Virus record (IMG/VR): IMGVR_UViG_3300045988_087795 | DNA from: a virus | DNA length: 60,937 bases | Reading direction: 5' to 3' (one strand) | In this document: in pieces, positions 1 to 60,937 of the stretch | How positions within the stretch are numbered: position 1 is the stretch's first letter | Layout of the letters: each line of letters begins with the position of its first letter | Program-made: the position numbers and the translations under genes | Notes under the pieces: generated by a model | Database searches by the model: none | Told to the model about the DNA's origin: nothing | The model's input: only the letters and a program-made list of their open reading frames with translations

Positions 1-80
1 GTTCGGCAACAATAACTCCTACAAGGATTCCAGCATCCACACATACCTGAACGGAACGTTCTACAACCTCATCGACAGCA
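1..80. repeat. Terminal redundancy, identical to 60858..60937 (circular-assembly overlap)
   Basis: The 80 nt gttcggcaacaataactcc...catcgacagca occur at both window ends, and a reading frame runs through them. Confidence 0.9.
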
Positions 81-1087
81 ACATCCGGGCGGCTATTAAG
101 CAGGTGAAAATCCCGTACCAGAACGGCACTGGTTCCGGCGGCAGCCTTGCCACCGGCTCCAACGGCCTGAGCACCAAAGTGTTCTTGCTGTCTGGTTATG
201 AGGTTGGTTGGACGACCAGCGACAACGGCTATTTCCCGAAGGACGGTGTGAGGCTGGCATACTTTGGCAACAGCTCCAGCGGTAACAGCAAGCGTATTGC
301 ATACAATGGCAGCTCCGCTGCCATTTGGTGGCTGCGCTCTCCGTACACCGACAGTGGCAACAGCGTCTGGGGCGTCGTCACCGATGGCTCCTACCGCTGC
401 GGCTGGTACAGCCACTCCTGTGGTGTTCGCCCCGCTTTCATTCTTCCCTCTACACTCGTGGTCTCTGACGACGGCACGGTCAGTGTCAACACTGCACCTA
501 CCGTCAGCACGGACGGCGCAGCTCTGGGGCGGAAGAACGCGGCCTTTGCGTGGAAGTACACCGTCAGGGATGCCGACGGCGACACCTTGACCGTCACCGA
601 AAAGCTGGACGGCAAGACCACCAAGGCCCACACCGGCGTTGCCAGCGGCACGGCTCTGACCTTTGAGCAGACGGCCAGCGCTGCCGGATTCCAGAAAATC
701 CTGAACGGCAACCACACCATCACCGTTGAGGTGAGCGACGGCAAGGAAACCGTCAGCACGTCCGCGACCTTTACCAAGGCCGTCCACGCCGCAAGCGTGA
801 CGCTGGCTGAACCGTTGGCCGTTGAGGGAGACATTACCGTTGCCGTGCTTCAGGTGACCGGCTCCATCCCCGATGATGCGAAGTTCAAAGCCGAAGTGAC
901 CAACAACGCACTCGACAGCTCCCCGGTCTGGCAGGATGCCACGACCGAGGTAAAAAAAGGCGTGAACATCGTCTTTGAGAATAAGACCGCCACCAACGGC
1001 GCGGCGTTTAACTTCCGCGTCAGCGTGGAGCGCGGCGAATCCGGCGAGGGCGGCTACATCGAAGCCGTCTCCGGCGCATTCCAGTAA
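2..1087 (+). CDS. DGR target protein, 3-prime part. Variable C-type-lectin-like (DUF6273/DUF1566-like) domain followed by an Ig-like C-terminal region. The 5-prime part is at 60685..60937; 419 aa in total. Probable tail fibre / receptor-binding protein.
   Basis: The frame is open from the window edge and continues in frame from the ATG at 60685 through the 80-bp overlap. Motifs KVFLLSGYE, WWLRSPY and GVRPAFIL. Contains the VR at 316..436. Confidence 0.85.
   Translation, partial: FGNNNSYKDSSIHTYLNGTFYNLIDSNIRAAIKQVKIPYQNGTGSGGSLATGSNGLSTKVFLLSGYEVGWTTSDNGYFPKDGVRLAYFGNSSSGNSKRIAYNGSSAAIWWLRSPYTDSGNSVWGVVTDGSYRCGWYSHSCGVRPAFILPSTLVVSDDGTVSVNTAPTVSTDGAALGRKNAAFAWKYTVRDADGDTLTVTEKLDGKTTKAHTGVASGTALTFEQTASAAGFQKILNGNHTITVEVSDGKETVSTSATFTKAVHAASVTLAEPLAVEGDITVAVLQVTGSIPDDAKFKAEVTNNALDSSPVWQDATTEVKKGVNIVFENKTATNGAAFNFRVSVERGESGEGGYIEAVSGAFQ
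316..436 (+). repeat. DGR variable repeat (VR)
   Basis: Ungapped 121-bp match to 59144..59264 with 14 mismatches, every one opposite an A in the other copy. Confidence 0.9.
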
Positions 1088-1101
1088 GGAGGACAGTCAC
1101 C

Positions 1102-1305
1102 ATGATTCAGTGGGAAAAGGACAATCTGCCCACCCGGCAGGAGAAGGAAGCCGCAGCCAAGAAGCAGCAGGAGCACGAACAGTTGCCCGACCGTGTGGCT
1201 GAAATGGAAGATGCCCTGTGCGAACAGGACGCGGCCAACGAGAAGCGCTTGACCGACATCGAAACCGCGCTGTGTGAGCTGGACGCAGCGCTGAACAAGG
1301 AATAA
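1102..1305 (+). CDS. Small coiled-coil protein downstream of the fibre gene, hypothetical
   Basis: RBS aaggagg upstream of the ATG. 67 aa, rich in E/K/A. Confidence 0.55.
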   Translation: MIQWEKDNLPTRQEKEAAAKKQQEHEQLPDRVAEMEDALCEQDAANEKRLTDIETALCELDAALNKE

Positions 1306-1317
1306 GGAGGTATCACC

Positions 1318-1485
1318 ATGAACATTATCTGGGCAAACCGCCTGATTGCAGGCACTAAGACTTGGGCTGAGATGCCCGCATCCCGCCGCGTTGGCGTGAA
1401 GAAAGTTCTTGCCGAGCGCGTGGAAAGCGGTGAAATTACCGCCGACGACTACAAGAACATCACGGGCGAAGACTATACGGCCTAA
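1318..1485 (+). CDS. XkdX/CD1375-like small phage protein (55 aa, not in the ORF track)
   Basis: aaggagg RBS then ATG 1318. Translation MNIIWANRLIAGTKTWAEMPASRR...GEITADDYKNITGEDYTA is typical of small proteins between fibre and lysis genes in Firmicute phages. Confidence 0.55.
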   Translation: MNIIWANRLIAGTKTWAEMPASRRVGVKKVLAERVESGEITADDYKNITGEDYTA

Positions 1486-1506
1486 AATTTCGGAGGGCAG
1501 CGTGAT

Positions 1507-1689
1507 TTGAGTAATTTACAGATTATCGAAGCCTTAACCGACATTGTGAGCAAGCAGAGCGAGATCATCCGCATCCAGGCGGACGCCTTAGCGCAGGTTG
1601 GCGCGGTATGCGCAGAAGAACAGATTGTCAGTGTGGACAGTCAGATCGGCCAGCTTTTGGGCGCGGACGAGCTCCCGTTTCCGCTTTGA
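1507..1689 (+). CDS. Hypothetical small protein (TTG start)
   Basis: ggaggg lies 9 nt upstream of the TTG. 60-aa ORF in the operon orientation. Confidence 0.35.
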   Translation: MSNLQIIEALTDIVSKQSEIIRIQADALAQVGAVCAEEQIVSVDSQIGQLLGADELPFPL

Positions 1690-1767
1690 TGGAAGCAGCA
1701 GGAAAGGAGGTGGTAGCCTATGATTGCCGCTTTCTTATAGTGGCGCAAAGTGCAGAAAGAAGGGAAC

Positions 1768-2253
1768 ATGAGCACCCAAGACTTACTTGCAGCAGCCGGA
1801 CTTGTGGCCGCCGGGCTTATGGCGGCCACAAGAATTTTTCAGATTAAAAAAATCGAAATCAACCCATGGAAGACCATCGTGCGGGCCATCGGCCGCGCCC
1901 TGACTGCGGAGCTTTCCGAGAAAATGGAGGCCGCGCAAAAAAGCCAGGACCAGAAGTGGGAGGAACTCAAGCACTACCAGGAGGAAACCCGGCGCCTCCT
2001 GGACGACCACGTCCGCACAGACGACGAGCGCAACGCGGACCTTTTGCGGAGCCGGATTCTTCGGTTTAACAATGAGCTTGTCCGCGGCATCGAGCACACC
2101 CAAGAGGACTTCGACGAGATTTTATGCATCGTTGACGATTACAGAACGTATTGCAAGTCGCACGAGGAGTATAAAAACAACAAGTGCACCCATGCTATTT
2201 CGAATATTGAGCGTTGCTATGATGAACGCCTGGAAAAGCACGACTTTCTTTAA
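1768..2253 (+). CDS. N-terminally membrane-anchored protein next to the lysis genes (function unknown, possibly holin-associated)
   Basis: ATG at 1768 preceded by gaaagaaggg. One hydrophobic helix (LLAAAGLVAAGLMAA), then a charged soluble domain. Confidence 0.5.
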   Translation: MSTQDLLAAAGLVAAGLMAATRIFQIKKIEINPWKTIVRAIGRALTAELSEKMEAAQKSQDQKWEELKHYQEETRRLLDDHVRTDDERNADLLRSRILRFNNELVRGIEHTQEDFDEILCIVDDYRTYCKSHEEYKNNKCTHAISNIERCYDERLEKHDFL

Positions 2254-2265
2254 GGAGGACTCGAA

Positions 2266-2895
2266 ATGATTTATAAGTACCTGGACGCCAGCCGCTACCA
2301 GGGGAAAATCGACTGGGACGCGGTGAAGCGCAGCGGGAAAATTGACGGTGCCATCCTGAAAACGGTTTCCACCAACAAGAGCTTCGGCGGCGTCTACATT
2401 GACCCCCAGTTTGAGCGCAACTATTCGGAATGCACCCGCCTGGGCATCCCTGTGGGCGCCTATTACTACACCTACGCCCAGAATGAGGCAGCCCGGGCCG
2501 TGGAGCTTGTGAAGGTGCGCCAGGCATTGACCGGCAAGACCTTCCAACTCCCCGTTGCCGTCGATGTGGAGGACAACAAGCTGAAACCCATCCCGGCCAA
2601 GGAACTTTCCGCCCTTGTGACGGGCGCTGCTAAACAGATCGAGGCCTGGGGCCTCTATGCCATGGTCTACACCTATACCAGCTACGCAAACACGGAGCTG
2701 GACATGGACGCCCTGAAAGCGTTTGACCTGTGGATCGCGGACTACCGCGGCAAGCGGCCCTCCCGCAAGCACGGTATCTGGCAGTATACCAGCGAGGGAA
2801 CCGTCCCCGGCATCACCGGCGACGTGGACCTGAACCACGCCTATAAAAATTACCCGGCCATCATTCAGAGGGCCGGGCTTTCTTCTATCCGCTAA
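2266..2895 (+). CDS. Endolysin, glycoside hydrolase family 25 muramidase
   Basis: LDASRYQGKIDWDAV, YYYTYA, PVAVDVED, WIADY, WQYTSEG..GITGDVDLN are GH25 hallmarks. Confidence 0.9.
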   Translation: MIYKYLDASRYQGKIDWDAVKRSGKIDGAILKTVSTNKSFGGVYIDPQFERNYSECTRLGIPVGAYYYTYAQNEAARAVELVKVRQALTGKTFQLPVAVDVEDNKLKPIPAKELSALVTGAAKQIEAWGLYAMVYTYTSYANTELDMDALKAFDLWIADYRGKRPSRKHGIWQYTSEGTVPGITGDVDLNHAYKNYPAIIQRAGLSSIR

Positions 2896-2913
2896 AATTG
2901 AAAGGAGAACACC

Positions 2914-3321
2914 ATGAAAGAGATTCTGACCCAGCTTCTTTTTTCCGTCCTGACCATCTGCACACCCCTGGCAATCGCATACGTTTACAAGGCGGCTGCT
3001 GCCATCAACGCCTCCACGGCCGAGAAGATCAAGAACGAGACCATCCAGCGCATTTGCTGCGAGATCACCGACGCCGTGGCGGATGCCGTGGCAGCCATGA
3101 ACCAGACCTATGTAAACGACCTGAAAAAGACCGGCTCTTTCGATAAGGCCGCCCAGGCCAAGGCATTGAATGGCGCAATTTCCGCCGCAATTAAGAGCCT
3201 GAGCAGCGACGCTCTGGACTACATCAAGGGAATTTCCGGCGGCGACACCGTGGGCTATCTGACCACGCGCATCCAGGCCCAGATCGACCGCAACAAGACG
3301 GCCAAGGCTGCGCAGCAGTAA
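2914..3321 (+). CDS. Holin, LL-H-like
   Basis: N-terminal TM helix (LLFSVLTICTPLAIAYVY) followed by a long Ala-rich amphipathic region. Sits directly after the endolysin. Confidence 0.65.
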   Translation: MKEILTQLLFSVLTICTPLAIAYVYKAAAAINASTAEKIKNETIQRICCEITDAVADAVAAMNQTYVNDLKKTGSFDKAAQAKALNGAISAAIKSLSSDALDYIKGISGGDTVGYLTTRIQAQIDRNKTAKAAQQ

Positions 3322-3357
3322 CGCCGCACACAAACCCCACCTAAGAGCATACGAAAG

Positions 3358-3394
3358 CCCCCCCCCCCCACCACCCCCCCCACACAACCCCCCC
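3358..3394. repeat. C-rich low-complexity tract (runs of C12, C8 and C7)
   Basis: Read directly: ccc ccccccccc a cc a cccccccc acacaa ccccccc, just after the holin stop. Confidence 0.9.
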
Positions 3395-3410
3395 AAAAGA
3401 GAATACAAAA

Positions 3411-3455
3411 CCCCCCTTTTCGGAAATCCGCTGAAAGGGGGGCTTTTTCTTTTTG
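3411..3455 (+). terminator. Rho-independent terminator closing the late/lysis operon
   Basis: Stem ccccccttt (3411..3419) pairs with aaagggggg (3434..3442), followed by ctttttcttttt. Confidence 0.8.
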
Positions 3456-3488
3456 CCTAAAAATAATCGTGTTTCGCAAAATTCCCTC

Positions 3489-3517
3489 TTGACTTATAAA
3501 CCGAAGCGGTTTATAAT
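3489..3517 (+). promoter_or_regulatory. Near-consensus sigma-70-type promoter for the accessory island
   Basis: TTGACT (3489..3494), 17-nt spacer, TATAAT (3512..3517). The first gene starts at 3560. Confidence 0.7.
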
Positions 3518-3559
3518 AAAGGCGTAGAGAACAGCAGCACACAAGAGGAGGAACGAAAA

Positions 3560-3736
3560 ATGAAGGTTCGGTATACACGGTTCGAGGTTGTGTTCCGGGA
3601 AACTACCCTGGTATTCACCGACCGGGACCCGAAGTTTAGAAACCGGCTGGACGTTTACAATTACGTCTGCGCAGAGCGGCTCGGCAAGAAGTACGGAAAG
3701 CTCGTTCGCATCAATGAATCCACGGTTTGTTACTAA
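3560..3736 (+). CDS. Hypothetical protein (58 aa, not in the ORF track)
   Basis: aggagg RBS at 3545..3550 and ATG at 3560. First ORF after the promoter. Confidence 0.5.
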   Translation: MKVRYTRFEVVFRETTLVFTDRDPKFRNRLDVYNYVCAERLGKKYGKLVRINESTVCY

Positions 3737-3755
3737 GAAGGAAGGAGCATGAGTT

Positions 3756-4004
3756 ATGAGCAAGTATTATGAAGTTCGTTTTTACACAAAGAAGGGCGGG
3801 GAGCAAAGTTGGGTAATCCATGTTGAAGCGAAAACCGCCAAAGAGGCCAAAGAAATAGCAATTCATAAATGGGCTTGCGATAGTCGTTTCAGCGGTATGC
3901 ATCAATTTGGTATCAAGGTTCGTTTGCTTAAAGATAATGAAGAATATCGTTGGCATTACTTTGCAGTGGTCGGAGAAGGATGTTTCAACACTGCGGGACG
4001 CTGA
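3756..4004 (+). CDS. Hypothetical protein, visibly AT-richer than the genome
   Basis: RBS aaggaagga. 82-aa ORF. Confidence 0.55.
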   Translation: MSKYYEVRFYTKKGGEQSWVIHVEAKTAKEAKEIAIHKWACDSRFSGMHQFGIKVRLLKDNEEYRWHYFAVVGEGCFNTAGR

Positions 4005-4035
4005 TTAAGGTGCACTAAAGAGGGAGGGCAGAAAC

Positions 4036-4278
4036 ATGGAGAACATCACACCGTTTGACCTGGGCGGGCTGGCAAAGGACCTGGACAACCAGTTGATCGG
4101 GATGCGCAGCCCATTTGGGCCAGCAGAGGACCGGCCGTTGCATGAAGCAAGCTACGTTGGAATGAAACACGCGTTTGAAGCCCTTGGCGGCAAGTACAAG
4201 GTGGACAGGCACGGAAGCCACCGGCTTTTCTTGCTGGGCATTTCAAGCCAAGGATTCGATTACTATACGGAGGACTGA
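4036..4278 (+). CDS. Hypothetical protein
   Basis: RBS agagggaggg. 80-aa ORF. Confidence 0.55.
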   Translation: MENITPFDLGGLAKDLDNQLIGMRSPFGPAEDRPLHEASYVGMKHAFEALGGKYKVDRHGSHRLFLLGISSQGFDYYTED

Positions 4279-4281
4279 ACC

Positions 4282-4527
4282 ATGAAGAACGTTATTTTCA
4301 CCTACGACACTATCCAGAACGGCGAGCGCGGCGAGGCCTGCGCAATGATCCTAGTGGAGGACGCCCAGGCCTGGGCGCTTCAATCCGCCTTTAGCGAAAA
4401 GGACAACACCAAGGCAGGGCATTTTCTGAGAGAGCGCGGAATCGGCTTCTGCTGGAGCTGCGAGCACCTCCGCGGCCGCAGTTATGTTGAGAACAGCATT
4501 AAGAGCGTGGAAGTGAAGGAGGCATGA
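4282..4527 (+). CDS. Hypothetical protein
   Basis: RBS ggagga. Starts 3 nt after the upstream stop. 81 aa. Confidence 0.55.
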   Translation: MKNVIFTYDTIQNGERGEACAMILVEDAQAWALQSAFSEKDNTKAGHFLRERGIGFCWSCEHLRGRSYVENSIKSVEVKEA

Positions 4528-4530
4528 ACG

Positions 4531-4695
4531 ATGAAGCGTTACCAGATTTTGTACAACAAGGCCGGTTTCCCGCTCTGTGTTTGGAAGTCATCCGAGGAGG
4601 AGGCCCGCAGCTTTGCAAACAGGTTTCGGGCTGCTGGATACTCCGTTGATGTGTGGGAACACACGGAGACCGGCGCGCGCAAAACCAACATCTAA
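4531..4695 (+). CDS. Hypothetical protein (54 aa, not in the ORF track)
   Basis: RBS aaggagg and ATG 4531. MKRYQILYNKAGFPLCVWKSSEEEARSF... Confidence 0.45.
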   Translation: MKRYQILYNKAGFPLCVWKSSEEEARSFANRFRAAGYSVDVWEHTETGARKTNI

Positions 4696-4790
4696 CCCCG
4701 CCTGATGATGGCCCGAGGAAAAGGCCGAAACCACCCGGCAGCCAGCCGGGCAAGGTCGCGGGAACCATACCGCAGAGAGGAGCACAGAGC

Positions 4791-5030
4791 ATGGACAAAG
4801 TTAAATTCTTCAACCAGCAGTTGAACGGCCAGATTGTTATGGCGGAGCTTGAAGCGGAGCACCTGGCAAAATCAATTCGACTGCTTTCCGAGGGTGACGA
4901 CTATGTGGCCTGGGCTGGCGAGGTGGCAAATTACGCGACCACACTAAACCAGCTTGCGGAGGTTCTCACCGCACTGCGGAAGGTGGCGCGCGATTCGGAA
5001 ATTTTGATGGAACGGGAGGAAAAGGCATGA
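4791..5030 (+). CDS. Hypothetical protein
   Basis: Internal ATG preceded by gagaggag. The upstream part of the track ORF is Pro/Arg-rich and unlikely to be coding. Confidence 0.5.
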   Translation: MDKVKFFNQQLNGQIVMAELEAEHLAKSIRLLSEGDDYVAWAGEVANYATTLNQLAEVLTALRKVARDSEILMEREEKA

Positions 5031-5443
5031 GTGCAAAAACGATTTACAAGACCCTGGCGCCCTTCTTCGATGCCGTGGACGGCACCGAAGAAAAGGTCTT
5101 GAAGTTCACGGCCCCGGGCTATATGGACCTGTGCATCGAGGCCTTGGGCTACAATGACCACGAGGGCCGCCCGGTGTATTCCGTGGCCCACTATGGGGAG
5201 CAGAACGGCGACCTTATGCGGGACCCGGATGTGACCATGGGCGTTGACCGGGAAACCGGTACCGTGGAAGCGCTGACCTACCAGAACGACTACATCGGCC
5301 GCTATTGGGAAGTTTACAAAGACTTCGTGGACGGAAAGCCCACAAAATACTATCCGGCCATGAAAAAGGACCTTGCCGCCATGGTGACGGCCTGGGCGAA
5401 GAACATAAAGGCCCAGGGCTTCAACCCTGCGGTTCATGCGTAA
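5027..5443 (+). CDS. Conserved hypothetical protein. The YGEQNGDLMRDP motif resembles proteins common on Firmicute conjugative elements; the family name is uncertain.
   Basis: ATGA overlap with the upstream stop. 138 aa. Confidence 0.6.
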   Translation: MSAKTIYKTLAPFFDAVDGTEEKVLKFTAPGYMDLCIEALGYNDHEGRPVYSVAHYGEQNGDLMRDPDVTMGVDRETGTVEALTYQNDYIGRYWEVYKDFVDGKPTKYYPAMKKDLAAMVTAWAKNIKAQGFNPAVHA

Positions 5444-5456
5444 AGGAGGCGGGCGC

Positions 5457-5774
5457 ATGATAGGCGATCATTTGAAGCTGGTCGAGAACGTACCGGAAGG
5501 AGCGGCCTTCTGCTTTGACGGAAAGACCAAGAAGCAGAAAATCGACCAGAACGACATAATCCGGGAGCTTTTCGACCTGGGCATGGGCGGCAGCTATTAT
5601 GCCCAGGTGGTGAAGGTGCCGGGAGAGTACCCGGCGGAAGACCTTTCAGCGGTTCTGCTGTACGAGCCGGAGGAGACGGCGAAAATCTTCGCACAGTTGT
5701 GCGGCTACACGCTTTTGGACCAAAACGGCCGAGTGATTACAGGCCGAATGCCTGGACGGGAGGAACAGAAATGA
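5457..5774 (+). CDS. Hypothetical protein, translationally coupled to the ADP-ribosylglycohydrolase gene
   Basis: RBS aaggagg and ATG 5457. Its stop overlaps the next start (ATGA). Confidence 0.55.
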   Translation: MIGDHLKLVENVPEGAAFCFDGKTKKQKIDQNDIIRELFDLGMGGSYYAQVVKVPGEYPAEDLSAVLLYEPEETAKIFAQLCGYTLLDQNGRVITGRMPGREEQK

Positions 5775-6739
5775 AGAAGATCAACGAAAAGCAACTTGAC
5801 CGAATCCGTGGTGCCTTGTACGGCGTGGCCGTTGGCGACGCCCTGGGCGGCCCCCTGGAATTTATGAGTGACCAGCAGATCCGCGACGCATACGGTCGCG
5901 TTACCGACATGATCGGCGGCGGATGGCTGAACTTGAAGCCCGGCGAGGTTACGGACGATACACAGATGACCCTTTGCGTTGCCCGCGGCATCCTGGATGC
6001 CCTGGAAGGGGACAACGGCCTGGACCTGGTAGCCTCCGTCGGCCAGCAGTTCATTGCATGGGCTGACAGCAAACCGAAGGACATCGGCGGCGCCTGCTCG
6101 CACAGCATTGCCATTGCAAAGGGACTGGGCCGCATTCGCTGGCAGGGCGTTCCGACGGCTGCGGACTGGATGGAGGCCGCGCGACAGACCAGGCGCGACG
6201 GCGGCCGCCCTGTGGAAGGCAACGGCGCTCTGATGCGCACCGTATACCCTGGCCTTTACTGCAAGACAAAGGGCGCTGCGGAGATGCAGGCCAGGGCGTT
6301 TGCAGAAATGACGCACTGCGGGGACAAGTCCACCGAGGCTTGCGTTTTGTACACGAGAATGGTATATTTATTAACGGAATCGGTTGGTAACTTCCAGGAC
6401 GGCGACGTGGCGGACTTTCTGCACGAGTGCTTGAAGGGGACGTGTTACGACGGCTCCGTGGAAGCGGCTGCGACGTATGCAGCGGGCGGCTATGTGGTGG
6501 ACAGCATGAGCACTGCCGTGAGCTGCCTCGCACACGCCCAGACCTTCGAGGAGGCCGTCTGCGCGGCCGCAAACCTGGGTGGTGATACCGACACCAACGC
6601 AGCCATTACCGGCGGCCTGGCAGGCGCTTGGTTTGGCTTCTCGGCCATTCCGGCGCGCTGGGTGGACGCCCTGGCCCCTGGGCTGCGGCAAGATCTGGAC
6701 ATTCTGGCCGCAGCAGCAGAGAGCCACCGCAACAAGTAA
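5771..6739 (+). CDS. ADP-ribosylglycohydrolase family protein (ARH/DraG-like)
   Basis: N-terminal GALYGVAVGDALGGPLEF, TDDTQM, and C-terminal GGDTDTNAAITGGLAGAWFG metal-site motifs. Confidence 0.85.
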   Translation: MKKINEKQLDRIRGALYGVAVGDALGGPLEFMSDQQIRDAYGRVTDMIGGGWLNLKPGEVTDDTQMTLCVARGILDALEGDNGLDLVASVGQQFIAWADSKPKDIGGACSHSIAIAKGLGRIRWQGVPTAADWMEAARQTRRDGGRPVEGNGALMRTVYPGLYCKTKGAAEMQARAFAEMTHCGDKSTEACVLYTRMVYLLTESVGNFQDGDVADFLHECLKGTCYDGSVEAAATYAAGGYVVDSMSTAVSCLAHAQTFEEAVCAAANLGGDTDTNAAITGGLAGAWFGFSAIPARWVDALAPGLRQDLDILAAAAESHRNK

Positions 6740-6753
6740 CAGGAGGAAAAGCA

Positions 6754-6981
6754 ATGCCATACGGAAGGCCTATGAAGGGCGCCAGCCGGAGAGTGCCCAC
6801 AACGGTACACATCCCCACCGGCACCCTGGACATTATCGACAACTATATTGACGACCGGGAAAAGAACGTTGAAACCGGCCGCATGAGCCGCAGCGACTTC
6901 ATCAACGAGGCCGTGAACCGCTACCTTGTGGAGCTGGGTTTGGTGGAGCCTGAAAGTAACACCGAAGTAACACCCAAGTAA
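6754..6981 (+). CDS. Ribbon-helix-helix (CopG/MetJ-like) DNA-binding protein
   Basis: aggagg RBS. RVPTTVHIPTGTLDIID...MSRSDFINEAVNRYL fits a beta strand followed by two helices. Confidence 0.65.
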   Translation: MPYGRPMKGASRRVPTTVHIPTGTLDIIDNYIDDREKNVETGRMSRSDFINEAVNRYLVELGLVEPESNTEVTPK

Positions 6982-6983
6982 CA
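6954..6983 (+). repeat. Three tandem AAGTAACA units with 11-bp phasing (candidate integrase arm-type sites)
   Basis: aagtaaca at 6954, 6965 and 6976. Confidence 0.6.
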
Positions 6984-7160
6984 GAAGCACCCAGAAGCCA
7001 ACGAGAACCAAGGAAATACAGGAAATACAAGCATTGGAAAGAATAGAAAATAACCAATGCGAACAGAAGACAACCGCCCACCATAGAGCTCGAGTAATAA
7101 AAATCTGCCTTCCGGCTTTTTAGACCTCCAAAAAATAGAACACAACAGCGTATAAAAACA

Positions 7161-7196
7161 GCCCCGCTTTCAAGAATTTTCGCTTGAAGGCGGGGC
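7161..7196. terminator. Bidirectional rho-independent terminator between the island and int
   Basis: gccccgctttcaag / cttgaaggcggggc gives a 14-bp stem with one G-U pair. An A-tract lies upstream and tttttt downstream. Confidence 0.85.
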
Positions 7197-7209
7197 TTTT
7201 TTGTGCCCG

Positions 7210-7228
7210 AAGTAACAGAAAAGTAACA
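7210..7228 (+). repeat. Two more AAGTAACA units, 11-bp phasing
   Basis: aagtaaca at 7210 and 7221, in the same orientation as the 6954..6983 set. Confidence 0.6.
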
Positions 7229-7251
7229 CCCTGGGCAGAATCAAACCAGTA

Positions 7252-8340
7252 TCACGGTTTCTTTTCCTCCGGGGAGGCCAGAGCTTCCAGGCGGTCCGCG
7301 ACGTTGTTTGTTCGATCCGGGTACAGGTGGGCGTAGGTGCCGAGCGTTGTCGAAATTTTTTCGTGCCCAAGGCGCTGCTGCACCAGAAGGGCGTCCGTGC
7401 CCATGTTGATAAGCAGGGAGGCATGGGAGTGCCGTATATCGTGCACTCGAATGACCTTCACGCCGGTGCGCTGGCAGCAGCGCTCCAACTGTTCCTTTAG
7501 CCAGTATTTGGTGCATTCAAACAGGCGTTCTTCCGGTTGGTATTCGTAGAGCTTGGCGGCGTATTCCCGAATGATTTCCAGCAAGAAATCCGGCACTGTA
7601 ATGAACCGCTTGGAACGGCGGGTTTTCGGGTCTGAAATGACGTCCTCGCCATTCAGGCGGGCGTAGGAGTGCCGCACAAAAATGCCCTTCCGTTCAAAAT
7701 CCACATCGGCCAGGGTGAGGGCCAGCAGTTCGCCTTCCCGCATACCGGTCCAAAACAAAATGTTGAACGCAGCGTATGCCGTAGGATCTGACATTCCGGC
7801 AATGAACTTCTGAAATTCTTCCAGCGTCCAGAACTGCATTTCTTCGGCGCTACTTTTGCCCATGGACCCGGCCAGGGAAACGGGGTTTTCTTTCAGGCCG
7901 TAATATTTCCCGGCGAACCGAAACAGGGCGCTCATTTGGTTGTTGATGGTTTTCAGGTAGGTGGCAGAATACGGCTTTCCGTTCTTGTCCCTGGCGTCGA
8001 TCAGGTGATTTTGCCAAGCGCGAATTGACGAAACCGATACTTCATCCACAAGCTGATCCTTGAAGTAGGGGAGGATCTTCGTTTCAAAGATCCATTGCTT
8101 CATTTCGTAGGTGGTGGGCCGGAGCCTGGTCTTTGCATCTGCCATGTAGAGCTCCACCAGGGAACCGAATTTCATTTTTGTGGTGAGTGAGCTTTTCGCC
8201 AGGTATTCGCGCTCGTAAGCCAGGGCATCCGCCCGGCGAGCAAAGCAGCTTTTCTTTATTTGCTTCCGCTTACCGGTCCAGTCCGTAACGCGGAAGATGC
8301 AATACCATTCGCCGGTTTTCTGGTTTTTATATGCAGGCAT
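7252..8340 (-). CDS. int: Tyrosine recombinase / phage integrase with an N-terminal arm-binding domain
   Basis: C-terminal VHDIRHSHASLLI...LGHEKISTTLGTYAHLY (R, HxxR and Y). N-terminal AYKNQKTGEWYCIFRV. Start chosen at MPAYKN, with ggagg 7 nt upstream. Confidence 0.9.
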   Translation of the reverse strand: MPAYKNQKTGEWYCIFRVTDWTGKRKQIKKSCFARRADALAYEREYLAKSSLTTKMKFGSLVELYMADAKTRLRPTTYEMKQWIFETKILPYFKDQLVDEVSVSSIRAWQNHLIDARDKNGKPYSATYLKTINNQMSALFRFAGKYYGLKENPVSLAGSMGKSSAEEMQFWTLEEFQKFIAGMSDPTAYAAFNILFWTGMREGELLALTLADVDFERKGIFVRHSYARLNGEDVISDPKTRRSKRFITVPDFLLEIIREYAAKLYEYQPEERLFECTKYWLKEQLERCCQRTGVKVIRVHDIRHSHASLLINMGTDALLVQQRLGHEKISTTLGTYAHLYPDRTNNVADRLEALASPEEKKP

Positions 8341-8392
8341 GAGACCCCTCCATTTGCTGCTTTTCAACAGCTTTCCACAAAGTTTTCAACAA

Positions 8393-8436
8393 GTAACGCG
8401 GGTAACGCGTTGGTAACGCTTGCGGTAACGCGTTAC
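8393..8436. repeat. Four GTAACGC(G) units, the last a GTAACGCGTTAC palindrome
   Basis: Copies at 8393, 8402, 8413 and 8425..8436. Confidence 0.75.
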
Positions 8437-8558
8437 TGATAAAAAGTTGAAAACACGGATTTCATGTTGAAAGTGAATTTTCTTCACAGGGATAGAATTT
8501 CAAAAACTGACGAACAAACGAAAGAAAAAGGCTCAACAAATTTTCAACATTCGCACCC

Positions 8559-8583
8559 GGTAACGCGTTGTCAACGCGTTACC
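8559..8583. promoter_or_regulatory. Perfect 11-bp inverted repeat ggtaacgcgtt-gtc-aacgcgttacc (protein-binding-site candidate)
   Basis: 8559..8569 is the reverse complement of 8573..8583. Confidence 0.7.
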
Positions 8584-8699
8584 ACCCAGAAAATGCAGTT
8601 TTCAACAGACAAAACAAAACGGAACAACGACAAAAAACGATTCCTTCAACGCGGTTTTCAACGGCATAAGCTGCCGCATTCTTCCCCCTAACAACCCCT

Positions 8700-8790
8700 A
8701 TCTTACATCCATGTATATCTAGAATATCTAACTTAATCTTAGATATTATTATCTTAGATATAGCTTAATAATATAATATATAGCTTATAG
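8700..8790. repeat. AT-rich island with short direct repeats
   Basis: atcttagatat at 8736 and 8751, and atatagctta twice, in an otherwise GC-rich genome. Confidence 0.7.
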
Positions 8791-8955
8791 GTTAGATTGA
8801 GAGGCGGACGTTTGCGCGGCGCCACGAAGACATGGCGCAGACCTTTTTCGTGACATGACGAAAATGGTCCGGCAGTTGCTTACAACTTGACAGCAGCTTG
8901 GAAAATGAGTTCAACCCGTGCGATCCGAAAAGTTGAACTTGATGCAGGAAAACGC

Positions 8956-9039
8956 GCGGAAATAGCCTATTTTTGTGATTGAATACGCGCAAAACGTGCG
9001 GAATTGGCCTGTTTTTGTGATTGAATGCGCGCAAAGCGT
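8956..9039. repeat. 42-bp tandem direct repeat, two copies
   Basis: gcggaaatagcctatttttgtgattgaatacgcgcaaaacgt versus gcggaattggcctgtttttgtgattgaatgcgcgcaaagcgt, 5 mismatches. Confidence 0.85.
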
Positions 9040-9180
9040 GCAATAGCGCGAGAAAAAACGCGCGGCGCGCGAATAACGCCCAGGGCGGCCGTTTAACTTG
9101 CCGGTAACTTGCCAGAGCGACGCCAGAAGCCCCAGGGAAGCCCTGTCGTGGCCTTTTACAAACCGATGCGGAAAACTAGA

Positions 9181-9233
9181 CAAAGAAAAACAAAACGCCC
9201 ACAAGGCCGCTTTCCGACGGTCTGGTGGGCGTT
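9181..9233 (-). terminator. Terminator of the minus-strand lysogeny operon
   Basis: aacgcccac (9194..9202) pairs with gtgggcgtt (9225..9233). On the minus strand a T-rich run follows. Confidence 0.7.
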
Positions 9234-9238
9234 GCTTT

Positions 9239-9883
9239 TTACTGCACGACGGAGCTATCAACCCAGAGGCCGGAAACTTCGCCCGCCATTTCTTCGGCAC
9301 CGATGGAGCCAGAAGCAATTTTGGAAATGAGAGCGGAATCGAGCGAGAAGCTCAAAAACTTGTTGTCGCTGGCTGGATTCACGGCCCAGTAATCAATGGC
9401 CTTGCAAGCATCAAAGCCGTGGTTCAAGACTAGATCCTGGACGGATTCAAAGGCCCGGCTTTCCGAATTGCTGACCGGGAAGGCCTGAACCTTCACCACG
9501 ATCTGGCCGTCGCAGGCGCCGCCAACGGTGAGACTTTCAATTTCGCCATAGGACAGCGAAAGCCCCGGAGTATAGACCTTTCTGCCGGTGCGGCTTGTTG
9601 TGAGAGCGCTTGCGTCGAGCATGAAGGGCTCTGCTTCCGATACGGCAGCGGAAAGAGAGGCGGCAATACTTTCCGAGGACTCGGAAGAAGCAGGGGCGGC
9701 AGAACTGGAAACGCTTTCGGAAGTCGCAACGCTTGAAACGACAGAAACCGAAGACGCGGCCGCCTTGTTGCGATATTTGCCGCTGTACTTGATGATGCTA
9801 TAAGCACACATGGCGAGAAAGATTAAAAGGCAGATTCCGCAAAATTTCAGAATGCCCTTCAAGATTCGTTTTAGCGTGTTCAT
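9239..9883 (-). CDS. Membrane-anchored Ser-rich-linker protein co-transcribed with the repressor (candidate superinfection-exclusion protein)
   Basis: N-terminal TM helix (FCGICLLIFLAMCAY), a Ser/Ala linker, then a ~130-aa domain. Position is between cI and int. Confidence 0.55.
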   Translation of the reverse strand: MNTLKRILKGILKFCGICLLIFLAMCAYSIIKYSGKYRNKAAASSVSVVSSVATSESVSSSAAPASSESSESIAASLSAAVSEAEPFMLDASALTTSRTGRKVYTPGLSLSYGEIESLTVGGACDGQIVVKVQAFPVSNSESRAFESVQDLVLNHGFDACKAIDYWAVNPASDNKFLSFSLDSALISKIASGSIGAEEMAGEVSGLWVDSSVVQ

Positions 9884-9927
9884 GCTTTCCTCCCTGGGCA
9901 GCTTGCCCTTTCACTTCCGAAACCAAA

Positions 9928-10365
9928 TCAGCCCGCAGCGGAGGAGTTCTCTTCTGAGGCGTTCTTCTCCGCGATTGCCACGTTTTGCGGCGTGGTGCTG
10001 TCCGGCAGTTCTTTCAACGCTTGGATATACCCCATGAGCCGGTCGAGCTGCCGATCTGACAGGTTATGCAGTTCGCCGGTTATGGCGACCTCCGCCGGGC
10101 GCTGGGCGACAGCAGAGGCGGCGGGCATTTTGCTTTTTGGCTCCCGGCTGTCCGTTGCGCCGAGAAGGTAGTCCACCGAAACACCAAAGACCATTGCAAT
10201 TTTAAGTTTGACTTCATCGCTTGGCACACGGGCCCCACCTTCGTATTGGGAAAGTGTTGTGTTCCCGACGTTGATTCGCTGGGCAAGTTCCCGTTGGGTC
10301 ATGCCAGCGGCAAGGCGCAGCTGTTTTATTTGGGCGCCGATTTTCGTTGACGTATTTTCCACCAC
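9928..10365 (-). CDS. CI-like repressor, XRE-family HTH
   Basis: IGAQIKQLRLAAGMTQRELAQRINVGNTTLSQYEGG. Divergent from a cro-like gene. Confidence 0.85.
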   Translation of the reverse strand: MVENTSTKIGAQIKQLRLAAGMTQRELAQRINVGNTTLSQYEGGARVPSDEVKLKIAMVFGVSVDYLLGATDSREPKSKMPAASAVAQRPAEVAITGELHNLSDRQLDRLMGYIQALKELPDSTTPQNVAIAEKNASEENSSAAG

Positions 10366-10382
10366 CTTCTCACTTTGAGAAT

Positions 10383-10391
10383 ATTATAGCA
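10383..10391 (-). promoter_or_regulatory. Extended -10 (TGCTATAAT) for the repressor transcript
   Basis: The reverse complement of attatagca is tgctataat. It lies about 18 nt from the GTG start, implying a very short leader. Confidence 0.45.
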
Positions 10392-10416
10392 CAGAGTTCT
10401 CTAACAGAAAGGGAAA

Positions 10417-10495
10417 TTCACAAAAAGAGAATTTTCCTCTTGACATTCACAGTTTGCAAAGTTATAATCAAGCCGTGGAGTTCACAAACTGTGAA
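10417..10495. promoter_or_regulatory. Three TTCACA-N3-TGTGAA-type operator-like sites
   Basis: ttcacaaaaagagaa (10417), ttcacagtttgcaaa (10446, inside the promoter spacer) and the perfect ttcacaaactgtgaa (10481). Confidence 0.55.
10440..10468 (+). promoter_or_regulatory. Consensus early rightward promoter
   Basis: TTGACA (10440..10445), 17-nt spacer, TATAAT (10463..10468). Confidence 0.75.
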
Positions 10496-10526
10496 ATTCA
10501 AACAGCAAACATTTGGAGGTGAAAAG

Positions 10527-10739
10527 ATGAACCGAACCATCGAGGAAGTCCGAAAGGCAAAGGGCTTCACGCAGGAACAGGTGGCGAAGGGCGTTGGAAT
10601 TGGCGCCTCGACATACTGCCAGTACGAAACCGGCCTGCGGGGAGTTCCCGCAGAGGTCGCAAACAAGATCGCTCGGTTCCTTGATGTGGAGGTCGGCGAA
10701 ATTTTTTTGCCGACGAAGTTCACAATTAGCAAACATTGA
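10527..10739 (+). CDS. Cro-like XRE-family HTH regulator
   Basis: ggagg RBS. VRKAKGFTQEQVAKGVGIGASTYCQYETG. Confidence 0.8.
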   Translation: MNRTIEEVRKAKGFTQEQVAKGVGIGASTYCQYETGLRGVPAEVANKIARFLDVEVGEIFLPTKFTISKH

Positions 10740-10763
10740 GGACGAGCGAGAGGAGGAACACAC

Positions 10764-11507
10764 ATGAACTTGTATGAAATTTCTGCAACGCTGGAAAACG
10801 GCGCAGTCCACAAGACGAAGATTTACGAGATCAACCAGGAACGGGCACTCAACCGGGCTTCCAAGTTCGCTTTGCAGTTTGACGCCACCGGCTGCGCGAA
10901 GAAAACGGTGCAGCTGATCCGGAAAAATGCCGGGGTTTCCAAAGATACGGAACGGGCTTTCCTGAACGAAATCAAGGAAATTCTGGAAGGTCTGGGCGAG
11001 AACAGCTATTGCGCAATGGCCTTTGAAGGCTGCGTGGAGGACGCCGAGGAGAACATCGACAACGATTTTGCAGTCAGCATGAAGGGCCGCTGGGAATCCG
11101 AGAAAAAGGCCCATGAAGAAACCCGTGAAGGCCTGATCGGCAAGCTGAACGACCGTATAAAGCGCGTTGCAGAGCTTGAAGCCGAAGTACAGAAGGCCCA
11201 TCAGATGGAGGCCCAGGCGCGGAAAGAGGCCGCAGAAGACAAAATCGCCCTGGAAAAGGCAAGGGGAAAGATCCTCCCGGACAACGTTGCCACAGAACTT
11301 ACCATTATGCTGCGGAAGCAGGCCGACGAAGCCGCCAAAGAAGCACTTTACTACGCGGACCGGATGGCGGCAGATGTTGAAAACTCCGTCCCCGCTGGTG
11401 CAGCCAACAGCGCAAAGTGCTTCCGCGAGTACCGCAAGGCCCAGGTTGATGCGCTGCGTCTGCTGGGTGCGCTGGGGAACATTGGAGGCCTGAAAGATGA
11501 CGATTGA
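10764..11507 (+). CDS. Hypothetical early protein with a coiled-coil segment
   Basis: gaggagg RBS. 247 aa. Confidence 0.6.
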   Translation: MNLYEISATLENGAVHKTKIYEINQERALNRASKFALQFDATGCAKKTVQLIRKNAGVSKDTERAFLNEIKEILEGLGENSYCAMAFEGCVEDAEENIDNDFAVSMKGRWESEKKAHEETREGLIGKLNDRIKRVAELEAEVQKAHQMEAQARKEAAEDKIALEKARGKILPDNVATELTIMLRKQADEAAKEALYYADRMAADVENSVPAGAANSAKCFREYRKAQVDALRLLGALGNIGGLKDDD

Positions 11508-11718
11508 CGAGCTCCGCACACTGCGCGGCCTTTCCATGACGAAGCTGTGCGATGCCGCAGGCCTTTCCATGGGAGCCATTTTCAGGTTGACCAGGCCGGG
11601 CGCTGACATTACCGGCGCCCGGTTGGAAACCCTTATGAAGCTGGCCGCCGGGCTGGATGCGGTAATCACCATTGACCCGGAAGGCGTGACAATAAGACCG
11701 AAGGAGGAAAACCGATGA
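11497..11718 (+). CDS. Small HTH-like DNA-binding protein
   Basis: LRGLSMTKLCDAAGLSMGAIFRL resembles an HTH. Overlaps both neighbours. Confidence 0.5.
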   Translation: MTIDELRTLRGLSMTKLCDAAGLSMGAIFRLTRPGADITGARLETLMKLAAGLDAVITIDPEGVTIRPKEENR

Positions 11719-11984
11719 AAATTACTTTTATGACCTTGCAGAAGGCCTCCATTGTGTGCCTGGGTGTGGGAATGTTCCTGGCCCTCGGTTCCGCTGGTAC
11801 GTTTGAAACGACCGGCGAAATCCAGACCGGCGTTTATGTGGCGGCGTTTGTGTTCCTGCTGGCTGCCGGGCTGCTTATGCGTTTGAGCTTTGCCCTCCAG
11901 GACTACGAGGAGAAGCAGCGCAAGATCCACAAGGCCCAGCGCGGCACCGTGAAGAAGCCAAGCACGAAGCGGAAGGCAGGCTGA
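11715..11984 (+). CDS. Two-TM membrane protein
   Basis: Hydrophobic segments IVCLGVGMFLALG and VYVAAFVFLLAAGLLM. ATGA overlap with the upstream gene. Confidence 0.55.
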   Translation: MKITFMTLQKASIVCLGVGMFLALGSAGTFETTGEIQTGVYVAAFVFLLAAGLLMRLSFALQDYEEKQRKIHKAQRGTVKKPSTKRKAG

Positions 11985-11986
11985 CC

Positions 11987-12280
11987 ATGTTTCACACAAC
12001 GGTGAAATGCGTGGACTGCGGCGCGCTTATGGTTGACGTGCCGAGCAATACAAAGCGCTGCGCCGTCTGCCGCGTGGGCCACAACAGGGAATCCGTTCGC
12101 AAGGCGAACGAGGCAGAGCGGGCTAGGCTGGCAGCGGAGGCCGCAAAGCCGAAGCCTCGGAACCTGGACGACGACCTGGAAGTCTTGAAGAAATACAACG
12201 AGCAGCGCCGGGCCGCAGGCCTTGAACCTTTGAGCTATGGCGTTTGGAGGTCCAGAGGGGCCCCGGAGGAATACGCATGA
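11987..12280 (+). CDS. Zinc-ribbon protein
   Basis: CVDCG...CAVC pairs. Confidence 0.55.
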   Translation: MFHTTVKCVDCGALMVDVPSNTKRCAVCRVGHNRESVRKANEAERARLAAEAAKPKPRNLDDDLEVLKKYNEQRRAAGLEPLSYGVWRSRGAPEEYA

Positions 12281-12561
12281 AAGAATTTGACAGCATCCGC
12301 GTTGTTGACAAGGGCGAGAGCGTTTCTTTTGAAATGACCGGCGACGTTGCAGAGGATCCGTATACGGCAATCATGTTTCTGTTCCGGGCAACTGCTGGTC
12401 TGATCGCGGCCATGATTAAGGACAACACGGACCCGCAGGAGGTGGCGGCGTCTTTCACAAAGGCGTTTACTGACTACATCGCCCAAGACATCCGGGACGA
12501 GCGGGAGCGCCGGGCGGAGGAGAAAGCAGGGAAAAAGGAGGCGGAACCGTGCGAAGGGTGA
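12277..12561 (+). CDS. Hypothetical protein, paralogue A
   Basis: ATGA overlap with the upstream gene. Similar to the next gene. Confidence 0.55.
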   Translation: MKEFDSIRVVDKGESVSFEMTGDVAEDPYTAIMFLFRATAGLIAAMIKDNTDPQEVAASFTKAFTDYIAQDIRDERERRAEEKAGKKEAEPCEG

Positions 12562-12803
12562 CAATCACCGAGAGAGAAGCCGAGTTCGGCTTCTATACCC
12601 CGCCGATGAAAGGCGGAATCCGGGACAGCGGCGAACTTGTGACGTTCCTTCTGGAAGCCGCCAAAGCTGTGATCGTGGGCACCGTGAAGGACGATGCAGA
12701 CCCTGACAAAGTGGCCCAGGAATTTGGCGCGCTGCTTTCCAGGAACATTGCAAGGACCATCCGGGAAAACCGGGAGAAAGCCAAAGGAGGCGAAAGGCAG
12801 TGA
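12549..12803 (+). CDS. Hypothetical protein, paralogue B (GTG start)
   Basis: aaggagg 8 nt upstream of the GTG. Shares the pattern F-L..A......KD..DP..VA..F......IA..IR..RE with paralogue A. Confidence 0.55.
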   Translation: MRRVTITEREAEFGFYTPPMKGGIRDSGELVTFLLEAAKAVIVGTVKDDADPDKVAQEFGALLSRNIARTIRENREKAKGGERQ

Positions 12804-12952
12804 TTCTTTTGTTTGCTGGCGGCCTGGTAGCTGGCGCCTGTGGCGGTTTCTTCGTGCCGGGCATGGTTTCCGCCGCCCGGTACGCAGACTGCAAGGACCG
12901 GCGGAACCGCCCGGAAGAAGACCGCTGGAAGGAGGAAGACCAGTGGCCGTAA
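12800..12952 (+). CDS. Possible 50-aa membrane peptide (not in the ORF track)
   Basis: GTGA overlap with the upstream stop. VILLFAGGLVAGACGGFFVPGMV followed by a charged tail. Confidence 0.3.
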   Translation: MILLFAGGLVAGACGGFFVPGMVSAARYADCKDRRNRPEEDRWKEEDQWP

Positions 12953-13596
12953 GCGAAACCTGGCGGGACGTGCCCGGCTATGGTGGCAAGTACCAGGCAA
13001 GCGACATGGGCCACATTGCAAACACCTTCTGGCACGGTCAGAAGCGCAAGAACGGCGGCCGCACGATTCTAACTCAATATAAGCGCAAACCGAGAGGAAA
13101 GGCCAAGTTACAGAGTGCGAAACGTTACGTCCACCTCACGGACCTGGAAGGGAACATGAGGGAATTTTCCGCCGCAAAGATCGTGGCAGAAACATTCCTG
13201 GGGCCAGTCCCAGCCGGAAAAGTGATTTTTCACAAAAACGGCAACCCGGCAGACAATTCAATTTGGAACCTGGCTTTCTGCACCCGGCAGGAATTAGGCC
13301 GCATGACCGGAGCGGACAGCTCCCGGCGGCCAGTGCTGAAATTCAGCGCCGCCGGTGAACTTCTGGAATGTTATTCCAGCGCCCGCCAGGCTGCCAAACA
13401 GAACTATTTCAGCTACCAGGCCATAATTGACCGGTGCAACGGCAAGTGCAAGCGGCATATTTTGGCCCCGGACGGCAACTATTACGCCTGGGACAACACC
13501 GTGAGCATAAACCGGGCCAGAAAGGATCTCCGGGCGCTGGCCCGGCAGGAAGGCCGGATATTTGCCCCGGCAAATTGGCCGTGGCCGTCTACCTAA
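12943..13596 (+). CDS. HNH homing-type endonuclease (NUMOD4 + HNH_3-like)
   Basis: WRDVPGYGGKYQASDMGHI and HKNGNPADNSIWNLAF. GTG start preceded by ggaaggagga. Confidence 0.8.
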   Translation: MAVSETWRDVPGYGGKYQASDMGHIANTFWHGQKRKNGGRTILTQYKRKPRGKAKLQSAKRYVHLTDLEGNMREFSAAKIVAETFLGPVPAGKVIFHKNGNPADNSIWNLAFCTRQELGRMTGADSSRRPVLKFSAAGELLECYSSARQAAKQNYFSYQAIIDRCNGKCKRHILAPDGNYYAWDNTVSINRARKDLRALARQEGRIFAPANWPWPST

Positions 13597-13624
13597 ATTT
13601 TACCATGAAAAGAGGTTTGAATAA

Positions 13625-14128
13625 ATGAGTAAATTTGCCACGAAAGCGGCCGACAGCCCTTTCTATTTGGCACGAATGGAGGCCTCAAAGGTCAATGACC
13701 GGCTTGCAAGCCGCGAGGGCGCGGCAGACGAAACAGGCATTGACCGCTCACGCATGGCCCGCGTGGAGCTGGGCAGCGCAAACCCGACGCCGGAAGAAGT
13801 GCTGCTGCTGGCTGACACTTACGACGCTCCGCAGCTCTTGAACTACTATTGCTCGATGTGCTGCCCGATTGGCCGCCAGAACGTGAAGCCCTGCGCCGTG
13901 CAGGAGTTCGACCGCGTTATGATGCAGGCACTTGCCGCCTTGCAGGGCACCGACAAAATCAGCGCCGCTATTATTTCCATTGCCCAGGACGGCCGCGTGG
14001 ACCCCGGCGAGGATGTGCAGATGGGCGAGATCCTGGCGTACATGAAGAACGTAGCGACGGCAGCAGAGGCAATGCAGCTTTGGATCAAAAAGAACCTGAA
14101 AGGAGAGGCCTGCAATGGCAAGAAGTAA
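13625..14128 (+). CDS. XRE-like HTH regulator with a C-terminal domain
   Basis: ETGIDRSRMARVELGSANPTPEEVLLLADTY. Confidence 0.5.
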   Translation: MSKFATKAADSPFYLARMEASKVNDRLASREGAADETGIDRSRMARVELGSANPTPEEVLLLADTYDAPQLLNYYCSMCCPIGRQNVKPCAVQEFDRVMMQALAALQGTDKISAAIISIAQDGRVDPGEDVQMGEILAYMKNVATAAEAMQLWIKKNLKGEACNGKK

Positions 14129-14312
14129 GAAAACCACCCGGGAGCCTTCCAAAATGGTGCGCGTTGACGAAGCGATGGAAATTTTGAGCGTTTCCAAGTC
14201 TACCGCCTACCACACCATCCAGAAGTTTAACAACGAGCTCCGCGCCAAGGGATACGAAGTGCCCCGGGGCCGCGTTCCTCGCAGCTATTTCATGCAGCGG
14301 TGCGGCTTATGA
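14115..14312 (+). CDS. Excisionase-family / MerR-like small DNA-binding protein
   Basis: VRVDEAMEILSVSKSTAYHTIQKFN...PRGRVPRSYF. Confidence 0.55.
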   Translation: MARSKKTTREPSKMVRVDEAMEILSVSKSTAYHTIQKFNNELRAKGYEVPRGRVPRSYFMQRCGL

Positions 14313-14545
14313 GTGAAGAAGAAACCAGAGAGCGCACCAGCGCGATTCTCGGCCGCCCTGTGAGCGATTCCGCATGGACGGAAGCCTGGGAGAAGGCCAA
14401 AAGAAAAATCCGCCATATCGCAGAGTTCTGCGGGTATGACGGATGCAGAGAGCGGCCCGGCTATATGGCGCAGCTTGCAGCGGAGTACATCCGCGAAGCG
14501 ACGTTTTCAGCCTGGACAATAAAGAGAGGGGCCGCCAAAAATTGA
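14309..14545 (+). CDS. Hypothetical protein
   Basis: ATG overlaps the upstream stop. Confidence 0.5.
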   Translation: MSEEETRERTSAILGRPVSDSAWTEAWEKAKRKIRHIAEFCGYDGCRERPGYMAQLAAEYIREATFSAWTIKRGAAKN

Positions 14546-14608
14546 CGACCCCAGAACACACACCAACAGTTTATCACGATTATTGCGAAAAATCAAGGAG
14601 GACACACA

Positions 14609-16573
14609 ATGGAACTTTTGACGTTGAGCCTTGAAAACTTCCAGGGCTTGAAGCATGAGGAAATCCAGTTGGACGGCCACAGCGCCAGCATTTACGGCCG
14701 GAACGCCAGCGGAAAAACTACCATTTTCAACGCCATCACCTGGCTGCTTTTTGGCAAGCCGAGCACCTGGGCGAAGAACTGGGACCCCAAGACAAAGGGA
14801 CCCAACGGGGATTTGCACAACCTGGAACACAGCGCAACCGGCACCTTCCGGCTGGACGACGGCCAGACTGTGACCTTGAAAAAGGTTTTCCGCGAGGTAT
14901 GGAAGCGCAAGCGTGGCAGCGCCGCAGAGGAGTACTCCGGGAATACCATTGACTACCAGATCAACGGCGTTCCTTGCAAGGAAAAAGAGTACATGGCGGC
15001 CGTCCAGGAGTATTGCAGCGGCGAAGAAACCATGAAGCTGCTGACCATGCCCGATTACTTCCCCTCCGTTATGGACTGGCAGAAGCGCCGGGAAATTCTG
15101 CTGGATATTTGCGGCGACGTTTCCGACGCCGACGTGATCGCCAGCACCCCGGAGCTGGCAGGGCTTCCCGAGTTCCTTAAAATGCCCGGCAGCACGACCC
15201 GCCTCTATAAGGTGGACGAGTACAGAAAAATCGCTGCCGCCAAGAAAACCGACCTGAACAAGAAGATCGAGGCCATTCCGAACCGCATTGACGAGGCAAG
15301 CCGCGCCATTGACAAGGACCTCCCGACGCCCGAAGACCTGGCGGCCAAGCTGGCCGCAGCGGAGGCCGAGGAAACCAAAATTGCAGAGGAAAAGCGGGCA
15401 ATTCTGGCCGGTGATACTTCGGAACTCCGCAGCTCCCTGGCAAACGCCAAGGCGGACTATGCAGCGGCAAAATCCGAGTACATCGAGGAGGGCAGCGAGG
15501 CCCGGGCCGAGCACCGCAAGGCACAGGAGAAGGCAGAAAGCGAACTGCTGGAAGCCAAGACGGAGGCTGCCAACGCCACCGCGGATGCCCGGCGCAAGAA
15601 AGCAGACTTGGAACACATGAAGGCCCGCCGGGAGGCTATTCTGGCCGAGTACAAGGAAGCAGCGGCAGAAACCTGGGACGAGCACCGCGAGATCTGCCCG
15701 ACCTGCGGCCAGGCTTTGCCGGAAGAAAAGGTGGAGGAGCTCCGCGCAGACTTCCTCCAGCGCCGGTCCGCCAAGCTGGAAGCCATCAACACCAAGGGCA
15801 AGAAGGAAGCCAGCAAGGAAGCCATTGCCCAACTTGAACAGGACATTGCGGCCCTCGAAGAAAAGGCAGCGGCAGCCGAGGCCCGCGCCGATGAAATTTA
15901 CACCTCTCGCAAAGAGACCATCAAGGCAGAGCCGCCACGCCCGGACTTCTCCGAAACTGACCGCGGCCAGGCCATTGCGAAGACTATCCAGACGATTTCC
16001 GGCCAGATCGAGGCGGCCGAGCAGAAGCAGAGCACAGCCCTCCGCGAAGTGAACGAGCGCCAGCAGGCAGCTATGAACAACTGCCGCCAGATCCGCTATA
16101 TGCAGAGCCAGGCAGAGGCAGCACAGCGCCAGCGCCAGCGCATTGCAGAGCTTGAAGCCGAGGAAAAGAGCCTGGCTGCGGAATATGAGAAGACCGAGCA
16201 GGGCGTTTACCTGTGTGAAGTTTTCGTAAAAACCAAAGTGGCCCTGCTGACCGAACGAATCAATAGCAAGTTCAAGTCTGTGAGCTTCCAGCTTTTCCGA
16301 GAGCAGACAAACGGCGGCGTCGCTGACTGCTGCGAAGTTCTGGTGCCCGGCGAGGGCGGCGCCATGGTGCCGTATTCGACCGCAAACAAGGCGGCCGTGG
16401 TAAACGCTGGCCTGGAAATTATCGCCACGCTTTCCCACCACTACGGCGTCCGGCTGCCTATTGTGGTAGACAACGCCGAGAGCGTGACCGAACTTCTCCC
16501 TGTTGATTCCCAGGTGATCCGCCTGGTCGTGAGCGCAGAAGACGAGAGCCTGCGCGTGGAGGTAGACAAATGA
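14609..16573 (+). CDS. SMC/SbcC-like AAA ATPase of the recombination module
   Basis: N-terminal LENFQGL...IYGRNASGKTTIFNAI (Walker A), a long coiled coil, and a CPTCGQ hook-like motif. Confidence 0.8.
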   Translation: MELLTLSLENFQGLKHEEIQLDGHSASIYGRNASGKTTIFNAITWLLFGKPSTWAKNWDPKTKGPNGDLHNLEHSATGTFRLDDGQTVTLKKVFREVWKRKRGSAAEEYSGNTIDYQINGVPCKEKEYMAAVQEYCSGEETMKLLTMPDYFPSVMDWQKRREILLDICGDVSDADVIASTPELAGLPEFLKMPGSTTRLYKVDEYRKIAAAKKTDLNKKIEAIPNRIDEASRAIDKDLPTPEDLAAKLAAAEAEETKIAEEKRAILAGDTSELRSSLANAKADYAAAKSEYIEEGSEARAEHRKAQEKAESELLEAKTEAANATADARRKKADLEHMKARREAILAEYKEAAAETWDEHREICPTCGQALPEEKVEELRADFLQRRSAKLEAINTKGKKEASKEAIAQLEQDIAALEEKAAAAEARADEIYTSRKETIKAEPPRPDFSETDRGQAIAKTIQTISGQIEAAEQKQSTALREVNERQQAAMNNCRQIRYMQSQAEAAQRQRQRIAELEAEEKSLAAEYEKTEQGVYLCEVFVKTKVALLTERINSKFKSVSFQLFREQTNGGVADCCEVLVPGEGGAMVPYSTANKAAVVNAGLEIIATLSHHYGVRLPIVVDNAESVTELLPVDSQVIRLVVSAEDESLRVEVDK

Positions 16574-16830
16574 ACGAATCTTTTATGCGGAAGGTTTACG
16601 AGAACCCGACCGAAAACGTGATGCAGCAGGGATTGAATTTTTACAGCCAGCAGTTCAAGAGCCTTATCAAGACCTTTCCGTCCGCGGATATACCCATTTT
16701 CCTTGCGGCTATGAAATCCGTTCACGACGGCATCCGCGGCGTTTTGCCTGCGAATGGCCCGGAACTGGAAGACGACATTTTGAAGCACATCACCACGGTT
16801 GTAATTCCGTTTCCGGGAGGGGAGAAATGA
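16570..16830 (+). CDS. Hypothetical protein
   Basis: ATGA overlap on both sides. Confidence 0.5.
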   Translation: MNESFMRKVYENPTENVMQQGLNFYSQQFKSLIKTFPSADIPIFLAAMKSVHDGIRGVLPANGPELEDDILKHITTVVIPFPGGEK

Positions 16831-17042
16831 ACGCCAAGGACAAAGACCAGGAGCCCGGCACGTTTATGATCCAGGCTGGCCGCTGCCGCCGCTGCGGCGG
16901 TCTGCTGACCAGCAAAGAGAGCGTGAGAAACGGCATCGGCCACGTTTGCCGCATGAAGGATCTTCGGGAAATGCCGGACCCGAACCAGGTAACGGTTTTT
17001 GACGTCCTGGGCGACAAAGAGGAGAACACACATGAAAAATAA
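16827..17042 (+). CDS. Small zinc-binding protein (DUF6011-like CxxC...GxGxxC)
   Basis: GRCRRCGGLLTSKESVRNGIGHVCR. Confidence 0.5.
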   Translation: MNAKDKDQEPGTFMIQAGRCRRCGGLLTSKESVRNGIGHVCRMKDLREMPDPNQVTVFDVLGDKEENTHEK

Positions 17043-17379
17043 TTTTCCGTTCCGCACGCACTGGAAGAAGCCGGAGGAACCCAAGGCGGCCCCGGAAACT
17101 TCACAGTATCTGCCGCGGGCCGTTGAGCTGACCGTGGAGCAACACAAGCCGGAAGAAGGCCTGCGGGTGCTTCTGGAAGGCTTTGCGCATTACTTCAACT
17201 GCACGGCGGAGGCCCTGGGGCCGTACCCGCTGGCAGATACCGCAATGTTGATTGTGCTTTATACCCACATTGCGGCGAGCCTTTCTTACCAGGACCCGGC
17301 GGCCGCCCAGATGGCAGAGCAAATCGAAAAAGTTGTAAAGCTGCCGCCCGTAGATTTCTACGCGGCCAGCAAGAAATAA
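17032..17379 (+). CDS. Hypothetical protein
   Basis: ggagaaca RBS-like sequence before ATG 17032. Confidence 0.5.
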   Translation: MKNNFPFRTHWKKPEEPKAAPETSQYLPRAVELTVEQHKPEEGLRVLLEGFAHYFNCTAEALGPYPLADTAMLIVLYTHIAASLSYQDPAAAQMAEQIEKVVKLPPVDFYAASKK

Positions 17380-17397
17380 AAAAATGGAGGAACACAC

Positions 17398-18513
17398 ATG
17401 AACGCAGAAAGCACAGCAATGACCCCCGCGGCCGAAAACGCGGTTGCAGAAACAGCCACCGAGAGCATCGGCACCCGCTTTACCAAAAAGGTGCTGGCCC
17501 AGTTTGCCAGTAACACCGGCAGCCAGATTGCAGTAACGGAGTTCCAGCGCCGCCTTATCCAGGGATACTTTATCCAGATCGACCGCGCCCTGGCCGTAGC
17601 AGAGGAGGCCCGCGTGGCGAAGAACGCCAAGAACCGGGACCACAAGTGGGACGAAACCATCCCCGTAACGTGGAAGTTCGTCAATCTCCAGGACCTGGCA
17701 ATGGACCTGGTACGCTATGCCCGCATGGGCCTGGATATGCAGTGCGAGAATATGTTGTTCCCGATCCCGTACAAGAACAACAAAACGAACCTGTACGACG
17801 TGACCCTGATGCCCGGCTATAACGGTATCCGCTACGTTGCCATGAAATATGCGCTGCACAAGCCCAAGGCGGACACAATCGAACTTGTTTACAGCAATGA
17901 CAAGTTTGCTCCGCACCCGAAGGACAGCCGCCACCCGGTTGCGTCCTACGAGTTCGAGATCACGAATCCCTTCGACCGCGGCGACATTGTGGGCGGCTTT
18001 GGCTACCTCGAATACGACGACCCGACACAGAACGAGCTTATTGTTATGCCCATGGCTGCCATTCGCAAGCGTATGCCCAAGTACGCAAGCGCCGAGTTCT
18101 GGGGCGGTACGAAGCAGGTCTACAACAAGGAGACCGGCAAGAAGGAAGACACCACCGTGGAAGGCTGGCTGGACGAAATGTGCCGCAAGACCCTGATCCG
18201 CGAGGTTTTCAGCGCAAAGCACATTGTACGCGACCCCGAAAAGCTGGACGAAGATTACCGCGTGATGAAGGCCAGAGAGGTTGCCTATGCCGAGATCCAG
18301 GCGGAGGCTGAGATCCAGGAACAGGCCAACACCGTTCTGATCGACACCGCGCCGCAGCCCGCAGCGCCCGCAAGTCTGCCGGAGCCAAAGAAGACGATCC
18401 AGGTCGATGCCAGCACCGGCGAAGTCCTGGAACCCCAGGCAGCGCCCGCGGCAAAGCCCACCAGCCGGAAAGCAGCCCCGGCACAGTGGGACGTTGCGGA
18501 GCCGGATTTTTAA
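17398..18513 (+). CDS. recT: RecT-family single-strand annealing protein
   Basis: LMPGYNGIRYVAMKY, VYSNDKF, RGDIVGGFGY. Position between the ATPase and the nuclease. Confidence 0.8.
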   Translation: MNAESTAMTPAAENAVAETATESIGTRFTKKVLAQFASNTGSQIAVTEFQRRLIQGYFIQIDRALAVAEEARVAKNAKNRDHKWDETIPVTWKFVNLQDLAMDLVRYARMGLDMQCENMLFPIPYKNNKTNLYDVTLMPGYNGIRYVAMKYALHKPKADTIELVYSNDKFAPHPKDSRHPVASYEFEITNPFDRGDIVGGFGYLEYDDPTQNELIVMPMAAIRKRMPKYASAEFWGGTKQVYNKETGKKEDTTVEGWLDEMCRKTLIREVFSAKHIVRDPEKLDEDYRVMKAREVAYAEIQAEAEIQEQANTVLIDTAPQPAAPASLPEPKKTIQVDASTGEVLEPQAAPAAKPTSRKAAPAQWDVAEPDF

Positions 18514-19215
18514 GTGGACATTCGGCCCATTGCCAGCGGCAGCAGCGGAAACGCCTATTGGATATCCGACGGCAAAACCCCGCTGCTGCTTGATGCTGGC
18601 ATCCCGATGAAGGCAATCCAGATAGGATGCGGATTCCGTGTGCGGGAGCTGGGAGGCTGCTTTATTACGCACTGCCACGGAGACCACAGCAAAGCCGCAA
18701 AAGACCTTCTGCGCTACGGCGTGGACGTTTACACGGGCCAGGGCACCGCAGAAGCCTGCCGCCTGGAAGGCCACAGGCTGCACATTACGCGGCCGCTTGA
18801 ACAGTTGACGGTTGGCACGTTTCTGGTTTTGCCTTTCGATGTGGAACACGATGCGCCGGATTCGCAAGGATTTCTTCTGGAATCTACGGCGACCGGAGAA
18901 AAGCTGCTGTATTTCACAGATACCTATTACCTGAAATACAGATTTTCGGGCATTACCCACATACTCGGAGAGTGCAACTACACCCGGGAACGAGTGCAAG
19001 AAAACCTTGCGGAAGACACGCTGCCAACAGTTCGGGCCGCTCGGTTGATGCACAGCCACATGAGCCTCCAACACCTGGTTGAATTTTTGGAGGCAAACGA
19101 CCTTTCGCGGCTGAAACAAATCTACCTCGTGCACCTTTCGGCTGAAAATTCGGACGAGGCCGAAATGAAACGCCGGATTCAGCGCCTTACCGGCGCGGAA
19201 GTGTACGTTTGTTAA
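18514..19215 (+). CDS. Metallo-beta-lactamase-fold hydrolase/nuclease
   Basis: ITHCHGDHS (HxHxDH). GTG start immediately after the recT stop. Confidence 0.8.
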   Translation: MDIRPIASGSSGNAYWISDGKTPLLLDAGIPMKAIQIGCGFRVRELGGCFITHCHGDHSKAAKDLLRYGVDVYTGQGTAEACRLEGHRLHITRPLEQLTVGTFLVLPFDVEHDAPDSQGFLLESTATGEKLLYFTDTYYLKYRFSGITHILGECNYTRERVQENLAEDTLPTVRAARLMHSHMSLQHLVEFLEANDLSRLKQIYLVHLSAENSDEAEMKRRIQRLTGAEVYVC

Positions 19216-19235
19216 TTTCTACGATGGAGGACGAC

Positions 19236-20051
19236 ATGGCCGGGGTAAAAATTGAACAGGGGACCTTGACGCACCGAAAAACGCTGCGCCTTAAAGGCCT
19301 GCTGGGGATAGGCGTCGCCCAGGCGGTCGGCCATCTTACAATGCTCTGGGTATGGGCCGCAAGCAGCACCAAGGACGGCAGCCTGGCGGGAATGACGCCG
19401 ACGGAAATCGCAGAGGTTTCCGGGTGGGCAGGCGAACCGGCCGACTTTCTGGCGGCCATGATAGATGCCGGTTACATAGACGAAGCACCAGACGGTTTCC
19501 GGCTCCATGATTGGGCCGAAAACACAGGACAGATCGAAGCGGAAGCCCGCCGGGAGGCAGCACGAGAACGGCAACGGAGATTCAAAGAGCGAAAGCGGGC
19601 AGAGAAGGCCGCAGAGGCCGCCAGGGCAGAAGCAAACAAAGTTTCTGCACCAGCACAAAAACCGCTTGTCGTAGCCCCGCAGCCGCCGCAGAGAGCGGAA
19701 CCGCGAACGGACCCGGAACTGGCCAGGGCTGGACAATTTTACTTGAACAACATCAACCCAACGCCGCCACGCTGGGAGCTTGAAGACCTGACCCAGGCGG
19801 TCGCGGACTTCGGCGCTGACGTGGTGATCCACGCAATGGAGATCGCCCAGAGGAACAAAGCCCCGAACTGGAAATACGTCTGCGGCGTTCTGGCCCGGTA
19901 TAGGGACAAGGGAGTGAAGGACCTGGACGCGGCCGTGGATGCAGATAAATGGACAAAGGAGGAAGCACGAAATGGAAAAGCTGGGCGATATGATCGCCAG
20001 CGGGACGCAATCCCGGCAACCCAAGACCTCGCAGGATTCCACACCGCGTGA
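19236..20051 (+). CDS. Replisome organiser, DnaD-domain protein
   Basis: C-terminal NWKYVCGVLARYRDKGVKDLD. ggagga RBS before ATG 19236. Confidence 0.7.
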   Translation: MAGVKIEQGTLTHRKTLRLKGLLGIGVAQAVGHLTMLWVWAASSTKDGSLAGMTPTEIAEVSGWAGEPADFLAAMIDAGYIDEAPDGFRLHDWAENTGQIEAEARREAARERQRRFKERKRAEKAAEAARAEANKVSAPAQKPLVVAPQPPQRAEPRTDPELARAGQFYLNNINPTPPRWELEDLTQAVADFGADVVIHAMEIAQRNKAPNWKYVCGVLARYRDKGVKDLDAAVDADKWTKEEARNGKAGRYDRQRDAIPATQDLAGFHTA

Positions 20052-20961
20052 AACCTCCATCCTGGCAGACGAGGCAATCCGTCGCGGCTACAAGATGGAC
20101 AAACCGGCCCCGGAGCCGGAACACTGTAAATTCTGCGGCAAAACCCTGCAATATAGAGGTTTCCTTCTTCCGGCCATTTCCAAGACCCGCGTTTTTGGCT
20201 GGGATTCGCAGCCGGAGCGCTGCAACTGCCCCAGGGCGCAAGCCTACTGGGAGAGAGCAGAGGCCAAGAACAAGGCCGCGGAGGAGGCAAAGGCGGCAGC
20301 AGAGGCCGCCGCAGCCTTCAACCGGCGTATAAACCGGCTGCTGGGCGACAGCGGCATGGGCGCCCGATTCCAGAACCGGACCTTTGACCGCTTCCAGGTG
20401 ACGCCGGAAAACCAGAAGGCCTATACCGCCTGCAAGGAGTATGCGGCAGCCTTCAAAGCGCAGATGCTTCCCGGCAAGGGTAAGGACGGCGAGGCAGTGC
20501 CCCCGCAGCAGGAACGCAACGGCCTTTTCTTGGTGGGAGGTTATGGCACCGGCAAAACACACCTGGCCGCAGCTGTGGCAAACGAGCTGATCCGAAACGG
20601 CACCCCGGCGCTGTGCATGACCATGATCGACCTTCTGGCGAACGTGCGCCGGACCTACAACGGCCAGGGCGACGAAGCGGACATTTTGAAGCTCTATACC
20701 GAAACCCCGCTGCTGATTATTGACGACCTGGGCAGCGAGGCCGCGACGGAGTGGACTTCATCCATGATATTCACCATCGTAAACGCCCGCTATGAAGCCT
20801 ATATGCCGGTGATCGTAACGACCAACTGCGGCACCGAAGAACTGACCCGGAGCCTGACCCCGGCCGGATGCAGCGAACGGAACGCCCAAAAGATGATTGA
20901 CCGCCTCCGGGAAATGTGCCTTGCAGTTCCCCTTGACGGCCCTTCGTGGAGGGCGAAATAA
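19972..20961 (+). CDS. DnaC/IstB-like helicase-loader ATPase
   Basis: LVGGYGTGKTHLAAA (Walker A) and LLIIDDLG (Walker B). aaggagg 9 nt before ATG 19972. This start overlaps the upstream gene by 80 nt, so it is uncertain. Confidence 0.75.
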   Translation: MEKLGDMIASGTQSRQPKTSQDSTPRETSILADEAIRRGYKMDKPAPEPEHCKFCGKTLQYRGFLLPAISKTRVFGWDSQPERCNCPRAQAYWERAEAKNKAAEEAKAAAEAAAAFNRRINRLLGDSGMGARFQNRTFDRFQVTPENQKAYTACKEYAAAFKAQMLPGKGKDGEAVPPQQERNGLFLVGGYGTGKTHLAAAVANELIRNGTPALCMTMIDLLANVRRTYNGQGDEADILKLYTETPLLIIDDLGSEAATEWTSSMIFTIVNARYEAYMPVIVTTNCGTEELTRSLTPAGCSERNAQKMIDRLREMCLAVPLDGPSWRAK

Positions 20962-21143
20962 GCGCAGAGAATGGCCGGTGCTACCGGATCTGTAAGACCT
21001 GCGGGAATCGCTGGAACGTGAGCCGCATAACAAAAGGCGGCGGTAAAACCTACGTCTGCCCCCTCTGTGAGTGGCAGAAGAAAATTAAAGCCCAGGGAGG
21101 ACAGCATGAGAGGTTACAACACATTCGCAAACCGCGGCCGTGA
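20946..21143 (+). CDS. Possible zinc-ribbon peptide
   Basis: CKTCG...CPLC pairs, but GTG start with no clear RBS and overlaps on both sides. Confidence 0.3.
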   Translation: MEGEISAENGRCYRICKTCGNRWNVSRITKGGGKTYVCPLCEWQKKIKAQGGQHERLQHIRKPRP

Positions 21144-21699
21144 TTTTGAAGACTTCGTTATCCAGGTGAACGACCTATACACCCGCAGCGGCAAGGCCGT
21201 GGTCTACAAAGTTCCGACCGAGTTCCTACCGATACGCGACAGCACCGGCCAGATCAAGAGCTGCAAGGTGGAACATAAATCTTGCGTTGACTTCCTGGGA
21301 CGCTACAATGGCACCCCTGTTGCGGTGGAGGCGAAGCAGACCCACACCGGCCGAATTGATTTTGACGCGGTGCAGCCCCACCAGGCGGCCTTCCTGGACG
21401 CCTGGACGACCGACAAAGCGGTGGGCATGATCCTGGTCAGCTTCAACCTTCGCCGCTTCTTCGCCGTTCCGTGGCCCTTCTGGCGGGTTGCAAGGACAGC
21501 ATGGGCGTCCCAGAAGGAAACGGCCAAGCGGAAACGCACACCGCCCACCGTGACGGCCTACGGCCAGACCTGGACGCCGCCGCCCATGGCAAGCGCGGCC
21601 CCGGAAGATTTTCTTCCGGCCTGGGAAGTTCACCTCGGCGGCCGCACTGGCCTGCCGTACCTGGAAACCATTGAAAAGCTGGAAGGAGTTCTGGAATGA
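21106..21699 (+). CDS. recU: RecU-type Holliday-junction resolvase
   Basis: RGRDFEDFV, YKVPT, VDFLGRYNGTPVAVEAKQT, HQAAFL. Confidence 0.75.
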   Translation: MRGYNTFANRGRDFEDFVIQVNDLYTRSGKAVVYKVPTEFLPIRDSTGQIKSCKVEHKSCVDFLGRYNGTPVAVEAKQTHTGRIDFDAVQPHQAAFLDAWTTDKAVGMILVSFNLRRFFAVPWPFWRVARTAWASQKETAKRKRTPPTVTAYGQTWTPPPMASAAPEDFLPAWEVHLGGRTGLPYLETIEKLEGVLE

Positions 21700-21956
21700 G
21701 TGACGATATTTATTTAGCCCGTTTCGAGTATGCGAAGCTGACGGAGCAGGCCGCGATCCCCGTTATTATCGTGACGGCAAACCAGGACGACTACCCGCGG
21801 CGCTTTGTTGCCCGCCTTTGGGACATGAGCGTCCCGGCGAGTACCCAATACATGGTCCTGGAAGATACCCTGGAAGACTTACGAAAGGCAATTCCGGCCG
21901 AAATGAGCCGCCTTCCGGCAGCACCGGACGACAGCATTGTGGAAGCCTGGCTTTAA
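21696..21956 (+). CDS. Hypothetical protein
   Basis: ATGA overlap. Confidence 0.5.
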   Translation: MSDDIYLARFEYAKLTEQAAIPVIIVTANQDDYPRRFVARLWDMSVPASTQYMVLEDTLEDLRKAIPAEMSRLPAAPDDSIVEAWL

Positions 21957-21966
21957 GGAGAAACAC

Positions 21967-22677
21967 ATGGAAAAAGTACGTTTTGAAGCCTTCAACGTTG
22001 AAGAACTGCGCGTCCTGCGCCGGGCCTGCTATGAAGCGGGCGCCGCATTTGGCGACCCGGGCCACACGGCCGCAGAGCGGGAAACGCTGGACGACTTGGC
22101 CGTGGAGATCCTCGACGAGCTGAAAAAGAAAGAAGCAGCGGCCGCCCGGCAGACGCAGAAAGAACCGCTGGAAAAGACAGTGGCAAAGGCTGTGGAGGAT
22201 TCCTTGAAGGACGTGGTGGGCAAGCTGCCTTTTGCGCCGAAAGTTTTCCAGAGCCCCGTGCCGCCGAAGGAACGCGTTGTGCAGCGGCCGGATATTCCCG
22301 CAAAGGCAAAACCCACGCCGCCCGCCGAAAGCGCCCACAGGGCCCCGGAGCTGCCCGCAGCGGAAAAGTTTACCGGTTTCTTGTATGTGCGCTGCGAGAA
22401 GTGCGGCCAGGAACGCGGCTTCTGTGCAAAAACGCCTATTTCTTCGTGCTACTGCCGGGAGTGCGGCGGGAAAACGGAGCTCAAAAATATGCGCCAGGTC
22501 AAGATCTGGTGCGAGTGCGGCAGCGCTTACCGCTACCACACGAACATCCAGGATGCCGCATTTGATATGCCTTGCCTGAACTGTGAGGCTCCGGTGTCGC
22601 TTGAATGGAACAAAAATAAGAACAGATACCAGCCCATGAACAGCGAGCCCCCAAAGGCCCGCAGAGGCCGGAAATAA
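21967..22677 (+). CDS. Multi-zinc-ribbon protein
   Basis: aaggag RBS. CEKCG, CRECGG, CECG and CLNC motifs. Confidence 0.55.
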   Translation: MEKVRFEAFNVEELRVLRRACYEAGAAFGDPGHTAAERETLDDLAVEILDELKKKEAAAARQTQKEPLEKTVAKAVEDSLKDVVGKLPFAPKVFQSPVPPKERVVQRPDIPAKAKPTPPAESAHRAPELPAAEKFTGFLYVRCEKCGQERGFCAKTPISSCYCRECGGKTELKNMRQVKIWCECGSAYRYHTNIQDAAFDMPCLNCEAPVSLEWNKNKNRYQPMNSEPPKARRGRK

Positions 22678-22698
22678 GGCGAAAGGAGAGAACACACA

Positions 22699-22917
22699 AT
22701 GAGCAGCACAGACAACCTCCCGCGCCCGGCGGACAGCCCTTGCCTTAAATGTGCCTCCGCTGGCTGCACGAGCATTACTGTGGGCAAAGGTGGAGACCGC
22801 AAGACCTTCCCGGGCTGCGCGATCTGGCAGCAATGGTTTTCCGACCGCTGGCAGGGCTACCAGGCAACTGCCTACAAAATGAAGCACCTTCGGAAGGCAC
22901 GGGAGGCACAGAAATGA
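22699..22917 (+). CDS. Hypothetical protein
   Basis: aaggagag RBS. Confidence 0.5.
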   Translation: MSSTDNLPRPADSPCLKCASAGCTSITVGKGGDRKTFPGCAIWQQWFSDRWQGYQATAYKMKHLRKAREAQK

Positions 22918-23255
22918 GCAAGAACGTATTTGTTGAAGCCGGTTCGTTCCGGCGCCTCCTTATTGGCGCTGCCGGAGGATATGCGCTGCAAGGCCACCGT
23001 GAAGCAGCCGAAGCCGTTATGCACGTTGTTGATGCACTGGACAAGCTGACAACAGGCGGGAAGGGCAAAAGCCGGGCGGACGAAGACGTGGATGCCACGG
23101 CAGCCGCGGAAGTCATTCGGTTTTACTGCGAGAAGCGCCGGAAGGTGGACTGCTGCGAAAGCTGCATATTCAACAAGGGCAATAAAGGACCGCTTTGCCC
23201 GCTTTATGGCAGCCCGATGGGCTGGGATAGATTCGGAGGAAAAGAAAATGGCTGA
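22914..23255 (+). CDS. Hypothetical protein
   Basis: ATGA overlap. Confidence 0.5.
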   Translation: MSKNVFVEAGSFRRLLIGAAGGYALQGHREAAEAVMHVVDALDKLTTGGKGKSRADEDVDATAAAEVIRFYCEKRRKVDCCESCIFNKGNKGPLCPLYGSPMGWDRFGGKENG

Positions 23256-23574
23256 AAGAAGAATCGTTGATATTGGCCCACTTCTGGAAGATCTCAAAAA
23301 GGAGCTGGAAGACCTGGAAGGCTCCACGGAAGCCTTGACGGTCGAGGAAGCGACGGAAGACGAAATCGGGGAGCTGGAAGCGCTGCCGGTTATTGACCCG
23401 GCGAGCCTGCGGCCGACCGCAAAATGGATTATTGCGCGGCGCATGGCAGATGGTGCAGAGTGTAAGTGTGGAAACTGTGGCCGCCGCGAAACGTTCACGA
23501 CCTTTGACCGGCACACGGACCATGTTTATTGCTGCCGCTGCGGGTACAGAATGGAGGGCTTTTATAATGACTGA
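23248..23574 (+). CDS. Hypothetical zinc-ribbon protein
   Basis: ggagga RBS. CKCGNCG...CCRCG. Confidence 0.5.
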   Translation: MAERRIVDIGPLLEDLKKELEDLEGSTEALTVEEATEDEIGELEALPVIDPASLRPTAKWIIARRMADGAECKCGNCGRRETFTTFDRHTDHVYCCRCGYRMEGFYND

Positions 23575-24031
23575 ATACATCCAGCGTGAGGCTGTGTTGA
23601 AGTGCCTGGCATATACCACGATATGGGAACCGGAAGCAGAGAACGTTATCTCGCTGACCCTCCGTGCGGCGCGGGAAAAGGTTGAAAAACTTCCTGTTGT
23701 GCAGGAAAAAGATCTGTTTCCCACTTGGCGGAACCCTAAAACAGACCCCCCGAAGGTCGAAACGGAAGTGCTGGTTTTGTACCGGTGTAATGATTATCTG
23801 GGCATTACAACGGCGCACTATGAAGATGGCAATGTTTTCTCTGAGGACAGCGAATGGAATTGGGAAGACCTTTCCGATTGGGGAACATACGACGAGGAGC
23901 GGGACGACTACCGAATCCCGGAAGGCTGGTGGGAATACCGCCACTTCAACCCGGACGACGTTTACAACAACAAGATCGACTGCCCTGTTGTGGGCTGGAT
24001 GCCATTGCCCCCGGAGGAGGCGAAGAAATGA
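23567..24031 (+). CDS. DUF551-like protein
   Basis: C-terminal VVGWMPLPPEE. Confidence 0.5.
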   Translation: MTEYIQREAVLKCLAYTTIWEPEAENVISLTLRAAREKVEKLPVVQEKDLFPTWRNPKTDPPKVETEVLVLYRCNDYLGITTAHYEDGNVFSEDSEWNWEDLSDWGTYDEERDDYRIPEGWWEYRHFNPDDVYNNKIDCPVVGWMPLPPEEAKK

Positions 24032-24942
24032 ACATGGAAGGAACTGCCGTTCTTTTGAGCATCCGTCCGGAGTGGTGCCAAAAGATTTTCCGCGGAGAAA
24101 AGACCATGGAAATCCGCAAGAGTTTCCCGAAAGACTTCCAGGGCCAGCCCTTTAAGTGCTTTATTTACTGCACAAAAGGGCAAAACGCTGGATTCCGGCT
24201 AGAGCCTGACGGAGGCTTGATGCGACTGGATGGGACCGTCATTGGGGAGTTTACCTGTGATCGCGTGTATGAAATCGCCCCGCTGAACCATGCACCGGAC
24301 GACCTGGAAGCCCAGGCCTGCATGGACCGGGACCAGATCTGGGAATACACGCACGGCAAAGGCTATGCTTGGCACATTACCGCGTTGAAGACGTATAAAA
24401 CACCGCTTGACCTGGCGGCTTTTCACCTTCGCTGCGAAAACGCCTTGCGCTGGTGCAATAACGGCGGCTGTGCAATGCACATTGAACACCCTGCAAACGG
24501 GAACTGCTGCGGGAATTACGCCTTGCAGCTTAACAGACCGCCACAAAGCTGGTGCTATGTGGTGGGCCCTGGCGAGTGCCACAAGGAGCTCCAGGAACAG
24601 GTAAAGGCCACACTGGGCAGGCTTTACCCGAAAAAGAAGATCTCCGACATTCTGCCGAAGCCTGAAATTTTGGGCCAGCTTGCGGAAGAACTGGCGGAGG
24701 CTTCCGCGGCTGCGTCGAAGCTGCGCCGCAAAATTGATGGCAAGAACCCGACGCCGAAGACCTTAGAAGAGTGCTGGGAGGACCTGAAAAAGGAAATCGG
24801 CGACGTTATGAACTCCATTGATGCCCTTACAGAGCAAGACCCGCAGAACTACCACGAGTTTATGAGCGAGTGCGGCGAGTATGCAGAGCCGAAAATGGAA
24901 CGCTGGCTTTACCGCCTGACCGAGCAGGAGGGGAAACCGTGA
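24028..24942 (+). CDS. ASCH (PUA-like) domain protein with a MazG-like C-terminal region
   Basis: LLSIRPEWCQKIFRGEKTMEIRK at the N-terminus. LAEELAEASAAASKLRRK...KKEIGDVMNSIDAL at the C-terminus. Confidence 0.55.
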   Translation: MNMEGTAVLLSIRPEWCQKIFRGEKTMEIRKSFPKDFQGQPFKCFIYCTKGQNAGFRLEPDGGLMRLDGTVIGEFTCDRVYEIAPLNHAPDDLEAQACMDRDQIWEYTHGKGYAWHITALKTYKTPLDLAAFHLRCENALRWCNNGGCAMHIEHPANGNCCGNYALQLNRPPQSWCYVVGPGECHKELQEQVKATLGRLYPKKKISDILPKPEILGQLAEELAEASAAASKLRRKIDGKNPTPKTLEECWEDLKKEIGDVMNSIDALTEQDPQNYHEFMSECGEYAEPKMERWLYRLTEQEGKP

Positions 24943-25136
24943 AAAAGAACTCCGTTATTCCCACGCCCTGCCCGAAATGCGGAAGCAACTTCCTGGCGCA
25001 CGGGAAGCCCTACGGCTGCACAACACCCCGGATTCTTGCCTGGCTTGGCAGCCTGCACGGCGTTATATGCGTTTCGTGCGGCCACTATGCGCCGACTGTG
25101 AAAGCTTGGAACGGGGAATGGGAGAAGAAAAAATGA
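24939..25136 (+). CDS. Lar-family restriction-alleviation-like zinc-ribbon protein
   Basis: PCPKCGS...VICVSCGHYAPTVKAWNGEW. GTGA overlap with the upstream gene. Confidence 0.5.
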   Translation: MKKNSVIPTPCPKCGSNFLAHGKPYGCTTPRILAWLGSLHGVICVSCGHYAPTVKAWNGEWEKKK

Positions 25137-25270
25137 GTAGTGAAGGTATTTGGAAGGCCGCCGCCTGGCTGGCATCTGCCGCTGTGGCCGTTGCCTGCAT
25201 CCTGAAAACCGGGAACGCGGACTTTTTGCAGATTCTTGCCTTTCCGTTTTTTGTTTGCATTTTGACTTGA
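25133..25270 (+). CDS. 45-aa membrane peptide
   Basis: ATGA overlap. Hydrophobic AAAWLASAAVAVACIL and ILAFPFFVCIL. Confidence 0.4.
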   Translation: MSSEGIWKAAAWLASAAVAVACILKTGNADFLQILAFPFFVCILT

Positions 25271-25284
25271 AGGAGGCGGAAACA

Positions 25285-25527
25285 ATGACGGAGAAAAGCG
25301 CTTTTGACAAGGCGCTCGGAGAACTGCACGACCTGATCGAATGGGAGGACGCAGAAGCGGCTATCCGAGAACTCCACGCCCGGCAGCCGGAAATGGAGCG
25401 GCTTTACCTTGACGGCAAGATTTTACCTGGTGAGCTGCAAGCCCTGGTCATGGTGAGCAACTGCCTTGAAAGGGAATTTATTCACAGGCAGCTTGCAACA
25501 GGGCGGCCGCTGCACCTGAACATTTGA
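25285..25527 (+). CDS. Hypothetical protein
   Basis: aaggagg RBS. Confidence 0.5.
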   Translation: MTEKSAFDKALGELHDLIEWEDAEAAIRELHARQPEMERLYLDGKILPGELQALVMVSNCLEREFIHRQLATGRPLHLNI

Positions 25528-25541
25528 GAGGAGACACACCA

Positions 25542-26273
25542 ATGATCGAGAAAGGCTCCATGTTTAAGGCCTGGGAGGCTACCACCGAGCAGCAGAAGAA
25601 GGCCCACGAAATGCAAGCCATCTACAAGGCCCAGGAAACCGCCCGGCAGGCAATCCAGGAGGCCATGAACCGGTACATAAAGAAAAAGACCCGCGCCCGC
25701 AGCGTGGCGAAAGCCGAAGCAGACCCGTTCGCGGAACTGGAAGGATGGGAAAGCCTTGAACAGATCCAAGAGGCCTACGGCTACGGCGAGATCACATCCG
25801 ACCGCCGGGACAAGTTGACGGACCTGTGGGAGGCCAGAGAGGCCGCACAGCGCAAGGGAAAGAAAGATGGCAAATATCACGACCTTGTAACCGATATGCT
25901 GGCCCGTGCTATTCACAGCGTGGGCATTGAGTACGCGGACGAGATTGCCGCGTATGAGGAGGAACGCCGGATGCGCCGCAGCTATTACGAGAAGGTGGAG
26001 AACAGGGCGAACGGCCTCCAGGAAGAAGAACCGGACCCTTTGAGCCCAGCAAGAGCCGCCATTGCAACGGCTATGCAGGCCGCCAAGGTTTCGGAAGTAA
26101 CCGGTGCACCGTTGCCGAAACCTCTTACATGGAAACGTGGATTCTATGATACTACCAGAACGTTTCCGTCCGGCTGGTATGAGTGCCCCGTGTGCGGATG
26201 CAGGGCGGACTGGGAACCGGAGCAATGCCCCAAATGCTACACGCGGCTGGAACCGGAAGAAACGGAGGGGTGA
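25542..26273 (+). CDS. Hypothetical protein with a C-terminal zinc ribbon
   Basis: gagaggag RBS. CPVCGC...CPKC. Confidence 0.55.
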   Translation: MIEKGSMFKAWEATTEQQKKAHEMQAIYKAQETARQAIQEAMNRYIKKKTRARSVAKAEADPFAELEGWESLEQIQEAYGYGEITSDRRDKLTDLWEAREAAQRKGKKDGKYHDLVTDMLARAIHSVGIEYADEIAAYEEERRMRRSYYEKVENRANGLQEEEPDPLSPARAAIATAMQAAKVSEVTGAPLPKPLTWKRGFYDTTRTFPSGWYECPVCGCRADWEPEQCPKCYTRLEPEETEG

Positions 26274-26276
26274 ACC

Positions 26277-26651
26277 GTGGGAAAAAGAAACTATCCGCCA
26301 TTTGAGACCTGGACAATCGACCTCCACGAGCGCTTCCCGCACTGGCCGTATAAGAAGCCAAAACCGGGCCATGAGGGCTTCCGCCTTCTGGACGGGCCCG
26401 CGCCTGACTTCCGCCGCATGACCGTGGAAGAATTTGAAACCCTGCCCGCTGGCGTATGGATGGACGTCAAAAAGACCCTGCCGCCCCTGGAACACCCGGT
26501 TTTAACAGTGGACGCCTACGGCAACTACCACACCAACACAGAATACATTGACAACCCAGAGATCCCGTTCTGCATCACCTACAACAACGGCCGTTTCTGG
26601 CCGCCGATTGCGTGGAGCAAGTTCGAGCCGTTGAAACAAGGCGGTGATTGA
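26277..26651 (+). CDS. Hypothetical protein (GTG start)
   Basis: Tightly packed in the operon. Confidence 0.45.
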   Translation: MGKRNYPPFETWTIDLHERFPHWPYKKPKPGHEGFRLLDGPAPDFRRMTVEEFETLPAGVWMDVKKTLPPLEHPVLTVDAYGNYHTNTEYIDNPEIPFCITYNNGRFWPPIAWSKFEPLKQGGD

Positions 26652-26654
26652 TGA

Positions 26655-26897
26655 ATGAGCGATGAAAAGGAGGACCCACGCATGGATATGGGCAGAAACA
26701 GCGAACATTACAGCGACCCCACACCCGGCACGGCCTGGGAGAATATGCGCAGGGAGGAAAAGCGGCTGGATGCCGCCCGCCTTGTTGTGGTTTCGGCCCT
26801 GGTGCCGATTCTTCGCCAGACGGCCGAGCTTGCAGGCTTTGAAATCATCGGCCGCATACCGCTGCGCGACAAGGCGACCGGGAAGGAGTACAGATAA
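26655..26897 (+). CDS. Hypothetical protein (EHYSDPTPG motif common in Firmicute prophages)
   Basis: 80-aa ORF in the operon. Confidence 0.5.
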   Translation: MSDEKEDPRMDMGRNSEHYSDPTPGTAWENMRREEKRLDAARLVVVSALVPILRQTAELAGFEIIGRIPLRDKATGKEYR

Positions 26898-27359
26898 ATG
26901 GAAGGCTTTGATTTTTTCGACCTGGCGGCAAAAGAGAGCCGCGAGCCTGAAACTCGGGAGCTGCCGCGCCGGATTCTTTTCCGCGGGAAGCTGAAAAGCG
27001 GCGAATGGGCCAGCGGGAACCTGAACGTTGGTAGCAAGGGAATCTGTATTATCCGCCCCGGCAAAAACGTTGTGGGCAAATATGGCCGCGTGAACCCTGA
27101 AACTGTGGGCCAGGCTACCGGCATCTTGGACAAGCGCGCCCGGGATATTTTCGAGGGCGATATTTTGAAGATTCACCACAAAACGCCCCTGCCCGTTGGC
27201 CTGGCCGTGGTGAAGTACGACAAAAAACGGAGTGCTTTTAGAGCCTTCCCGGTAGATCGCCCCTGGTACGCCTGCCAGATCGCATACCCGGACGAAATCG
27301 TGGGCAACATTTACGACGACCCGGACCTTTTGAAACAGGGAGAGGACACACAAAAATGA
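26898..27359 (+). CDS. YopX-family protein
   Basis: ETVGQATGILDKRARDIFEGDIL...DEIVGNIYDDPDLL. Confidence 0.8.
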   Translation: MEGFDFFDLAAKESREPETRELPRRILFRGKLKSGEWASGNLNVGSKGICIIRPGKNVVGKYGRVNPETVGQATGILDKRARDIFEGDILKIHHKTPLPVGLAVVKYDKKRSAFRAFPVDRPWYACQIAYPDEIVGNIYDDPDLLKQGEDTQK

Positions 27360-28342
27360 TGAACAAGAGCGCAATCGATTGGTGCGATTTTTCATGGAAC
27401 CCTGTCACCGGCTGCAATTTTGGCTGTGAATACTGCTATGCGCAGCGCCAGGCCACCCGCTTTGCCGGAAACATCCGCATGAACATGACGAGCGAACAGC
27501 TTAAAACCGAAGCCGCCGGGCTTTACGTTCTGGAACAGCCCTTCAAGAACTACACCGGCACCGTTCTTCCGTTCCCGGCCGGTTTCGCCCCGACCTTCCA
27601 CAAATACCGTCTGGGCGACCCGGCGAAGAAAAAGAAGCCTGCGAATATTTTTGTTTGCAGCATGGCGGACCTTTTCGGCGACTGGATTCCCGATGAATGG
27701 ATCGAGGCTGTTTTTGAGGCCTGCAAGGCAGCGCCCCAGCACAATTACTTATTCCTGACCAAGAGCCCCGGCCGTTACCAGACCCTAGCAGCGGCGGGAA
27801 AGCTGCCCGAGCTTCCGAACTTCTGGTATGGCAGCAGCATCACCGGCCCGGATAACTGGTTTTGGTGGAGCGAATACCACCACACCTTCGTGAGCTATGA
27901 ACCCATGCTCAAACCCCTAGGCATTGCCGACGAGGACGCCGCCCGGAAGGTTGACTGGATCATTGCAGGAGCCGAAACCGGCCACCGGGCAGGGAAGATC
28001 ACCCCGGAAGAAGGATGGCTGGAAGAACTGGCAGCCGCAGCACGAAGGGCAGGCGTTCCGCTGTGGATCAAAGACAGCGAGGAGATCCGCGCCGTGATAG
28101 GCGGAGAACCAGCCCAGGCCTTGCCGGATGCGCTCAAACACCCAAAAGACCGCCCCACGCCGCACTGCGCAGAGTGCGAGCACTGTATTAAGACCCAGGA
28201 GGGCCAGAGAGGCACCCGGAAAAACTGTGCCATTGGATGGACGGCCGAAGGGTACGAAGACGGAGGAGCCCGCCACATTCCGACCAGAGGAAACCGCCAG
28301 TCCCCGGACTGGTGCCCGAGAAGAAAGGACGATGCAGAATGA
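27356..28342 (+). CDS. Gp37/Gp68 (DUF5131) family protein
   Basis: IDWCDFSWNPVTGCNFGCEYCYA. Confidence 0.8.
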   Translation: MMNKSAIDWCDFSWNPVTGCNFGCEYCYAQRQATRFAGNIRMNMTSEQLKTEAAGLYVLEQPFKNYTGTVLPFPAGFAPTFHKYRLGDPAKKKKPANIFVCSMADLFGDWIPDEWIEAVFEACKAAPQHNYLFLTKSPGRYQTLAAAGKLPELPNFWYGSSITGPDNWFWWSEYHHTFVSYEPMLKPLGIADEDAARKVDWIIAGAETGHRAGKITPEEGWLEELAAAARRAGVPLWIKDSEEIRAVIGGEPAQALPDALKHPKDRPTPHCAECEHCIKTQEGQRGTRKNCAIGWTAEGYEDGGARHIPTRGNRQSPDWCPRRKDDAE

Positions 28343-28944
28343 ACAGCCGCGAGAACATGGGCGCCCTAGGCACCCGTATTGCCAACATGGGCCAGGCCCT
28401 TATGCAGACCGCGATCCGCACCGGCGTTGCCGCAGGCGTGAGCACAGCAGCCGCACACATTGAGGAGGAGCACCAGAAGGAGGCCAAGGAGCGCACCGAC
28501 CGGCGCCTCCATAACACCCGGCTCCTGCTGAAAAACTACCGGCTTTTGAAGCGGCACACCGCAGGCGCCATCTACAACGCCAAGCAGGCCAAGGAGAAAG
28601 AGAGCGCAGCAAGCATCCTGGACGGCCTGGAAAGCTACACCCGGGACGACAGCCTTTATATTGAGAGCATCAAGCGCAGCCAGGAGCGCACGTTGATTAT
28701 TCTGGCCCACATTGAGAAGATGTTGGAGCTTTACCACGTTTGGTGCCAGCAGAACGGCACAGAGGAGGACGTGAGGCGCTACGAGGTGGTCATGGAAACC
28801 TACATCCGGGAGCCGAAAAAAAGTGTACAGGAAATCGCGGGCACTTTTGGCATTGAGCGGCGCACCGTGTACAAGGACATCAATGCAGCGATTCAGCCGC
28901 TTACTGCCTTGTTTTTTGGCATTGACGCCGTAAAGGCTGCCTAA
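28339..28944 (+). CDS. ArpU/RinA-like late-gene transcriptional regulator (sigma-region-4-like HTH)
   Basis: RLHNTRLLLKNYRLLKRH and C-terminal SVQEIAGTFGIERRTVYKDI. Last gene before the late genes. Confidence 0.6.
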   Translation: MNSRENMGALGTRIANMGQALMQTAIRTGVAAGVSTAAAHIEEEHQKEAKERTDRRLHNTRLLLKNYRLLKRHTAGAIYNAKQAKEKESAASILDGLESYTRDDSLYIESIKRSQERTLIILAHIEKMLELYHVWCQQNGTEEDVRRYEVVMETYIREPKKSVQEIAGTFGIERRTVYKDINAAIQPLTALFFGIDAVKAA

Positions 28945-28971
28945 CGTGCGCCAGGGTGCACAAATTGGGCA

Positions 28972-29000
28972 CTGACAGGGCACTTTGAAAGATATATAAT
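28972..29000 (+). promoter_or_regulatory. Promoter of the ParB-methyltransferase unit, with flanking gggcact direct repeats
   Basis: CTGACA (28972..28977), 17-nt spacer, TATAAT (28995..29000). gggcact at 28967 and 28978. Confidence 0.55.
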
Positions 29001-29045
29001 ACTAGCATGGAGGCTTGAGGATGAATGAAAAACCCTATAACGGCA

Positions 29046-29053
29046 CCCCCCCC
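29046..29053 (+). repeat. C8 homopolymer separating the RBS-equipped ATG (29021) from the long ORF frame
   Basis: ATG 29021 (ggagg 7 nt upstream) reads MNEKPYNGTPPER then stops. One extra C would fuse it in frame to the ORF, which is open from 29041. Confidence 0.85.
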
Positions 29054-29103
29054 GAGAGGTAACGCCTGACGGCTTCAAAGTATACTGTGCGTATGACGAG
29101 ATC

Positions 29104-30723
29104 GTGGAAACCGACAGCCTGAAACCGAACCCCCGGAACCCGAACAGGCACCCGGAGGCACAAGTGAAGATGCTGGCCCACATAATTGCGGAACAGGGGT
29201 GGCGAGCCCCTATCACCGTGAGCAGGCGCAGCGGCTACATTGTACGCGGCCACGCCCGGCGCCTTGCAGGCTACGAGGCGGGCAGCCAGTATGCCCCCAT
29301 TGAGTGGCAGGACTACGACAACGACAGCGCCGAAATGGCGGACCTTGTCGCAGACAACCGAATCGCCGAGCTTGCTGTCCTGGACCAGGACGCCATAGCT
29401 GGGATTCTGGCCGAGCTGAAAGAGAACACCGACGACCTGGACCCGGAGCTGTCCGGCTTTACGGCGGAACAGATTGAGGACATGATCGCGGAAAACAAGA
29501 CCGACAGGGAAGCCGAGGAGCAGGCCGCGCGCCTGACCCTGGGCGAAAGATTCCTCATTCCGCCCTTTACTGTCCTGGATTCCAGAGGCGGCGTATGGGC
29601 TGAAAGAAAGAAGGCCTGGAAGCGCCTCGGTATCCGTTCCGAGGTTGGCCGCGGTGCTGACGACGACAACACGAAGGCGGGCTTGACTTATAACATAAGC
29701 AGCCAGCCGCCGGGTGCCTACAAGGCCAAGAACGCCTATGAAGAAAAAATCGGGCAGAAAATAAGCTGGGAGGAGTTCGCAGAGCTTTTCCCGGATGCCA
29801 TGGCGTACAGCGCCACTTCGATTTTTGACCCGGTTTTGTGTGAGCTGGCTTACCGCTGGTTTTGCCCGCAGGGCGGCACGATCATTGACCCCTTTGCAGG
29901 CGGCAGCGTCCGCGGCGTGGTGGCGGCTCTTACCGGCCGGAAATACACCGGCTGCGATTTAAGCAGCCGCCAGATTGAGGCCAACGTGAACAACTGGGAA
30001 GAAATCTCCCACATTAGCGTCCTGGACGATGCACCCGAGGTGACACCGCCCACATGGATAAACGGCGACAGTTCCCACATTGACGAGCTGGCGCCGGGAG
30101 AATATGACCTCTTTTTCACTTGCCCACCCTATGCAGATCTTGAAGTGTACAGCGACAAGCCCGAGGACCTTTCAAACAAGGATTACCCCGAGTTCTTGCA
30201 GCTTTACCGCAACGTGATCCGCCGGGCAACCGCTATGCTGAAACCTGACAGCTTTGCCGTTATTGTGGTGAGCGACCTTCGGGATAAGAAGGGCTTTTAC
30301 CGCAATTTCGTTTCTGACACCATCGACGCCTTCCAGGACGTCGGCCTGAAATTTTACAACGAAGCGATTCTGGTAAATACGGCCGGAGGCCTGGCAATTC
30401 GCGCGGGAAAGCAGTTTGAGCACAGCCGGAAAATGGGCAAAGACCACCAGAACGTCCTTGTGTTCTGCAACGGAGATCCTGCCCAAAGCGCAGCCTTTCG
30501 CACGGAAGACCCGCAGGAATACGCAGAGGACATAAACAGCTATCTGAAAGCCGGAGCGGGCAAACTTGGCGTGAACCACGAAAAAGTTCTGGTTTTCGCC
30601 AAGGGCGACCCGGAGAAAGCCGCGGAGACCATCGGAACGCCGGAAACCGTAGAGGAGGCCGACCGGTACGACAACACGGCGCTATTAAAAGAAATTCTCG
30701 GAGAAGACACCGGGGACGAATAA
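29104..30723 (+). CDS. ParB-like nuclease domain fused to a DNA methyltransferase (N6-adenine / N4-cytosine class). Coordinates are the as-assembled ORF from GTG; the true start is probably ATG 29021.
   Basis: LKPNPRNPNRHP...GHARRLA (ParB N-domain). DPFAGGSVRG (AdoMet site). FFTCPPYADLEVY (xPPY catalytic motif). Confidence 0.8.
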   Translation: METDSLKPNPRNPNRHPEAQVKMLAHIIAEQGWRAPITVSRRSGYIVRGHARRLAGYEAGSQYAPIEWQDYDNDSAEMADLVADNRIAELAVLDQDAIAGILAELKENTDDLDPELSGFTAEQIEDMIAENKTDREAEEQAARLTLGERFLIPPFTVLDSRGGVWAERKKAWKRLGIRSEVGRGADDDNTKAGLTYNISSQPPGAYKAKNAYEEKIGQKISWEEFAELFPDAMAYSATSIFDPVLCELAYRWFCPQGGTIIDPFAGGSVRGVVAALTGRKYTGCDLSSRQIEANVNNWEEISHISVLDDAPEVTPPTWINGDSSHIDELAPGEYDLFFTCPPYADLEVYSDKPEDLSNKDYPEFLQLYRNVIRRATAMLKPDSFAVIVVSDLRDKKGFYRNFVSDTIDAFQDVGLKFYNEAILVNTAGGLAIRAGKQFEHSRKMGKDHQNVLVFCNGDPAQSAAFRTEDPQEYAEDINSYLKAGAGKLGVNHEKVLVFAKGDPEKAAETIGTPETVEEADRYDNTALLKEILGEDTGDE

Positions 30724-30732
30724 CAGCGAGGA

Positions 30733-30763
30733 GGCTCGGGAGCAATCCCGGGCCTTACTTTTT
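30733..30763 (+). terminator. Terminator after the methyltransferase gene
   Basis: ggctcggga-gcaa-tcccgggcc (9-bp stem, GNRA loop) followed by ttacttttt. Confidence 0.7.
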
Positions 30764-30783
30764 GCCAGGAAGGAGGAAAGACC

Positions 30784-31371
30784 GTGGCACACACAGGGCA
30801 GCGCGACCCGTGGGAACGCCTGCCAGGAGAGACCGCGCGGCAGTATGAGTGCTTCTGCGCTTACCGTGATATGCGATACTTGGAGAAGCCGAAGAAGCCC
30901 GGCGGCATTGTTCGGCCGGACTTTACCATCCGCCGCAGCATTCGCGGCCTAGCCGAGCAGATGGGCGTTACCCGCAAGAGCCTGGAACCCATGAGCGCAA
31001 AGTTTGACTGGGTCGCCAGGGCAGAGGAGTACGACAGTTATATCCTGGATTGTGTAGCAGCCCAAAACACGGCCCAGATCGTGAAGATGCACGAGAAGCA
31101 CGCGGCCATTGCGGAACAGATGCTGCGTAAGGCCACCAGCCGTCTGCTGACCATCCCGGACACCGATATAGACGCAAACGCCGTTGTTCGCATGGTGGAT
31201 ATAGGCGTAAAGGTGGAGCGGCTGAGCCGAGGAGAGCCCACGGAAAACCGCACCGTGACCCATGGCGGCGCGCTGGAAGTAGAAAACACGCAGCGCGCGG
31301 ACCTTTCCGCCCTTTCCGACGAGGAGCTAAACCAGCTTGCCGGACTACTGGAAAAATCTAGCCCAGGTTGA
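30784..31371 (+). CDS. Terminase small subunit (putative)
   Basis: GTG start after aggaaggagg. ETARQYECFCAYRDM...RSIRGLAEQMGVTRKSL is HTH-like. Immediately upstream of TerL. Confidence 0.6.
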   Translation: MAHTGQRDPWERLPGETARQYECFCAYRDMRYLEKPKKPGGIVRPDFTIRRSIRGLAEQMGVTRKSLEPMSAKFDWVARAEEYDSYILDCVAAQNTAQIVKMHEKHAAIAEQMLRKATSRLLTIPDTDIDANAVVRMVDIGVKVERLSRGEPTENRTVTHGGALEVENTQRADLSALSDEELNQLAGLLEKSSPG

Positions 31372-32827
31372 CCCTGCGGCGCTTCTCCGACAGGTCCGCC
31401 GGGAGCAGGCGGAACGGAACCTCCCCGAGTTCATCCGCCAGGCCTGGTCCGTAATTGAGCCCGGCACGACGTTCATCGACAACTGGCACATAGATTGCAT
31501 CGGCGAGTACCTGGAAGCGGTAAACCGCGGCCAGATCACCCGCCTGATCGTAAATATGCCACCTCGCCACATGAAATCCCTGGAAATAACCGTGTGCTAT
31601 CCGGCCTGGACGTGGGTAAAGCACCCGGAACGGCGATTCATAAAAGTTTCGTATTCCGACAGCCTGAGCCGCAAGCACAACGTTTTGACCCGTGACATTA
31701 TACAATCCCCATGGTATGCAGCCAACTGGGGAGACCGATTCAGCCTAAAAGACGACGTGAACCGGCAAAACGAGTTTAAGAACAACCACCAAGGCCTTAT
31801 GTTTTCGACCTCTGTCGGCGGCGCGCTGACCGGTGAAGGTGGCGACTGCATCATACTGGACGACCCGCAGAACCCATTACAGGCCAACAGCGAAACCGAG
31901 AGAGAAGCAACCATAGCCTTCTTCAAGAACACCTTGCAATCCCGTTTGAACGACCCGAAGACGGGCGTTTTTATTATTGTGATGCAGCGCCTTCACGAAA
32001 AGGACCTGACCGGCCATATTTTGGCCGAGGACCTGGGCTATACACACCTTTGCCTCCCGGCGGAGGCGCCGCAGCGCACAATAATCACCTTCCCGGTGAG
32101 CGGCCGCGAGGTGATCCGCGAGGAAGGCGACATCCTGAACCCGCAGCGTTTCGACAAAGAAACCCTGGCGAGCCTTAAAAAGTCCATGGGCTCCTTGCAA
32201 TATGCGGGCCAGTACGAACAGACCCCCGCCCCGGCGGACGGCCTGATCTTTAAGCGCGAATGGCTGCAAAACTTCTTCGACCCCAAAGCAGCGCCCCACC
32301 AAAGTATGCTTATCCAGTCCTGGGATATGGCTTTCACAAAGAGCGAAGGCAGCGCCAAGGTTGCGGGCTACATTGTGGGCCGGAGTGGTGCAGACGTTTA
32401 CATTTGGGACCTGGTAAACGAAAAAATGACCTTTACCGAGAGCGTGGCGGCCGTGCGCACCCTGACGGGCAAATGGCCGAAAGCCAGGGCGAAGGTTATA
32501 GAGAACAAGGCCAACGGTCCCGCAATCGTTGACCTGTTGAAAAAAAAAATTCCCGGCATGGTAGAGTTCAACCCAAAGGGCAGCAAGCAAGAACGTGCCC
32601 TTTCCGTTACGCCCTACTTTGAAGCCGGGAATATTCATTTCCCAAAGCCGGAAACGGCGCCCTGGGTGCACGACACCATCCAGGATCTTTTGATGTTTCC
32701 CAAGGGCGAATACAAGGACGATATAGACGCACTTGTGCAGGCTATCTTGTACTTGATGGACAAGCCCGCAAAGAGCCCGCCAAAGGCAGAAGCGATGCTT
32801 TCCAAGAGCAGCTATTGGCGGAGATAA
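31337..32827 (+). CDS. terL: Terminase large subunit
   Basis: NMPPRHMKS (Walker A-like), CIILDDPQNP (Walker B), and a C-terminal nuclease-like region. The TTG start is uncertain. Confidence 0.85.
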   Translation: MPDYWKNLAQVDPAALLRQVRREQAERNLPEFIRQAWSVIEPGTTFIDNWHIDCIGEYLEAVNRGQITRLIVNMPPRHMKSLEITVCYPAWTWVKHPERRFIKVSYSDSLSRKHNVLTRDIIQSPWYAANWGDRFSLKDDVNRQNEFKNNHQGLMFSTSVGGALTGEGGDCIILDDPQNPLQANSETEREATIAFFKNTLQSRLNDPKTGVFIIVMQRLHEKDLTGHILAEDLGYTHLCLPAEAPQRTIITFPVSGREVIREEGDILNPQRFDKETLASLKKSMGSLQYAGQYEQTPAPADGLIFKREWLQNFFDPKAAPHQSMLIQSWDMAFTKSEGSAKVAGYIVGRSGADVYIWDLVNEKMTFTESVAAVRTLTGKWPKARAKVIENKANGPAIVDLLKKKIPGMVEFNPKGSKQERALSVTPYFEAGNIHFPKPETAPWVHDTIQDLLMFPKGEYKDDIDALVQAILYLMDKPAKSPPKAEAMLSKSSYWRR

Positions 32828-32845
32828 ACAGAAGGAGGAAAACGC

Positions 32846-34255
32846 GTGACAACCCGAAAAGGAGAAGTCGGCCGCATAGGCCAGAAACGCTATGGCGGCG
32901 TCTTCTATGAAGAATTTTTGCCGGAGCTGCGCGGCCGCCGAGGCATGGCGGCTTACAGTGAAATGGCAGCAAATGACGACCTTGTGGGCGCCATTCTGTA
33001 CGCAATAAAAATGCTGATCCGGCAAGTAGACTGGAACGTGGCGCCCGGCGGTGCTTCCGAGAAGGACCAGGAGGCCGCAGATTTCGTTCTGGAATGTATG
33101 GCCGATATGCAAGACACCTGGACGGACACGATCAGCGAAATCTTGTCCTTCCTGACTTTCGGCTGGTCTGCCCACGAGATCGTGTATAAGCGCCGGTGCG
33201 GCAGCAGCCGGGACCCGCGCCTGAACAGCAAGTACGACGACAGCCTGGTGGGCTGGATGAAACTTCCTATCCGCTCCCAAGAAAGCCTCTACCAATGGGA
33301 GTACGACGAGAACGACAACCTTGTCGCACTGACCCAGATGCCCCCGCCGAATTTTGAGCTTATCACGATTCCGGCGGAAAAGCTGCTTTTCTTCCGCACG
33401 GAGAGCAGCAAGGGCAACCCGGAGGGGCGCAGCATTCTGCGCAACGCTTACCGCTCCTGGTATTTCAAGCGCAGAATCCAGGAAATTGAAGGCATCGGCA
33501 TTGAACGCGACCTTGCGGGCTTTCCTGTGCTTACCGCGCCGGAAGGCACGGACATTTGGGACCAGAACGACCCGGAAATGGTCGCAATCCTGAACAATGC
33601 CCAGGCCATCGTCCAGAACATCCGCCGGGACCACCTGGAAGGCCTGGTGCTTCCGTCCGGCTGGAAGCTGGAACTTTTAAGCAGCGGCGGCGACCGGCAG
33701 TTTGACACGAACAAGGTTATTGACCGCTACGACACCCGAATCGCCATGACAGTTATGGCGGATTTTGTTCTGCTGGGCCACCAGCAGACCGGCTCCTTTG
33801 CGTTGAGCGACAACAAAACGCATATTTTTTCTATGGCAATCGAAGCTTTCCTGGACGTGATCTGCGAGCAGTTCAACAACAAGGCGATTCCCGATCTTAT
33901 GAAAATGAACGGTGAGCACTTCGCGGGTCTTACTGACTACCCGCACCTTACCCACGGCGACGTGGAGGACGTGGACCTGGACAAGCTGGGCAACTACTTG
34001 AAGAACGTCACGACCTCCGGCCTCCTGGTGCCCGACGAGGGCGTGGAAGACTACATCCGGGAAGCCGCCGGGCTGCCGAAGCGGCTTGACGACTATGTGC
34101 CGATGCCGGGCGAGGACCGGGAGCCGGGCAAGGTGAGAACCACCCAGAAGCCGAAGAAAGACACCGGCGACAAGATGGGCGGCCTTGACGACGAGGAGCC
34201 GGAAGAAGACCCGGAGGCGGTAGAAAAGGCGAGAAAGGACCTGGGGAGGGACTAA
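32846..34255 (+). CDS. Portal protein
   Basis: Position between TerL and MuF. YSEMAANDDLVGAILYAIKMLI is typical of Mu-gp29/DUF935-like portals. Confidence 0.75.
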   Translation: MTTRKGEVGRIGQKRYGGVFYEEFLPELRGRRGMAAYSEMAANDDLVGAILYAIKMLIRQVDWNVAPGGASEKDQEAADFVLECMADMQDTWTDTISEILSFLTFGWSAHEIVYKRRCGSSRDPRLNSKYDDSLVGWMKLPIRSQESLYQWEYDENDNLVALTQMPPPNFELITIPAEKLLFFRTESSKGNPEGRSILRNAYRSWYFKRRIQEIEGIGIERDLAGFPVLTAPEGTDIWDQNDPEMVAILNNAQAIVQNIRRDHLEGLVLPSGWKLELLSSGGDRQFDTNKVIDRYDTRIAMTVMADFVLLGHQQTGSFALSDNKTHIFSMAIEAFLDVICEQFNNKAIPDLMKMNGEHFAGLTDYPHLTHGDVEDVDLDKLGNYLKNVTTSGLLVPDEGVEDYIREAAGLPKRLDDYVPMPGEDREPGKVRTTQKPKKDTGDKMGGLDDEEPEEDPEAVEKARKDLGRD

Positions 34256-34256
34256 A

Positions 34257-37200
34257 ATGTTTAGTATTCGCAAGGCGCGGGCGCCGACGCCCCACGACTT
34301 CGTGGCAAAATCCAAGCCCAAGAAGTCGAAAGCAGGGAAAGACGCCCTTAAAAAGCTGAACGACTACCTGAACTCGGCTTCCAGTGAGCCGATGTACTTC
34401 CTTCACAACTTTTGGAAGGCCCAGAGCAACGCCATCACCTACAAAGAACTTCGTGAAGCCATTATGAACGGCTACCTTGACGAAGCGACCCTCCAAGCGT
34501 GGCAGCAAGATTACTCCCTCTTTGTGAAAAGCCACCTTGAACCCATCTGGCAGCAGGCAGCCAAAGCCGGAGCCGATGCCCTGGCGGCGTCGGCTTCCGG
34601 CGGATGGGTTTTTGACCCCATGAGCGACGCCATGACGGCCTGGATCAAAGACCACGGCGCCGAGTGGGTAACGAAAATAAACGATGAAACCCGGGATGCC
34701 ATGCGCGCCATGATCGAGGCCAGCACAAAGGGCCAGTTCACGGTGGACGAGCTTTCCCGGGCGATCCGGCCGCTTATCGGCCTGACAGAGCCCCAGGCGG
34801 CCGCAAACCTGAAATATTACGCCAGCGTTAAGAAAAGCCTCCTTGACAACGGCGTGAAAGCGGATGCGGCCACCAAGAAGGCCAGGGAGCAGGCCTATAA
34901 GTACGCCGATAAACAGCTCCGGCAGAGAGCCTATACCATTGCCATCACCGAGAACGCCGCAGCGTACTGCGCCGGGTATCGTGAGGGCGCGGCCCAAGCC
35001 CAGGCGCAAGGCTACCTTGGGAAGGGTGTGTATGTTTTTGCGACCGCCGACGATGAAGACGTCTGCCCGGTGTGCAGCGCCCTGAACGGCACCGAAACCG
35101 ACGCCGAGGGAAGTTACCACATCGGCACAACAAAAATGGCCTTCAAGATGGGCCCACACCCGCCGGTGCATCCGCGCTGCCGGTGCGCCGAATACTTCGA
35201 GGAGAAGGAACCGCCCGTCTTTCTGCCCCAGCAGCCCGCACAGGACGTTATCCAGCCATGGCCGGGTAATTTGCCAGACCCGAGCGAAAGGGCAGAGGAC
35301 GAAGGCAAGGCCTTTGTGGCGGGCAGCTTGAAAGTGCCGGATGGCATGACCTCAAACGGCCCCGTCCACCTGGGCAACACTGGCAAGATGTACGATTACA
35401 CCGACGCCAACGGCTGGGAGTGGTATTTTAAGCCTGCCCAGAGCAAGGGCGGGCAGTATGAGCCGTTCCGGGCCTATGCGCAGGAGGCGGGCTACAAGGT
35501 GCAGTCCATCGTGGACCCGGACACGGCCGTCCCGGTGGGCGTTGGCACTATTGACGGAAAGTTTGGAGCTTTCCAGGAGAAGGTAAAGACCTCCGCCGGA
35601 GGAATCGACCTTGAAGCCTGGCAGCTTGGCGCGGCTTCCGACCTTCCGCCGGAGGTGACGGCGCAGATCCAGCGCGAGCACGTCACGGACTGGCTTCTGG
35701 GCAACTTCGATGCCCACGGCGAAAACTTCCTGACAGACCAGGAGGGCCGAATCGTTGGCATTGACAAAGAGCAGGCCTTCCGCTACATGGGCGACGCCAA
35801 AAGCCATGTAATGAGCTACACATACCACCCGAACAGCGCATACGGCGAAACGGAGCCGGTCTACAACACCCTTTTCCGCCGGTTTGCGGAGGAAGATATA
35901 GATCTGAGCCTCCAAGACACTTTGCCGTATATAAAGCGGGTTGAGAGCATCCCAGATAAAGAATACCGCGAGATCTTCCGCCCCTATGCCGAGGCCCTAC
36001 ACGGCCAAGGAAAAGAGGCGGAAAAGCTGCTGGACGAGATCGTGGAGCGCAAAAGCACCCTCCGCGAAACTTACCGCACGTTTTACGAAAGCCTTCTGAC
36101 GGAACGCACCGGCACGAAGGCTTCTTTTGTTTGGGCGGACGAGGCCGCGGCCGTTGCGAAGCAGCCCCTTGCGGCCGTGCAGATCACCCCGCAGGCGGCT
36201 AAAGGCATGACCGTCCAAGACCTGAAACAGATTGCAAAGAGCCAGGGCGTTGCCTACTACAGCAAAATGAGCAAGGCCCAGCTGGTGCAGGCTGTGACGG
36301 ACCCCGTGAAAGCCGCAGAGCTTTCCCGGGAGGTAAAGGCAAAGGCCGCCGCAAATGCAGCCGCCAGAAAGGCAAAAGCCCAGTACACAGCCCCGCAGGC
36401 AACAATCCCGAAGGGCGTTAAGGGTGCCGGAGAAATCTTCTCCGACCTGTCCAAGGTGCCCACCACACAGGAAGGAATCCCCATTGCTTCCGACCGCGGC
36501 AGCGTGGAGGGCCTTGTCCTTCGCGCCCGGCGGATGAACATTGACGGCGCCGAGGTCTACGAGGTGAGCGGAAAGCTGACGCAAGGTACCTGGGCGCGGG
36601 CGTTGAAAACAATCAAGCCCAGCAGTGCAACCGAAGCGCTGGAATTTGAGGAAGCCTCCAAGACGAGCGCCTTTTTCAGTTCCAGCGGTTTGAGCCTTGG
36701 AGTAAACACGAAGTGCAGGGCTGTCCACGATGGCGAAAAGACCTTGCAGATCTACACCCACGAGGGCGGCGAATATTACTCTTGGCAGGGCTTTTTTCGG
36801 GCCCGTGTTCCGGTGACGGCAGACGGCGGCTTTGATGCCCGGGAAATGAAAAAACTGTTGAAGACGGCAGGCCTTGACGACCTGACGGAAACGCCGACAG
36901 TGGAGGCCGAAAAACGCCTTATAAAGTCCCGCCTTGTCTGGCAGAACGCCCCTTCCCGCGCCCCAGAGTATGAAAATCTGACCAGCGACGCCCTGGACAA
37001 GAAGCTGGACGAGATCCTAAAAGACCTGGGCATTGACCAGAAGCGGGTGGACGGCGTGGAGCTGCGCAAGGTATGCGACGGTTACGCCGTCTATTACGAC
37101 CCGGCGCAGGCCAAAGCCTTAAAGGCTGCGGGTGCGGATTACGTTTGGTGCGGCGTTGGAAGCGCTGACAGCGTTGTTTCTATCATTCAGAGCGGAGGCC

Positions 37201-37685
37201 TTCGCAGCACAAACCGGCGCTGCCTTTCCGGCATCAGGCTGACCGGCGCAAGCCCAAGCCAGGATATGCGCACCGGCGGCGCAGATAATGTTTTCACCAG
37301 AATTGGAGTGAAGAATGTTCACGGGAAAGTGCGATATGATAAATCTTTCTGTGGCAGCGGCTATCGCCTTATTATTGACGAAGCGGAGCTGGGCCGCACA
37401 GACTGGTACGCATATACCGGGGATAACTTCGGAACGACCCAGCCGAGCACCTTCCACAGCCGCCAAGGCTCCGAGGAGTTCGTGAGAGGACAAAAAGAGG
37501 GTTATTACCAGTCCGGCAATGAAATCATGTTCCGCCAGGGCATCCCGGCCACGTCCATACAAAAGATTCGCTGCCCGGGCGAGCGTGAGCGCGGCAGGCT
37601 GCTGCAAGCGTTCCGCAATGCGGGAATAACGGAAGTGAACGGAGTGCCCATTGAGGATTTTGTGGAGGTTGGCGATCTGCTATGA
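34257..37685 (+). CDS. Giant MuF / SPP1-gp7-type minor head protein fused to additional domains (polyvalent / polymorphic-toxin-like virion protein)
   Basis: MuF core ITENAAAYCAGY...VCPVCSALNG...HPRCRC lies in the first ~320 aa. It is followed by ~820 aa including a kinase-like DxHxxN...ID loop, a Rho_N/SAP-like motif and a distinct C-terminal domain. Confidence 0.8.
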   Translation: MFSIRKARAPTPHDFVAKSKPKKSKAGKDALKKLNDYLNSASSEPMYFLHNFWKAQSNAITYKELREAIMNGYLDEATLQAWQQDYSLFVKSHLEPIWQQAAKAGADALAASASGGWVFDPMSDAMTAWIKDHGAEWVTKINDETRDAMRAMIEASTKGQFTVDELSRAIRPLIGLTEPQAAANLKYYASVKKSLLDNGVKADAATKKAREQAYKYADKQLRQRAYTIAITENAAAYCAGYREGAAQAQAQGYLGKGVYVFATADDEDVCPVCSALNGTETDAEGSYHIGTTKMAFKMGPHPPVHPRCRCAEYFEEKEPPVFLPQQPAQDVIQPWPGNLPDPSERAEDEGKAFVAGSLKVPDGMTSNGPVHLGNTGKMYDYTDANGWEWYFKPAQSKGGQYEPFRAYAQEAGYKVQSIVDPDTAVPVGVGTIDGKFGAFQEKVKTSAGGIDLEAWQLGAASDLPPEVTAQIQREHVTDWLLGNFDAHGENFLTDQEGRIVGIDKEQAFRYMGDAKSHVMSYTYHPNSAYGETEPVYNTLFRRFAEEDIDLSLQDTLPYIKRVESIPDKEYREIFRPYAEALHGQGKEAEKLLDEIVERKSTLRETYRTFYESLLTERTGTKASFVWADEAAAVAKQPLAAVQITPQAAKGMTVQDLKQIAKSQGVAYYSKMSKAQLVQAVTDPVKAAELSREVKAKAAANAAARKAKAQYTAPQATIPKGVKGAGEIFSDLSKVPTTQEGIPIASDRGSVEGLVLRARRMNIDGAEVYEVSGKLTQGTWARALKTIKPSSATEALEFEEASKTSAFFSSSGLSLGVNTKCRAVHDGEKTLQIYTHEGGEYYSWQGFFRARVPVTADGGFDAREMKKLLKTAGLDDLTETPTVEAEKRLIKSRLVWQNAPSRAPEYENLTSDALDKKLDEILKDLGIDQKRVDGVELRKVCDGYAVYYDPAQAKALKAAGADYVWCGVGSADSVVSIIQSGGLRSTNRRCLSGIRLTGASPSQDMRTGGADNVFTRIGVKNVHGKVRYDKSFCGSGYRLIIDEAELGRTDWYAYTGDNFGTTQPSTFHSRQGSEEFVRGQKEGYYQSGNEIMFRQGIPATSIQKIRCPGERERGRLLQAFRNAGITEVNGVPIEDFVEVGDLL

Positions 37686-38050
37686 ATAGACGGCTTGTTT
37701 ACACCATCAAGCGCCCGGGCGACAAGAAGCCCACCGGCCTTGCCCTGAACTGCCACCTTTGGCACGGGGCCTTCCGCTACTTCGACATGGAGCACGGCCA
37801 CGAGATCCCCGGCAAGGTGACGGAGGACGGAGAGGACGCCTTCACGTTTACTTCGGAGGGCTACGCGCCCGGAGCCTGGCGGTTTGAAAAGCTGACCATT
37901 GAGCGCTTCCGGCGCGAAACATACAAAATCGTGGAAGGCGGCAACTACATTGCCCAGGTGATCCGCAGCACGGTGGACCTTCACGAATGGTATCGCAAGA
38001 GGTATGGCGAGGCCGCCGGGCTTTGCTATCCCCGCATAAATTCCGAATAG
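37682..38050 (+). CDS. Small protein coupled to the MuF fusion (candidate immunity protein)
   Basis: ATGA overlap with the MuF stop. 122 aa. Inserted between MuF and the head protease gene. Confidence 0.5.
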   Translation: MNRRLVYTIKRPGDKKPTGLALNCHLWHGAFRYFDMEHGHEIPGKVTEDGEDAFTFTSEGYAPGAWRFEKLTIERFRRETYKIVEGGNYIAQVIRSTVDLHEWYRKRYGEAAGLCYPRINSE

Positions 38051-38140
38051 TTCATTCAAAATTCCGAATTGTTTACGCTTAAAATTCGGAATACGCTGAA
38101 ATTTACGCTGATTTTTGCAAAAATCCTGCAAATTCAGCGA
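38038..38140. promoter_or_regulatory. AT-rich structured intergenic region
   Basis: aaattccgaat occurs twice. Hairpin attccgaatt (38061..38070) / aattcggaat (38083..38092). tacgctga occurs twice. Perfect 16-bp palindrome gatttttgcaaaaatc (38110..38125). Confidence 0.6.
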
Positions 38141-38154
38141 ATAAGGAGAAAGCC

Positions 38155-38631
38155 ATGGTTACTTTTAACGAAGCACTCACCGGCAAGAAGCCACCCGGCA
38201 AAGAGCCGAACGGCCGCATTGCTGGCACCTTCAAGATCCAGAAATCCGTTGACGAAAAGCGCCTGGCCTTTGGCTGGGCCAGCGTGGCAGCCACGGCCGC
38301 GGGCGATACCGTGACGGACTACTACGAGGACATCATCGAGCCCGACGAGCTGGAACAGGCTGCCTATAACTTTGCACAGTTCTACCGCGAGGGCGGCGAA
38401 ATGCACGAGCGCGGCGGCTGTGCCGTCCTGGTGGAGAGCGTAATTTTCACCAAGGAAAAAATGGCCGCTATGGGCATCCCGGAGGGCGTTGTCCCGGAAG
38501 GCTGGTGGATCGGCTTTAAGGTGACGGACGATGAGGTTTGGGAGAAGGTCAAAGACGGCACCTATCCCATGTTTTCCATTGAGGGCGAGGCCGTCCGCGA
38601 GGAAGTGGACGACGAGGAGCCCGAGAACTAA
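38155..38631 (+). CDS. XkdF-like putative head protease
   Basis: aaggag RBS. Pattern DYYEDIIEPDELEQAAYNF...GEMHERGG..LVESVIF. Confidence 0.65.
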   Translation: MVTFNEALTGKKPPGKEPNGRIAGTFKIQKSVDEKRLAFGWASVAATAAGDTVTDYYEDIIEPDELEQAAYNFAQFYREGGEMHERGGCAVLVESVIFTKEKMAAMGIPEGVVPEGWWIGFKVTDDEVWEKVKDGTYPMFSIEGEAVREEVDDEEPEN

Positions 38632-38646
38632 ATACCGATAAACCAA

Positions 38647-38677
38647 AGCCTCGGCACCCGCCGGGGCTTTGTTGTTT
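38647..38677 (+). terminator. Internal (probably partial) terminator
   Basis: agcctcgg-cacccg-ccggggct followed by ttgttgttt. Confidence 0.5.
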
Positions 38678-38710
38678 ATAAAAAATCTTCAAAGAAAGGA
38701 GGAAACGCAA

Positions 38711-39988
38711 ATGGCCACCAAACTTAAAAACCTGAAAATCAAGAAAGTGGACTTCGTGGACAACGGCGCGAACCCTGGCGCGAGTATTGCCCTGTACAAG
38801 AGCAAGCCTGCGGAAGGGGAAACGCCTGCTGTGCAGCCCAAGGAGGACACCCCGCCCGAGGAATCTATTTTGAAGCGGATTGTTCACGCCATTGCCAAGA
38901 GTATCGGCGCCACCGATGCGCAGGCAGCTGCGGCCGTTGAGGAAGTTTCCAAGAACACGGACGTCCCCACCTTTGGCGACGCTATGGCCCGCCGCCGGAT
39001 GCGCCAGACCACGGAAGAAATCTGGGATTACTGTTACGCCCTGAATGACAGCCTGTGCGGCATTGTGGCAAATGCCGACATTACAGCCGAGGACAAAAAG
39101 GCCCTCATGGCCCAGAGCTGCGCAGAGTTCGCAGCGGCGACCGAAGCGGCAATCCCGAAATGGTCCGGCGGTATTCCCGTGAAGTTGGAAAAGGCAGCCC
39201 CCGCGCCTCTGACACCCGACAGAATCGAGAACGCCAAAGCAGCCCGCGCCCGTCTGGACGAGATGATCTCCAAGGCGGAGCCGAAGCCCACGACCGAAGA
39301 TACACCGCCGGAGCCCCCGAAAGAGGGCACCGACCCGACGCCTCCCGCTGAACCGCAGCAGGAGGAAGAACCCGTGCAGAAAGGAGCATTTGACATGGAA
39401 ATCGACAAGAGCAAGCTGTCCCCCGAGGAAGTGGCGCAGCTGGAAGCAATCGAGAAGAAGGCCGGTATTCCGGCCCAGGCAGCGCCCGCCACGCCCGCAG
39501 GCGTTGAGAAGTCCGCCCCTGCCACCCCCGCAGATAACACCGCGGGCGGCGAGGAGGATATTTACAAGGGCATCCATCCCGAAGTGGCAAAGGAGATCGC
39601 AGAGCTGCGCAAGTTCCGCCAGGATGCGGAAAACCGCGAGCTGCTGACCGTTGCCAAGAAGTACGAGCTTCTGGGCAAGAAGCCCGAGGAGCTTGTCCCC
39701 GTGCTGAAATCCCTGAAAGACGCAGGCGGCACCGCCTACAACGACATGATCGGCGTCCTGGACGCAAACCTGGAAGCTGTGCAGAAGTCCGGCGCATTTT
39801 CCGAGATTGGCAAGCGCGGCGGCGACCACAGCCACGCCACGACCGGCGCAGACGACGCATGGAGCCAGATCGAGAAGCGGGCCGAAGAGATCCGCAAGTC
39901 TGCCCCCACCATGGGCTATTACGAGGCCATCGACCAGGCTTGCCAGCAGAACCCCGAGCTTGTCCATGAGTACGAGAACGACCGCTAA
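38711..39988 (+). CDS. Scaffolding protein (putative)
   Basis: aaggagg RBS. N-terminal KIKKVDFVDNGANPGASIALYK, then an acidic, Pro/Ala-rich and coiled middle. Upstream of the capsid gene. Confidence 0.6.
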   Translation: MATKLKNLKIKKVDFVDNGANPGASIALYKSKPAEGETPAVQPKEDTPPEESILKRIVHAIAKSIGATDAQAAAAVEEVSKNTDVPTFGDAMARRRMRQTTEEIWDYCYALNDSLCGIVANADITAEDKKALMAQSCAEFAAATEAAIPKWSGGIPVKLEKAAPAPLTPDRIENAKAARARLDEMISKAEPKPTTEDTPPEPPKEGTDPTPPAEPQQEEEPVQKGAFDMEIDKSKLSPEEVAQLEAIEKKAGIPAQAAPATPAGVEKSAPATPADNTAGGEEDIYKGIHPEVAKEIAELRKFRQDAENRELLTVAKKYELLGKKPEELVPVLKSLKDAGGTAYNDMIGVLDANLEAVQKSGAFSEIGKRGGDHSHATTGADDAWSQIEKRAEEIRKSAPTMGYYEAIDQACQQNPELVHEYENDR

Positions 39989-40006
39989 AGAGAGGAGGAA
40001 AAGAAT

Positions 40007-40405
40007 ATGAGCATGATCGGTACTGCAACCAATTCCAGCCCGTACCTGGCCGCGCCTGCTGCTGCGACCATCGAGAACGGCAAGAATCACTTCGTCACCC
40101 TGGGCGAGAACGGCGTTTCCCTGGCTACCGAGGGCGCCGCCGCTGCGGGCATCCTGCTGCCTGACACCGAGGACAAGGTGGCGGCAGGCGAGAGCGTGAC
40201 CGTGCAGATCAAGGACCGCACCCTGGTCCAGGTTGGCGCGGCCGTTACTGCTGGCGACCCGCTGGCAAGTGACGCCAACGGCTGCGCCGTGAAGGCTGCG
40301 GCGGAAAAGTTCATCGTTGGCTATGCCATGGAGAGCGCGACCGCCGCGGACCAGATTATCCACATCCAGATCACCAAGAGCGGCTTTGTGCCGAAGGCGG
40401 GCTAA
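40007..40405 (+). CDS. DUF2190-like head decoration protein
   Basis: Gly/Ala-rich beta-type sequence, AAGESVTVQI...VTAGDPLASDANG. Position just before the capsid gene. Confidence 0.55.
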   Translation: MSMIGTATNSSPYLAAPAAATIENGKNHFVTLGENGVSLATEGAAAAGILLPDTEDKVAAGESVTVQIKDRTLVQVGAAVTAGDPLASDANGCAVKAAAEKFIVGYAMESATAADQIIHIQITKSGFVPKAG

Positions 40406-40423
40406 AGGAAGGAGAGATAAACA

Positions 40424-41452
40424 ATGAGCAACACCAAAAACACCACCGCTGGCATTGCGGCCGAGATCGCAAAAGGCTGGCAGCCCAACAACTACCTGAC
40501 CAATATGTCCATGGCTTACTTCCAGAAGCCGGAGGACTATGTGGCACACAGCATTTTCCCGGTCTGCCCGGTGCAGCTGTCCGCTTCCTACTACTACACG
40601 TTCAGCAAGGAAGATCTGGCCCGTGACAACGTACAGCCCAAGCCCGCCTTCGGCAAGGTTGACCCCGCTGTGATGGGCCAGGACGACAACACCTACAAGT
40701 GCCACGTTGACCAGATCATCCTTGGCATTGACCAGATCGCCGCCCTGAACTACCAGCGCAGCCGTGCCCCCGGCGTGAACGACCCCCGCCGCGCCAAGGT
40801 CCGCACCGCCACTGAACAGATGCTTCTCCACCAGGACATTCTTTTCGCAAAGAACTTTTTCCATGCTGGCGTCTGGGCAAACGAGCTGACCGGCACCACC
40901 AACGGCAGCGGCTCTAAGGAGTTCGTGAAGTTCAACGACACTTCTTTTGACCCCATCGGCTTCTTCGACGACCTGCGCACCGAGATCAAGCGCCAGGGCC
41001 GCCGTACCCCGAACCGCCTGGCGCTGGGCATCCAGGCTTACAACGCCCTGAAAAACAACCCCTTCGTCAAGGAGAGCGTGAAGTACACCGGCACCACCGC
41101 GAACCCCGCCATCGTTACGCCCAACGTGCTGGCGCAGCTTTTCGGCGTTGAGCAGGTGAAGGTCCTGGAATCTACCTACAACTCCGCAGGCCTGGGCCAG
41201 AAGGAGAGCATGGAGTTCATTTGCGACCCCAAGGCTGCACTTCTGTGCTACGCCACCCCGACCCCGCAGATCGACGAGCCTTCCGCAGGCTACATTTTCA
41301 CCTGGGATATGCTGGGCAACGGCGCTTCTGTCGCCTTTGACCAGTACGAGGGTGAAAACGGCACCCATGCGGAGTTTATCGAAGGCCTGTGCGCTTCCGA
41401 CATGAAGAAGACTTCTGACGACCTGGCAATCTTCCTGAAAGAGTGCGTCTAA
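40424..41452 (+). CDS. Major capsid protein (lambda gpE-like family)
   Basis: Size, position and strong RBS. N-terminal YFQKPEDYVAHSIFPVCPV pattern. Confidence 0.75.
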   Translation: MSNTKNTTAGIAAEIAKGWQPNNYLTNMSMAYFQKPEDYVAHSIFPVCPVQLSASYYYTFSKEDLARDNVQPKPAFGKVDPAVMGQDDNTYKCHVDQIILGIDQIAALNYQRSRAPGVNDPRRAKVRTATEQMLLHQDILFAKNFFHAGVWANELTGTTNGSGSKEFVKFNDTSFDPIGFFDDLRTEIKRQGRRTPNRLALGIQAYNALKNNPFVKESVKYTGTTANPAIVTPNVLAQLFGVEQVKVLESTYNSAGLGQKESMEFICDPKAALLCYATPTPQIDEPSAGYIFTWDMLGNGASVAFDQYEGENGTHAEFIEGLCASDMKKTSDDLAIFLKECV

Positions 41453-41462
41453 GGAGGCTGCC

Positions 41463-41891
41463 ATGAAGTACACCTGTCTGAAAATGGCGACCTTTGGCGG
41501 CGTGAAGTACCGCCCGGGCGACGTTGTGGAGGCTGAAATGATCCAGCCCGGCCGCGCAAGGGCAATGCAGGACATGGGCATTATTGCCGAGTGCCAGGAG
41601 CTCGAAGTGGGCAAAGTTGAAGCGCTGACCCTCCCCATCACTGCGGAGGGCGGCGTGGTAGAGCTTGACGCCACCCCGGACGCCGTTGTCCAGGCTGTGT
41701 GCATTTTGCAGCAGCGGGCCGAGGACGCCGTGGCGACCATTTCCGAGGTTGAGGACCAGAGCGTCCTTATCCTGGTGAACGCCTGCGACAGCCGCAAGAG
41801 CGTCAAGGCGGCCGCCAAGGAACGCGGCGTATTCCTGGAAGACGAGGCCGCGCAGGAGGCTCCGGAGGGCGGCTCCGAGGGGGTGAGCTGA
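41463..41891 (+). CDS. Hypothetical head-associated protein
   Basis: Operon position. Confidence 0.5.
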   Translation: MKYTCLKMATFGGVKYRPGDVVEAEMIQPGRARAMQDMGIIAECQELEVGKVEALTLPITAEGGVVELDATPDAVVQAVCILQQRAEDAVATISEVEDQSVLILVNACDSRKSVKAAAKERGVFLEDEAAQEAPEGGSEGVS

Positions 41892-42317
41892 TTGGCACAG
41901 CTCACATACACCTACGATGCGGGCAAAATCGCTGAACACGGCCTTGACCAGATGCGTTTCGAGCTGGGGGACACGATGGTGGAGGGCGGCGTGGAAACCT
42001 GTGCGTTGAGCGACCAGGAATATAAAGCCGTCATTGAAGCCTATCCCCACTGGAAGCGCGCAAAGCTGGCCTGCGTGGAAAGCATCCTGCGCCGCTTTTC
42101 CTATGAGGTGGACACCAAAGTCGGCGAGCTGAATCTTTCGTTGAGCGACCGCCTGGACTACTGGAAGAAGCTCTATTCTGACTTAAAGGCAGATGTGAAC
42201 GCTTCCGCCCCGGTAGCAAACCCGGCAGCCATCGGCGGCCAGCATTATTTCTATGCTGGTATGATGGAAAACCACGGGACCGGCGGCAGAGGAGGCGGCG
42301 GCCATGCATTACCTTAG
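41892..42317 (+). CDS. Head-tail connector-like protein (TTG start)
   Basis: Position. Starts immediately after the upstream stop. Confidence 0.45.
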   Translation: MAQLTYTYDAGKIAEHGLDQMRFELGDTMVEGGVETCALSDQEYKAVIEAYPHWKRAKLACVESILRRFSYEVDTKVGELNLSLSDRLDYWKKLYSDLKADVNASAPVANPAAIGGQHYFYAGMMENHGTGGRGGGGHALP

Positions 42318-42654
42318 ACCTGGGAACCTTTACGAGGACTTCGTGATCGAGCCGCTTATGGCGGAAAAGAGCACGACCGGGCGGGCAGCTACAAAGTACG
42401 ACACGGAGAGCCGCCAGCTTCTCCGCGGCGTTCTTTCGGACGCTTCCCCGGAGGTAATCGAGAGATTCAGCCAGAACGCGCACCCGGTGACACACCAGAT
42501 CGTGCAGCGCGGCAAGCCGAAGGCCAAAGACGGCGACCGACTTATTTTGGAAAACCGGGCGTACTACGTTGAAGGCGTGGACCCGCTGGGAAACCTGGGC
42601 CTTTATACGCTCTATTATGTTCAGCAGAGGGAGGACGCGCACAATGGAAATTGA
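42304..42654 (+). CDS. Head-tail adaptor / head-closure protein
   Basis: Pattern HQIVQRGKPKAKDGDRLILENRAYYVEGVD. Confidence 0.5.
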   Translation: MHYLRPGNLYEDFVIEPLMAEKSTTGRAATKYDTESRQLLRGVLSDASPEVIERFSQNAHPVTHQIVQRGKPKAKDGDRLILENRAYYVEGVDPLGNLGLYTLYYVQQREDAHNGN

Positions 42655-43069
42655 TATTTCTGGTGCTGTCCAAGGCTTTGTGCAGGACATAGAAAAACAG
42701 GTGGCGAGCCGTGCCGAACGCGCCGCACACGTTATTCGGAAGCACGAACTTAGTGTGCTGTCGAACAACCCGAAGCGCAGCGGCAAGGTGTACCGCAAGC
42801 CTGCGAGCAACAAGACCTATACGGCATCCGCCCCCGGTGAGCCGCCTGCCCTTCGCACCGGCGACCTCCGCCGGAGCTTCCGGCCGCTTGCCAAAAGCGA
42901 AATCGTCCAGAGCGCCAAGCACTACACACCCGGCATCCGCACAGATGTGAAGTATGCGCCGTTCCTGGAAGATGGAACCAGCAAAATTTCCCCGCGCCCC
43001 TATGCGGAGGAGATCAAGCAGAAGGCCTTCCCCGAGGTGAAGGCTATTTTTGAAGAAAAATACACCTAA
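42644..43069 (+). CDS. HK97-gp10-like neck/tail component
   Basis: SAPGEPPALRTGDLRRS and VKYAPFLEDGT. Confidence 0.65.
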   Translation: MEIDISGAVQGFVQDIEKQVASRAERAAHVIRKHELSVLSNNPKRSGKVYRKPASNKTYTASAPGEPPALRTGDLRRSFRPLAKSEIVQSAKHYTPGIRTDVKYAPFLEDGTSKISPRPYAEEIKQKAFPEVKAIFEEKYT

Positions 43070-43084
43070 GAGGAGGGCGAGCCC

Positions 43085-43366
43085 ATGGGCCTTATGAAAG
43101 AAACCACATCCGCGGCGATTGATACAACCGCCATCCACCCCGGCGACCTGATCCGCGCCAAGTATGCAGACTGGAACGAGGCAAAGAACGGCATTGTTAC
43201 CGCCGTGACCGGCGGGGAAATCCGCTGCCTTTATTTTCCGGGTATTCGGAACGTGTGCAACTACTTTCTGATCGCGGCAGACGAGGTCACGGAAGGGCTT
43301 TGGGAAGTTTCCTGGAGCTCCGACATGAAGACCATCCAGACCGAGGGAGAACAGCATGACGCTTGA
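43085..43366 (+). CDS. Hypothetical protein
   Basis: Operon position. Confidence 0.5.
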   Translation: MGLMKETTSAAIDTTAIHPGDLIRAKYADWNEAKNGIVTAVTGGEIRCLYFPGIRNVCNYFLIAADEVTEGLWEVSWSSDMKTIQTEGEQHDA

Positions 43367-44240
43367 AGAACTTATCTATAAGCGGATCGCAGAATCCGCC
43401 GCCGCTGAACAGCTGGCGTCCCACAACGGGGCACCGGCCGTTTTCTTTGGCCCGGTGCCTACCGACACGGACCCGGGCTGGGCCGGGGCTGAACAGTATC
43501 CGCGTATTTCCTACACCATCGACATGAGGGCAAACCCCGAGCGCCAAACCGCCGGGAATCTGTACCTTGATGTTTGGTGCCTGGACAGCGGGACCGCGCC
43601 GGAGGCCGTAGAGCCCAGCGTCCGGGCTGCCCTGTGCGACGTTATTGTGGCGCCGCATGAACAGCCCCCGTACAGCCTGGCGTGGGTTACAAGTGAAACC
43701 TTCGAGGCCACAAAGCAGCTTGACAAGAGCGCCCGCGTCATTGGCGTGACGGTGACTTTTGATCTGTATGCGCTGCCGCAGCAGGAAACCACCGACCCGG
43801 ACCCCATCATGGCGATGAACGCCTTCACGAACAGGTGGAGCGACGCTGTGACCGTGATTGGAAGCGACCGCATGGGCGAGTATACGGAGCCGTCGGACGA
43901 GCGCCCGGCGGCTTATTTCCGCCTTGCAAACTACCACCTGGCACAGGAAACGCACACTGTGGCGTGGATGGAAGGCGTCCTGGTGGGCCACATGATCGCA
44001 CCGACCTATGCAGGCCGCCAACGTTGGCTCAAAGCCTTGGCGGACGAGCTTGCAACCCGCGGGGAAGTCGAAATGCTGGACACCTCGCCCATGTTTATAC
44101 GCGCTCTGGAAGTGGACGGGAGCCTGGACCCGCTGACGGCCGGGCAAATGCGCCTTGGCGTCCGCTGGGGAATCCTGAAACGGCCGAAGTTCGCCCACAA
44201 GCTGAACCACATCAACACGAATTACAACTACAACCCGTAA
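43356..44240 (+). CDS. Tail completion / terminator-like protein
   Basis: Position upstream of the sheath gene. Confidence 0.4.
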   Translation: MTLEELIYKRIAESAAAEQLASHNGAPAVFFGPVPTDTDPGWAGAEQYPRISYTIDMRANPERQTAGNLYLDVWCLDSGTAPEAVEPSVRAALCDVIVAPHEQPPYSLAWVTSETFEATKQLDKSARVIGVTVTFDLYALPQQETTDPDPIMAMNAFTNRWSDAVTVIGSDRMGEYTEPSDERPAAYFRLANYHLAQETHTVAWMEGVLVGHMIAPTYAGRQRWLKALADELATRGEVEMLDTSPMFIRALEVDGSLDPLTAGQMRLGVRWGILKRPKFAHKLNHINTNYNYNP

Positions 44241-44252
44241 AAGGAGGCTATT

Positions 44253-44459
44253 ATGGCAGAAACCAAAACCACGGCTGCTGCGCCCGCAGAGGCGGCGGCC
44301 ACCTATACCGCGGCCGAGCTTATCGCAGCAGCCCCGGCAAAGTTTGGCGTTTCGCCGGACGTTGCCACCGCTGCCCTGCGCATGGCTTGCAAGAAGACTG
44401 CCACCGTTGAGGAGGCAAGGGCCATCATCACCGAGTTTGCGACCAAGGAGGTGAAATAA
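44253..44459 (+). CDS. Hypothetical small protein
   Basis: aaggagg RBS. Confidence 0.5.
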   Translation: MAETKTTAAAPAEAAATYTAAELIAAAPAKFGVSPDVATAALRMACKKTATVEEARAIITEFATKEVK

Positions 44460-44460
44460 T

Positions 44461-45870
44461 ATGGCTGGCACTTATTCTGTGGGCGAAACCAAGACCCGCC
44501 CCGGCGTTTACCACCGGCGTTATAGTGTTGGCGGCGGTGAACTGGCTGGCGCCCTGAATGGCGTTGGCATGGGCATCATTCGCGCCAACTGGGGTCCCCT
44601 GAACAAGGCCGTTGCCTTTGAACCGTCCACCAACGTGAACGCGGTATTTGGCAACGGCAACACCGAGGACCTTATCACCGAAATGTTTTCCGGTGGCATT
44701 TCCAGCGGCTATTTTGTCCGCTGTGGCACCGGCGGCACCGCGCCCACCATTACCCTGAAAGATGACGCGAAGGCCGACGTTGTGACCATTACCGGCGCCT
44801 ATGTTGGCGACCGGGCTTTCACCGTTTCCATCCGCGACAGCCTGACCGGCGACGGCCGCGAGTGCATCATTTACGAGGGCACGACCGAGTTCTTGAAGGT
44901 GACGTTTGCGGCCGACAAGAAGGAACCCGCTGGCCTGGCTGCTGCCATCAATGCAGCAACCAAGGATTTCATCGCCAAGGCAACCGCCGCAGGCTCCGGC
45001 GTTATGGCTACCGTTACCCAGTCGGCTATGACCAAGGGCACCCAGCCCACCACGAACACCGTAAGTTACAGCGCGGCCCTGGACGCCTTCGACGCCGTGC
45101 GCGGCAATGTTATCTGTGTGGACACCGACGACGCGGCTGTCCATGCCCTGGTGCAGGCTTACATCACCCGTACCTTTACCGGCGGCGGCTACCTGATGGG
45201 CTGTGTTGCCGAGAATAAGGGCGTTGAGTTCGACACCCGCACGACCCACGCCGCGGCCTTCAATGACGAGAAGATGCACTATTGCGTCAATGGCGCCCTG
45301 AATGCCACAGGCGACGACTACAACGGCTACAAGCTGGCCGCCCGCATTGGCGGCATGATCGCTTCCGTGGCTTCCAACGTGGCCCTGACCCACACCGTGG
45401 TGAAGGGCTTTGTGGACCTGGACGAAGGCCTGACCAATAGCCAGATCGAGAAGGCGTTGAAGCGCGGCTGCATCGTGCTGACCAAGAACGCTTCCGGCCA
45501 GGTGCAGATCGAGCAGGGTATCAACACCCTGGTGAGCCCGGACGGTGACATGGATGCAGGCTGGAAGAAGATCCGCCGCACCAAGGAACGTTTCGAGCTT
45601 ATGCAGCGCATCGACGACAGCCTGGACCCCATTGTGGGCAAGCTGGACAACGACAGCGACGGCCGCGCCACCGTTATTGCCATGGGCAAGGCAATCATTG
45701 CCGCCATGGCGGGCGAAAAGAAGCTGACTTCCGGTGATATGTACGAGGACGACAGCAACCCGCCGCAGGGCGATTCCGCATGGTTTATCCTTGACATTGT
45801 GGACAAGGACAGCCTGGAACACGTCTATCTGGCGTATAAGTTCCGTTTCGCCACCGAAGTGAGCGAGTAA
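44461..45870 (+). CDS. Tail sheath protein
   Basis: N-terminal TRPGVY pattern. Size and position before the tube gene. Confidence 0.85.
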   Translation: MAGTYSVGETKTRPGVYHRRYSVGGGELAGALNGVGMGIIRANWGPLNKAVAFEPSTNVNAVFGNGNTEDLITEMFSGGISSGYFVRCGTGGTAPTITLKDDAKADVVTITGAYVGDRAFTVSIRDSLTGDGRECIIYEGTTEFLKVTFAADKKEPAGLAAAINAATKDFIAKATAAGSGVMATVTQSAMTKGTQPTTNTVSYSAALDAFDAVRGNVICVDTDDAAVHALVQAYITRTFTGGGYLMGCVAENKGVEFDTRTTHAAAFNDEKMHYCVNGALNATGDDYNGYKLAARIGGMIASVASNVALTHTVVKGFVDLDEGLTNSQIEKALKRGCIVLTKNASGQVQIEQGINTLVSPDGDMDAGWKKIRRTKERFELMQRIDDSLDPIVGKLDNDSDGRATVIAMGKAIIAAMAGEKKLTSGDMYEDDSNPPQGDSAWFILDIVDKDSLEHVYLAYKFRFATEVSE

Positions 45871-45885
45871 AGGAGGAAATGAGCT

Positions 45886-46341
45886 ATGTATAATCAGTCC
45901 GGCCCGGCCGACAGCCGCAAGGTTTTGAGCGGCAAGGACGCGGTCCTTTTTAACGGCGAAGGCGTTATGCTTGCCACCATTGAGAGCTTCCAGGTCCAGG
46001 TGAACGTTTCCAATTCTGATTACCAGCCCCTGGGCGACGCGCAGGTGCACGCCGCTATGACTGGCTACAAGGTGACGCTGACCTTCTCCCAGATCACCAT
46101 TGAAGACGACGCCTTTATCGAGGATATGTTTGCCATGATGCACAGCGGCCAGCAGCCTAACTGGAACTTCCAGGGTGTTGTCTACGGCCGTAATGGTAGC
46201 GAGCAGCGCATGAACTACCGCGGCTGTGTGCCTGATGGCAACATTGACCTCCAGGGTGCTTCTGTGGGCGATATTATTAAGCGTGCATGGAACATGGTGG
46301 TCAACGACCCGCCCGAACTCCAGAAGCTCCTGGCCGCGTAA
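45886..46341 (+). CDS. Tail tube protein (XkdM-like)
   Basis: aaggagg RBS. LATIESFQVQVNVSNSDYQPLGD..TGYKVTLTFSQ. Confidence 0.8.
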   Translation: MYNQSGPADSRKVLSGKDAVLFNGEGVMLATIESFQVQVNVSNSDYQPLGDAQVHAAMTGYKVTLTFSQITIEDDAFIEDMFAMMHSGQQPNWNFQGVVYGRNGSEQRMNYRGCVPDGNIDLQGASVGDIIKRAWNMVVNDPPELQKLLAA

Positions 46342-46370
46342 GAGAGGTCGCAAAACGAGAAACAAATACA

Positions 46371-46408
46371 AGGGGAGGCGCTTTGCGAGGGCACCTCCCT
46401 ATTATTTT
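46371..46408 (+). terminator. Attenuating terminator after the sheath/tube genes
   Basis: aggggagg...cctccct stem followed by attatttt. Confidence 0.5.
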
Positions 46409-46448
46409 ATTCGCATGAACGAACAAAACCGTTATGGAGGACAAATAT

Positions 46449-46967
46449 ATGAGCATCAAAGCTACTGTGAACCCCACCGACGAAACCGCCGAGATCACCA
46501 AAGAGGAGCAGATCGCGGACGCCCGCGAGAACGAAACCACCCTGCTGGACGGCCTTCTGACTGCTGCTGGCTTCAAAACCTCGGAGGAGTGCATCAAAAA
46601 CGTGGTAATTTCCCGCGGCGGAAAGGACCTGTTCAGCTTCCACATTCACCCGTTGAGCGAGGAAGACTATAACAGCTGCCGCAAGAAGTTTACCAAGTAC
46701 GTTAAGAGCAAGGTACAGGGAGGCATCCGTGTGCCGGAGGAAGTGAACGCGGTGGATTACCGCGCCGAGCTGATTTTCCGCGCCACCACCCCGGAGGATC
46801 AGGAAAAGGTCTGGTGCAACAAGGTGCTGTGGAAAAAGCTCGACCTTGTTACCGGTTACGAGGCGGTGAACGCCCTGTTGATGGCAGGTGAGAAGGAAGC
46901 GGTTCTTTCGCTTATCGACCAGATCAGCGGCTACGAGCTTTCCGAGGAGGACGTGGCAAAAAACTAA
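46449..46967 (+). CDS. Tail assembly chaperone (XkdN-like), frame-0 product
   Basis: ggagga RBS before ATG 46449. Position before the tape measure. Ends at the slippery site. Confidence 0.7.
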   Translation: MSIKATVNPTDETAEITKEEQIADARENETTLLDGLLTAAGFKTSEECIKNVVISRGGKDLFSFHIHPLSEEDYNSCRKKFTKYVKSKVQGGIRVPEEVNAVDYRAELIFRATTPEDQEKVWCNKVLWKKLDLVTGYEAVNALLMAGEKEAVLSLIDQISGYELSEEDVAKN

Positions 46968-47140
46968 TCCTCGCCGGAGGGCGCGCAACGCTTTTGCACC
47001 AGATCTTCCAGCGCACCGGCGTAATGCCGGGCAAGGTCTGGAACGCCCCACATGGTGAAAGAGCGTTTTGTTTGGCCTCCATGATGGTGCAGCTCGAACA
47101 AGAGCAGAAGGCCGGAGAGGAGGGAACAAATGGCCTCTGA
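46958..47140 (+). other. Programmed -1 frameshift site A_AAA_AAC plus a 58-codon -1 extension of the chaperone
   Basis: The heptamer 46958..46964 is in the correct phase (gcA AAA AAC TAA). The -1 frame is open to the TGA at 47138..47140, overlapping the tape-measure start. Confidence 0.65.
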
Positions 47141-50100
47141 AACTTTTAGAATTGCCATTGACGCGACCGTCAACGACAATACCGGCCCCGGCGTACAGTC
47201 CGCCCAGAAGCGCCTTTCTGGATTCGACAAGAGCATCAAGCACACCAAAGACCGGCTGGACCGGCTGACAAGCACGGGATTCCACATTGACCTGGATGCC
47301 GTAGACCGGGCAACCGCTACGATCCAGAACGTGGAAACGAAGGTGCACGGTTTCGTCGGTAAAGCCTGGAGTTTTACGGTTGGCATCATTGACAAGGCGA
47401 CGGCGCCTTTGCAGGGCATTATAAACCTTGTGAAAAACCCCGTCTTGCAGGCCGGTGCCATTTTCGGCGTTTCTGTGAGCCTGGCCGACACGGTGAGTAC
47501 ATACGGAGCCTTTGAGGAATCCATGTCGAACGTGAAGGCCATTTCCGGCGCTACGGCCGAGGAGTTCGACAAGTTGACCGCCAAAGCCAAGGAGGAAGGC
47601 GCAACCACGAAATTCACGGCCAAGGATTCGGCGGACGCCTTCGGTTATATGGCTATGGCCGGGTGGAAGACCGAAGATATGCTGCAAGGCATTGACGGTA
47701 TTATGAGCCTGGCCGCAGCTTCAAACGAGGACCTGGCGACCACTTCCGACATTGTGACCGATGCTTTGACGGCCTTTGGGCTGAAAGCGTCCGATTCCGG
47801 GCACTTCGCCGACGTGCTGGCGCAGGCCAGCGCGAACGCGAACACGAACGTCGGCATGATGGGCGAATCGTTCAAGTACGTTGCCCCTGTGGCAGGCGCC
47901 TTGAAGTATTCCGTGGAAGACGTTTCCCTGGCCCTGGGCCTCATGGCAAACGCCAGCGTCAAGGGCTCCATGGCAGGCACCAGCCTGAAAACCTCCCTTG
48001 CGAACATGGCAGCGCCCACCGACAAAATGGAAGCCGCCATGGACAAGTACGGCATCAGCCTGACCAAGCGCAACGGCGAAATGAAGACCATGCACGAGGT
48101 TTTGGACAACTTGCGCAGCAGCCTGGGCGGCCTTTCCGAAACCGAACAGACCGCGGCCGCAAGTACCATCTTCGGCAAGGAAGCCATGGCCGGTATGCTG
48201 GCGATCATCAACGCATCCGAAGACGATTACAACAAACTGACCGCGGCCGTGAACAACGCCGACGGTGCATCCCAGCAGATGGCAGACACGATGCTGGACA
48301 ACATGAACGGCAGCTTTACGCTGCTGCAATCGGCGGTTGACGGCGCAAAAATCGCCCTTGGCGAGCGCCTTTCTCCGTACCTTCGGGAGTTCGCAACGTG
48401 GATCACCAACAAAATGCCGCTGGTAGAGGATGCAATCGGCGACGTGATGGACCATGTGGACGCAAAGGTCGAGGATCTGCGCCACACCATTGCAGAGTTT
48501 ACCGCCAGCGACGAGTGGGCAAGCGCCGACATTTGGGGCAAGCTTGGCATTGCCTGGGATAAGATCGTGGCGGAGCCGTTCGACGAGTGGTGGAACGGCA
48601 GCGGCCGCCAGTTCTTTGCCGACAGGGCCGCAGGCCTGGGCCGTGGCCTTGGCAGCGGCATTACCGCCGGATTCCTGGCGCTGCTGGGCATTGACCCCGC
48701 CGGGGCCATTGACGACGGTGCAGCTATTGGTGCAAACTTTGTTTCCGGCTTTATGGACGGCCTGGACTTCGACGGAATCCTGGACGGCTTGAAGACCTGG
48801 GCGGAAAACCACAAGGCCCAGGTGGCGGCCATTGGCGCCGTTCTCGGCTTCAAGCTGGTAACGGGCGCAGCAAGCGCCTATTCTAAACTTCGCGGTCTTA
48901 CCGCGGCGCTGGGCCTTGGAGGCGGCACGGGCACCGGCATGGGCTCTTCTGGTATGCCTTCCATGGGCGGCTCTTTCAAGACTTCCGCGGCCGTTATGAA
49001 CGTAACGGCCCAGATGGTGGTCTTGAAGTCTGGCAACTTTGGCGCTGAGGCTGGCTCCAAGGCCCGCCAGGCGGCAGAAGCGGCCTTTTCTGGTGGAACC
49101 GGCAGCCCTTCGCTGCCGAGCGGCGGCGCGCTTGTCCCGAGCGCGGGCGCCCCGGCGACGGCCGGAGCGCTGCCCGGCACTACAAGGCTCCTCGGCGACG
49201 GCAAGGCGACCTTTGAGGGGACGGCCGTTGAGATTGACCCGGCGGCACTGCCCGCAAAGGGCCTGACTTCCGCAAATGGCTGGCTGGGCAAGCTCCTGCA
49301 AAAGGGCTCCACCCAGGCCACCATGAGCGCGGACGGCACCCTGACTTCTGTTACCGGCGGCGTTGGCGGCACCCTGGGCGGCATTGGCACGGCCCTGGGC
49401 AGCCATGCGACCACGGCGGCAGGCACGGCCGCAGCGGGCGGCGCAAGTATTCTGGGCGGCATTCTGGGCCTTCTGGGCATCGGTGCAGGCGTGAGAAACC
49501 TGTACCGCGGCACCCAGACCACCGGCAAGGACGCTCAGAACGAGTATTCCAAGGGCGGGACCAAGATCGGCATGGTCGGCGCAGGCGCAGCGGCAGGCGC
49601 AGCCGTGGGCACTGTGGTGCCTGTTGCTGGAACCGGCGTCGGCGCTCTTGTGGGTGCCGGTATCGGTGGTCTTGGCGCCCTGGGCTTTGGCGACAAAATC
49701 GGCCAGGCTCTTTCCGATGCACTGGACGAAGGCGGAGCGCTGGACAACCTGAAACAGACGGTTGGAACCTTCTTCACTTCGACGCTGCCGGAGCACTGGA
49801 CGAGTTTCTGGGATGGCGTGGGCACCACGTTTTCCGAAACAATCCCCTATGCAATCGGCTACGCCCTGGGCAAAACGAAGGTTTTCTTTACCAACACGCT
49901 GCCGGAACACTGGACCGCCTTCTGGGATGGTGTAGGGGAGTTCTGGACCGAGGACGTCCCTGCATGGGTGGAGAGCACCGGCGAAAAGGCCGTCATGTTC
50001 TTCACCGAAACGCTTCCGACCAAGTGGACGGACTTCTGGACCGGCGTTGGCGACTTCTGGACAAAGGAAGTCCCGGCATGGGTTGAAAGCAGCGTGACGA

Positions 50101-50714
50101 GCGCGGTAAACTTCTTCACCGTGACGCTTCCGGCGAAGTGGACCGGCTTCTGGTCTGGCGTGGGCGACAAGATCAGCGGATTTTTCACCAACGCCAAAAA
50201 CGCCTTTAGTTCTGGCCTCTCTGCCGGATCGTTTACGACCGGCGGAGGCACGAGCAGCGGCGGAGGAGGCGGCCGTGTTACTCCGCACGCTATGGGCGGC
50301 ATTATGACGAGCCCGCACGTTGGCCTTGTGGCAGAAGACGGCCCGGAAGCGATTATTCCGCTTGGCGGCAGCCGCCGAACTAGAGCGCTTGATCTTTGGA
50401 ATCAAACGGGATCGATTCTTGGCGCCGACTATTCGGGCGATTCGGACGACGACACGCCCGAAAACGTGCCCACGTTCTCCCCCGTCGTGTACCCGGCACC
50501 GGCGCCGCAGGCGCCCGCAGGAGCCGTAGCGCAGCCCATTTCTATTCCGGTAGAAATTGGGCTGAACCCGCAGTTTATCATCCAGGGCACCGAAGGCATG
50601 AGCCCGGACGAGATTATCGCAACCGTGAAATCCCGCATCCGCGAAATGGTGGACGACATAAGCGACGAGCTGGCCGAACGCCTGGCCCGTGTCCTTGCGA
50701 ATATGCCCGCATAA
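47130..50714 (+). CDS. Tail tape measure protein
   Basis: AISGATAEEFDKLTAKAKEEGATTKFTAKDSADAFGYMAMAGW (TP901-type core). 1194 aa. Gly/Ala-rich tracts. Confidence 0.9.
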   Translation: MASETFRIAIDATVNDNTGPGVQSAQKRLSGFDKSIKHTKDRLDRLTSTGFHIDLDAVDRATATIQNVETKVHGFVGKAWSFTVGIIDKATAPLQGIINLVKNPVLQAGAIFGVSVSLADTVSTYGAFEESMSNVKAISGATAEEFDKLTAKAKEEGATTKFTAKDSADAFGYMAMAGWKTEDMLQGIDGIMSLAAASNEDLATTSDIVTDALTAFGLKASDSGHFADVLAQASANANTNVGMMGESFKYVAPVAGALKYSVEDVSLALGLMANASVKGSMAGTSLKTSLANMAAPTDKMEAAMDKYGISLTKRNGEMKTMHEVLDNLRSSLGGLSETEQTAAASTIFGKEAMAGMLAIINASEDDYNKLTAAVNNADGASQQMADTMLDNMNGSFTLLQSAVDGAKIALGERLSPYLREFATWITNKMPLVEDAIGDVMDHVDAKVEDLRHTIAEFTASDEWASADIWGKLGIAWDKIVAEPFDEWWNGSGRQFFADRAAGLGRGLGSGITAGFLALLGIDPAGAIDDGAAIGANFVSGFMDGLDFDGILDGLKTWAENHKAQVAAIGAVLGFKLVTGAASAYSKLRGLTAALGLGGGTGTGMGSSGMPSMGGSFKTSAAVMNVTAQMVVLKSGNFGAEAGSKARQAAEAAFSGGTGSPSLPSGGALVPSAGAPATAGALPGTTRLLGDGKATFEGTAVEIDPAALPAKGLTSANGWLGKLLQKGSTQATMSADGTLTSVTGGVGGTLGGIGTALGSHATTAAGTAAAGGASILGGILGLLGIGAGVRNLYRGTQTTGKDAQNEYSKGGTKIGMVGAGAAAGAAVGTVVPVAGTGVGALVGAGIGGLGALGFGDKIGQALSDALDEGGALDNLKQTVGTFFTSTLPEHWTSFWDGVGTTFSETIPYAIGYALGKTKVFFTNTLPEHWTAFWDGVGEFWTEDVPAWVESTGEKAVMFFTETLPTKWTDFWTGVGDFWTKEVPAWVESSVTSAVNFFTVTLPAKWTGFWSGVGDKISGFFTNAKNAFSSGLSAGSFTTGGGTSSGGGGGRVTPHAMGGIMTSPHVGLVAEDGPEAIIPLGGSRRTRALDLWNQTGSILGADYSGDSDDDTPENVPTFSPVVYPAPAPQAPAGAVAQPISIPVEIGLNPQFIIQGTEGMSPDEIIATVKSRIREMVDDISDELAERLARVLANMPA
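49770..50225 (+). repeat. Four tandem 114-nt (38-aa) repeats inside the tape measure gene
   Basis: FFTxTLPxxWTxFWxGVG units start at 49770, 49884, 49998 and 50112. Confidence 0.85.
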
Positions 50715-50729
50715 GGAAAGGAGGGCAAA

Positions 50730-51407
50730 ATGTTACCCGAGATTGTGTACCTTACCCAGCTCGACACGGGAACCAGAATTGCGCTCCCCCTTACACCCGA
50801 GAAGGTTTCCGACAAACGGGAGGGGAATTTCATTTCCTACAACATCCTGAATGTTGGCGAGGTGAAGATCCCGAACGGCGAGAAGCTGGCGCAATTTTCC
50901 TGGAACGGTATTCTCCCCGGCGTTTCCATGCTGGGCATGGGTATCGTTTCGCTTTTCGACTGGAAGCCGCCCCGCGTGATGATCGGCATTCTTGACGGCT
51001 GGAAGAAGAACCGGAAGAAACTTCGGCTTCTTGTGACCGGCACGGCCATAAACCACGACGTTTATATCCAGAACTTCACCGTTACCCATGAATACTTCGA
51101 CCGGGCAGAATACAGCATTTCCTTTGTGCAAGCAAAGGACATTCTGATTAAAACCACGGACGAGGCAGACGGGAAAACGGATGGCGGAAGCCTGGACGAG
51201 CGCCCGGCAAGCGCAGCGGCCGCAGCTTCCACACAGGCGACCGGCAAAACCTACACTGTGAAGCCTGGGGACACGCTGTGGTCCATTTCCAAGAAGTACC
51301 TTGGCAACGGTTCGCGGTATTCGGAGATCTACAACTCCAACAAGGCCGTAATCGGGAGCAACCCGAATTTGATTAAGCCGGGCCAGGTTTTGACCATTCC
51401 GGGGTGA
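50730..51407 (+). CDS. LysM-domain tail protein (XkdP-like)
   Basis: C-terminal YTVKPGDTLWSISKKYLGNGSRYSEIYNSN...IKPGQVLTIP. Confidence 0.8.
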   Translation: MLPEIVYLTQLDTGTRIALPLTPEKVSDKREGNFISYNILNVGEVKIPNGEKLAQFSWNGILPGVSMLGMGIVSLFDWKPPRVMIGILDGWKKNRKKLRLLVTGTAINHDVYIQNFTVTHEYFDRAEYSISFVQAKDILIKTTDEADGKTDGGSLDERPASAAAAASTQATGKTYTVKPGDTLWSISKKYLGNGSRYSEIYNSNKAVIGSNPNLIKPGQVLTIPG

Positions 51408-51417
51408 GGAGGACCGC

Positions 51418-52662
51418 ATGATCGACGTTTCCAAGGTAGCATACAATGTTTATGCGGTCCTGCAAGACGGCACCCGGCTGAACGTGACCCCAGCAGTCAT
51501 GGATCTGGGCTGGGAGGAAGGAGAGAGCGAGTTGAGTTCTCGTTTTTCGTTCACTGTTGCAAACGTGGACTATAACGGGAGCCCGCTTTCTTCGACCATA
51601 AAGCCGAACACCGCCATTGTGGTAACGGCATCGGCCGGAGGTGATGAACAGGAAGTTGCCAGCGGGAAAGTGATCGAGTGGAACCCGCAGGACGGGGCCG
51701 CCATGAAGGACTTTTCCGTGGTGTGCTACGACGACCTTTACAACCTCCAAAAGAGCCAGGACGACCGCTATATCAAGGCTGGAACCGGCACGAAATCCGC
51801 CCTGAACGCCATCTTTTCCGATTGGGGAATCCCGGCCGGAGAATACAAGGGCCCGGACAAGCCCCACGCAAAAACGCTTTTCAAAGCGGAATATCTGGGG
51901 GACATTATAACGGAGCTTCTAGACGATGCCGAAAAGCACGGCGCGGACAACTACGTTATAAGAATGAGCGGTGGCAAGGTGAACGTTCTGCCCATCAACG
52001 CCAACGAAACAGTTTACCACTTTGACGAGGACGACAACCTGACGACGAGCGGAGACAAGATCAGCACGGCCGACCTTGTGACCCGCGTTAAGGTGATAGG
52101 CCTTGAAAAGAAGACCCAGAAGCGGTCTGTGGAAGCCACCCTGGACGGGAAAACGGAGTACGGCATCCGGCAGCGGATCTATACCCGCAGTTCGGACGAT
52201 ACGGCCGCGCAGGCCAAGTCCGCCGCACAGAAGACCCTTGACGAAAAGGGAGAACCTACACGGAAAACCACCCTGAAAGGCGCAGATCTTCCGTTCATCC
52301 GCAAGGGCGACAAAATCCGGGCTGCGGCCAGGACCGTGAACGGCTTTTGCACTGTGCTGGGAGTGCAGCACGATGCCGCAAACCGCACAATGACCATGAC
52401 CGTTAAGGTTTTGGACGAAGACCCGGCCGGGAACAAGAAGGACTCTGACGAGTACAAGGTGGGCGATATTGTGAACTTTGCCGGTGGCAGCCATTACAAG
52501 GCTTCCACCGATACAAAGGCCGCAAGCACTAACCTTTCGCCCGGCAAGGCTAAAATAACCATCATAAAGAAAGGTGCAAAACACCCGTACCATCTGATCT
52601 ATCAGAACTGGGCCGAAACGCACGTTTACGGCTGGGTGGATGAAGGTACCTTTTCAAAATAA
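51418..52662 (+). CDS. XkdQ / late-control-D-like baseplate hub protein
   Basis: Size and position after the LysM protein. Confidence 0.55.
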   Translation: MIDVSKVAYNVYAVLQDGTRLNVTPAVMDLGWEEGESELSSRFSFTVANVDYNGSPLSSTIKPNTAIVVTASAGGDEQEVASGKVIEWNPQDGAAMKDFSVVCYDDLYNLQKSQDDRYIKAGTGTKSALNAIFSDWGIPAGEYKGPDKPHAKTLFKAEYLGDIITELLDDAEKHGADNYVIRMSGGKVNVLPINANETVYHFDEDDNLTTSGDKISTADLVTRVKVIGLEKKTQKRSVEATLDGKTEYGIRQRIYTRSSDDTAAQAKSAAQKTLDEKGEPTRKTTLKGADLPFIRKGDKIRAAARTVNGFCTVLGVQHDAANRTMTMTVKVLDEDPAGNKKDSDEYKVGDIVNFAGGSHYKASTDTKAASTNLSPGKAKITIIKKGAKHPYHLIYQNWAETHVYGWVDEGTFSK

Positions 52663-52677
52663 CGGAAGGAGGAAACA

Positions 52678-53208
52678 ATGAACCCGAGTTCTGGCAACAA
52701 GGGTGTGAACCACCTGGCCCAGGTTTTGGCCGGTCAGAGCAAAAAGGACCATGACCGAAATTCCGCTCTTGTCCTTGATTTTGGCGAGATCATGGATGAT
52801 TACAGCCTCCAAACGAACACCTTTTCCATTCCGATTCCGGTAGAAGATTACCACGTCTGCCGTCAGCTGACCCTTGGCAAAACCGGGGACATTCTGGCGA
52901 AGACCCAGGCCGTTGGCTCTCCGGGCAGCGGAGAGCATGAACACAATGTTGTTTCAAAGTTAAAGGATTCTCTCGGAAAGCCTTGCACCGGATCGATTGG
53001 CGTGGCAGCCAGTGTTCAACCAGACCCGCCAGACCCGCCGCAGAGCAACGCGGGAAGCGGAGGACCGGAGGGCGCCCACCAGCACCACGTTTTGATTCCC
53101 GAGAAAATGCGCCGCCTGAAACCCGGGGACCGTGTTCTGGTGGCCTGGGTGCAGTCGGAGGCCGTTGTGGTGGATATTATCTGCCCGGCGGAGGACCTGA
53201 AAAAATAA
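52678..53208 (+). CDS. XkdR-like baseplate/spike protein
   Basis: Position. C-terminal LKPGDRVLVAWV. Confidence 0.45.
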   Translation: MNPSSGNKGVNHLAQVLAGQSKKDHDRNSALVLDFGEIMDDYSLQTNTFSIPIPVEDYHVCRQLTLGKTGDILAKTQAVGSPGSGEHEHNVVSKLKDSLGKPCTGSIGVAASVQPDPPDPPQSNAGSGGPEGAHQHHVLIPEKMRRLKPGDRVLVAWVQSEAVVVDIICPAEDLKK

Positions 53209-53232
53209 CCAGACGAAAGGAAGGACTTTCCC

Positions 53233-53694
53233 ATGGCTGAAAAGCAGCTTTACCCCGTTTTTGAAGTCCCCGACTTCGTCACAAAGAAGAACGAGGAGAG
53301 CCGGAAGCAGCAATATAAACCCTCTGTTTATTTTGACTACGCGACCGGCGATTTTCGCCTTGACGGCGCCGGACGCATGGCAGGAGCCAGCGGCCGCGAA
53401 GCCTATATGCAGTGGTGCATGAAAACCGTTATGACGGAGCGGGACGCCTTTCTGGCGTATTCGACCAAGTACGGCGCAGAGCTTGAAATCTCGCTTGCAC
53501 AGAGCGACCACGCCAGCGTGGAAGCTAGTCTGGAACGGACTATTATTGAGGCCATCATGGCAAACCCCAAAACAGAGTATTGCCGCGACTTCACGTTTAC
53601 ATGGAACGGGCCGGACAGCTGCGATTGTGCGTTTAACATAAAGGGCCGCGGCTATGACGAGATCCAGACCGTCAACCTGAACTTTTCAAAGTAA
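53233..53694 (+). CDS. XkdS / gp25-like baseplate wedge protein
   Basis: Position. About 150 aa. Confidence 0.5.
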   Translation: MAEKQLYPVFEVPDFVTKKNEESRKQQYKPSVYFDYATGDFRLDGAGRMAGASGREAYMQWCMKTVMTERDAFLAYSTKYGAELEISLAQSDHASVEASLERTIIEAIMANPKTEYCRDFTFTWNGPDSCDCAFNIKGRGYDEIQTVNLNFSK

Positions 53695-53706
53695 GGAGGT
53701 GAGAGC

Positions 53707-54879
53707 ATGGCCACAATTCCGGCATTTTCTCCGCCTGACTGGCTGAAAACCGAAACGGCAGAGCAGATCCAGGCGCGCATGATGGAAAGCCTCCCGCCCG
53801 ACATTGACGACACCGAAGGCGGTTTCCCTTGGGACTTTACCTATCCGACAGCGCTTGAAAAGGACGAACTTCTGAATTTCCACCTTGTGGAAACCTTGAA
53901 GCTGATGTTTCCGGCGTGGTCCTATGGTGCATACCTTGACGGCCACGCCAGGGCTGACGGCCTTTCCAGACGCCCGGCGAACGCTGCGGCCGGTATCGTT
54001 ACCTTCACCGGTACGCCTGGCACACAGATCCCGGAGGGGACTGTGGTCTGTGTGCCTTCTTGCGGCGGAGTGCCCGCCATTGAATACGCCACGGATTCCG
54101 CGGCCTACATTGGCGAGGCGACCGACGGGGAGGACGGCACCGTTGACGTTGCTGTAACGGCCGTAGAGCCCGGCCCCACCGGCAACGTGGGCGCGGGAGT
54201 CATTACAATTATGATGGACCCGATTGCAGGCGTTACCCTTGTGAACAACGCCGACAAGATCACCGGCGGCGCAGAGGAGGAAGACGACGAATCCCTCCGC
54301 CTGCGCATTGCGGAGTATGACGAAACTTCGGGCGAATCCTTTGTGGGCTGCGACGCGGACTATATCCGCTGGGCCAAAGAGGTTTCCGGCGTGGGCACGG
54401 TACTGGTTGATGCCCAGTATGAAAAGACGCATCCCAACTGGGTGCGCCTTATTATTCTGGATTCTTCCGGCGAGCCCGCCAACGGCTCTATTATCCAAAA
54501 CGTGTATGACCACATTATGAGGGATGACAACCGGATTGAACGCAAGGCACCTGTGGGCGCAATCCTTCTGGTGCAGGCCCCCGAGGGCGAAGTGGTGAAC
54601 ATTTCCGTCGAGGGTTTGCAGCTGGACGGCGCCAAGACCGCAACGGAGGTGGAAGAAACCTTCCGTTCTGCGCTGATTGAGTATTACATCACTGCCAAGG
54701 CTGACAGCCTGGTGAAGTATAACGAGATCCACGCGGCACTGACCCGCACCGAGGGCGTGAAGAACTTCTCCAAGGTCCTTGTAAACGGCGACGTGAAAGA
54801 CATTCCGCTGGACCCGGCAGACTACCCCTGCACCGGTGAAATCTACGGCATCAAGGACACGGAGGCGACCAGCGAATGA
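53707..54879 (+). CDS. Baseplate J-like protein (XkdT-like)
   Basis: N-terminal DDTEGGFPWDF. Size and position. Confidence 0.75.
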   Translation: MATIPAFSPPDWLKTETAEQIQARMMESLPPDIDDTEGGFPWDFTYPTALEKDELLNFHLVETLKLMFPAWSYGAYLDGHARADGLSRRPANAAAGIVTFTGTPGTQIPEGTVVCVPSCGGVPAIEYATDSAAYIGEATDGEDGTVDVAVTAVEPGPTGNVGAGVITIMMDPIAGVTLVNNADKITGGAEEEDDESLRLRIAEYDETSGESFVGCDADYIRWAKEVSGVGTVLVDAQYEKTHPNWVRLIILDSSGEPANGSIIQNVYDHIMRDDNRIERKAPVGAILLVQAPEGEVVNISVEGLQLDGAKTATEVEETFRSALIEYYITAKADSLVKYNEIHAALTRTEGVKNFSKVLVNGDVKDIPLDPADYPCTGEIYGIKDTEATSE

Positions 54880-55649
54880 GCACCCGGAAGAACTTCGACC
54901 TTGAAAAATTCCCCGAAAACCGCGTTTCCCAGCGCATGATCTCCCGCGTTTCGCCTATCTATGAGCGGTCCTATGTGGCGAAGTGGCTTTATGAGGTCAT
55001 GGGCCAGGAGGTGGACGACGCGGAGATCCGCTTCTCGGAACTGCGGGAGCAGGCAAACCCGGAAACGGCAACTTGGGCCCTGCGCTACTGGGAGCAGCGT
55101 TACGGCATCGAGGTGGACGAGAGCCGGAGCCTGGCAGCCCGCCGGGCGGACATAATCGCCCGCCGCGGCGCCCGTGCTCCGATGAACCCGGAACGTTTCA
55201 AAAGGATTCTTGAAGCAACAACGCAATGCGACGTGGAAATTAGAGAGTATATCGCACCGTATACTTTTGGCGTTTATCTGAAAGCAGATGATGCGGAGGA
55301 AGTAAATGTTCTTCGCATTGTAAAGCAGATAAAGAAAATTAAACCGTCGCATTTGACATATCGCCTATCTCTGCTGTATCAGCCGAAAACGAAGCTCGCG
55401 TATATTTCCGGGAAATTATACAATGTTAATGCATCCTGCACCATCCGGCTGCCGGGTGTGATTCAGCCGCGAGCTGTTGGTGCTACGGCATACACCGCCG
55501 GAGCTGCTGCATCGGCAAGGATGATGGCGGAAGTTAAGCTCCCCGGAATCATTGCCCCGAAATCCGTTTCCGCGCAAGCCTATGCCGCAGGCAGGCTTGC
55601 ACACACACATGAAACCGTAACCATTACGATTGGAGGACAGACAACGTGA
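54876..55649 (+). CDS. XkdU/YmfQ-like tail protein
   Basis: WALRYWEQRYGI...ARRADIIARR. ATGA overlap with the upstream gene. Confidence 0.7.
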   Translation: MSTRKNFDLEKFPENRVSQRMISRVSPIYERSYVAKWLYEVMGQEVDDAEIRFSELREQANPETATWALRYWEQRYGIEVDESRSLAARRADIIARRGARAPMNPERFKRILEATTQCDVEIREYIAPYTFGVYLKADDAEEVNVLRIVKQIKKIKPSHLTYRLSLLYQPKTKLAYISGKLYNVNASCTIRLPGVIQPRAVGATAYTAGAAASARMMAEVKLPGIIAPKSVSAQAYAAGRLAHTHETVTITIGGQTT

Positions 55650-56773
55650 GTTGGGAAAAATCCAGTTACACGAAAGCCGGTGCCGCCCTGCTGTCGGAAT
55701 CTCTCTCCGGCGGCGCACTGACCATTACCCGCGCCGCGAGCGGCACCGGCTCTGTTGACACCGACCTGTCGGCAGAAACCGCAGTCAGCGGCGACACGCA
55801 CGAGCTGTCCTTGCTGGGCATTGAAACCGTCACGGACGACGGCAAAACCGCCCGCAAGGTCAGCATTCAGGCCACCGGTGCAGCAGATACCTACGTTATG
55901 CACCAGATCGGCGTTTTCGGTGTCTTGAACGATGGCGCAGAAACGCTCCTGTTTATCATGCAGGATGAACGCGGCATTGAAGTCCCTGCCGCAAGCACGA
56001 ACTCCGAGTTTTCGTTTGAAATCGCCGTCCTGCTGGCTGTTTCGGCAGAAGCCAACATGTCCATCGCCGTTGACCCTCAGGTGCAGGCGTTGATGAAGCT
56101 GGTCAAAGCCGAGATCGAGAAGCACAATGCCAATGCCGACGCCCATGCGGCGACAATCACGGCAGCGGTCAGCGCAGCCGTGAAGAACCTGTCTGAATCC
56201 GGGGAAATCCTGAACGAAGAACAGGTAAAGGCTCTTATCAAGGAGCAGGTGGACGGCTGCACAGGCGGCGGCTACTATGGCTCCTACGAACTCACCCTTG
56301 CGGCTGACGGGTGGAAGCCCGCTCGCAGCGAGGATGATTACGAAAACGCTGGCGGTATGGATTACTACCAGTGCATTTATGATGCAGAACTGTCGGACAG
56401 CACCAGCGAGCTTGTACCCGTTGGCGTTGTATCTCCCGGCAGCTTCTATACTACGACCAAAGCGGGCGTCCTGAACGGGTGCGAAACGCATGATGGTTTC
56501 ATAAGATTTTTCGCTCAGCGCATCCCGGAAGCAGATATTCAGGCGACCGTAACCCTGTTCGGGAAAGGAGGTGGTTCGGGTGAAACCGGTAGCGTAAGCA
56601 TCGGTCAGGGCTTGAAGCGTGACGCGAGCGGCGCTATTGCCGTCCGCATTGGCGAAGGCCTTGACTTTGACAGCGCAAACGCGCTGACTGTCCGCAAAGA
56701 AACCGTTATGACGAGCGAAGACCTGCTGAACGAGGAAGAAACGCAGCAGGAAATCGTTGATATGCTGAAATAA
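55646..56773 (+). CDS. Tail fibre protein (N-terminal tail-collar-like region)
   Basis: GTGA overlap. TKAGAALLSESLSGGALTITRAASGTG...HQIGVFG. Confidence 0.6.
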   Translation: MSWEKSSYTKAGAALLSESLSGGALTITRAASGTGSVDTDLSAETAVSGDTHELSLLGIETVTDDGKTARKVSIQATGAADTYVMHQIGVFGVLNDGAETLLFIMQDERGIEVPAASTNSEFSFEIAVLLAVSAEANMSIAVDPQVQALMKLVKAEIEKHNANADAHAATITAAVSAAVKNLSESGEILNEEQVKALIKEQVDGCTGGGYYGSYELTLAADGWKPARSEDDYENAGGMDYYQCIYDAELSDSTSELVPVGVVSPGSFYTTTKAGVLNGCETHDGFIRFFAQRIPEADIQATVTLFGKGGGSGETGSVSIGQGLKRDASGAIAVRIGEGLDFDSANALTVRKETVMTSEDLLNEEETQQEIVDMLK

Positions 56774-56791
56774 TTTTAGGAGGACACTATT

Positions 56792-57661
56792 ATGTCTAAG
56801 CAGATTTCTACCAAGACCACCATCCGCAACCTGACCGCCGAGATTAAGAAGACCTTCGTTAAGAAGGACGCCTTTACCCCTGTGCAGACCGCAGCCAACG
56901 CTGCTATCAAGTCTCTTGGCGTTGACGGCAACACCGTGAACTTCTACACCTCTACCGACAAGAGCGGCACTGCTGCTTTCTCCGTTGACTTCCCCTCTGA
57001 GCTGTTCCTCGACCAGACCAAGACCACCTTCGTGGCCAAGTTCAAGTTCGATGCTGCGACCTACCCCGGCGCTACCGACCCCAAGCTGGACGGCAAGCCC
57101 GTCATGGTGCTGGCCGTCAAGGGCGAGAATCCTGACTCCTGCACCTACTCTTTCCTGAGCATGGCTGCGCTGGTGGATACCTACAAGGCTAAGGCCGTCG
57201 GCAAGGATGCTTCCACCACCGTTACCATCGCTGGCTATGAGGTGGATGTCAAGGTCAATGTTTCCGCTGCTGCGGGCAACGCTCTGACCCTGAAGGACGA
57301 CGGTCTGTATGTTCCCACCCCTGAGGAAGTGGACATTTCCGGCAAGGCCGATAAGGTCACTGGTGCTACCACCGGCAACCTCGCTGCGCTGGACGGCGAG
57401 GGCAACCTGACCGACAGCGGCAAGAAGCCTGCCGACTTTGTGGCCGCCGAGGCTGGCAAGCGCCTGATGACCGATGCCGAGGGCGAAAAGCTGGCCGGTG
57501 TCTCTGAGGGTGCCACCAAGACCGCAGCCAGCTCCACCAACGGCAATGTGAACATTGACGGCAAGGAAGTCGTCGTGTACACCGAGCCGGAGAATGTTCT
57601 GCACGACGAGGATGTGGAGGACTTCTCCGCAGAGGAGATCGCCGCTCTGCTGGCTGACTAA
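56792..57661 (+). CDS. Fibre-associated structural protein, hypothetical
   Basis: Strong RBS taggagga. Codon usage is visibly more biased than in neighbouring genes. Confidence 0.5.
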   Translation: MSKQISTKTTIRNLTAEIKKTFVKKDAFTPVQTAANAAIKSLGVDGNTVNFYTSTDKSGTAAFSVDFPSELFLDQTKTTFVAKFKFDAATYPGATDPKLDGKPVMVLAVKGENPDSCTYSFLSMAALVDTYKAKAVGKDASTTVTIAGYEVDVKVNVSAAAGNALTLKDDGLYVPTPEEVDISGKADKVTGATTGNLAALDGEGNLTDSGKKPADFVAAEAGKRLMTDAEGEKLAGVSEGATKTAASSTNGNVNIDGKEVVVYTEPENVLHDEDVEDFSAEEIAALLAD

Positions 57662-57681
57662 GACATGAGGAGGTAAGCTCT

Positions 57682-58131
57682 ATGGCAAAAGCGAAGATCA
57701 AAACGCTTTTGGGCACAGGGCTTGCCGCGCTTTGCAGCCACATCAAGCAGTGCAACACCGCACTCGGAGACCTTTCCGAAGCAACGGCAAACGGATTCGA
57801 GGAAACCGATGACATCCTGCACGAAAAGCAGGATGTCACGGCTGCGGTGTCTTTTACGATTCCGGTCGATGGCTGGGGCGAGGATGATTCCTCCCCCGGC
57901 TATTTTTATTGTGACATCCCCATTGCGGGCCTGTTGGCTACCGACATTGTGGATGTTACGGTACTGCCGGAATTTTACGATGTGGCGGGTGCGGTGGGTT
58001 TTATTGCGACCGAAAGCCTCGAAGGAAAGCTGCGGCTGAGGGCCGCCAAAGCTCCGACCGAGAAAATTTCTGCACAGTATCACATTACAAGCACCGTGAA
58101 ATACACGGCTGCACAGGAAGGGGAAACCTAA
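57682..58131 (+). CDS. Hypothetical fibre-module protein
   Basis: gaggagg RBS. Confidence 0.5.
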   Translation: MAKAKIKTLLGTGLAALCSHIKQCNTALGDLSEATANGFEETDDILHEKQDVTAAVSFTIPVDGWGEDDSSPGYFYCDIPIAGLLATDIVDVTVLPEFYDVAGAVGFIATESLEGKLRLRAAKAPTEKISAQYHITSTVKYTAAQEGET

Positions 58132-58518
58132 ATGGCATACGGTTCTTTTAACGCAGGCCCCGGCAAGGCGCCGGATGAAGATGTTGTCCGCACTAACCAG
58201 ATCGGCGTGCCGGGCGGCATTGCCACGCTGGATGCTGACGGCCATTTGACCGAATCGCAGCGTCCGGCGGTGGACGCATACACCAAGGCTGAAACCGACC
58301 AGCGCATCAGCGCGGCCGTTGACAACCACAACGGTGCGGAGAACGCCCACAGCGACATCCGTGCCAGTGTGGCAGCTATGAACGCCAGCATCAAGGCCAT
58401 TGAGCTGAAGTTCAGCACAAACGTGACGAAAAATCCTTTTTCCGCCACGTTCAGCAGCCTTGACGGCCTGACCGTCACCGGCGTGTGGAACGCAGAACAG
58501 GCGAGGGTGGAGTTCTGA
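58132..58518 (+). CDS. Hypothetical fibre-module protein
   Basis: IGVPGGIATLDADGHL is a motif common in phage fibre proteins. Confidence 0.5.
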   Translation: MAYGSFNAGPGKAPDEDVVRTNQIGVPGGIATLDADGHLTESQRPAVDAYTKAETDQRISAAVDNHNGAENAHSDIRASVAAMNASIKAIELKFSTNVTKNPFSATFSSLDGLTVTGVWNAEQARVEF

Positions 58519-59093
58519 TGGCTGAAACATTCAAGGTCGGCGCGAATGCGCGGGAGCTGTTGCGCTACACTCAGAGGGCAACCCGCATCGTCACCGATGA
58601 CATCAGCCGGAGCGATGCCCGGAAGATCATCCAGAAAGTCGCGGCGCTCGAAGATGTGCGCGACATCCAAAAGTTGTGCGGCACTGCCGTCCATGCACTC
58701 GACACACGGGACAGGGAGGGCTTTTCCAAAAGCACTTTCCGTCTGTACGGTGAGGGCATCCGGCTGACTGCCCGGCAAATCCTGCTGGATGCACACGCGG
58801 CGAACAACGTCAATTTCCAGACCGACTACGACAAGCGCGTTGAGAAGATCGGCGCAGTTGTGGACGGTTGCTCTCTGCTACTGGAATACCTGACCATCTG
58901 CACGGAGGAAGGCATCATCAGTGCGAAGAAAGCCGGTATCTGGACAAAGAAGGTCACGGACGTAAAATACCCGGCGATGAAGTGGCTCACGTCGGAACGC
59001 GGACGTGCCGAAAAACTCCGGGCAGAAGCGGAACGGAAACGGCTGACCGAACAGGCCGCCGCCCTGAAAGCCGTCCTTTACCCGGAACCGTAA
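58518..59093 (+). CDS. avd: Avd-like DGR accessory protein (helical-bundle type), unusually long at 191 aa
   Basis: TGATG overlap with the upstream stop. Pattern ARQILLDAHAAN...KRVEKIGAVVDGCSLLLEYLTICTEEGIISAKKAGIWTKKVTDV..MKWL. Lies directly upstream of the TR. Confidence 0.55.
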   Translation: MAETFKVGANARELLRYTQRATRIVTDDISRSDARKIIQKVAALEDVRDIQKLCGTAVHALDTRDREGFSKSTFRLYGEGIRLTARQILLDAHAANNVNFQTDYDKRVEKIGAVVDGCSLLLEYLTICTEEGIISAKKAGIWTKKVTDVKYPAMKWLTSERGRAEKLRAEAERKRLTEQAAALKAVLYPEP

Positions 59094-59104
59094 ACGCACA
59101 GCTG

Positions 59105-59140
59105 GCAACCGCTTTGCATAAAGGGTGCGGTTTGTTTGTC
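59105..59140 (+). terminator. Weak hairpin plus T-rich run between avd and the TR
   Basis: aaccgc (59107..59112) pairs with gcggtt (59127..59132), followed by tgtttgt. Confidence 0.3.
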
Positions 59141-59143
59141 TGT

Positions 59144-59264
59144 CGCTGCCATTTGGTGGCTGCGCTCTCCGTACACCAACAATAACAACAGCGTCTGGGA
59201 CGTCGACACCGATGGCTCCTACAACTACAACTGGTACAACAACTCCTATGGTGTTCGCCCCGCT
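59144..59264 (+). repeat. DGR template repeat (TR)
   Basis: 121-bp ungapped match to VR 316..436. In the VR frame it reads AAIWWLRSPYTNNNNSVWDVDTDGSYNYNWYNNSYGVRPA, with 8 AAY codons. Confidence 0.9.
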
Positions 59265-59434
59265 CTGATGGAACCGTGTGACGAGTAGGCATAAGCTGAA
59301 AGCAGTGCGCCCATCAAAGGAAACCGCATCCTGTCGCTTGCCGATGCAGGCAAGTGATAAATACATCCCGCTGAGGTGGGCCATCTCTGCCGGATGCAGC
59401 CCACTACCGTAACGCGAACCAGCGGAGGGTCATT
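59265..59434 (+). ncRNA. TR-RT spacer, probably part of the DGR template RNA
   Basis: Non-coding. Hairpins at 59335..59356 (cgcttgcc-gatgca-ggcaagtg) and 59376..59404 (gtgggc...gcccac). Confidence 0.4.
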
Positions 59435-60664
59435 TTGACATACGAAGAACTGTGCAGCTTTGAGGTACTTTACAAAGCCTACCTTGAAGCCCGGAAGGGA
59501 AAGCGCAGTAAAAGCAAAACAATCGAGTACGAGGCGCAGGCGCTGGCCTGCACGGAAAAGCTCTCCCGTAAGCTGGCTGTCTGCAATGTGCGGCAGCCAG
59601 ACGGGAGCATTCGGCAGCAGATACGCTATGTGCCAAGTAAGTTTGAGGTCTTTGCCGTCTACGAGCCGAAGCGCCGCATGGTACACGCCCCCGCATTTGT
59701 GGACAAGGTGGTGCTGCACGCTCTGGTCGATAACATCCTGTATGATGCCCTGACAAAGAGCTTTATCCGGGACAGCCACGCCAGCCAGACCGGAAAAGGC
59801 ACAGACGACGGCCTGATGCGCCTGAAAACCCACATGGTGGACTATTACCGCCGTGAGGGCCACGGCGCGGACGGCTGGGTGCTGAAAGGCGACGTGCGGC
59901 ATTTCTTCGCCAGCATCGACCACCGGAAGCTAAAACGCAAGCTCAAAGCCGTGCTGGACAAGCGCGGCATTGACCCGCGTGTCTATGAGCTGCTTTGCAT
60001 CTACATCGACGTGATGGAGGACGGCTTGCCGCTGGGCTACCAGACGAGCCAGCTTTTCGCCCTCATGTTTTTGGACGAGTTCGACCACATCATCAAAGAA
60101 AAGTACCGCATCAAATACTATGGCCGATACATGGATGATTTCTACATCATCTGTTCGGACAAGAAGAAATTGCAGTGCATTCTCCGGGATGTTCGGGCGC
60201 TCATGGACAGTTACGGCCTTGAGCTGAACCAGAAAACCGCCATTTTCCCGCTGCGGAACGGTATTGATTTTCTGGGATTCCATAGCTACCTGACCGACAC
60301 CGGCGCGGTCATCCAAAAGCTGCTCCGGGATAGCTCCAAGCGGATGAAGAACAAGATCAGATATTGGGAGACGGCATACCCCGCAGGCGAAGTGACCAAG
60401 CAGGAAATCCTGCGGAGCTTTGATGCGTGGGATGCCCATGCCGCCCATGGTGATACTTACTCTTTACGCCGCAAGTACGCTGACCGGCTCGAAAAATTGC
60501 TTGACTGTAAAATCCCTATCCATCGAAAAATCAACTCGAACAAACTCGCGCGTGACAGACGGCGGGCGAGGCAATGCCGCTGCATCTACAAGAAGCAGCA
60601 CAAAGCCCTGTCCCTCTCTGTATCGCAGAACACGCGGCCCGCGGAGATCATGCCGTGGGCCTGA
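59435..60664 (+). CDS. DGR reverse transcriptase
   Basis: TTG start after ggaggg. LPLGYQTSQLFALMFL (SQ-type motif of DGR RTs) and GRYMDDFYII. No maturase or endonuclease tail. Confidence 0.85.
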   Translation: MTYEELCSFEVLYKAYLEARKGKRSKSKTIEYEAQALACTEKLSRKLAVCNVRQPDGSIRQQIRYVPSKFEVFAVYEPKRRMVHAPAFVDKVVLHALVDNILYDALTKSFIRDSHASQTGKGTDDGLMRLKTHMVDYYRREGHGADGWVLKGDVRHFFASIDHRKLKRKLKAVLDKRGIDPRVYELLCIYIDVMEDGLPLGYQTSQLFALMFLDEFDHIIKEKYRIKYYGRYMDDFYIICSDKKKLQCILRDVRALMDSYGLELNQKTAIFPLRNGIDFLGFHSYLTDTGAVIQKLLRDSSKRMKNKIRYWETAYPAGEVTKQEILRSFDAWDAHAAHGDTYSLRRKYADRLEKLLDCKIPIHRKINSNKLARDRRRARQCRCIYKKQHKALSLSVSQNTRPAEIMPWA

Positions 60665-60684
60665 ACGAAAACAAGGAGGTAACA

Positions 60685-60937
60685 ATGGCAAACGTAAAAC
60701 TGGGCACGAAAGCCGTTGGCAGCATTGTCAAAATCAAAGTCAACGGCGCGTCCAAAGATTTTATTGTTGTGCAGCAGGGCAACCCGAACACCAGCACCTA
60801 TGATTCGAGTTGCAATGGAACGTGGCTGCTGATGAAGGACATCTACACCACGTCCACGTTCGGCAACAATAACTCCTACAAGGATTCCAGCATCCACACA
60901 TACCTGAACGGAACGTTCTACAACCTCATCGACAGCA
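60685..60937 (+). CDS. DGR target protein, 5-prime part (runs off the window end and continues at 81..1087)
   Basis: aaggagg RBS and ATG 60685. MANVKLGTKAVGSIVKIKVNGASKDFIVVQQ... has no stop before the window end. Confidence 0.85.
   Translation, partial: MANVKLGTKAVGSIVKIKVNGASKDFIVVQQGNPNTSTYDSSCNGTWLLMKDIYTTSTFGNNNSYKDSSIHTYLNGTFYNLIDS
60858..60937. repeat. Terminal redundancy, identical to 1..80
   Basis: Direct comparison of both ends. Confidence 0.9.

Follow-up and report, generated by a model that had tools for sequence, protein, structure and literature searches.

We asked whether the DGR in a 60,937-nt stretch of viral DNA (the window, analysed at its full length) departs from the known layout as far as an earlier note had claimed, with the target gene downstream of the RT gene and the VR in the middle of the target protein, and what the diversified protein may do for the phage. 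The DGR is real and the earlier observation is correct, yet it is not new: both the layout and a tentaclin target that begins with its lectin head have already been published.

The target gene and the DGR core

Positions 1-80 of the window are an exact 80-nt terminal direct repeat of 60858-60937, and the window is a circular or circularly permuted phage genome in which this repeat is the assembly overlap. When one copy is left out, 60685..60937 and 81..1087 join into 1260 nt that encode 419 aa with no stop and no frameshift, and a ribosome-binding site, AAGGAGG, precedes the start at 60685 by 7 nt. The single ORF that had been drawn across the join was borne out, as the exact end repeat legitimises joining the two parts. 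Homologues of 418-421 aa are present on hundreds of independent contigs. These full-length homologues rule out a reading of the ORF as two genes and, together with the end repeat, a reading as an assembly artefact; the C-terminal ~215 aa are part of the same gene, as the earlier note had held, and not a separate one.

Upstream of the target, all on the + strand, lie avd, the TR and the RT gene in this order (Table 1), exactly as first described. Both proteins were identified by PHROG profiles, the RT by Pfam as well; no Pfam or NCBIfam match was found for Avd, whose homologue in FP_Toutatis (gp79) is labelled Avd in RefSeq. The avd ATG overlaps the stop codon of an upstream 128-aa tail-module ORF (58132-58518). 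The RT translation includes YMDD and LGYQTSQ, and [ILV]GxxxSQ is the signature of DGR RTs. It is not a group II, retron or Drt enzyme, because its NCBIfam matches to those types were all below cut-off. The locus thus has a DGR-type RT adjoining the TR and an accessory Avd gene.

The TR is the sole other copy of the VR repeat within the window. The two copies differ at 14 positions, 14/14 of which are TR adenines; across the 121 nt no other base has drifted. This pattern is far from chance; the TR has just 28 adenines. Twenty TR codons carry an A at position 1 or 2 and are potentially variable; the count of 12 variable residues given earlier has to be corrected to 11 that differ between the TR-encoded and VR-encoded peptides. 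The spacer between TR and RT gave a sub-threshold full-length match to the Rfam RT-2 RNA (RF03077; 59272-59448, 21.4 bits, E 0.029). FP_Toutatis, L061 and L071 likewise have RT-2 matches at this position of the spacer, which score 21.9-27.7 bits against a gathering score of 40. The spacer presumably forms the 3' portion of the DGR RNA and, by analogy with the Bordetella DGR, may take part in priming.

Table 1. Features of the DGR locus in the window
Feature	Position	Strand	Description
End duplicate	1..80	.	Copy of 60858-60937; left out when joining the gene
Target (tentaclin) gene, remainder	81..1087	+	Codons 85-419 and TAA stop; 96% identical to FP_Toutatis gp82 (419 aa)
DUF6273 / C-type-lectin-like domain, 3' part	81..463	+	Residues ~1-212; domain starts at 60685
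VR	316..436	+	121 nt; from the third base of codon 163 to the end of codon 203; AAIWWLRSP...GVRPA
Linker FILPSTLVVSDDGTVSV	437..487	+	Conserved in FP_Brigit and relatives of 65-97% identity
Two-part hairpin	476..504	+	Present as first described; dG -6.1 kcal/mol
Internal Ig-like beta-sandwich domain	488..775	+	Residues ~221-316; seven AF2 strands, pLDDT up to 87
C-terminal beta domain (probable tentaclin 'Cterm_Ig')	791..1084	+	Residues ~322-419
avd (accessory variability determinant)	58518..59093	+	191 aa; phrog_3206 'Avd protein of DGR', E 5.7e-36, residues 1-191
TR	59144..59264	+	121 nt, 28 adenines; ungapped alignment to VR
TR-RT spacer	59265..59434	+	Starts with IMH*-like sequence diverging from the VR flank
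DGR reverse transcriptase	59435..60664	+	409 aa; Pfam RVT_1 E 3.3e-19; phrog_1423 E 5.2e-121
Target (tentaclin) gene, 5' part	60685..60937	+	Codons 1-84 and one base

The same order, TR/VR pair and 419-aa target occur in FP_Toutatis (NC_047915; gp79 Avd, gp81 RT, gp82 target), whose DGR was reported in 2018 (PMC5883640), and in phage Lelie (PP479942), whose VRs were reported in 2024 to map to the C-terminus of DUF6273 (PMC11792537). Nucleotide identity to these two phages is 96.4-96.7% over 58100-60937 and 95-97% over 55629-60937 plus 1-1487; only this ~6.8-kb module is held in common, and within it the VR differs at adenine-derived sites. The rest of the 60.9-kb genome gave no megablast match to Lelie, and positions 8000-30000 had no match in the phage collection. 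Unlike the window, Lelie has a second, small DGR target (orf58); neither a second VR of this kind nor an orf58 homologue was found in the window.

Architecture and likely role of the target

The VR had been placed at about codons 164..203 of the 419-aa protein, and these coordinates were confirmed, with 216 residues following it. Pfam DUF6273 matched at full length at residues 44-208, so that the proposed lectin-like nature of the VR region withstood the profile search, and the VR occupies the C-terminal end of this domain; a relaxed Pfam scan of the lectin domain returned DUF6273 only, with no weak DUF1566 or FGE-sulfatase match. An AF2 model computed from an alignment of 58 sequences, including relatives of 32-62% identity, reached a pLDDT of 82.9 (∼95 in the N-terminal domain), while a model made with the 118 homologues at >=90% identity (pLDDT 47.5, lectin domain ∼25) was discarded. 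The VR strands of the retained model are 167-172, 179-183, 189-193, 197-200 and 203-206, and the strands 179-183 and 189-193, inside the VR, have a pLDDT of ∼96. In the Ig/cadherin-like segment that had been noticed after the VR, AF2 predicts a beta-sandwich, in line with Pfam matches to Big_9 (E 2.9e-4) and Cadherin_5 (E 0.019), neither of which reached the cut-off. The last domain is modelled with moderate confidence (pLDDT 55-77) and keeps a TNN..D..P.W motif; across 9 diverse sequences, 11 residues do not vary (F315, P348, T358, N359, N360, D363, P366, W368, F383, N385 and G403). Thus AF2 and Pfam both agree with the earlier description of a variable lectin-like module at the N-terminus and constant domains at the C-terminus, the constant part consisting of beta-sandwich domains. 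When the whole three-domain model was used as the Foldseek query, Ig/Fn3 proteins dominated, and the 50 matches listed included neither Mtd nor TvpA; the best PDB structural match has a C-type-lectin-like N-terminal domain, and the BFVD structural matches are phage DUF6273 proteins. Single-sequence and profile searches for PDB relatives returned nothing meaningful.

The tentaclin family was defined by Baykov 2023 through its architecture of an N-terminal C-lec domain plus Ig, with nd4_tgt1 and nd12_tgt1 as founders, and the FP_Toutatis group is the third largest group of tentaclin phages (PMC10743442). [quoted passage not shown] As in tentaclins, the target here has an N-terminal, DUF6273-like C-lec domain with the VR as a surface beta-hairpin (Pfam, AF2), and its gene is directly downstream of the RT gene; the AF2 beta-sandwich 225-316 and beta domain 322-418 fit the Ig-like part of the family, in which Ig-like domain(s) are followed by a conserved C-terminal Ig-like domain. 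Over the C-terminal 212 aa (both domains), identity is 40% to nd12 tgt1 (E 4e-40) and reaches 50% with FP_Brigit gp60; compared with the founding tentaclins, the lectin domains are only ∼30% identical. The nd4 and nd12 tentaclins differ in having 569-579 aa and additional domain(s), whereas our target has 419 aa and one internal Ig-like domain. Because the target belongs to these published proteins, the architecture that had been proposed is correct but not new.

Our reading, to which we assign a probability of about 0.85, is that the window carries a complete DGR, active in nature, in a Faecalibacterium/Oscillospiraceae phage, that a tentaclin is the one target of the DGR in this genome, and that the element works in the following manner. 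The TR and the downstream spacer would be transcribed, probably together with avd and the RT gene in a late tail operon. From 55000 to 1800 (across the join) no terminator-like site was found on the + strand, and promoter and terminator scans gave counts at or below shuffled-sequence levels. An RT-Avd complex would copy the TR RNA into cDNA, misincorporating opposite adenines, and the cDNA would replace the VR, with homing guided by the GC-rich VR end and the diverging flank (a putative IMH of presumed extent). The rewriting would affect at most 20 codons, which encode a beta-hairpin and loops where the N-terminal DUF6273 domain ends. The Ig-like and the conserved C-terminal domain would stay constant and most likely act as stalk and virion anchor, and the variable lectin head would then point outward. 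That such a target is mounted by its C-terminus was proposed by Baykov 2023 (PMC10743442) and is probably the case here. The different display of the variable face that the earlier note had envisaged therefore stands as to the N-terminal head and the probable C-terminal mounting, but it had already been put forward in that work.

What could such a head bind? The target might be the primary receptor-binding protein for the host, like Mtd of the Bordetella phage, with DGR variation switching host tropism. Its gene is positioned in the tail-fibre module, its variable domain is lectin-like, as is that of Mtd (PMC10743442), proteins named 'Receptor Binding Protein' and 'Tail-collar fiber protein' are among its BFVD structural neighbours, and it is the sole DGR target in the window. 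However, a conserved tail fibre distinct from the target is encoded just upstream (55646-56773, phrog_27381), along with further fibre-like ORFs, and in the related phages Lelie, nd4 and nd12 there is a second target, Mtd-like or small, which is possibly the true receptor-binding protein. Moreover, relatives exist that have a tentaclin but no adjacent DGR, and variation is therefore dispensable. We consider this role possible, although unlikely.

A Hoc-like head decoration, whose C-terminal domain binds the capsid lattice and whose DGR-varied lectin head binds mucin glycans or gut surfaces and not the bacterial host, appears improbable to us. T4 Hoc, whose C-terminal domain binds the capsid, is also a chain of N-terminal Ig-like domains, and it shares with the target an elongated beta-sandwich chain with a distal N-terminal end and a presumed C-terminal attachment. 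The top PHROG of the target is phrog_10993, 'Hoc-like head decoration', RefSeq labels Toutatis gp82 and Brigit gp60 in the same way, and the possibility was discussed by Cornuault 2018 and Baykov 2023. However, the PHROG label stems from Ig-like similarity only, and T4 Hoc has no lectin head and a different anchoring domain (PMC10743442). It is not DGR-diversified either, and its genomic context is not a tail module, whereas the baseplate/tail-fibre module ends with the target gene, which in cassette-free relatives comes directly after a small tail-module ORF. In addition, Lelie has a separately annotated head decoration protein (orf7), and Hoc is absent among the PDB (50) and BFVD (50) matches listed for the target model.

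Natural variation and homing signals

For the preferred reading, a DGR that diversifies a tentaclin, activity is seen in natural variation. In an alignment of the target and 118 homologues of >=90% identity, entropy per column was 1.14 bits in the VR compared to 0.14 and 0.19 bits in the flanks, and every column above 2 bits corresponded to a TR codon with an A at position 1 or 2. As the variation among these close homologues is confined to A-bearing TR codons, the DGR is active in nature; its activity in this particular genome is suggested by the 14 differences at A sites. Each of the 49 viral loci in which avd, RT and target follow in this order has a TR of its own, a TR/VR match is detectable in 48, and ∼90-100% of the mismatches are at TR adenines. 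Reads of phage Lelie showed no variation peak at the VRs (PMC11792537), and activity may therefore be conditional. The missing read-level variation in Lelie would also agree with a decaying relic whose VR differences are historical, as would the loss of the cassette in some relatives and the locus L074, where the cassette adjoins a target with a VR that has lost its match to the TR. For the DGR studied here we regard this as very unlikely: avd, RT, TR and target are all intact, the 14 mismatches are confined to adenines, and near-identical genomes bear different VRs, each of which matches its own TR except at adenines.

The GC-rich 3' end of the VR, GGTGTTCGCCCCGCT (422-436), is identical in VR and TR, and the two flanks diverge from 437 and 59265 onward, as in the IMH/IMH* layout; GGTGTTCGCCCCGCT is likely the start of the IMH. 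If there is a homing signal 3' of the VR, it has to be coded within the ORF, in the linker that follows. The synonymous-codon entropy of codons 204-225 is 0.27 as compared to a gene mean of 0.43, which puts synonymous variation in this linker ∼40% below the mean. Two other regions are equally low, and the reduction is only suggestive of an embedded cis element.

The earlier note had also pointed to a weak hairpin ∼40 nt after the VR. It is present and weak (Table 1), but folding, shuffles, a search for inverted repeats and counts of intact pairs across 18 diverged sequences did not support it as a conserved or functional element, and it is probably not functional. That it serves, within coding sequence, as a cruciform-type homing enhancer as in the Bordetella and Legionella DGRs is highly improbable: it folds with a z of -2.84 when alone, 87% of alignment cells are paired and synonymous variation is somewhat lower after the VR, but z is only -1.16 in a 91-nt context, the stem is short, not GC-rich and ∼40 nt away from the VR, and the pairs 53/79, 60/67 and 61/66 are lost, with no compensating change, in 5-7 of the 18 diverged relatives (the DGR-bearing L057, L064, L070, L071, L073 and L084 included), with a double change in one cell each only. 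Downstream of the IMH no GC-rich inverted repeat was found, only this weak, non-GC-rich, non-conserved hairpin; such a repeat is not universal and occurs in only 34% of catalogued DGRs (PMC5758913).

Gene order and the avd-TR-RT cassette

Finally, we asked why the target lies downstream of the RT. The layout does differ from that of the BPP-1 prototype (mtd-avd-TR-brt), in which the target is upstream of the core. Both DGRs have the Avd, TR and RT core, adenine-specific transfer from TR to VR, and a VR with a GC-rich end at the C-terminal end of a lectin-like fold; the BPP-1 target is a phage structural protein, as the target here is predicted to be. In BPP-1 the VR is at the extreme C-terminus of the protein, whereas here the lectin domain stands at the N-terminus with 216 constant residues behind it, the VR has no conserved GC-rich inverted repeat downstream, and the target has no detectable sequence similarity to Mtd. 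However, what had been called a non-canonical layout is not new, as catalogues list 35-48 cassette architectures with the target position varying around the avd-TR-RT core (PMC5758913, PMC11661182). The VR place was likewise called non-canonical; it is indeed mid-protein, but at the level of the domain it is the usual one, the C-terminal end of DUF6273. The avd-RT-target order on one strand was found in 49 of 61 related viral loci and in 11 of the 19 bacterial prophage loci that have enough upstream sequence, and also in phage nd12 and FP_Brigit.

In these relatives avd-TR-RT behaves as a precise presence/absence cassette immediately upstream of the tentaclin gene. The same junction lacks it in at least 10 related loci, and there only a 15-20-nt spacer with a ribosome-binding site separates the last tail-module ORF from the tentaclin gene. 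In our main reading the order avd-TR-RT-target arises because avd-TR-RT, as a discrete cassette, sits between these two genes. Tentatively, and with more doubt than confidence, we further propose that avd-TR-RT (58518-60664) is gained and lost as a discrete unit, docking exactly at the junction of the last tail-module ORF with a tentaclin gene that was already there.

As the element, the gene order and the target architecture have been published for near-identical phages, the observation as first stated adds little. It does mean that a VR need not be at the C-terminus of a protein: the rule fits the lectin domain, not the whole protein. Human gut metagenomes contain this tentaclin module in great abundance (at least 8000 protein clusters at 90% identity match a search for it, one of them with 29,878 members). 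If DGR cores spread in the proposed way, recruiting downstream lectin-fold genes, homing signals would be located inside the coding linker after the VR. This, if true, would counter the published idea that VRs are found at protein C-termini because cis elements require non-coding DNA (PMC8144416). Loci with and without the cassette beside the target form a natural set in which to compare what the phage gains from diversification, and this set also bears on where homing signals are located when they share their sequence with a reading frame.

The DGR and its tentaclin target

The two ends of the window, positions 1-80 and 60858-60937, repeat each other exactly over 80 nt in direct orientation. 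The contig represents a circular or circularly permuted phage genome that has been opened within the target gene of the diversity-generating retroelement (DGR), so that on this linear record gene callers will split the target or truncate it. When the sequence was re-read, the coordinates and gene order in the earlier note and its claim of a 419-aa open reading frame with no stop all proved correct, and a strong AAGGAGG ribosome-binding site was present upstream of this frame. The avd gene, the template repeat (TR), the spacer and the RT gene all lie on the strand of the target and upstream of it.

Features of the DGR region (window positions unless a related viral locus, L0xx, is named)
Feature	Position	Strand	Description
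avd	58518-59093	+	191 aa; PHROG 'Avd protein of DGR', E 5.7e-36
TR	59144-59264	+	121 nt
TR-RT spacer	between TR and RT	+	170 nt
RT-2 RNA, sub-threshold matches	59272-59448; L001 5176-5352; L061 2582-2762; L071 2585-2765	+ (window)	syntenic position in TR-RT spacer
RT	59435-60664	+	409 aa; RVT_1, phrog_1423; LGYQTSQ and YMDD in translation
Target ORF	60685..60937 + 81..1087, joined	+	1260 nt, 419 aa, free of stops and frameshifts
Variable repeat (VR)	316-436	+	last base of codon 163 to codon 203; sole other copy of TR in window

From 58100 to the window end the DNA is 96.4-96.7% identical to the Faecalibacterium phages FP_Toutatis and Lelie, where the annotated order is Avd, RT and a 419-aa 'Hoc-like' protein. 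The Toutatis DGR was reported by Cornuault et al. 2018, who could not assign a function to its target (PMC5883640), the targets in Lelie were shown by Gulyaeva et al. 2024 to have a DUF6273 domain whose C-terminal end holds the VR (PMC11792537), and the FP_Toutatis group is the third largest among the tentaclin-bearing phages of Baykov et al. (PMC10743442). A DGR with a tentaclin target is therefore an element already described in near-identical phages. The last 212 residues of the target are 40% identical to nd12_tgt1, a founder of the tentaclin family (E 4e-40), and 50% identical to gp60 of phage FP_Brigit, and 11 residues of the C-terminal domain, including the TNN..D..P.W motif, are invariant in nine diverse sequences. 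At the level of sequence, these matches support membership of the tentaclin family. As in the window, the tentaclin genes of nd12 and Brigit lie directly 3' of RT. We put the probability that the region is a DGR with a tentaclin at about 85%.

Several smaller elements were seen in and around the cassette. The Rfam RT-2 RNA (RF03077) gave full-length but sub-threshold matches (21-28 bits versus a gathering score of 40) that recur in the TR-RT spacer of four diverged loci; this spacer may be a distant relative of the RT-2 motif and form the 3' portion of the DGR RNA. A 50-aa open reading frame (MSVAAIWWLRSPYTNNNN...) at 59136-59288 (+) is the TR read as protein. Its FP_Toutatis equivalent is annotated in RefSeq as a CDS (gp80, 'DUF6273 domain-containing protein'), and this CDS is almost certainly an artefact of annotating the template repeat. 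A promoter-like site at 58941-58968 (+) matches 10/12 positions (TGGACA, 16-nt spacer, TAAAAT) in the 3' part of avd, ~175 nt 5' of TR; promoter-like sites in the region were no more numerous than in shuffled sequence. Long antisense frames at 55580-57604 (-), 57658-58530 (-) and 2122-3408 (-), of 674, 290 and 428 aa, run across tail-fibre and lysis genes; rich in Gly, Ala and Arg, they are probably spurious, arising from high G+C content.

Position of the VR and layout of the cassette

The earlier note had called the layout non-canonical. Set against BPP-1 the layout is indeed atypical, yet it falls within a class already documented, and the VR lies at the canonical place for its domain: Pfam DUF6273 is complete at residues 44-208 (profile positions 1-172 of 172, E 1.9e-36), so that the VR forms the C-terminal end of the domain, its usual place at this level. 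A further 216 residues follow the VR. In an AlphaFold2 model built from a deliberately diverse alignment (pLDDT 82.9 overall), the N-terminal domain (~residues 1-212) reached ~95, with VR strands at 167-172, 179-183, 189-193, 197-200 and 203-206, followed by a beta-sandwich at 225-316 and a second beta domain at 322-418 (pLDDT 55-77). In Pfam, the segment after DUF6273 gave Big_9 and Cadherin_5 matches, both sub-threshold. Three homologous proteins, P0137 (639 aa), P0177 (854 aa) and P0183 (909 aa), carry 2 or 3 tandem DUF6273 domains and then the internal Ig-like and C-terminal domains of the target; by their predicted domains they are multi-headed tentaclins.

DGR cassette architectures have been catalogued as 48 (PMC5758913) or 35-38 (PMC11661182) types, with the prototype VR-TR-RT and VR-VR-TR-RT together making up ~60%. 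VRs typically lie at protein C-termini, for the suggested reason that cis elements can then be intergenic (Roux et al. 2021, PMC8144416), and 5'-proximal VRs are rare among phage DGRs (Baykov et al., PMC10743442). Within the family of the target, the 'unusual' form with a long C-terminal part is common: among the best 150 50%-identity cluster representatives matching the domain, at least 100 residues followed DUF6273 in 83 and 30 or fewer in 54. Of the related viral loci whose upstream sequence was long enough, 61 in all, 49 had the order avd-RT-target on one strand, and in 48 of these 49 a TR was detected ~1.4-1.5 kb 5' of the target, with ~90-100% of mismatches at adenines. Prophage loci from Oscillospiraceae genomes, Faecalibacterium among them, had the same order in 11/19 cases, with target identity as low as 57-60%.

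A hairpin at 476-504, pointed out earlier as lying after the VR, was not supported as a functional element. Over its 29 nt the predicted fold has -6.1 kcal/mol and a z-score of -2.84 in isolation, although the element was hand-picked; in a 91-nt context the z-score is -1.16. Three of its pairs are disrupted, with no compensating change, in 5-7 of 18 distinct relatives' sequences, a double change occurs in only two single cells, and several relatives with a broken stem have the DGR. A GC-rich inverted repeat is present in only 34% of catalogued DGRs (PMC5758913). We interpret the hairpin as arising incidentally from the coding sequence. Homing signals could nevertheless be embedded in the coding sequence after the VR: synonymous-codon entropy was 0.27 bits in codons 204-225 versus a gene mean of 0.43, and ~40% lower over ~25-30 codons (window 437-520, codons 204-231). 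As codons 96-110 and 291-305 were equally low, such a cis element is only a possibility.

Presence and absence of the cassette in a mosaic genome

In the related loci L049, L058, L059, L065, L068, L075 and L083 (~3950-4005 in each), and similarly in L069, L077 and L080, the tentaclin start codon comes 15-20 nt after the stop codon of a homologue of ORF 58132-58518, with a ribosome-binding site in the spacer between them, whereas in the window 58518-60664 separates the two genes. On this comparison avd-TR-RT is a precise presence/absence cassette, which is new here. The VR equivalents of the cassette-free loci differ from the window TR at A and non-A sites alike. In L074 (IMGVR_UViG_3300029338_000131), avd and RT are 99% and TR (2460-2580) 95% identical to those of the window, but the adjoining target (4001-5275) is of the cassette-free type, as in L075; VR and TR align over only 78 nt at 73%, with 7/21 mismatches at adenines. 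L074 thus looks like a mismatched cassette/target pair made by recombination.

Similarity to Lelie is limited to 55629-60937 and 1-1487, a ~6.8-kb tail-fibre/DGR/tentaclin block of 95-97% identity, and megablast of 8000-30000 against a 50,697-record phage collection gave no match, so this block is a mosaic module. Past the end of the similarity the window encodes an endolysin at 2266-2895 (phrog_291), while Toutatis and Lelie have a peptidase-type endolysin gene there. The genome as a whole is a mosaic whose backbone is unrecorded.

Diversification of the target

TR and VR differ at 14 sites, 14/14 at TR adenines, and the peptides that they encode differ at 11 residues, not at the 12 counted previously. 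An A occupies codon position 1 or 2 in 20 TR codons. In an alignment of the target with 118 homologues, each of at least 90% identity, mean column entropy was 1.14 bits at residues 163-203, compared to 0.14 before and 0.19 after, and every column that exceeded 2 bits corresponded to a TR codon bearing A at its first or second position. Entropy was zero at the scaffold residues W167, L169, R170, S171, P172, W181, G187 and V200-A203, and W168, V180, V183 and W193 were nearly invariant. With this pattern, natural populations carry the signature of A-directed mutagenesis in progress. The VRs of Lelie showed no read-level variation (PMC11792537), so the activity of the DGR may be conditional. Lelie also has a second DUF6273 target, orf58 (215 aa; Lelie 40024-40671, VR 40451-40554), served by the same TR; in contrast, neither a second VR nor an orf58 homologue was found across the whole window.

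On the favoured reading, the DGR-diversified tentaclin would be displayed on the virion via its C-terminal domains, with a presumed mode of anchoring and a presumed ligand. The homologue search returned at least 8000 clusters at 90% identity, most of those listed being singletons and one having 29,878 members, because A-directed mutagenesis diversifies the VR. Hypervariation of ~17 residues thus appears to scatter a single abundant gut-phage protein over thousands of clusters, and this VR-driven fragmentation is a caveat on protein-cluster counts in gut viromes.

Follow-up and report, generated by a model that had tools for sequence, protein, structure and literature searches.

A viral DNA stretch of 60,937 nucleotides (IMG/VR record IMGVR_UViG_3300045988_087795; the window) carries an intact gene for a 1142-aa protein, in which a MuF-type head protein is extended by a predicted protein-kinase-like domain, a Rho_N motif and a predicted ADP-ribosyltransferase (ART)-like module. 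We consider it probable that this is a minor head protein made by a temperate siphovirus whose hosts are Oscillospiraceae-type Clostridia, and that it doubles as a carrier of two enzymes. The account we favor is a virion-packaged two-enzyme MuF effector accompanied by an immunity protein, analogous to the Bxa/Bsi/BAH system. A toxin packed in a phage head is a known theme; what is added here is a pair of predicted enzymes in one protein, a Rho_N motif and an ART-like module that had no annotation.

The gene and its surroundings

The features used below are as follows.

5699..6739, + strand: ADP-ribosylglycohydrolase gene in the lysis-integrase interval (Pfam PF03747, E 2e-60; PHROG_6572)
7252..8367, − strand: tyrosine integrase (phrog_1 integrase, E 5e-71)
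32846..34255, + strand: portal protein gene, immediately 5' of the MuF gene (phrog_113, E 6e-95)
34257..37685 (stop codon included), + strand: whole gene of the 1142-aa MuF fusion protein, an intact open reading frame (ORF)
34308..35192, + strand: MuF / SPP1-gp7-type head-morphogenesis core, aa 18-312 (PHROG, Pfam, position after portal)
35193..35303, + strand: Pro/Gln-rich linker, aa 313-349 (composition)
35304..36164, + strand: protein-kinase-like domain, aa ~350-636 (AF2 model, Foldseek, conserved residues)
36201..36299, + strand: Rho_N / SAP / HeH-type helix-extended-helix motif, aa 649-681 (Pfam PF07498)
36300..36422, + strand: Ala/Lys-rich linker, aa 682-722 (composition; weakly conserved in alignment A1)
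36423..37058, + strand: N-terminal half of the tail module, a beta-rich domain (aa 723-856) and a helical connector (aa 857-934) (model, co-occurrence)
37059..37682, + strand: predicted ADP-ribosyltransferase-fold domain, aa 935-1142 (Foldseek, conservation)
37682..38050, + strand: 122-aa ORF, candidate immunity or neutralizing protein (ATGA overlap, linkage)

The ORF runs from ATG to TGA with zero internal stops, starts 2 nt past the portal stop and has GGGAGG upstream of its start codon. Its length alone is weak evidence for a gene, because the G+C content of the window is 58% and an antisense ORF of 1120 aa (38549..41911, − strand) is also present. The gene is real because homologues were found for each segment of the protein, the exact sequence occurs on 4 public contigs, and forms of 1141 or 1142 aa occur on many more independent contigs of up to 155 kb from differing sources. 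Since several public contigs, independent of one another, carry the identical protein, a chimera can be set aside; the preliminary description had named this artefact among the findings that would refute its reading of a head protein with about 820 aa of extra domains.

The genes are ordered terminase, portal, 1142-aa gene, small ORF, S78-type protease, scaffold and major capsid protein, and the portal gene directly upstream marks the MuF position. The tyrosine integrase indicates a temperate lifestyle, and the relatives are prophages in Oscillospiraceae and other Clostridia (Oscillibacter, Flavonifractor, Dysosmobacter) on contigs of up to 1.7 Mb. Along with the small downstream ORF, these findings fit the class proposed earlier, that of MuF-fused polymorphic toxins or polyvalent proteins of temperate Firmicute phages.

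Residues 18-312 matched phrog_28652 (E 3e-51) and phrog_2468, 'head morphogenesis' (E 3e-27), and aa 198-311 matched Pfam Phage_Mu_F (PF04233) with 31.3 bits against a cut-off of 29.6. The core had been proposed to end near HPRCRC at about aa 305; this motif occupies aa 305-310, and the matches extend to aa 311-312, in good agreement.

Domains of the extension

The segment that had been called kinase-like is predicted to adopt a protein-kinase-like fold (aa ~350-636). Its AF2 model had a pLDDT of 86.8 and a pTM of 0.85, with the first 19 residues, in the linker region, below a pLDDT of 50. A Foldseek search of the PDB returned 520 matches at E<=1e-3, the best 50 of the 520 all being kinases, and the best match by TM-score was CtkA of H. 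pylori (3akl). The kinase motifs are an LGNTG loop, K392 (FKP), D485-x-H-x-x-N490 and D503 (GIDKEQ), the last at the Mg-binding Asp position; K392, D485, N490 and D503 were invariant among 16 homologues, and the Gly-rich loop was conserved. At the sequence level, Pfam PI3_PI4_kinase reached the catalytic loop (aa 468-516) below threshold only.

The next motif was also placed correctly before. Pfam Rho_N (PF07498) matched aa 649-679 (E 2.9e-6, 27.6 bits against a cut-off of 24.9), with sub-threshold HeH and SAP matches at the same place, and MTVQDL begins at aa 651 (nt 36207), precisely the start given for the Rho_N/SAP-like motif. In many relatives the Rho_N motif lies directly 5' of the tail module. 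The order kinase, Rho_N (where present) and module was seen in about 24 of the 150 representatives listed, each with a significant kinase match and some of them non-MuF giants, so the cassette also occurs outside MuF proteins.

The preliminary description left a middle region unassigned and set a distinct C-terminal domain apart from it. The lack of annotation stood, as the module had no match in Pfam, NCBIfam, PADLOC or PDB sequences; the division into two separate parts did not, as aa 723-1142 form one conserved unit of about 420 aa. Both halves were modelled together (pLDDT 85, pTM 0.83), and in full-length relatives the N-terminal half always accompanies the C-terminal half. The N-terminal half gave no confident structural match in Foldseek searches of PDB and BFVD, and a profile search with the ART-like domain found no bridge to any annotated ART family. 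The module defines a large dark family of 2,234 representative proteins.

The predicted structure suggests an ADP-ribosyltransferase-like fold for the C-terminal half. The top PDB matches of the module were DarT (7yk3, 7omv, 8baq; prob 0.99-1.0, E 2e-3 to 1e-2), none of the PDB matches reaching E<=1e-3, and the seven best were all DarT1 or DarT2, from three organisms, followed by Tpt1 and then by OspC3 and cholera toxin; the TM-scores were moderate (0.45-0.59). The search was made with the whole module and gave no query coordinates, and we place the match in aa 935-1142 as the probable location. Matches in BFVD (E 1.5e-5 to 1e-3) included a DUF3626 protein, baculovirus ORF32 and IIV6 422L. The paper on SopF, which is an ART, is said to mention the DUF3626 family. 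ORF32 and 422L may belong to the 'ORF28' family of baculo-, asco- and iridoviruses, which has been related to DarT (PMC9503650).

Among 148 representatives, R988, S999, D1003, G1007, F1013, R1015, R1047, D1049, D1056, G1059, N1088 and E1089 were near-invariant, and twelve polar or glycine positions of the ART-like domain were conserved at 94-100%. The invariant Glu lies in an 'NE(I/V)MF' strand, and an Arg that precedes the aromatic strand, likewise invariant, appears to resemble R51 of DarT in its spacing. The His of the H-Y-E triad is not conserved (C, S, A, G, N or H), and the conserved R...S...E spacing misfits the canonical R-S-E pattern.

These likenesses raise the question of whether the module modifies nucleic acid rather than protein, as a DarT-like enzyme acting on bases in ssDNA or a Tpt1-like enzyme acting on phosphorylated ends. 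We judge this unlikely, and equally so its extension, in which Rho_N would position the module on DNA to mark or damage the DNA or RNA of the host or a competitor at the start of infection. The ranking of DarT and then Tpt1, the BFVD matches (if ORF32 and 422L are presumed to be members of the 'ORF28' family), the Arg with the inferred spacing of the DarT-specific catalytic residue and the DNA-binding motif directly upstream in many relatives all speak for it. However, the Pfam and PADLOC DarT models did not match the module, the structural scores are moderate, and neither a macrodomain nor a NADAR partner is present. The reversal enzyme of this genome is instead an ARH-type hydrolase, and BAH was compared in the Bxa study with the ARH1 sub-family, whose members undo N-linked ADP-ribose modification of protein (PMC11699363). 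At the equivalent position, moreover, mycobacterial prophages carry a canonical ADPrib_exo_Tox-type ART.

Proposed delivery and neutralization

The 122-aa ORF begins within the stop of the 1142-aa gene (ATGA). Its homologues lay directly 3' of the module gene at all 17 non-CPR (Firmicute) genome loci and at 62 of the 75 IMG/VR viral loci, and no homologue was present in a related short-MuF phage (L004). Orphan copies were found at 12 loci, as occurs with orphan immunity genes, and the two inspected (L047 and L075) lay in early or replication-type regions. The ORF had no family match in any library searched and no recognizable fold. Jamet et al. 2017 (PMC5576092) found a small ORF after 89% of their MuF toxins, and by this analogy the 122-aa protein looks like the antidote of the ART-like module and is a candidate immunity protein; a role as an assembly chaperone is an alternative.

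The ADP-ribosylglycohydrolase gene lies 27.5 kb from the MuF gene, and its product is a possible second, enzymatic immunity. The hydrolase gene and the tail module share about 10 IMG/VR contigs, two of them diverged, and no such hydrolase gene was seen on many other module-bearing contigs, including near-complete ones.

We propose that the MuF core (aa 18-312) would put a few copies of the protein into the procapsid beside the portal, as described for SPP1 gp7, with flexible linkers tethering the kinase-like domain, the Rho_N/SAP motif and the ~420-aa module. The Rho_N/SAP motif probably anchors the protein on the packaged DNA, and at infection the protein would leave the capsid together with the DNA, a route suggested by the MuF fusion and by precedents of MuF fused to injected effectors (PMC9503650 and PMC5512222). 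Both predicted enzymes could then modify host molecules ahead of any phage gene expression, for host takeover, counter-defence, or the killing or disabling of cells. During late expression the translationally coupled 122-aa protein would keep the ART-like domain harmless in the producing cell by acting as an immunity protein without enzymatic activity, as Bsi does for Bxa, and the ADP-ribosylglycohydrolase may serve as the second, enzymatic one, like BAH.

A 125-kDa multidomain protein would need to unfold to traverse a tail channel, a point against injection.

There is a modest chance that the same protein is not injected and is instead a fitness factor or interbacterial toxin released by lysis from a prophage-induced subpopulation, free or capsid-bound. 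With a similarly small chance it would act on neighboring bacteria or on host cells. Such a role has been proposed for Bacteroides stercoris Bxa, a MuF fusion with reported antibacterial activity and action on epithelial cells (PMC11699363). Jamet et al. discussed a role in competition (PMC5576092), the phage is temperate with gut-type hosts, and the pattern of small ORF and hydrolase is the same as in Bxa. Yet a kinase of cytoplasmic type and an enzyme dependent on NAD+ would have to get into a cell, Pfam domain searches detected no translocation or receptor-binding domain in the 1142 aa, and co-ejection with DNA is the better fit for the DNA-binding Rho_N motif and the MuF anchor.

It is far less probable that the extension is catalytically dead, with a structural role as an internal head or ejection protein, DNA organizer or spacer derived from degenerate scaffolds of a kinase and an ART. 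Such a role would agree with the non-conserved ART His and with the fact that no known ART motif set is fully present, with the inactive C-terminal domain of phage Mu's own MuF (according to PMC5512222) and with a natural variant (P0228) in which the kinase domain is absent in frame. But where catalytic residues are expected, the charged ones show 94-100% conservation (148 representatives for the ART-like domain, 16 homologues for the kinase) in comparisons that reach down to ~25-35% overall identity, a pattern typical of active enzymes, and a small ORF so closely linked would be hard to account for if the domain were inert. That two or more real genes were joined by an assembly chimera or an overlooked frameshift has a negligible probability, since dozens of diverged loci, viral as well as genomic, carry full-length ORFs of 1135-1167 aa and the split at the kinase/Rho_N junction in one relative (L005), into ORFs of 647 and 491 aa, is accounted for by a 10-nt deletion just 5' of Met651; like the kinase loss in P0228, this split is a natural variant and not a sign of error in the window.

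Comparison with known systems

The packaged two-enzyme effector that we favor is closest to the MuF polymorphic toxins of temperate phages (Jamet et al. 2017, PMC5576092), whose characterized members are Apk2, a (p)ppApp synthetase, and Bxa, an ART neutralized by Bsi and the hydrolase BAH (PMC11699363). Shared with these are the N-terminal MuF at the head-morphogenesis position after the portal, the long C-terminal enzymatic extension, the small ORF directly 3', the temperate, gut-associated phage and an ADP-ribosylhydrolase from the same phage. In contrast to their single toxin domain, the protein described here combines two predicted enzymes, one after the other, with a Rho_N motif, and its ART-like module of ~420 aa is structurally most like DarT and has no sequence match to ADPrib_exo_Tox or another Pfam ART. 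The hydrolase gene is distant here but adjacent in Bxa, and the 1142-aa protein is known from its sequence and models.

The polyvalent proteins found in phages and conjugative elements (Iyer et al. 2017, PMC5512222) likewise join several effector domains in one polypeptide with predicted delivery alongside DNA, and MuF, ART, kinase and Rho-N/SAP are all listed there as components. The polyvalent kinases described there form a C-lobe-less clade from elements of Verrucomicrobia, Chlamydia and Bacteroidetes, whereas the model here has a helical C-terminal region and CtkA as its best match, with Clostridia and Actinobacteria as the hosts. A recurrent cassette with kinase, Rho_N, beta domain and ART-like domain in fixed order was not found in the passages of that paper covered here.

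DarT, the toxin of DarTG (7omv, 7omw, 7yk3, 8baq), is the best structural match of the module, with a domain of similar size (~210 aa), and the invariant Glu on the last catalytic strand and the invariant Arg in the preceding loop region recall its E160 and R51. Unlike DarT, the module has no detectable sequence similarity to it, no DarG macrodomain or NADAR partner and no conserved H-Y-E His, and it is phage-borne, fused to a beta-rich accessory domain and a phage head protein, rather than a host defence toxin. CtkA (JHP940, Helicobacter pylori, 3akl), likewise an atypical bacterial kinase (Ser/Thr), resembles the kinase-like domain in structure (TMq 0.45-0.47, TMt 0.51-0.53), but identity is ~12-13%, there is no sequence-level match and the context is unrelated.

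Phage T4 Alt, a head-packaged and injected ADP-ribosyltransferase, and the T7 gp0.7 protein kinase are precedents for a phage ART and a phage kinase that act on host proteins as infection begins, Alt being delivered from the capsid. Both differ in that they are proteins of their own and come from lytic phages; Alt is a member of the R-S-E clade with a capsid-targeting sequence instead of MuF, and gp0.7 is expressed early and not packaged.

The 'minor capsid and ADP-ribosyltransferase fusion' proteins of mycobacterial prophages (McProf, prophiFSQJ01-1 gp54, BK061312) differ in a VG15-type N-terminus that is not Pfam MuF, in a canonical R-S-E ADPrib_exo_Tox ART and in having no Rho_N, beta-rich accessory domain or 122-aa ORF homologue. 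They also follow the portal gene and are of similar length (1170 aa), and gp54 joins a head-protein N-terminus to the same, homologous kinase-like domain (E 8e-42) and a C-terminal ART. It is an independent architectural parallel to the layout of a kinase followed by a C-terminal ART.

The MuF fusion gene and its genomic setting

The gene studied here, at 34257..37685 (+), is an open reading frame of 1142 aa that runs from ATG to TGA with no internal stop. It starts 2 nt past the stop codon of the portal gene, with GGGAGG ahead of the start, and encodes in order a MuF core, a kinase-like domain, a Rho_N motif and a conserved unit of about 420 aa, which we call the tail module. The window carries an exact 80-nt direct repeat at its ends (1-80 and 60858-60937), indicating that this is a complete phage genome of 60,857 bp, circular or terminally redundant. 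The genes that bear on the analysis are as follows.

7252-8367 (-), tyrosine integrase
30784-31371, small terminase
31337-32827, large terminase
32846-34255, portal
34257-37685 (+), MuF fusion gene
37682-38050, 122-aa ORF
38155-38631, S78-type protease
38669-39988, 439-aa protein
40007-40405, scaffold
40424-41452, major capsid protein
47130-50714, tape measure

The MuF fusion gene sits among the head genes, immediately after the portal and ahead of the protease, scaffold and major capsid genes, and the same order was found in relatives. The integrase gene shows a temperate lifestyle. Tail-module relatives were found in assemblies from Oscillibacter, Flavonifractor, Dysosmobacter, further Oscillospiraceae and Clostridia, and Atopobiaceae; those that lie within contigs as long as 370 kb and 1.68 Mb are prophages. 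The integrase, together with these prophages in contigs of Oscillospiraceae and other Clostridia, agrees with the temperate Firmicute phage proposed in the preliminary description. Among Oscillospiraceae phages assembled from human-gut-type metagenomes, the fusion protein itself is common.

Three further features of the genome were observed. Just upstream of the terminase genes, a ParB-like N-terminal domain is fused to an N6/N4 DNA methyltransferase (29104-30723, +), a fusion kept at the same position in two relatives (L002, L003). Within the tape-measure gene there are four copies of a repeat with a period of 114 nt (38 aa; 49766-50165, +), 66-78% identical to the reference copy. A diversity-generating retroelement comprises a template repeat (59144-59269), a reverse transcriptase (59435-60664) and a variable repeat (316-441) inside a target gene (104-1087) that matches a 'Hoc-like head decoration' PHROG; the two 126-nt repeats are 87% identical, and all mismatches fall at adenines of the copy adjoining the reverse transcriptase.

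We asked whether so long a reading frame is real. Two sequence landmarks, HPRCRC (aa 305-310) and the Rho_N/SAP-like motif beginning with MTVQDL at aa 651 (nt 36207), were exactly where the preliminary description had placed them. ORF length is weak evidence in this window of 58% G+C, because a 1120-aa ORF also runs over the protease, scaffold and major capsid genes on the opposite strand (38549-41911, -), most likely a consequence of codon bias where G+C is high. The gene is nevertheless real, since every segment has homologues, the identical 1142-aa protein occurs on 4 contigs of a public protein collection, and many more contigs, the longest reaching 155 kb, carry forms of 1141 or 1142 aa. 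Clustering at 90% identity places the protein in a cluster of 6,891 members, a figure that is no measure of its abundance because portal proteins are mixed into the cluster.

Natural variants were also found. The close relative L005 has lost 10 nt (GCAGCCCCTT) immediately before Met651 (L005 3640-3810 against window 36120-36290). The deletion splits the gene at the kinase/Rho_N junction into two ORFs that overlap at ATGA, one of 647 aa (MuF-kinase) and one of 491 aa (Rho_N-module), and is either a true fission or an assembly error. In P0228, an 875-aa member of the P0001 cluster, the kinase domain is lost in frame; the junction joins ...FKPAQSKG to IAYYGK... and lies between the similar peptides AQSKG and AKSKG, suggesting recombination or assembly collapse between short repeats. 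These two variants show that the domains of the protein are separable. The preliminary description had named a chimera or a missed frameshift as what could undo its reading; the gene in the window is intact and not split. We reject an artefact, whether assembly chimera or frameshift, because identical or nearly identical proteins occur on many contigs and the split in L005 is accounted for by a 10-nt deletion.

The MuF core spans aa 18-312 (phrog_28652, E 3e-51; phrog_2468 'head morphogenesis', E 3e-27). Pfam PF04233 matched aa 198-311 just above its cut-off (31.3 bits vs 29.6, E 3.7e-7). NCBIfam TIGR01641 (phageSPP1_gp7) fell on the right region at a sub-threshold score (22.3 bits vs 39.65) and was the only NCBIfam match, and a search of PDB sequences with the whole protein gave no useful match. 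We are nearly certain that the protein is a MuF head protein. MuF-fused toxins and polyvalent proteins are an already recognised class, to which the preliminary description had assigned the protein, and by the criteria of Jamet et al. (2017) it is a member: the C-terminal extension past aa 312 measures about 830 aa (the criterion being at least 113 aa), a small ORF (122 aa; <150 aa in the criterion) lies immediately downstream, and the phage is temperate, with an integrase and with relatives inside bacterial contigs.

The kinase-like domain and the Rho_N motif

A Pro/Gln-rich linker separates the MuF core from the segment at aa ~350-636, which had been called kinase-like from its sequence. The AF2 model of this segment, built from a 16-sequence alignment, had a pLDDT of 86.8 and a pTM of 0.85. 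When the model was compared with PDB structures by Foldseek, 520 matches reached E<=1e-3, and the 50 listed were all kinases, RIPK2, Stk1/PknB, RIO2 and PI3K-gamma among them; the best TM-score among the matches listed was that of CtkA, an atypical H. pylori kinase. The alignment of the 16 homologues conserves a Gly-rich LGxTG loop and has invariant K392 (FKP), D485 and N490 (NFDxHxxNF) and D503 (GIDKEQ), which, with roles assigned via the motif pattern, would constitute the full catalytic set of a kinase. In Pfam at E<=10 only the catalytic loop was matched, by PF00454 (PI3_PI4_kinase) at 14.8-17.2 bits against a cut-off of 27.1, and the kinase profile found no kinase among PDB sequences. Taken together, the bilobal fold of the model, the Foldseek matches and the conserved catalytic residues uphold the kinase-like label, and the segment has, with high probability, a kinase fold. 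That it is also an active kinase seems reasonably likely.

The Rho_N/SAP-like motif was recognised by Pfam as PF07498 (Rho_N) on aa 649-679 (motif to 681) above the gathering score (27.6 bits vs 24.9), as had been proposed, and PF07498 was present in 10 of the 48 relatives scanned. The kinase-like domain was significantly matched in about 24 of the 150 best tail-module representatives (of 2,234), always N-terminal to the module and often with Rho_N between them. The cassette of kinase and module also occurs in 2,000-aa proteins without a detected MuF domain, and mycobacterial prophage proteins annotated as 'minor capsid and ADP-ribosyltransferase fusion' contain the kinase-like domain too.

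The tail module and its candidate active site

An Ala/Lys-rich linker precedes the tail module (aa 723-1142), which behaves as one unit: the whole 420-residue profile aligns contiguously in relatives, and the AF2 model is compact (pLDDT 84.8, pTM 0.83). In it, a beta-rich domain (aa 723-856) is joined by a helical connector (aa 857-934) to an alpha/beta domain at the C-terminus (aa 935-1142). The module had no match in Pfam (middle part and C-terminus, even at E<=10), NCBIfam or PADLOC, and its profile found in PDB sequences only chance bromodomain matches at E~0.8 and no DarT.

When the tail-module model was compared with the PDB by Foldseek, DarT ranked first, with proteins of M. tuberculosis, Thermus and E. 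coli that include both DarT1 and DarT2 (probability 0.99-1.0, E 2e-3 to 1e-2, TM on target 0.44-0.59), followed by yeast Tpt1, OspC3 and cholera toxin/heat-labile toxin; all these E-values are 2e-3 or weaker. Against BFVD there were 12 matches at E<=1e-3 (E 1.5e-5 to 1e-3), including a DUF3626 protein, baculovirus ORF32, iridovirus IIV6 422L and several phage minor-capsid or uncharacterised proteins. DUF3626 is reportedly mentioned in a study of SopF, and SopF is an ADP-ribosyltransferase (ART). An 'ORF28' family of baculo-, asco- and iridoviruses, to which ORF32 and 422L may or may not belong, is related to DarT (PMC9503650). On the strength of the PDB and BFVD matches, the modelled tail module very probably has an ART fold, with the DarT/Tpt1 side nearest.

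Because the Foldseek output carries no query coordinates, we infer that the ART match lies in aa 935-1142. This half has about the size of DarT (~210 aa) and occurs alone in some short proteins, and it contains the ART-typical strand-helix pattern '(V/L)Wx G…S(I/V)xxxGG', 'GGADxVFTR' and 'NE(I/V)MF' together with the invariant residues. Among 148 representatives, the conserved fraction in this domain was 1.0 for G1007, R1047, D1056, G1059 and E1089, 0.99 for R988, S999, D1003 and D1049, 0.97 for R1015, 0.96 for N1088 and 0.94 for F1013, a pattern that reads as a predicted active-site signature. We compared it with the two ART motifs. For R-S-E, R988 and S999 are each conserved at 0.99; a canonical R-S-E ART was rejected because these residues are only 11 apart, unlike the canonical spacing, and there is no ExE motif. 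For H-Y-E, E1089 is invariant, F1013 is present in 94%, and the His position is variable (C/S/A/G/N/H). In order and spacing, the variable position, R988, F1013 and E1089 appear to resemble H13, R51, Y71 and E160 of DarT2, where the Glu and an Arg of the NAD+-binding loop act jointly in catalysis (PMC9967889; PMC11543638). We lean slightly towards the tail module being an active NAD+-dependent transferase.

The module is widespread. A word-indexed homologue search found 17 proteins; the view of a rare family that this number suggested was overturned by an exhaustive HMMER scan, which raised the number to 2,234 representatives at E<=1e-3, 486 of them at E<=1e-30. A homologue search with a diverse profile of the ART-like domain (A8) gave 18 unannotated matches and no bridge to an annotated ART family. 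In 55 long representatives, Pfam detected MuF (19), Rho_N (11), Intein (2), Phage_min_cap2 (1) and NUDIX (1), and no other domain. Three proteins (P0012, P0013, P0015) have the plan MuF-linker-module, without kinase or Rho_N. In other relatives the module stands at the N-terminus of helical-repeat proteins of ~900-1150 aa or at the C-terminus of repeat proteins of ~2000 aa, and divergent copies occur in CPR contigs (L021-L026: Saccharibacteria, Azambacteria, Yanofskybacteria); P0124, P0103, P0168 and P0141 are divergent-module proteins belonging with these candidate-phyla and repeat-protein copies. The occurrence in CPR genomes and repeat proteins indicates that the module is not restricted to phage heads.

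Neighbouring genes, readings of the whole protein and known systems

The 122-aa ORF begins within the stop codon of the MuF fusion gene (CTATGAAT), with an ATGA overlap. Its homologues (25-56% identity) directly follow the module gene in 17/17 non-CPR genome and metagenome loci that extend far enough, loci with a module only 32-33% identical included; no homologue was detected at the CPR loci L021-L026. Among 75 IMG/VR loci found with the small-ORF profile, the module was immediately upstream in 62, separated from the small ORF by 0-92 nt. In the related phage MT835491 the head module is the same, but the MuF protein is only 319 aa long (core 45% identical), the small ORF is missing and the protease gene comes directly after MuF. 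Orphan copies with no module nearby were found at 12 viral loci (L040-L044, L046-L050, L053, L075). In the two inspected (L047, L075), the copy adjoins a small winged-helix 'replication initiation'-like gene, with a transposase gene close by in L047 and a recombinase/endonuclease-like gene in L075. Orphan immunity genes form the same pattern in polymorphic-toxin systems. The 122-aa protein and its profile matched nothing in Pfam, PHROGs, PADLOC or PDB sequences, and no second copy was found within the window. We put the chances that it is an immunity protein at about even.

A second candidate lies at a distance:

5699-6739 (+), ADP-ribosylglycohydrolase (ARH; PF03747, E 2e-60)

It stands between the lysis cassette (GH25, 2266-2895; DUF6908, 5027-5443) and the integrase, an interval that is a typical site of lysogenic-conversion genes. 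ARH and tail module share about 10 IMG/VR contigs, two of them diverged (ARH 49-52% identical, module 46%). Many near-complete module-bearing contigs have no detectable ARH, so an obligatory linkage is unsupported, and more distant ARHs occur in phages where no module was detected. These data hint at a link between the two genes without establishing it. The ARH may be an enzymatic immunity or counter-defence gene; that it is a second immunity protein is possible but rather unlikely.

We consider it probable that the MuF fusion protein is a two-enzyme effector, packaged in the virion and co-ejected with the DNA, whose immunity protein is translationally coupled to it. A rival reading is that the protein is released as a fitness factor, like Bxa, the MuF-ART of a Bacteroides prophage, and not injected. 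Bxa is neutralised by a small binding protein, Bsi, and a hydrolase, BAH (PMC11699363). The likeness is that a small ORF adjoins the MuF fusion gene and an ARH is present in the same genome; the difference is that the Bxa-type hydrolase and small immunity gene lie beside the toxin, whereas here the ARH is 27.5 kb away and its co-occurrence is partial. A second rival concerns the target, which would be a nucleic acid, as for DarT and Tpt1, and not a protein; DarT and Tpt1 head the PDB matches, with OspC3 and cholera toxin further down the same list. The last is an inert structural extension; the residues conserved in the two predicted enzyme domains and the tightly linked small ORF speak against it.

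A more far-reaching version of the two-enzyme effector combines several of these points. The tail module would found an undescribed, large clade of nucleic-acid-modifying ARTs (~2,200 representative clusters, structurally nearest DarT and Tpt1), which in phages of gut Clostridia would be fired from the capsid, tethered by Rho_N to the entering DNA and accompanied by an atypical kinase, and the 122-aa family would be a new ART inhibitor. We regard the whole combination as improbable. Within it, the kinase might generate or control the substrate marked by the transferase, and orphan small ORFs in other mobile elements would guard against superinfection.

To our knowledge, only two MuF-fused toxins, Apk2 and Bxa, have been characterised. 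In the literature searched we found no account of a cassette that strings together kinase, Rho_N, beta domain and ART-like domain in this way, of a MuF fusion with DarT as its best structural match, or of the ~420-aa module family and the 122-aa family linked to it. The kinase-like domain and the tail module each belong to large families, and both escape Pfam, NCBIfam, PADLOC and, beyond the MuF core and Rho_N, PHROGs. The module is a candidate new ART clade with a predicted active site (R988, E1089), the 122-aa ORF represents a candidate inhibitor family that is tightly linked to the module and has orphan copies elsewhere, and the protein would be a natural case of joint delivery of a kinase and an ART. 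Should the activities prove true, the list of effectors that temperate gut phages deliver from the virion would grow, and thousands of 'hypothetical' proteins would gain an annotation.

Two further systems invite comparison. By sequence the tail module matches none of the DarT models (Pfam DUF4433/DarT, PADLOC), and whereas DarTG has a DarG macrodomain or NADAR antitoxin adjacent, the downstream 122-aa protein here has neither a macro nor a NADAR match. The other system is gp54 of the Mycobacterium prophage prophiFSQJ01-1 (BK061312; L001 2660-6172), a 1170-aa head protein with a VG15 head domain, the kinase-like domain (aa 459-710, E 8e-42) and a canonical ADPrib_exo_Tox ART (aa 984-1165), annotated without mention of the kinase domain. 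It has the same plan as the MuF fusion protein, namely a head anchor, the same kinase and a C-terminal ART, although the ART types differ. The same plan in two phage lineages supports the ART reading of the tail module and also the idea that kinase and ART function as a pair.

What the first reader, a model, noticed from the sequence alone, without database searches (positions are those of the whole stretch)
59144..59264. Diversity-generating retroelement: 121-bp TR/VR pair whose 14 mismatches all fall on TR adenines
59144..59264 (between an avd-like gene and an RT gene) aligns without gaps to 316..436 inside the fibre-like ORF. I count 14 mismatches, at VR positions 350, 354, 356, 357, 372, 378, 395, 396, 399, 401, 402, 411, 413 and 420. 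At every one the TR base is A and the VR base is G, C or T; no non-A position differs. In frame, the TR encodes AAIWWLRSPYTNNNNSVWDVDTDGSYNYNWYNNSYGVRPA (8 AAY codons). The VR encodes AAIWWLRSPYTDSGNSVWGVVTDGSYRCGWYSHSCGVRPA. The adjacent RT has the SQ-type motif and a YMDD box. This is the signature of adenine-specific mutagenic retrohoming acting on a probable receptor-binding protein.
Basis: seen in the sequence. Interest (0 to 1): 0.85.

Follow-up and report, generated by a model that had tools for sequence, protein, structure and literature searches.

The report
Known phage DGR, correctly spotted
This is a real diversity-generating retroelement, which rewrites one patch of a phage surface protein by error-prone reverse transcription, but the same cassette has already been described in Faecalibacterium phages such as FP_Toutatis and Lelie.

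Summary
TR 59144-59264 aligns without gaps to VR 316-436. There are 14 mismatches, all at TR adenines (P = 5e-11), and all 28 TR adenines sit at codon positions 1 or 2.

The contig is circular (80-bp terminal repeat). The cassette therefore reads avd-like gene, TR, structured spacer RNA, RT, target gene. The 419-aa target spans the contig junction.

The RT is closest to the Bordetella phage BPP-1 DGR RT, not to group II intron or retron RTs. In 126 related TR/VR pairs from public contigs, 1927 of 1973 mismatches fall on TR adenines and nearly every VR is unique.

The element is not new. The cassette is 96.5-99% identical to those of FP_Toutatis, Lelie and many gut contigs. The target is a published "tentaclin": an N-terminal DUF6273 domain (reported as C-type-lectin-like) followed by Ig-like domains.

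"Fibre-like" and "receptor-binding" remain inference.

Three things differ from Toutatis:
- Only about 6.8 kb is shared with Toutatis.
- The second DGR target is absent.
- The TR itself carries six adenine-only changes relative to the canonical TR. All six are inherited by the VR, and similar TR changes recur in a few other lineages.

The parts
58518..59093 (+). avd-like accessory gene (191 aa, pI 9.3)
   Evidence: Matches PHROG phrog_3206 'Avd protein of DGR' at E = 5.7e-36. A 91%-identical protein is named '23S rRNA-intervening sequence protein' by nr. It is the same length and position as Toutatis gp79, annotated 'Avd protein of DGR'. There is no Pfam or PDB sequence match.
59144..59264 (+). 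Template repeat (TR), 121 nt, 28 adenines, 8 AAY codons
   Evidence: It differs from the canonical TR of 147 related contigs at 6 sites, all A>N: positions 29, 48, 56, 62, 77 and 83 of the repeat.
59265..59434 (+). TR-to-RT spacer, a structured RNA
   Evidence: RNAalifold on 12 diverged relatives predicts 40 pairs, 15 of them with compensatory changes. There is a full-length but sub-threshold match to Rfam RT-2 (RF03077) at the same place in the window, L001, L003 and L074: 21-29 bits against a gathering score of 40.
59435..60664 (+). DGR reverse transcriptase (409 aa, TTG start), with LGYQTSQ and YMDD motifs
   Evidence: Pfam RVT_1 at 3.3e-19. PHROG 1423 at 5e-121. The best PDB relative is the BPP-1 RT 8ub7_A at 8.5e-25, against 2e-8 or weaker for other RT classes. 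All NCBIfam group II, retron and DRT models score far below their cutoffs.
60685..60937 (+). 5' part of the target gene (residues 1-84), continuing at 81 after the circular junction
   Evidence: 80-bp terminal repeat. The joined ORF is 419 aa. It is 96% identical over 100% of its length to database proteins of 419 aa and collinear with Toutatis gp82.
81..1087 (+). Remainder of the target gene: DUF6273 domain (aa 44-208) followed by Ig-like beta-sandwich domains (aa ~221-402)
   Evidence: Pfam DUF6273 at 1.9e-36 and a weak Big_9 hit. PHROG 10993. The AF2 model has beta-sandwich 221-316 at pLDDT 77-87.
316..436 (+). Variable repeat (VR), encoding aa 164-203 at the C-terminal end of the DUF6273 domain and not at the protein's C-terminus
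   Evidence: It carries all six of the window-specific TR substitutions with the same base.

Best explanation
This is a canonical phage diversity-generating retroelement of the Toutatis type. It sits in a circular 60.9-kb contractile-tailed Faecalibacterium phage genome.

Inferred mechanism, by analogy with BPP-1. The avd-TR-spacer-RT region is transcribed. The RT, together with the Avd-like protein, binds the structured spacer RNA. It reverse-transcribes the TR and misincorporates opposite template adenines. The cDNA then replaces the VR in the gene immediately downstream.

The VR encodes residues 164-203 of a tentaclin-type protein with an N-terminal DUF6273 domain and C-terminal Ig-like domains. 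Because all 28 TR adenines lie in codon positions 1 and 2, 19 codons can be rewritten, 8 of them AAY, without creating stop codons from AAY.

Shown here: the anatomy, the RT class, the adenine-only pattern in this genome and in 126 relatives, the conserved spacer RNA structure, and that the present VR was copied from the present, already altered, TR.

Inferred: the biochemical steps, the ligand, and where the target sits on the virion.
For: - TR/VR: 14 of 14 mismatches at TR-A, P = 5e-11; adenines only at codon positions 1 and 2.
- Gene order avd-TR-RT-target on a circular contig.
- The RT is nearest to the BPP-1 DGR RT and well below the thresholds for other RT families.
- The spacer RNA shows covariation and an RT-2-like match.
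- Population evidence: 1927 A-site against 46 non-A mismatches in 126 pairs and 125 distinct VRs. All 34 A sites are polymorphic across 44 VRs that share one identical TR.
- The VR inherits 6 of 6 window-specific TR changes. Homing therefore happened after this TR diverged from relatives whose cassette is about 99% identical.
- The cassette is 96.5-96.7% identical to FP_Toutatis and Lelie. Their DGRs are published (PMC5883640, PMC11792537, bioRxiv 10.1101/2024.10.15.618418).
- The same cassette lies in a Faecalibacterium prausnitzii genome.
- The backbone has terminase, major head, sheath, tape measure and baseplate genes.
Against: - No read-level data exist for this sample, so current activity is not shown. 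The closely related phage Lelie showed no VR read variation in culture (PMC11792537).
- The Avd assignment rests on a PHROG profile and annotation names only. There is no Pfam or PDB sequence link, and Cornuault 2018 reported finding no Avd in Toutatis.
- No significant hairpin or cruciform lies downstream of the VR (z = 0.17).
- The C-type lectin fold of the VR-bearing domain could not be confirmed here. The AF2 pLDDT is below 45 over residues 122-198 and Foldseek found no PDB match.
Confidence: 0.94

Rival explanations
1. The cassette is a recently silenced or only conditionally active DGR. On this view the VR differences are historical and no diversification goes on in this phage population.
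For: Phage Lelie, whose cassette is 96.7% identical, showed no nucleotide-variation peak at its VRs in any sequencing sample (PMC11792537). The window's TR has lost 6 of 34 adenines, which reduces its diversifying capacity.
Against: All ORFs are intact and the RT keeps YMDD and the SQ motif. The VR carries all six TR-specific changes plus 14 further A-site changes, so at least one homing event post-dates the TR change. That change itself post-dates divergence from relatives about 99% identical in the cassette. Nearly all related VRs (125 of the 127 equal-length pairs) are distinct.
Confidence: 0.15
2. The target is not a tail fibre or receptor-binding protein. It would instead be a capsid- or tail-anchored adhesin of the Hoc or tentaclin type that binds mucus, host glycans or other non-receptor ligands.
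For: The best PHROG family is annotated 'Hoc-like head decoration' (2e-143). The architecture is a binding domain followed by Ig-like domains. Baykov 2023 (PMC10743442) lists binding to intestinal or immune cells as open hypotheses. A separate tail-fibre gene (55646-56773, phrog_27381) lies upstream.
Against: The gene sits at the end of the tail-fibre module, before an XkdX-like gene and the lysis genes. One homologue of the domain is named 'tail protein' by nr. No experiment exists either way.
Confidence: 0.35
3. The TR/VR pair is an ordinary diverged duplication of a gene fragment, or an assembly artefact, and is unrelated to the RT.
For: None beyond the bare existence of a repeat.
Against: 14 of 14 differences are at A of one copy (P = 5e-11). 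The same asymmetry is seen in 126 independent contigs. The TR is identical in 147 contigs while the VRs all differ. The window's TR and VR cannot be chimeras of each other: adjacent bases read TR GAC, VR GGC and canonical TR AAC.
Confidence: 0.01

Closest known systems
DGR of Faecalibacterium phages FP_Toutatis (NC_047915) and Lelie (PP479942), genus Toutatisvirus
   Same: The module from tail fibre through avd, TR, RT and target to the XkdX-like gene is 92-97% identical at the DNA level. Gene order and lengths are the same. The TR is the same length and has the same flanks. The large target has the same DUF6273 plus Ig architecture.
   Different: Only about 6.8 kb of the 60.9-kb genome is shared with Toutatis. 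The rest has no megablast match among 50,697 phage records. The second, small DUF6273 target (Toutatis gp24, VR2 at 11932-12032) is absent. The TR has 28 adenines rather than 34.
Tentaclins (Baykov et al. 2023, PMC10743442)
   Same: An N-terminal DUF6273 domain carries the VR in the 5' half of the gene and is followed by Ig-like domains. The paper lists the FP_Toutatis group as tentaclin-encoding. It also notes that when a cassette has a single target, that target is the tentaclin, as here.
   Different: The fold of the VR-bearing half and the C-terminal anchor motif were not confirmed here.
Bordetella phage BPP-1 DGR (Mtd, Avd, bRT)
   Same: Adenine-specific TR-to-VR transfer. The RT is the nearest solved relative (8ub7_A). 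A small basic accessory ORF lies upstream of the TR. A structured spacer RNA lies between the TR and the RT.
   Different: In BPP-1 the target lies upstream of avd and its VR is at the C-terminus. Here the target lies downstream of the RT and its VR is mid-protein. The Avd-like protein is 191 aa with no detectable sequence match to BPP-1 Avd. No downstream cruciform was detected.

Membership tests
Diversity-generating retroelement (DGR) | Reverse transcriptase of the DGR clade (motif 4 [I/L]GxxxSQ, YxDD active site) | tested here: met
   The sequence contains LGYQTSQLF and YMDD. The best PDB relative is the BPP-1 bRT 8ub7_A at E = 8.5e-25, about 54 bits above any other RT class. No full phylogeny was built.
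Diversity-generating retroelement (DGR) | Near-identical TR/VR pair whose differences fall on TR adenines | tested here: met
   121 bp with 14 of 14 mismatches at TR-A, P = 5.3e-11.
Diversity-generating retroelement (DGR) | VR lies inside a protein-coding gene, with TR adenines placed in codon positions 1 and 2 (AAY codons) | tested here: met
   The VR encodes aa 164-203 of a 419-aa ORF. Of the 28 adenines, 12 are at codon position 1, 16 at position 2 and none at position 3. There are 8 AAY codons.
Diversity-generating retroelement (DGR) | Accessory variability determinant (Avd-type small basic protein) next to the TR | tested here: inconclusive
   PHROG 'Avd protein of DGR' at 5.7e-36. nr names a 91%-identical protein '23S rRNA-intervening sequence protein'. 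The pI is 9.3. However there is no Pfam hit even at E = 10 and no PDB hit to BPP-1 Avd by sequence or profile.
Diversity-generating retroelement (DGR) | IMH-type GC-rich 3' end of the VR, a diverged counterpart at the TR, and a downstream hairpin or cruciform | tested here: inconclusive
   Both repeats end in GTTCGCCCCGCT and diverge immediately afterwards: VR TTCATTCTTCCC, TR CTGATGGAACCG. No significant DNA hairpin lies within 85 nt downstream of the VR (z = 0.17).
Diversity-generating retroelement (DGR) | Structured RNA between the TR and the RT | tested here: met
   40 predicted pairs, 15 with compensatory changes across 12 relatives. Rfam RT-2 matches are full-length but sub-threshold in four lineages.
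Diversity-generating retroelement (DGR) | Adenine-restricted VR heterogeneity in populations (activity) | tested here: met
   Between contigs: 1927 A-site against 46 non-A mismatches and 125 distinct VRs. All 34 A sites are polymorphic under one identical TR. Within-sample read heterogeneity is not testable with these tools.
Tentaclin (DGR target family, PMC10743442) | N-terminal DUF6273 domain carrying the VR | tested here: met
   Pfam DUF6273 at 1.9e-36 over aa 44-208, with the VR at aa 164-203.
Tentaclin (DGR target family, PMC10743442) | The DUF6273 domain has a C-type lectin fold with the VR on a surface beta-hairpin | tested here: inconclusive
   Two AF2 models were built. The first has mean pLDDT 44.7. 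The second has pTM 0.69 but pLDDT below 45 over residues 122-198. Foldseek against PDB gave no match with E below 0.5. A profile search against PDB sequences found only the DUF6273 domain of an IgA protease, 9qa6_A, at 2e-4. The C-lec assignment rests on the published models.
Tentaclin (DGR target family, PMC10743442) | [quoted passage not shown] | tested here: inconclusive
   A beta-sandwich at 221-316 is predicted with pLDDT 77-87, and further beta strands run to residue 402. Pfam Big_9 scores 18.3 bits, below its 23.6 cutoff. The C-terminal consensus motif was not checked.
   TIGR04416 group II RT/maturase scores 87 bits against a cutoff of 300. Retron St85 scores 48 against 235. All DRT models are far below their cutoffs.

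The most novel reading that the evidence does not exclude
The template repeat of this DGR is not an immutable master copy.

The window's TR differs from the canonical TR at six sites. The canonical TR is identical in 147 of 170 related contigs. All six differences are A>N, and the relatives concerned are about 99% identical in the rest of the cassette. The VR has inherited all six.

At least four other lineages with a genuine avd-side flank show the same kind of clustered, adenine-dominated TR change (L021, L187/L195, L164, L179), and L234 shows a similar pattern. The change at TR position 29 recurs in parallel; at that site only 2 of 44 VRs keep the templated Asn.

This suggests occasional mutagenic homing into the TR, or VR-to-TR conversion. 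Either would let selection hard-wire favoured residues into the template and gradually erode its diversifying capacity.
Probability: 0.5. Interest if true: 0.45.

Novelty: already known. Interest (0 to 1): 0.22.

Why it matters
For the main claim the value is confirmation. The first-stage reader can recognise a DGR from raw sequence with base-level accuracy. The instance itself adds another genome to a well-described and very abundant gut-phage DGR family. More than 8000 database clusters match the target, one of them holding about 30,000 member sequences.

Two side results may be useful to specialists:
- The tail-fibre/DGR/tentaclin module travels between otherwise unrelated Faecalibacterium phage backbones, with or without the second target.
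- Natural TRs in this family occasionally carry adenine-specific, multi-site changes that are then passed on to the VR. This bears on how DGR templates evolve and decay.

Tried and rejected
1. Second VR. A blastn-short search with the TR, and tblastn with both the large target and Toutatis gp24, found only the one VR and the TR. The window therefore has a single target.

2. Fold of the target.
- AF2 on the full protein with 33 close homologues gave mean pLDDT 44.7.
- I then built a diverse domain alignment through a representative search and a profile search and re-predicted. pTM rose to 0.69, but the VR-bearing half stayed unreliable.
- Foldseek against PDB gave nothing.
- Sequence and profile searches against PDB found only the DUF6273 domain of an IgA protease.
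- The C-type lectin fold could not be confirmed here.

3. Avd. Pfam at E = 10, and phmmer and profile hmmsearch against PDB, gave no link to BPP-1 Avd.

4. Cruciform downstream of the VR. The fold is not better than shuffled sequence.

5. Promoter and terminator scan of the cassette. Nothing above the shuffle expectation.

6. Whole TR-plus-spacer RNA fold of the single sequence. Not significant (z = -1.0). Only the comparative analysis showed structure.

7. Assembly chimera as the source of the odd TR. Rejected for the window (see rival 3). Accepted for L147 and L224, whose upstream flanks are not the avd side; both were excluded.

8. Literature search for natural TR mutagenesis. One hit, not relevant, so I cannot say whether the TR observation has been published.

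9. Two megablast calls failed on query length.

Full report
**Observation**

In every one the 59-kb copy has A and the other copy has G (11 times), C (2) or T (1).

The A-bearing copy has 28 adenines. The hypergeometric probability that 14 mismatches all fall on them is 5.3e-11. Homology ends abruptly on both sides.

In the reading frame of the VR-bearing gene, all 28 TR adenines are in codon positions 1 or 2 and eight codons are AAY. A repeat search and a sensitive blastn found no further copy.

**Anatomy**

The window begins and ends with the same 80 bases, so it is a circular 60,857-bp contig that was cut inside a gene. The VR-bearing ORF starts at 60685, crosses the junction and ends at 1087 (419 aa). 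Database proteins of 419 aa match it at 96% over its full length. Toutatis has the same arrangement, with the RT followed by the target.

The cassette is compact:
- avd-like ORF, 58518-59093
- TR, 59144-59264
- 170-nt spacer, 59265-59434
- RT, 59435-60664
- target gene, with the VR encoding residues 164-203

Upstream lie a tail-fibre gene and three small conserved ORFs. Downstream lie an XkdX-like ORF, an endolysin and a holin. The rest of the genome encodes terminase, head morphogenesis, major head, tail sheath, tape measure and baseplate proteins. This is a contractile-tailed phage.

**The parts**

- RT. It has RVT_1 and the motifs LGYQTSQ and YMDD. Its nearest solved relative is the Bordetella phage BPP-1 DGR RT (8ub7_A, E = 8.5e-25). 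Cas6-RT-Cas1, group II intron and retron RTs score 2e-8 or weaker. All NCBIfam group II, retron and defence-RT models score far below their cutoffs.
- avd-like ORF. It matches the PHROG family annotated 'Avd protein of DGR' (5.7e-36). A 91%-identical protein is named '23S rRNA-intervening sequence protein', and the protein is basic (pI 9.3). It has no Pfam match and no detectable sequence relation to solved Avd. I rate this feature as probable but not proven.
- Spacer. Across 12 diverged relatives it has a conserved secondary structure: 40 predicted pairs, 15 with compensatory changes. In four lineages it gives a full-length but sub-threshold match to Rfam RT-2 at the same position.
- Downstream of the VR. 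No significant hairpin was found.

**Evidence of activity**

Read data are not available, so I used related sequences.

A search with the RT protein in IMG/VR gave 80 loci. An exact-pattern scan of metagenome contigs gave more than 80 further loci. Three genome contigs include a Faecalibacterium prausnitzii isolate.

Among 126 TR/VR pairs of equal length, 1927 mismatches are at TR adenines and 46 elsewhere. There are 125 distinct VRs among the 127 equal-length pairs.

For 44 VRs paired with one identical TR, every one of the 34 TR-A positions is polymorphic. Non-A positions vary in at most 2 of the 44.

TR length variants (-3 nt in L008, +3 nt in L161) are mirrored in their VRs. This is the population-scale signature of adenine-specific mutagenic homing.

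**What is known**

The cassette is 96.5-96.7% identical to Faecalibacterium phages FP_Toutatis and Lelie. RefSeq already annotates 'Avd protein of DGR', 'Reverse transcriptase' and 'Hoc-like head decoration' there.

- Cornuault et al. 2018 (PMC5883640) reported the Toutatis DGR, with target function unknown and no Avd detected.
- A 2024 study (PMC11792537) described Lelie's DGR with a large and a small DUF6273 target, and saw no read-level variation at its VRs.
- Baykov et al. 2023 (PMC10743442) defined 'tentaclins'. These have an N-terminal DUF6273 domain, reported as C-type-lectin-like, that carries a hypermutated beta-hairpin and is followed by Ig-like domains. They listed the Toutatis group among them.
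- A 2024 preprint (10.1101/2024.10.15.618418) described the Toutatisvirus avd-TR-RT-VR1 hotspot and a distant VR2.

The finding is therefore a correct identification of an already described element.

**Target function**

Pfam gives DUF6273 (1.9e-36) and a sub-threshold Ig domain. PHROGs gives 'Hoc-like head decoration'.

My structure predictions gave a confident beta-sandwich at 221-316 and a confident N-terminal half of the DUF6273 domain. The VR-bearing half was unreliable, and Foldseek found no PDB match. I could not confirm the C-type lectin fold myself.

'Receptor-binding protein' is a reasonable inference from gene position and architecture, but it is unproven. A mucus- or glycan-binding adhesin role is a live alternative.

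**How this genome differs from the published ones**

1. Only 55618-60937 plus 1-1476 (about 6.8 kb) is similar to Toutatis. The other 54 kb has essentially no megablast match among 50,697 phage records. A few IMG/VR contigs share the window's downstream flank, while most share the Toutatis context. The tail-fibre/DGR/tentaclin module is therefore mosaic across backbones.

2. The small second target (Toutatis gp24, VR2) is absent.

3. The TR itself is unusual.
- 147 of 170 related contigs carry one identical 'canonical' TR with 34 adenines. The window's TR differs from it at six sites, all A>N (A29T, A48G, A56G, A62G, A77T, A83T).
- The nearest relative differs at only 12 of 2026 positions in the rest of the cassette.
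- The window's VR carries the same base at all six sites. From the VR base frequencies, that would happen by chance at roughly 6e-4. The variant TR is therefore real and was the template for the present VR.
- It is not a TR/VR assembly chimera, because adjacent bases read TR GAC, VR GGC and canonical AAC.
- Comparable clustered, adenine-dominated TR changes with a genuine avd-side flank occur in four other lineages: L021 (6 of 6 at A), L187/L195 (9 of 10 at A, all 10 inherited by the VR), L164 (3 of 3) and L179 (10 of 12). L234 shows a similar pattern.
- Two further candidates, L147 and L224, had foreign upstream flanks and were discarded as chimeras.
- Position 29 changed in parallel in several lineages. 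At that site only 2 of 44 VRs keep the templated Asn.
- This points to occasional adenine mutagenesis of the template itself, by homing into the TR or by VR-to-TR conversion, followed by selection. I could not distinguish the two routes. A limited literature search did not show whether this has been reported.

**Verdict**

The element is already known and overall interest is low. The TR-erosion pattern is a modest lead worth a specialist's attention.

Noticed in passing
window 1-80 and 60858-60937: An exact 80-bp terminal direct repeat shows that the contig is circular (60,857 bp). The DGR target gene is split across the ends, and ORF lists of the linear window show only a truncated 104..1087 version.
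   Followed up: yes
window 59144-59264; L021, L187, L195, L164, L179, L234: The window's TR carries six A-only substitutions relative to the canonical TR shared by 147 of 170 related contigs, and its VR inherits all six. Similar adenine-dominated multi-site TR changes recur in a few other lineages, with a parallel change at repeat position 29.
   Followed up: yes
window 1477-55617: About 54 kb of the genome has no megablast match to FP_Toutatis and essentially none in 50,697 phage records. Only the tail-fibre/DGR/tentaclin module is shared, so the module is mosaic across Faecalibacterium phage backbones.
   Followed up: partly
whole window; compare L084 11505-12152 (Toutatis gp24): The second, small DUF6273 DGR target (VR2) found in Toutatis and Lelie is absent. 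This cassette has a single target.
   Followed up: yes
window 59136-59288; L001 4040-4192: The TR lies in a 50-aa ORF that RefSeq annotates in Toutatis as a 'DUF6273 domain-containing protein'. This is most likely an annotation artefact of the non-coding template.
   Followed up: partly
L008, L155, L215 (TR -3 nt); L161 (TR +3 nt); L240: TR length variants (one AAC codon lost or gained) are mirrored in the cognate VR where one was examined (L008, L161). L240 has a recombinant TR, canonical at its 5' and 3' ends with L003-type sequence in the middle, and its VR still matches the canonical template.
   Followed up: partly
window 49766-50165: Four copies of a roughly 58-nt motif lie at exactly 114-nt spacing inside the tape-measure gene. 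This is an in-frame 38-aa periodic repeat.
   Followed up: no
window 8949-9032: There are two tandem 42-nt direct repeats at 88% identity, AAAACGCGCGGAAATAGCCTATTTTTGTGATTGAATACGCGC. They could be a regulatory or origin-type repeat. I did not examine whether they fall in coding sequence.
   Followed up: no
window 29104-30723 and 34257-37685: There is a ParB-like domain fused to a DNA methyltransferase (539 aa). There is also an unusually long (1142 aa) protein whose N-terminal 310 aa match head-morphogenesis families.
   Followed up: no
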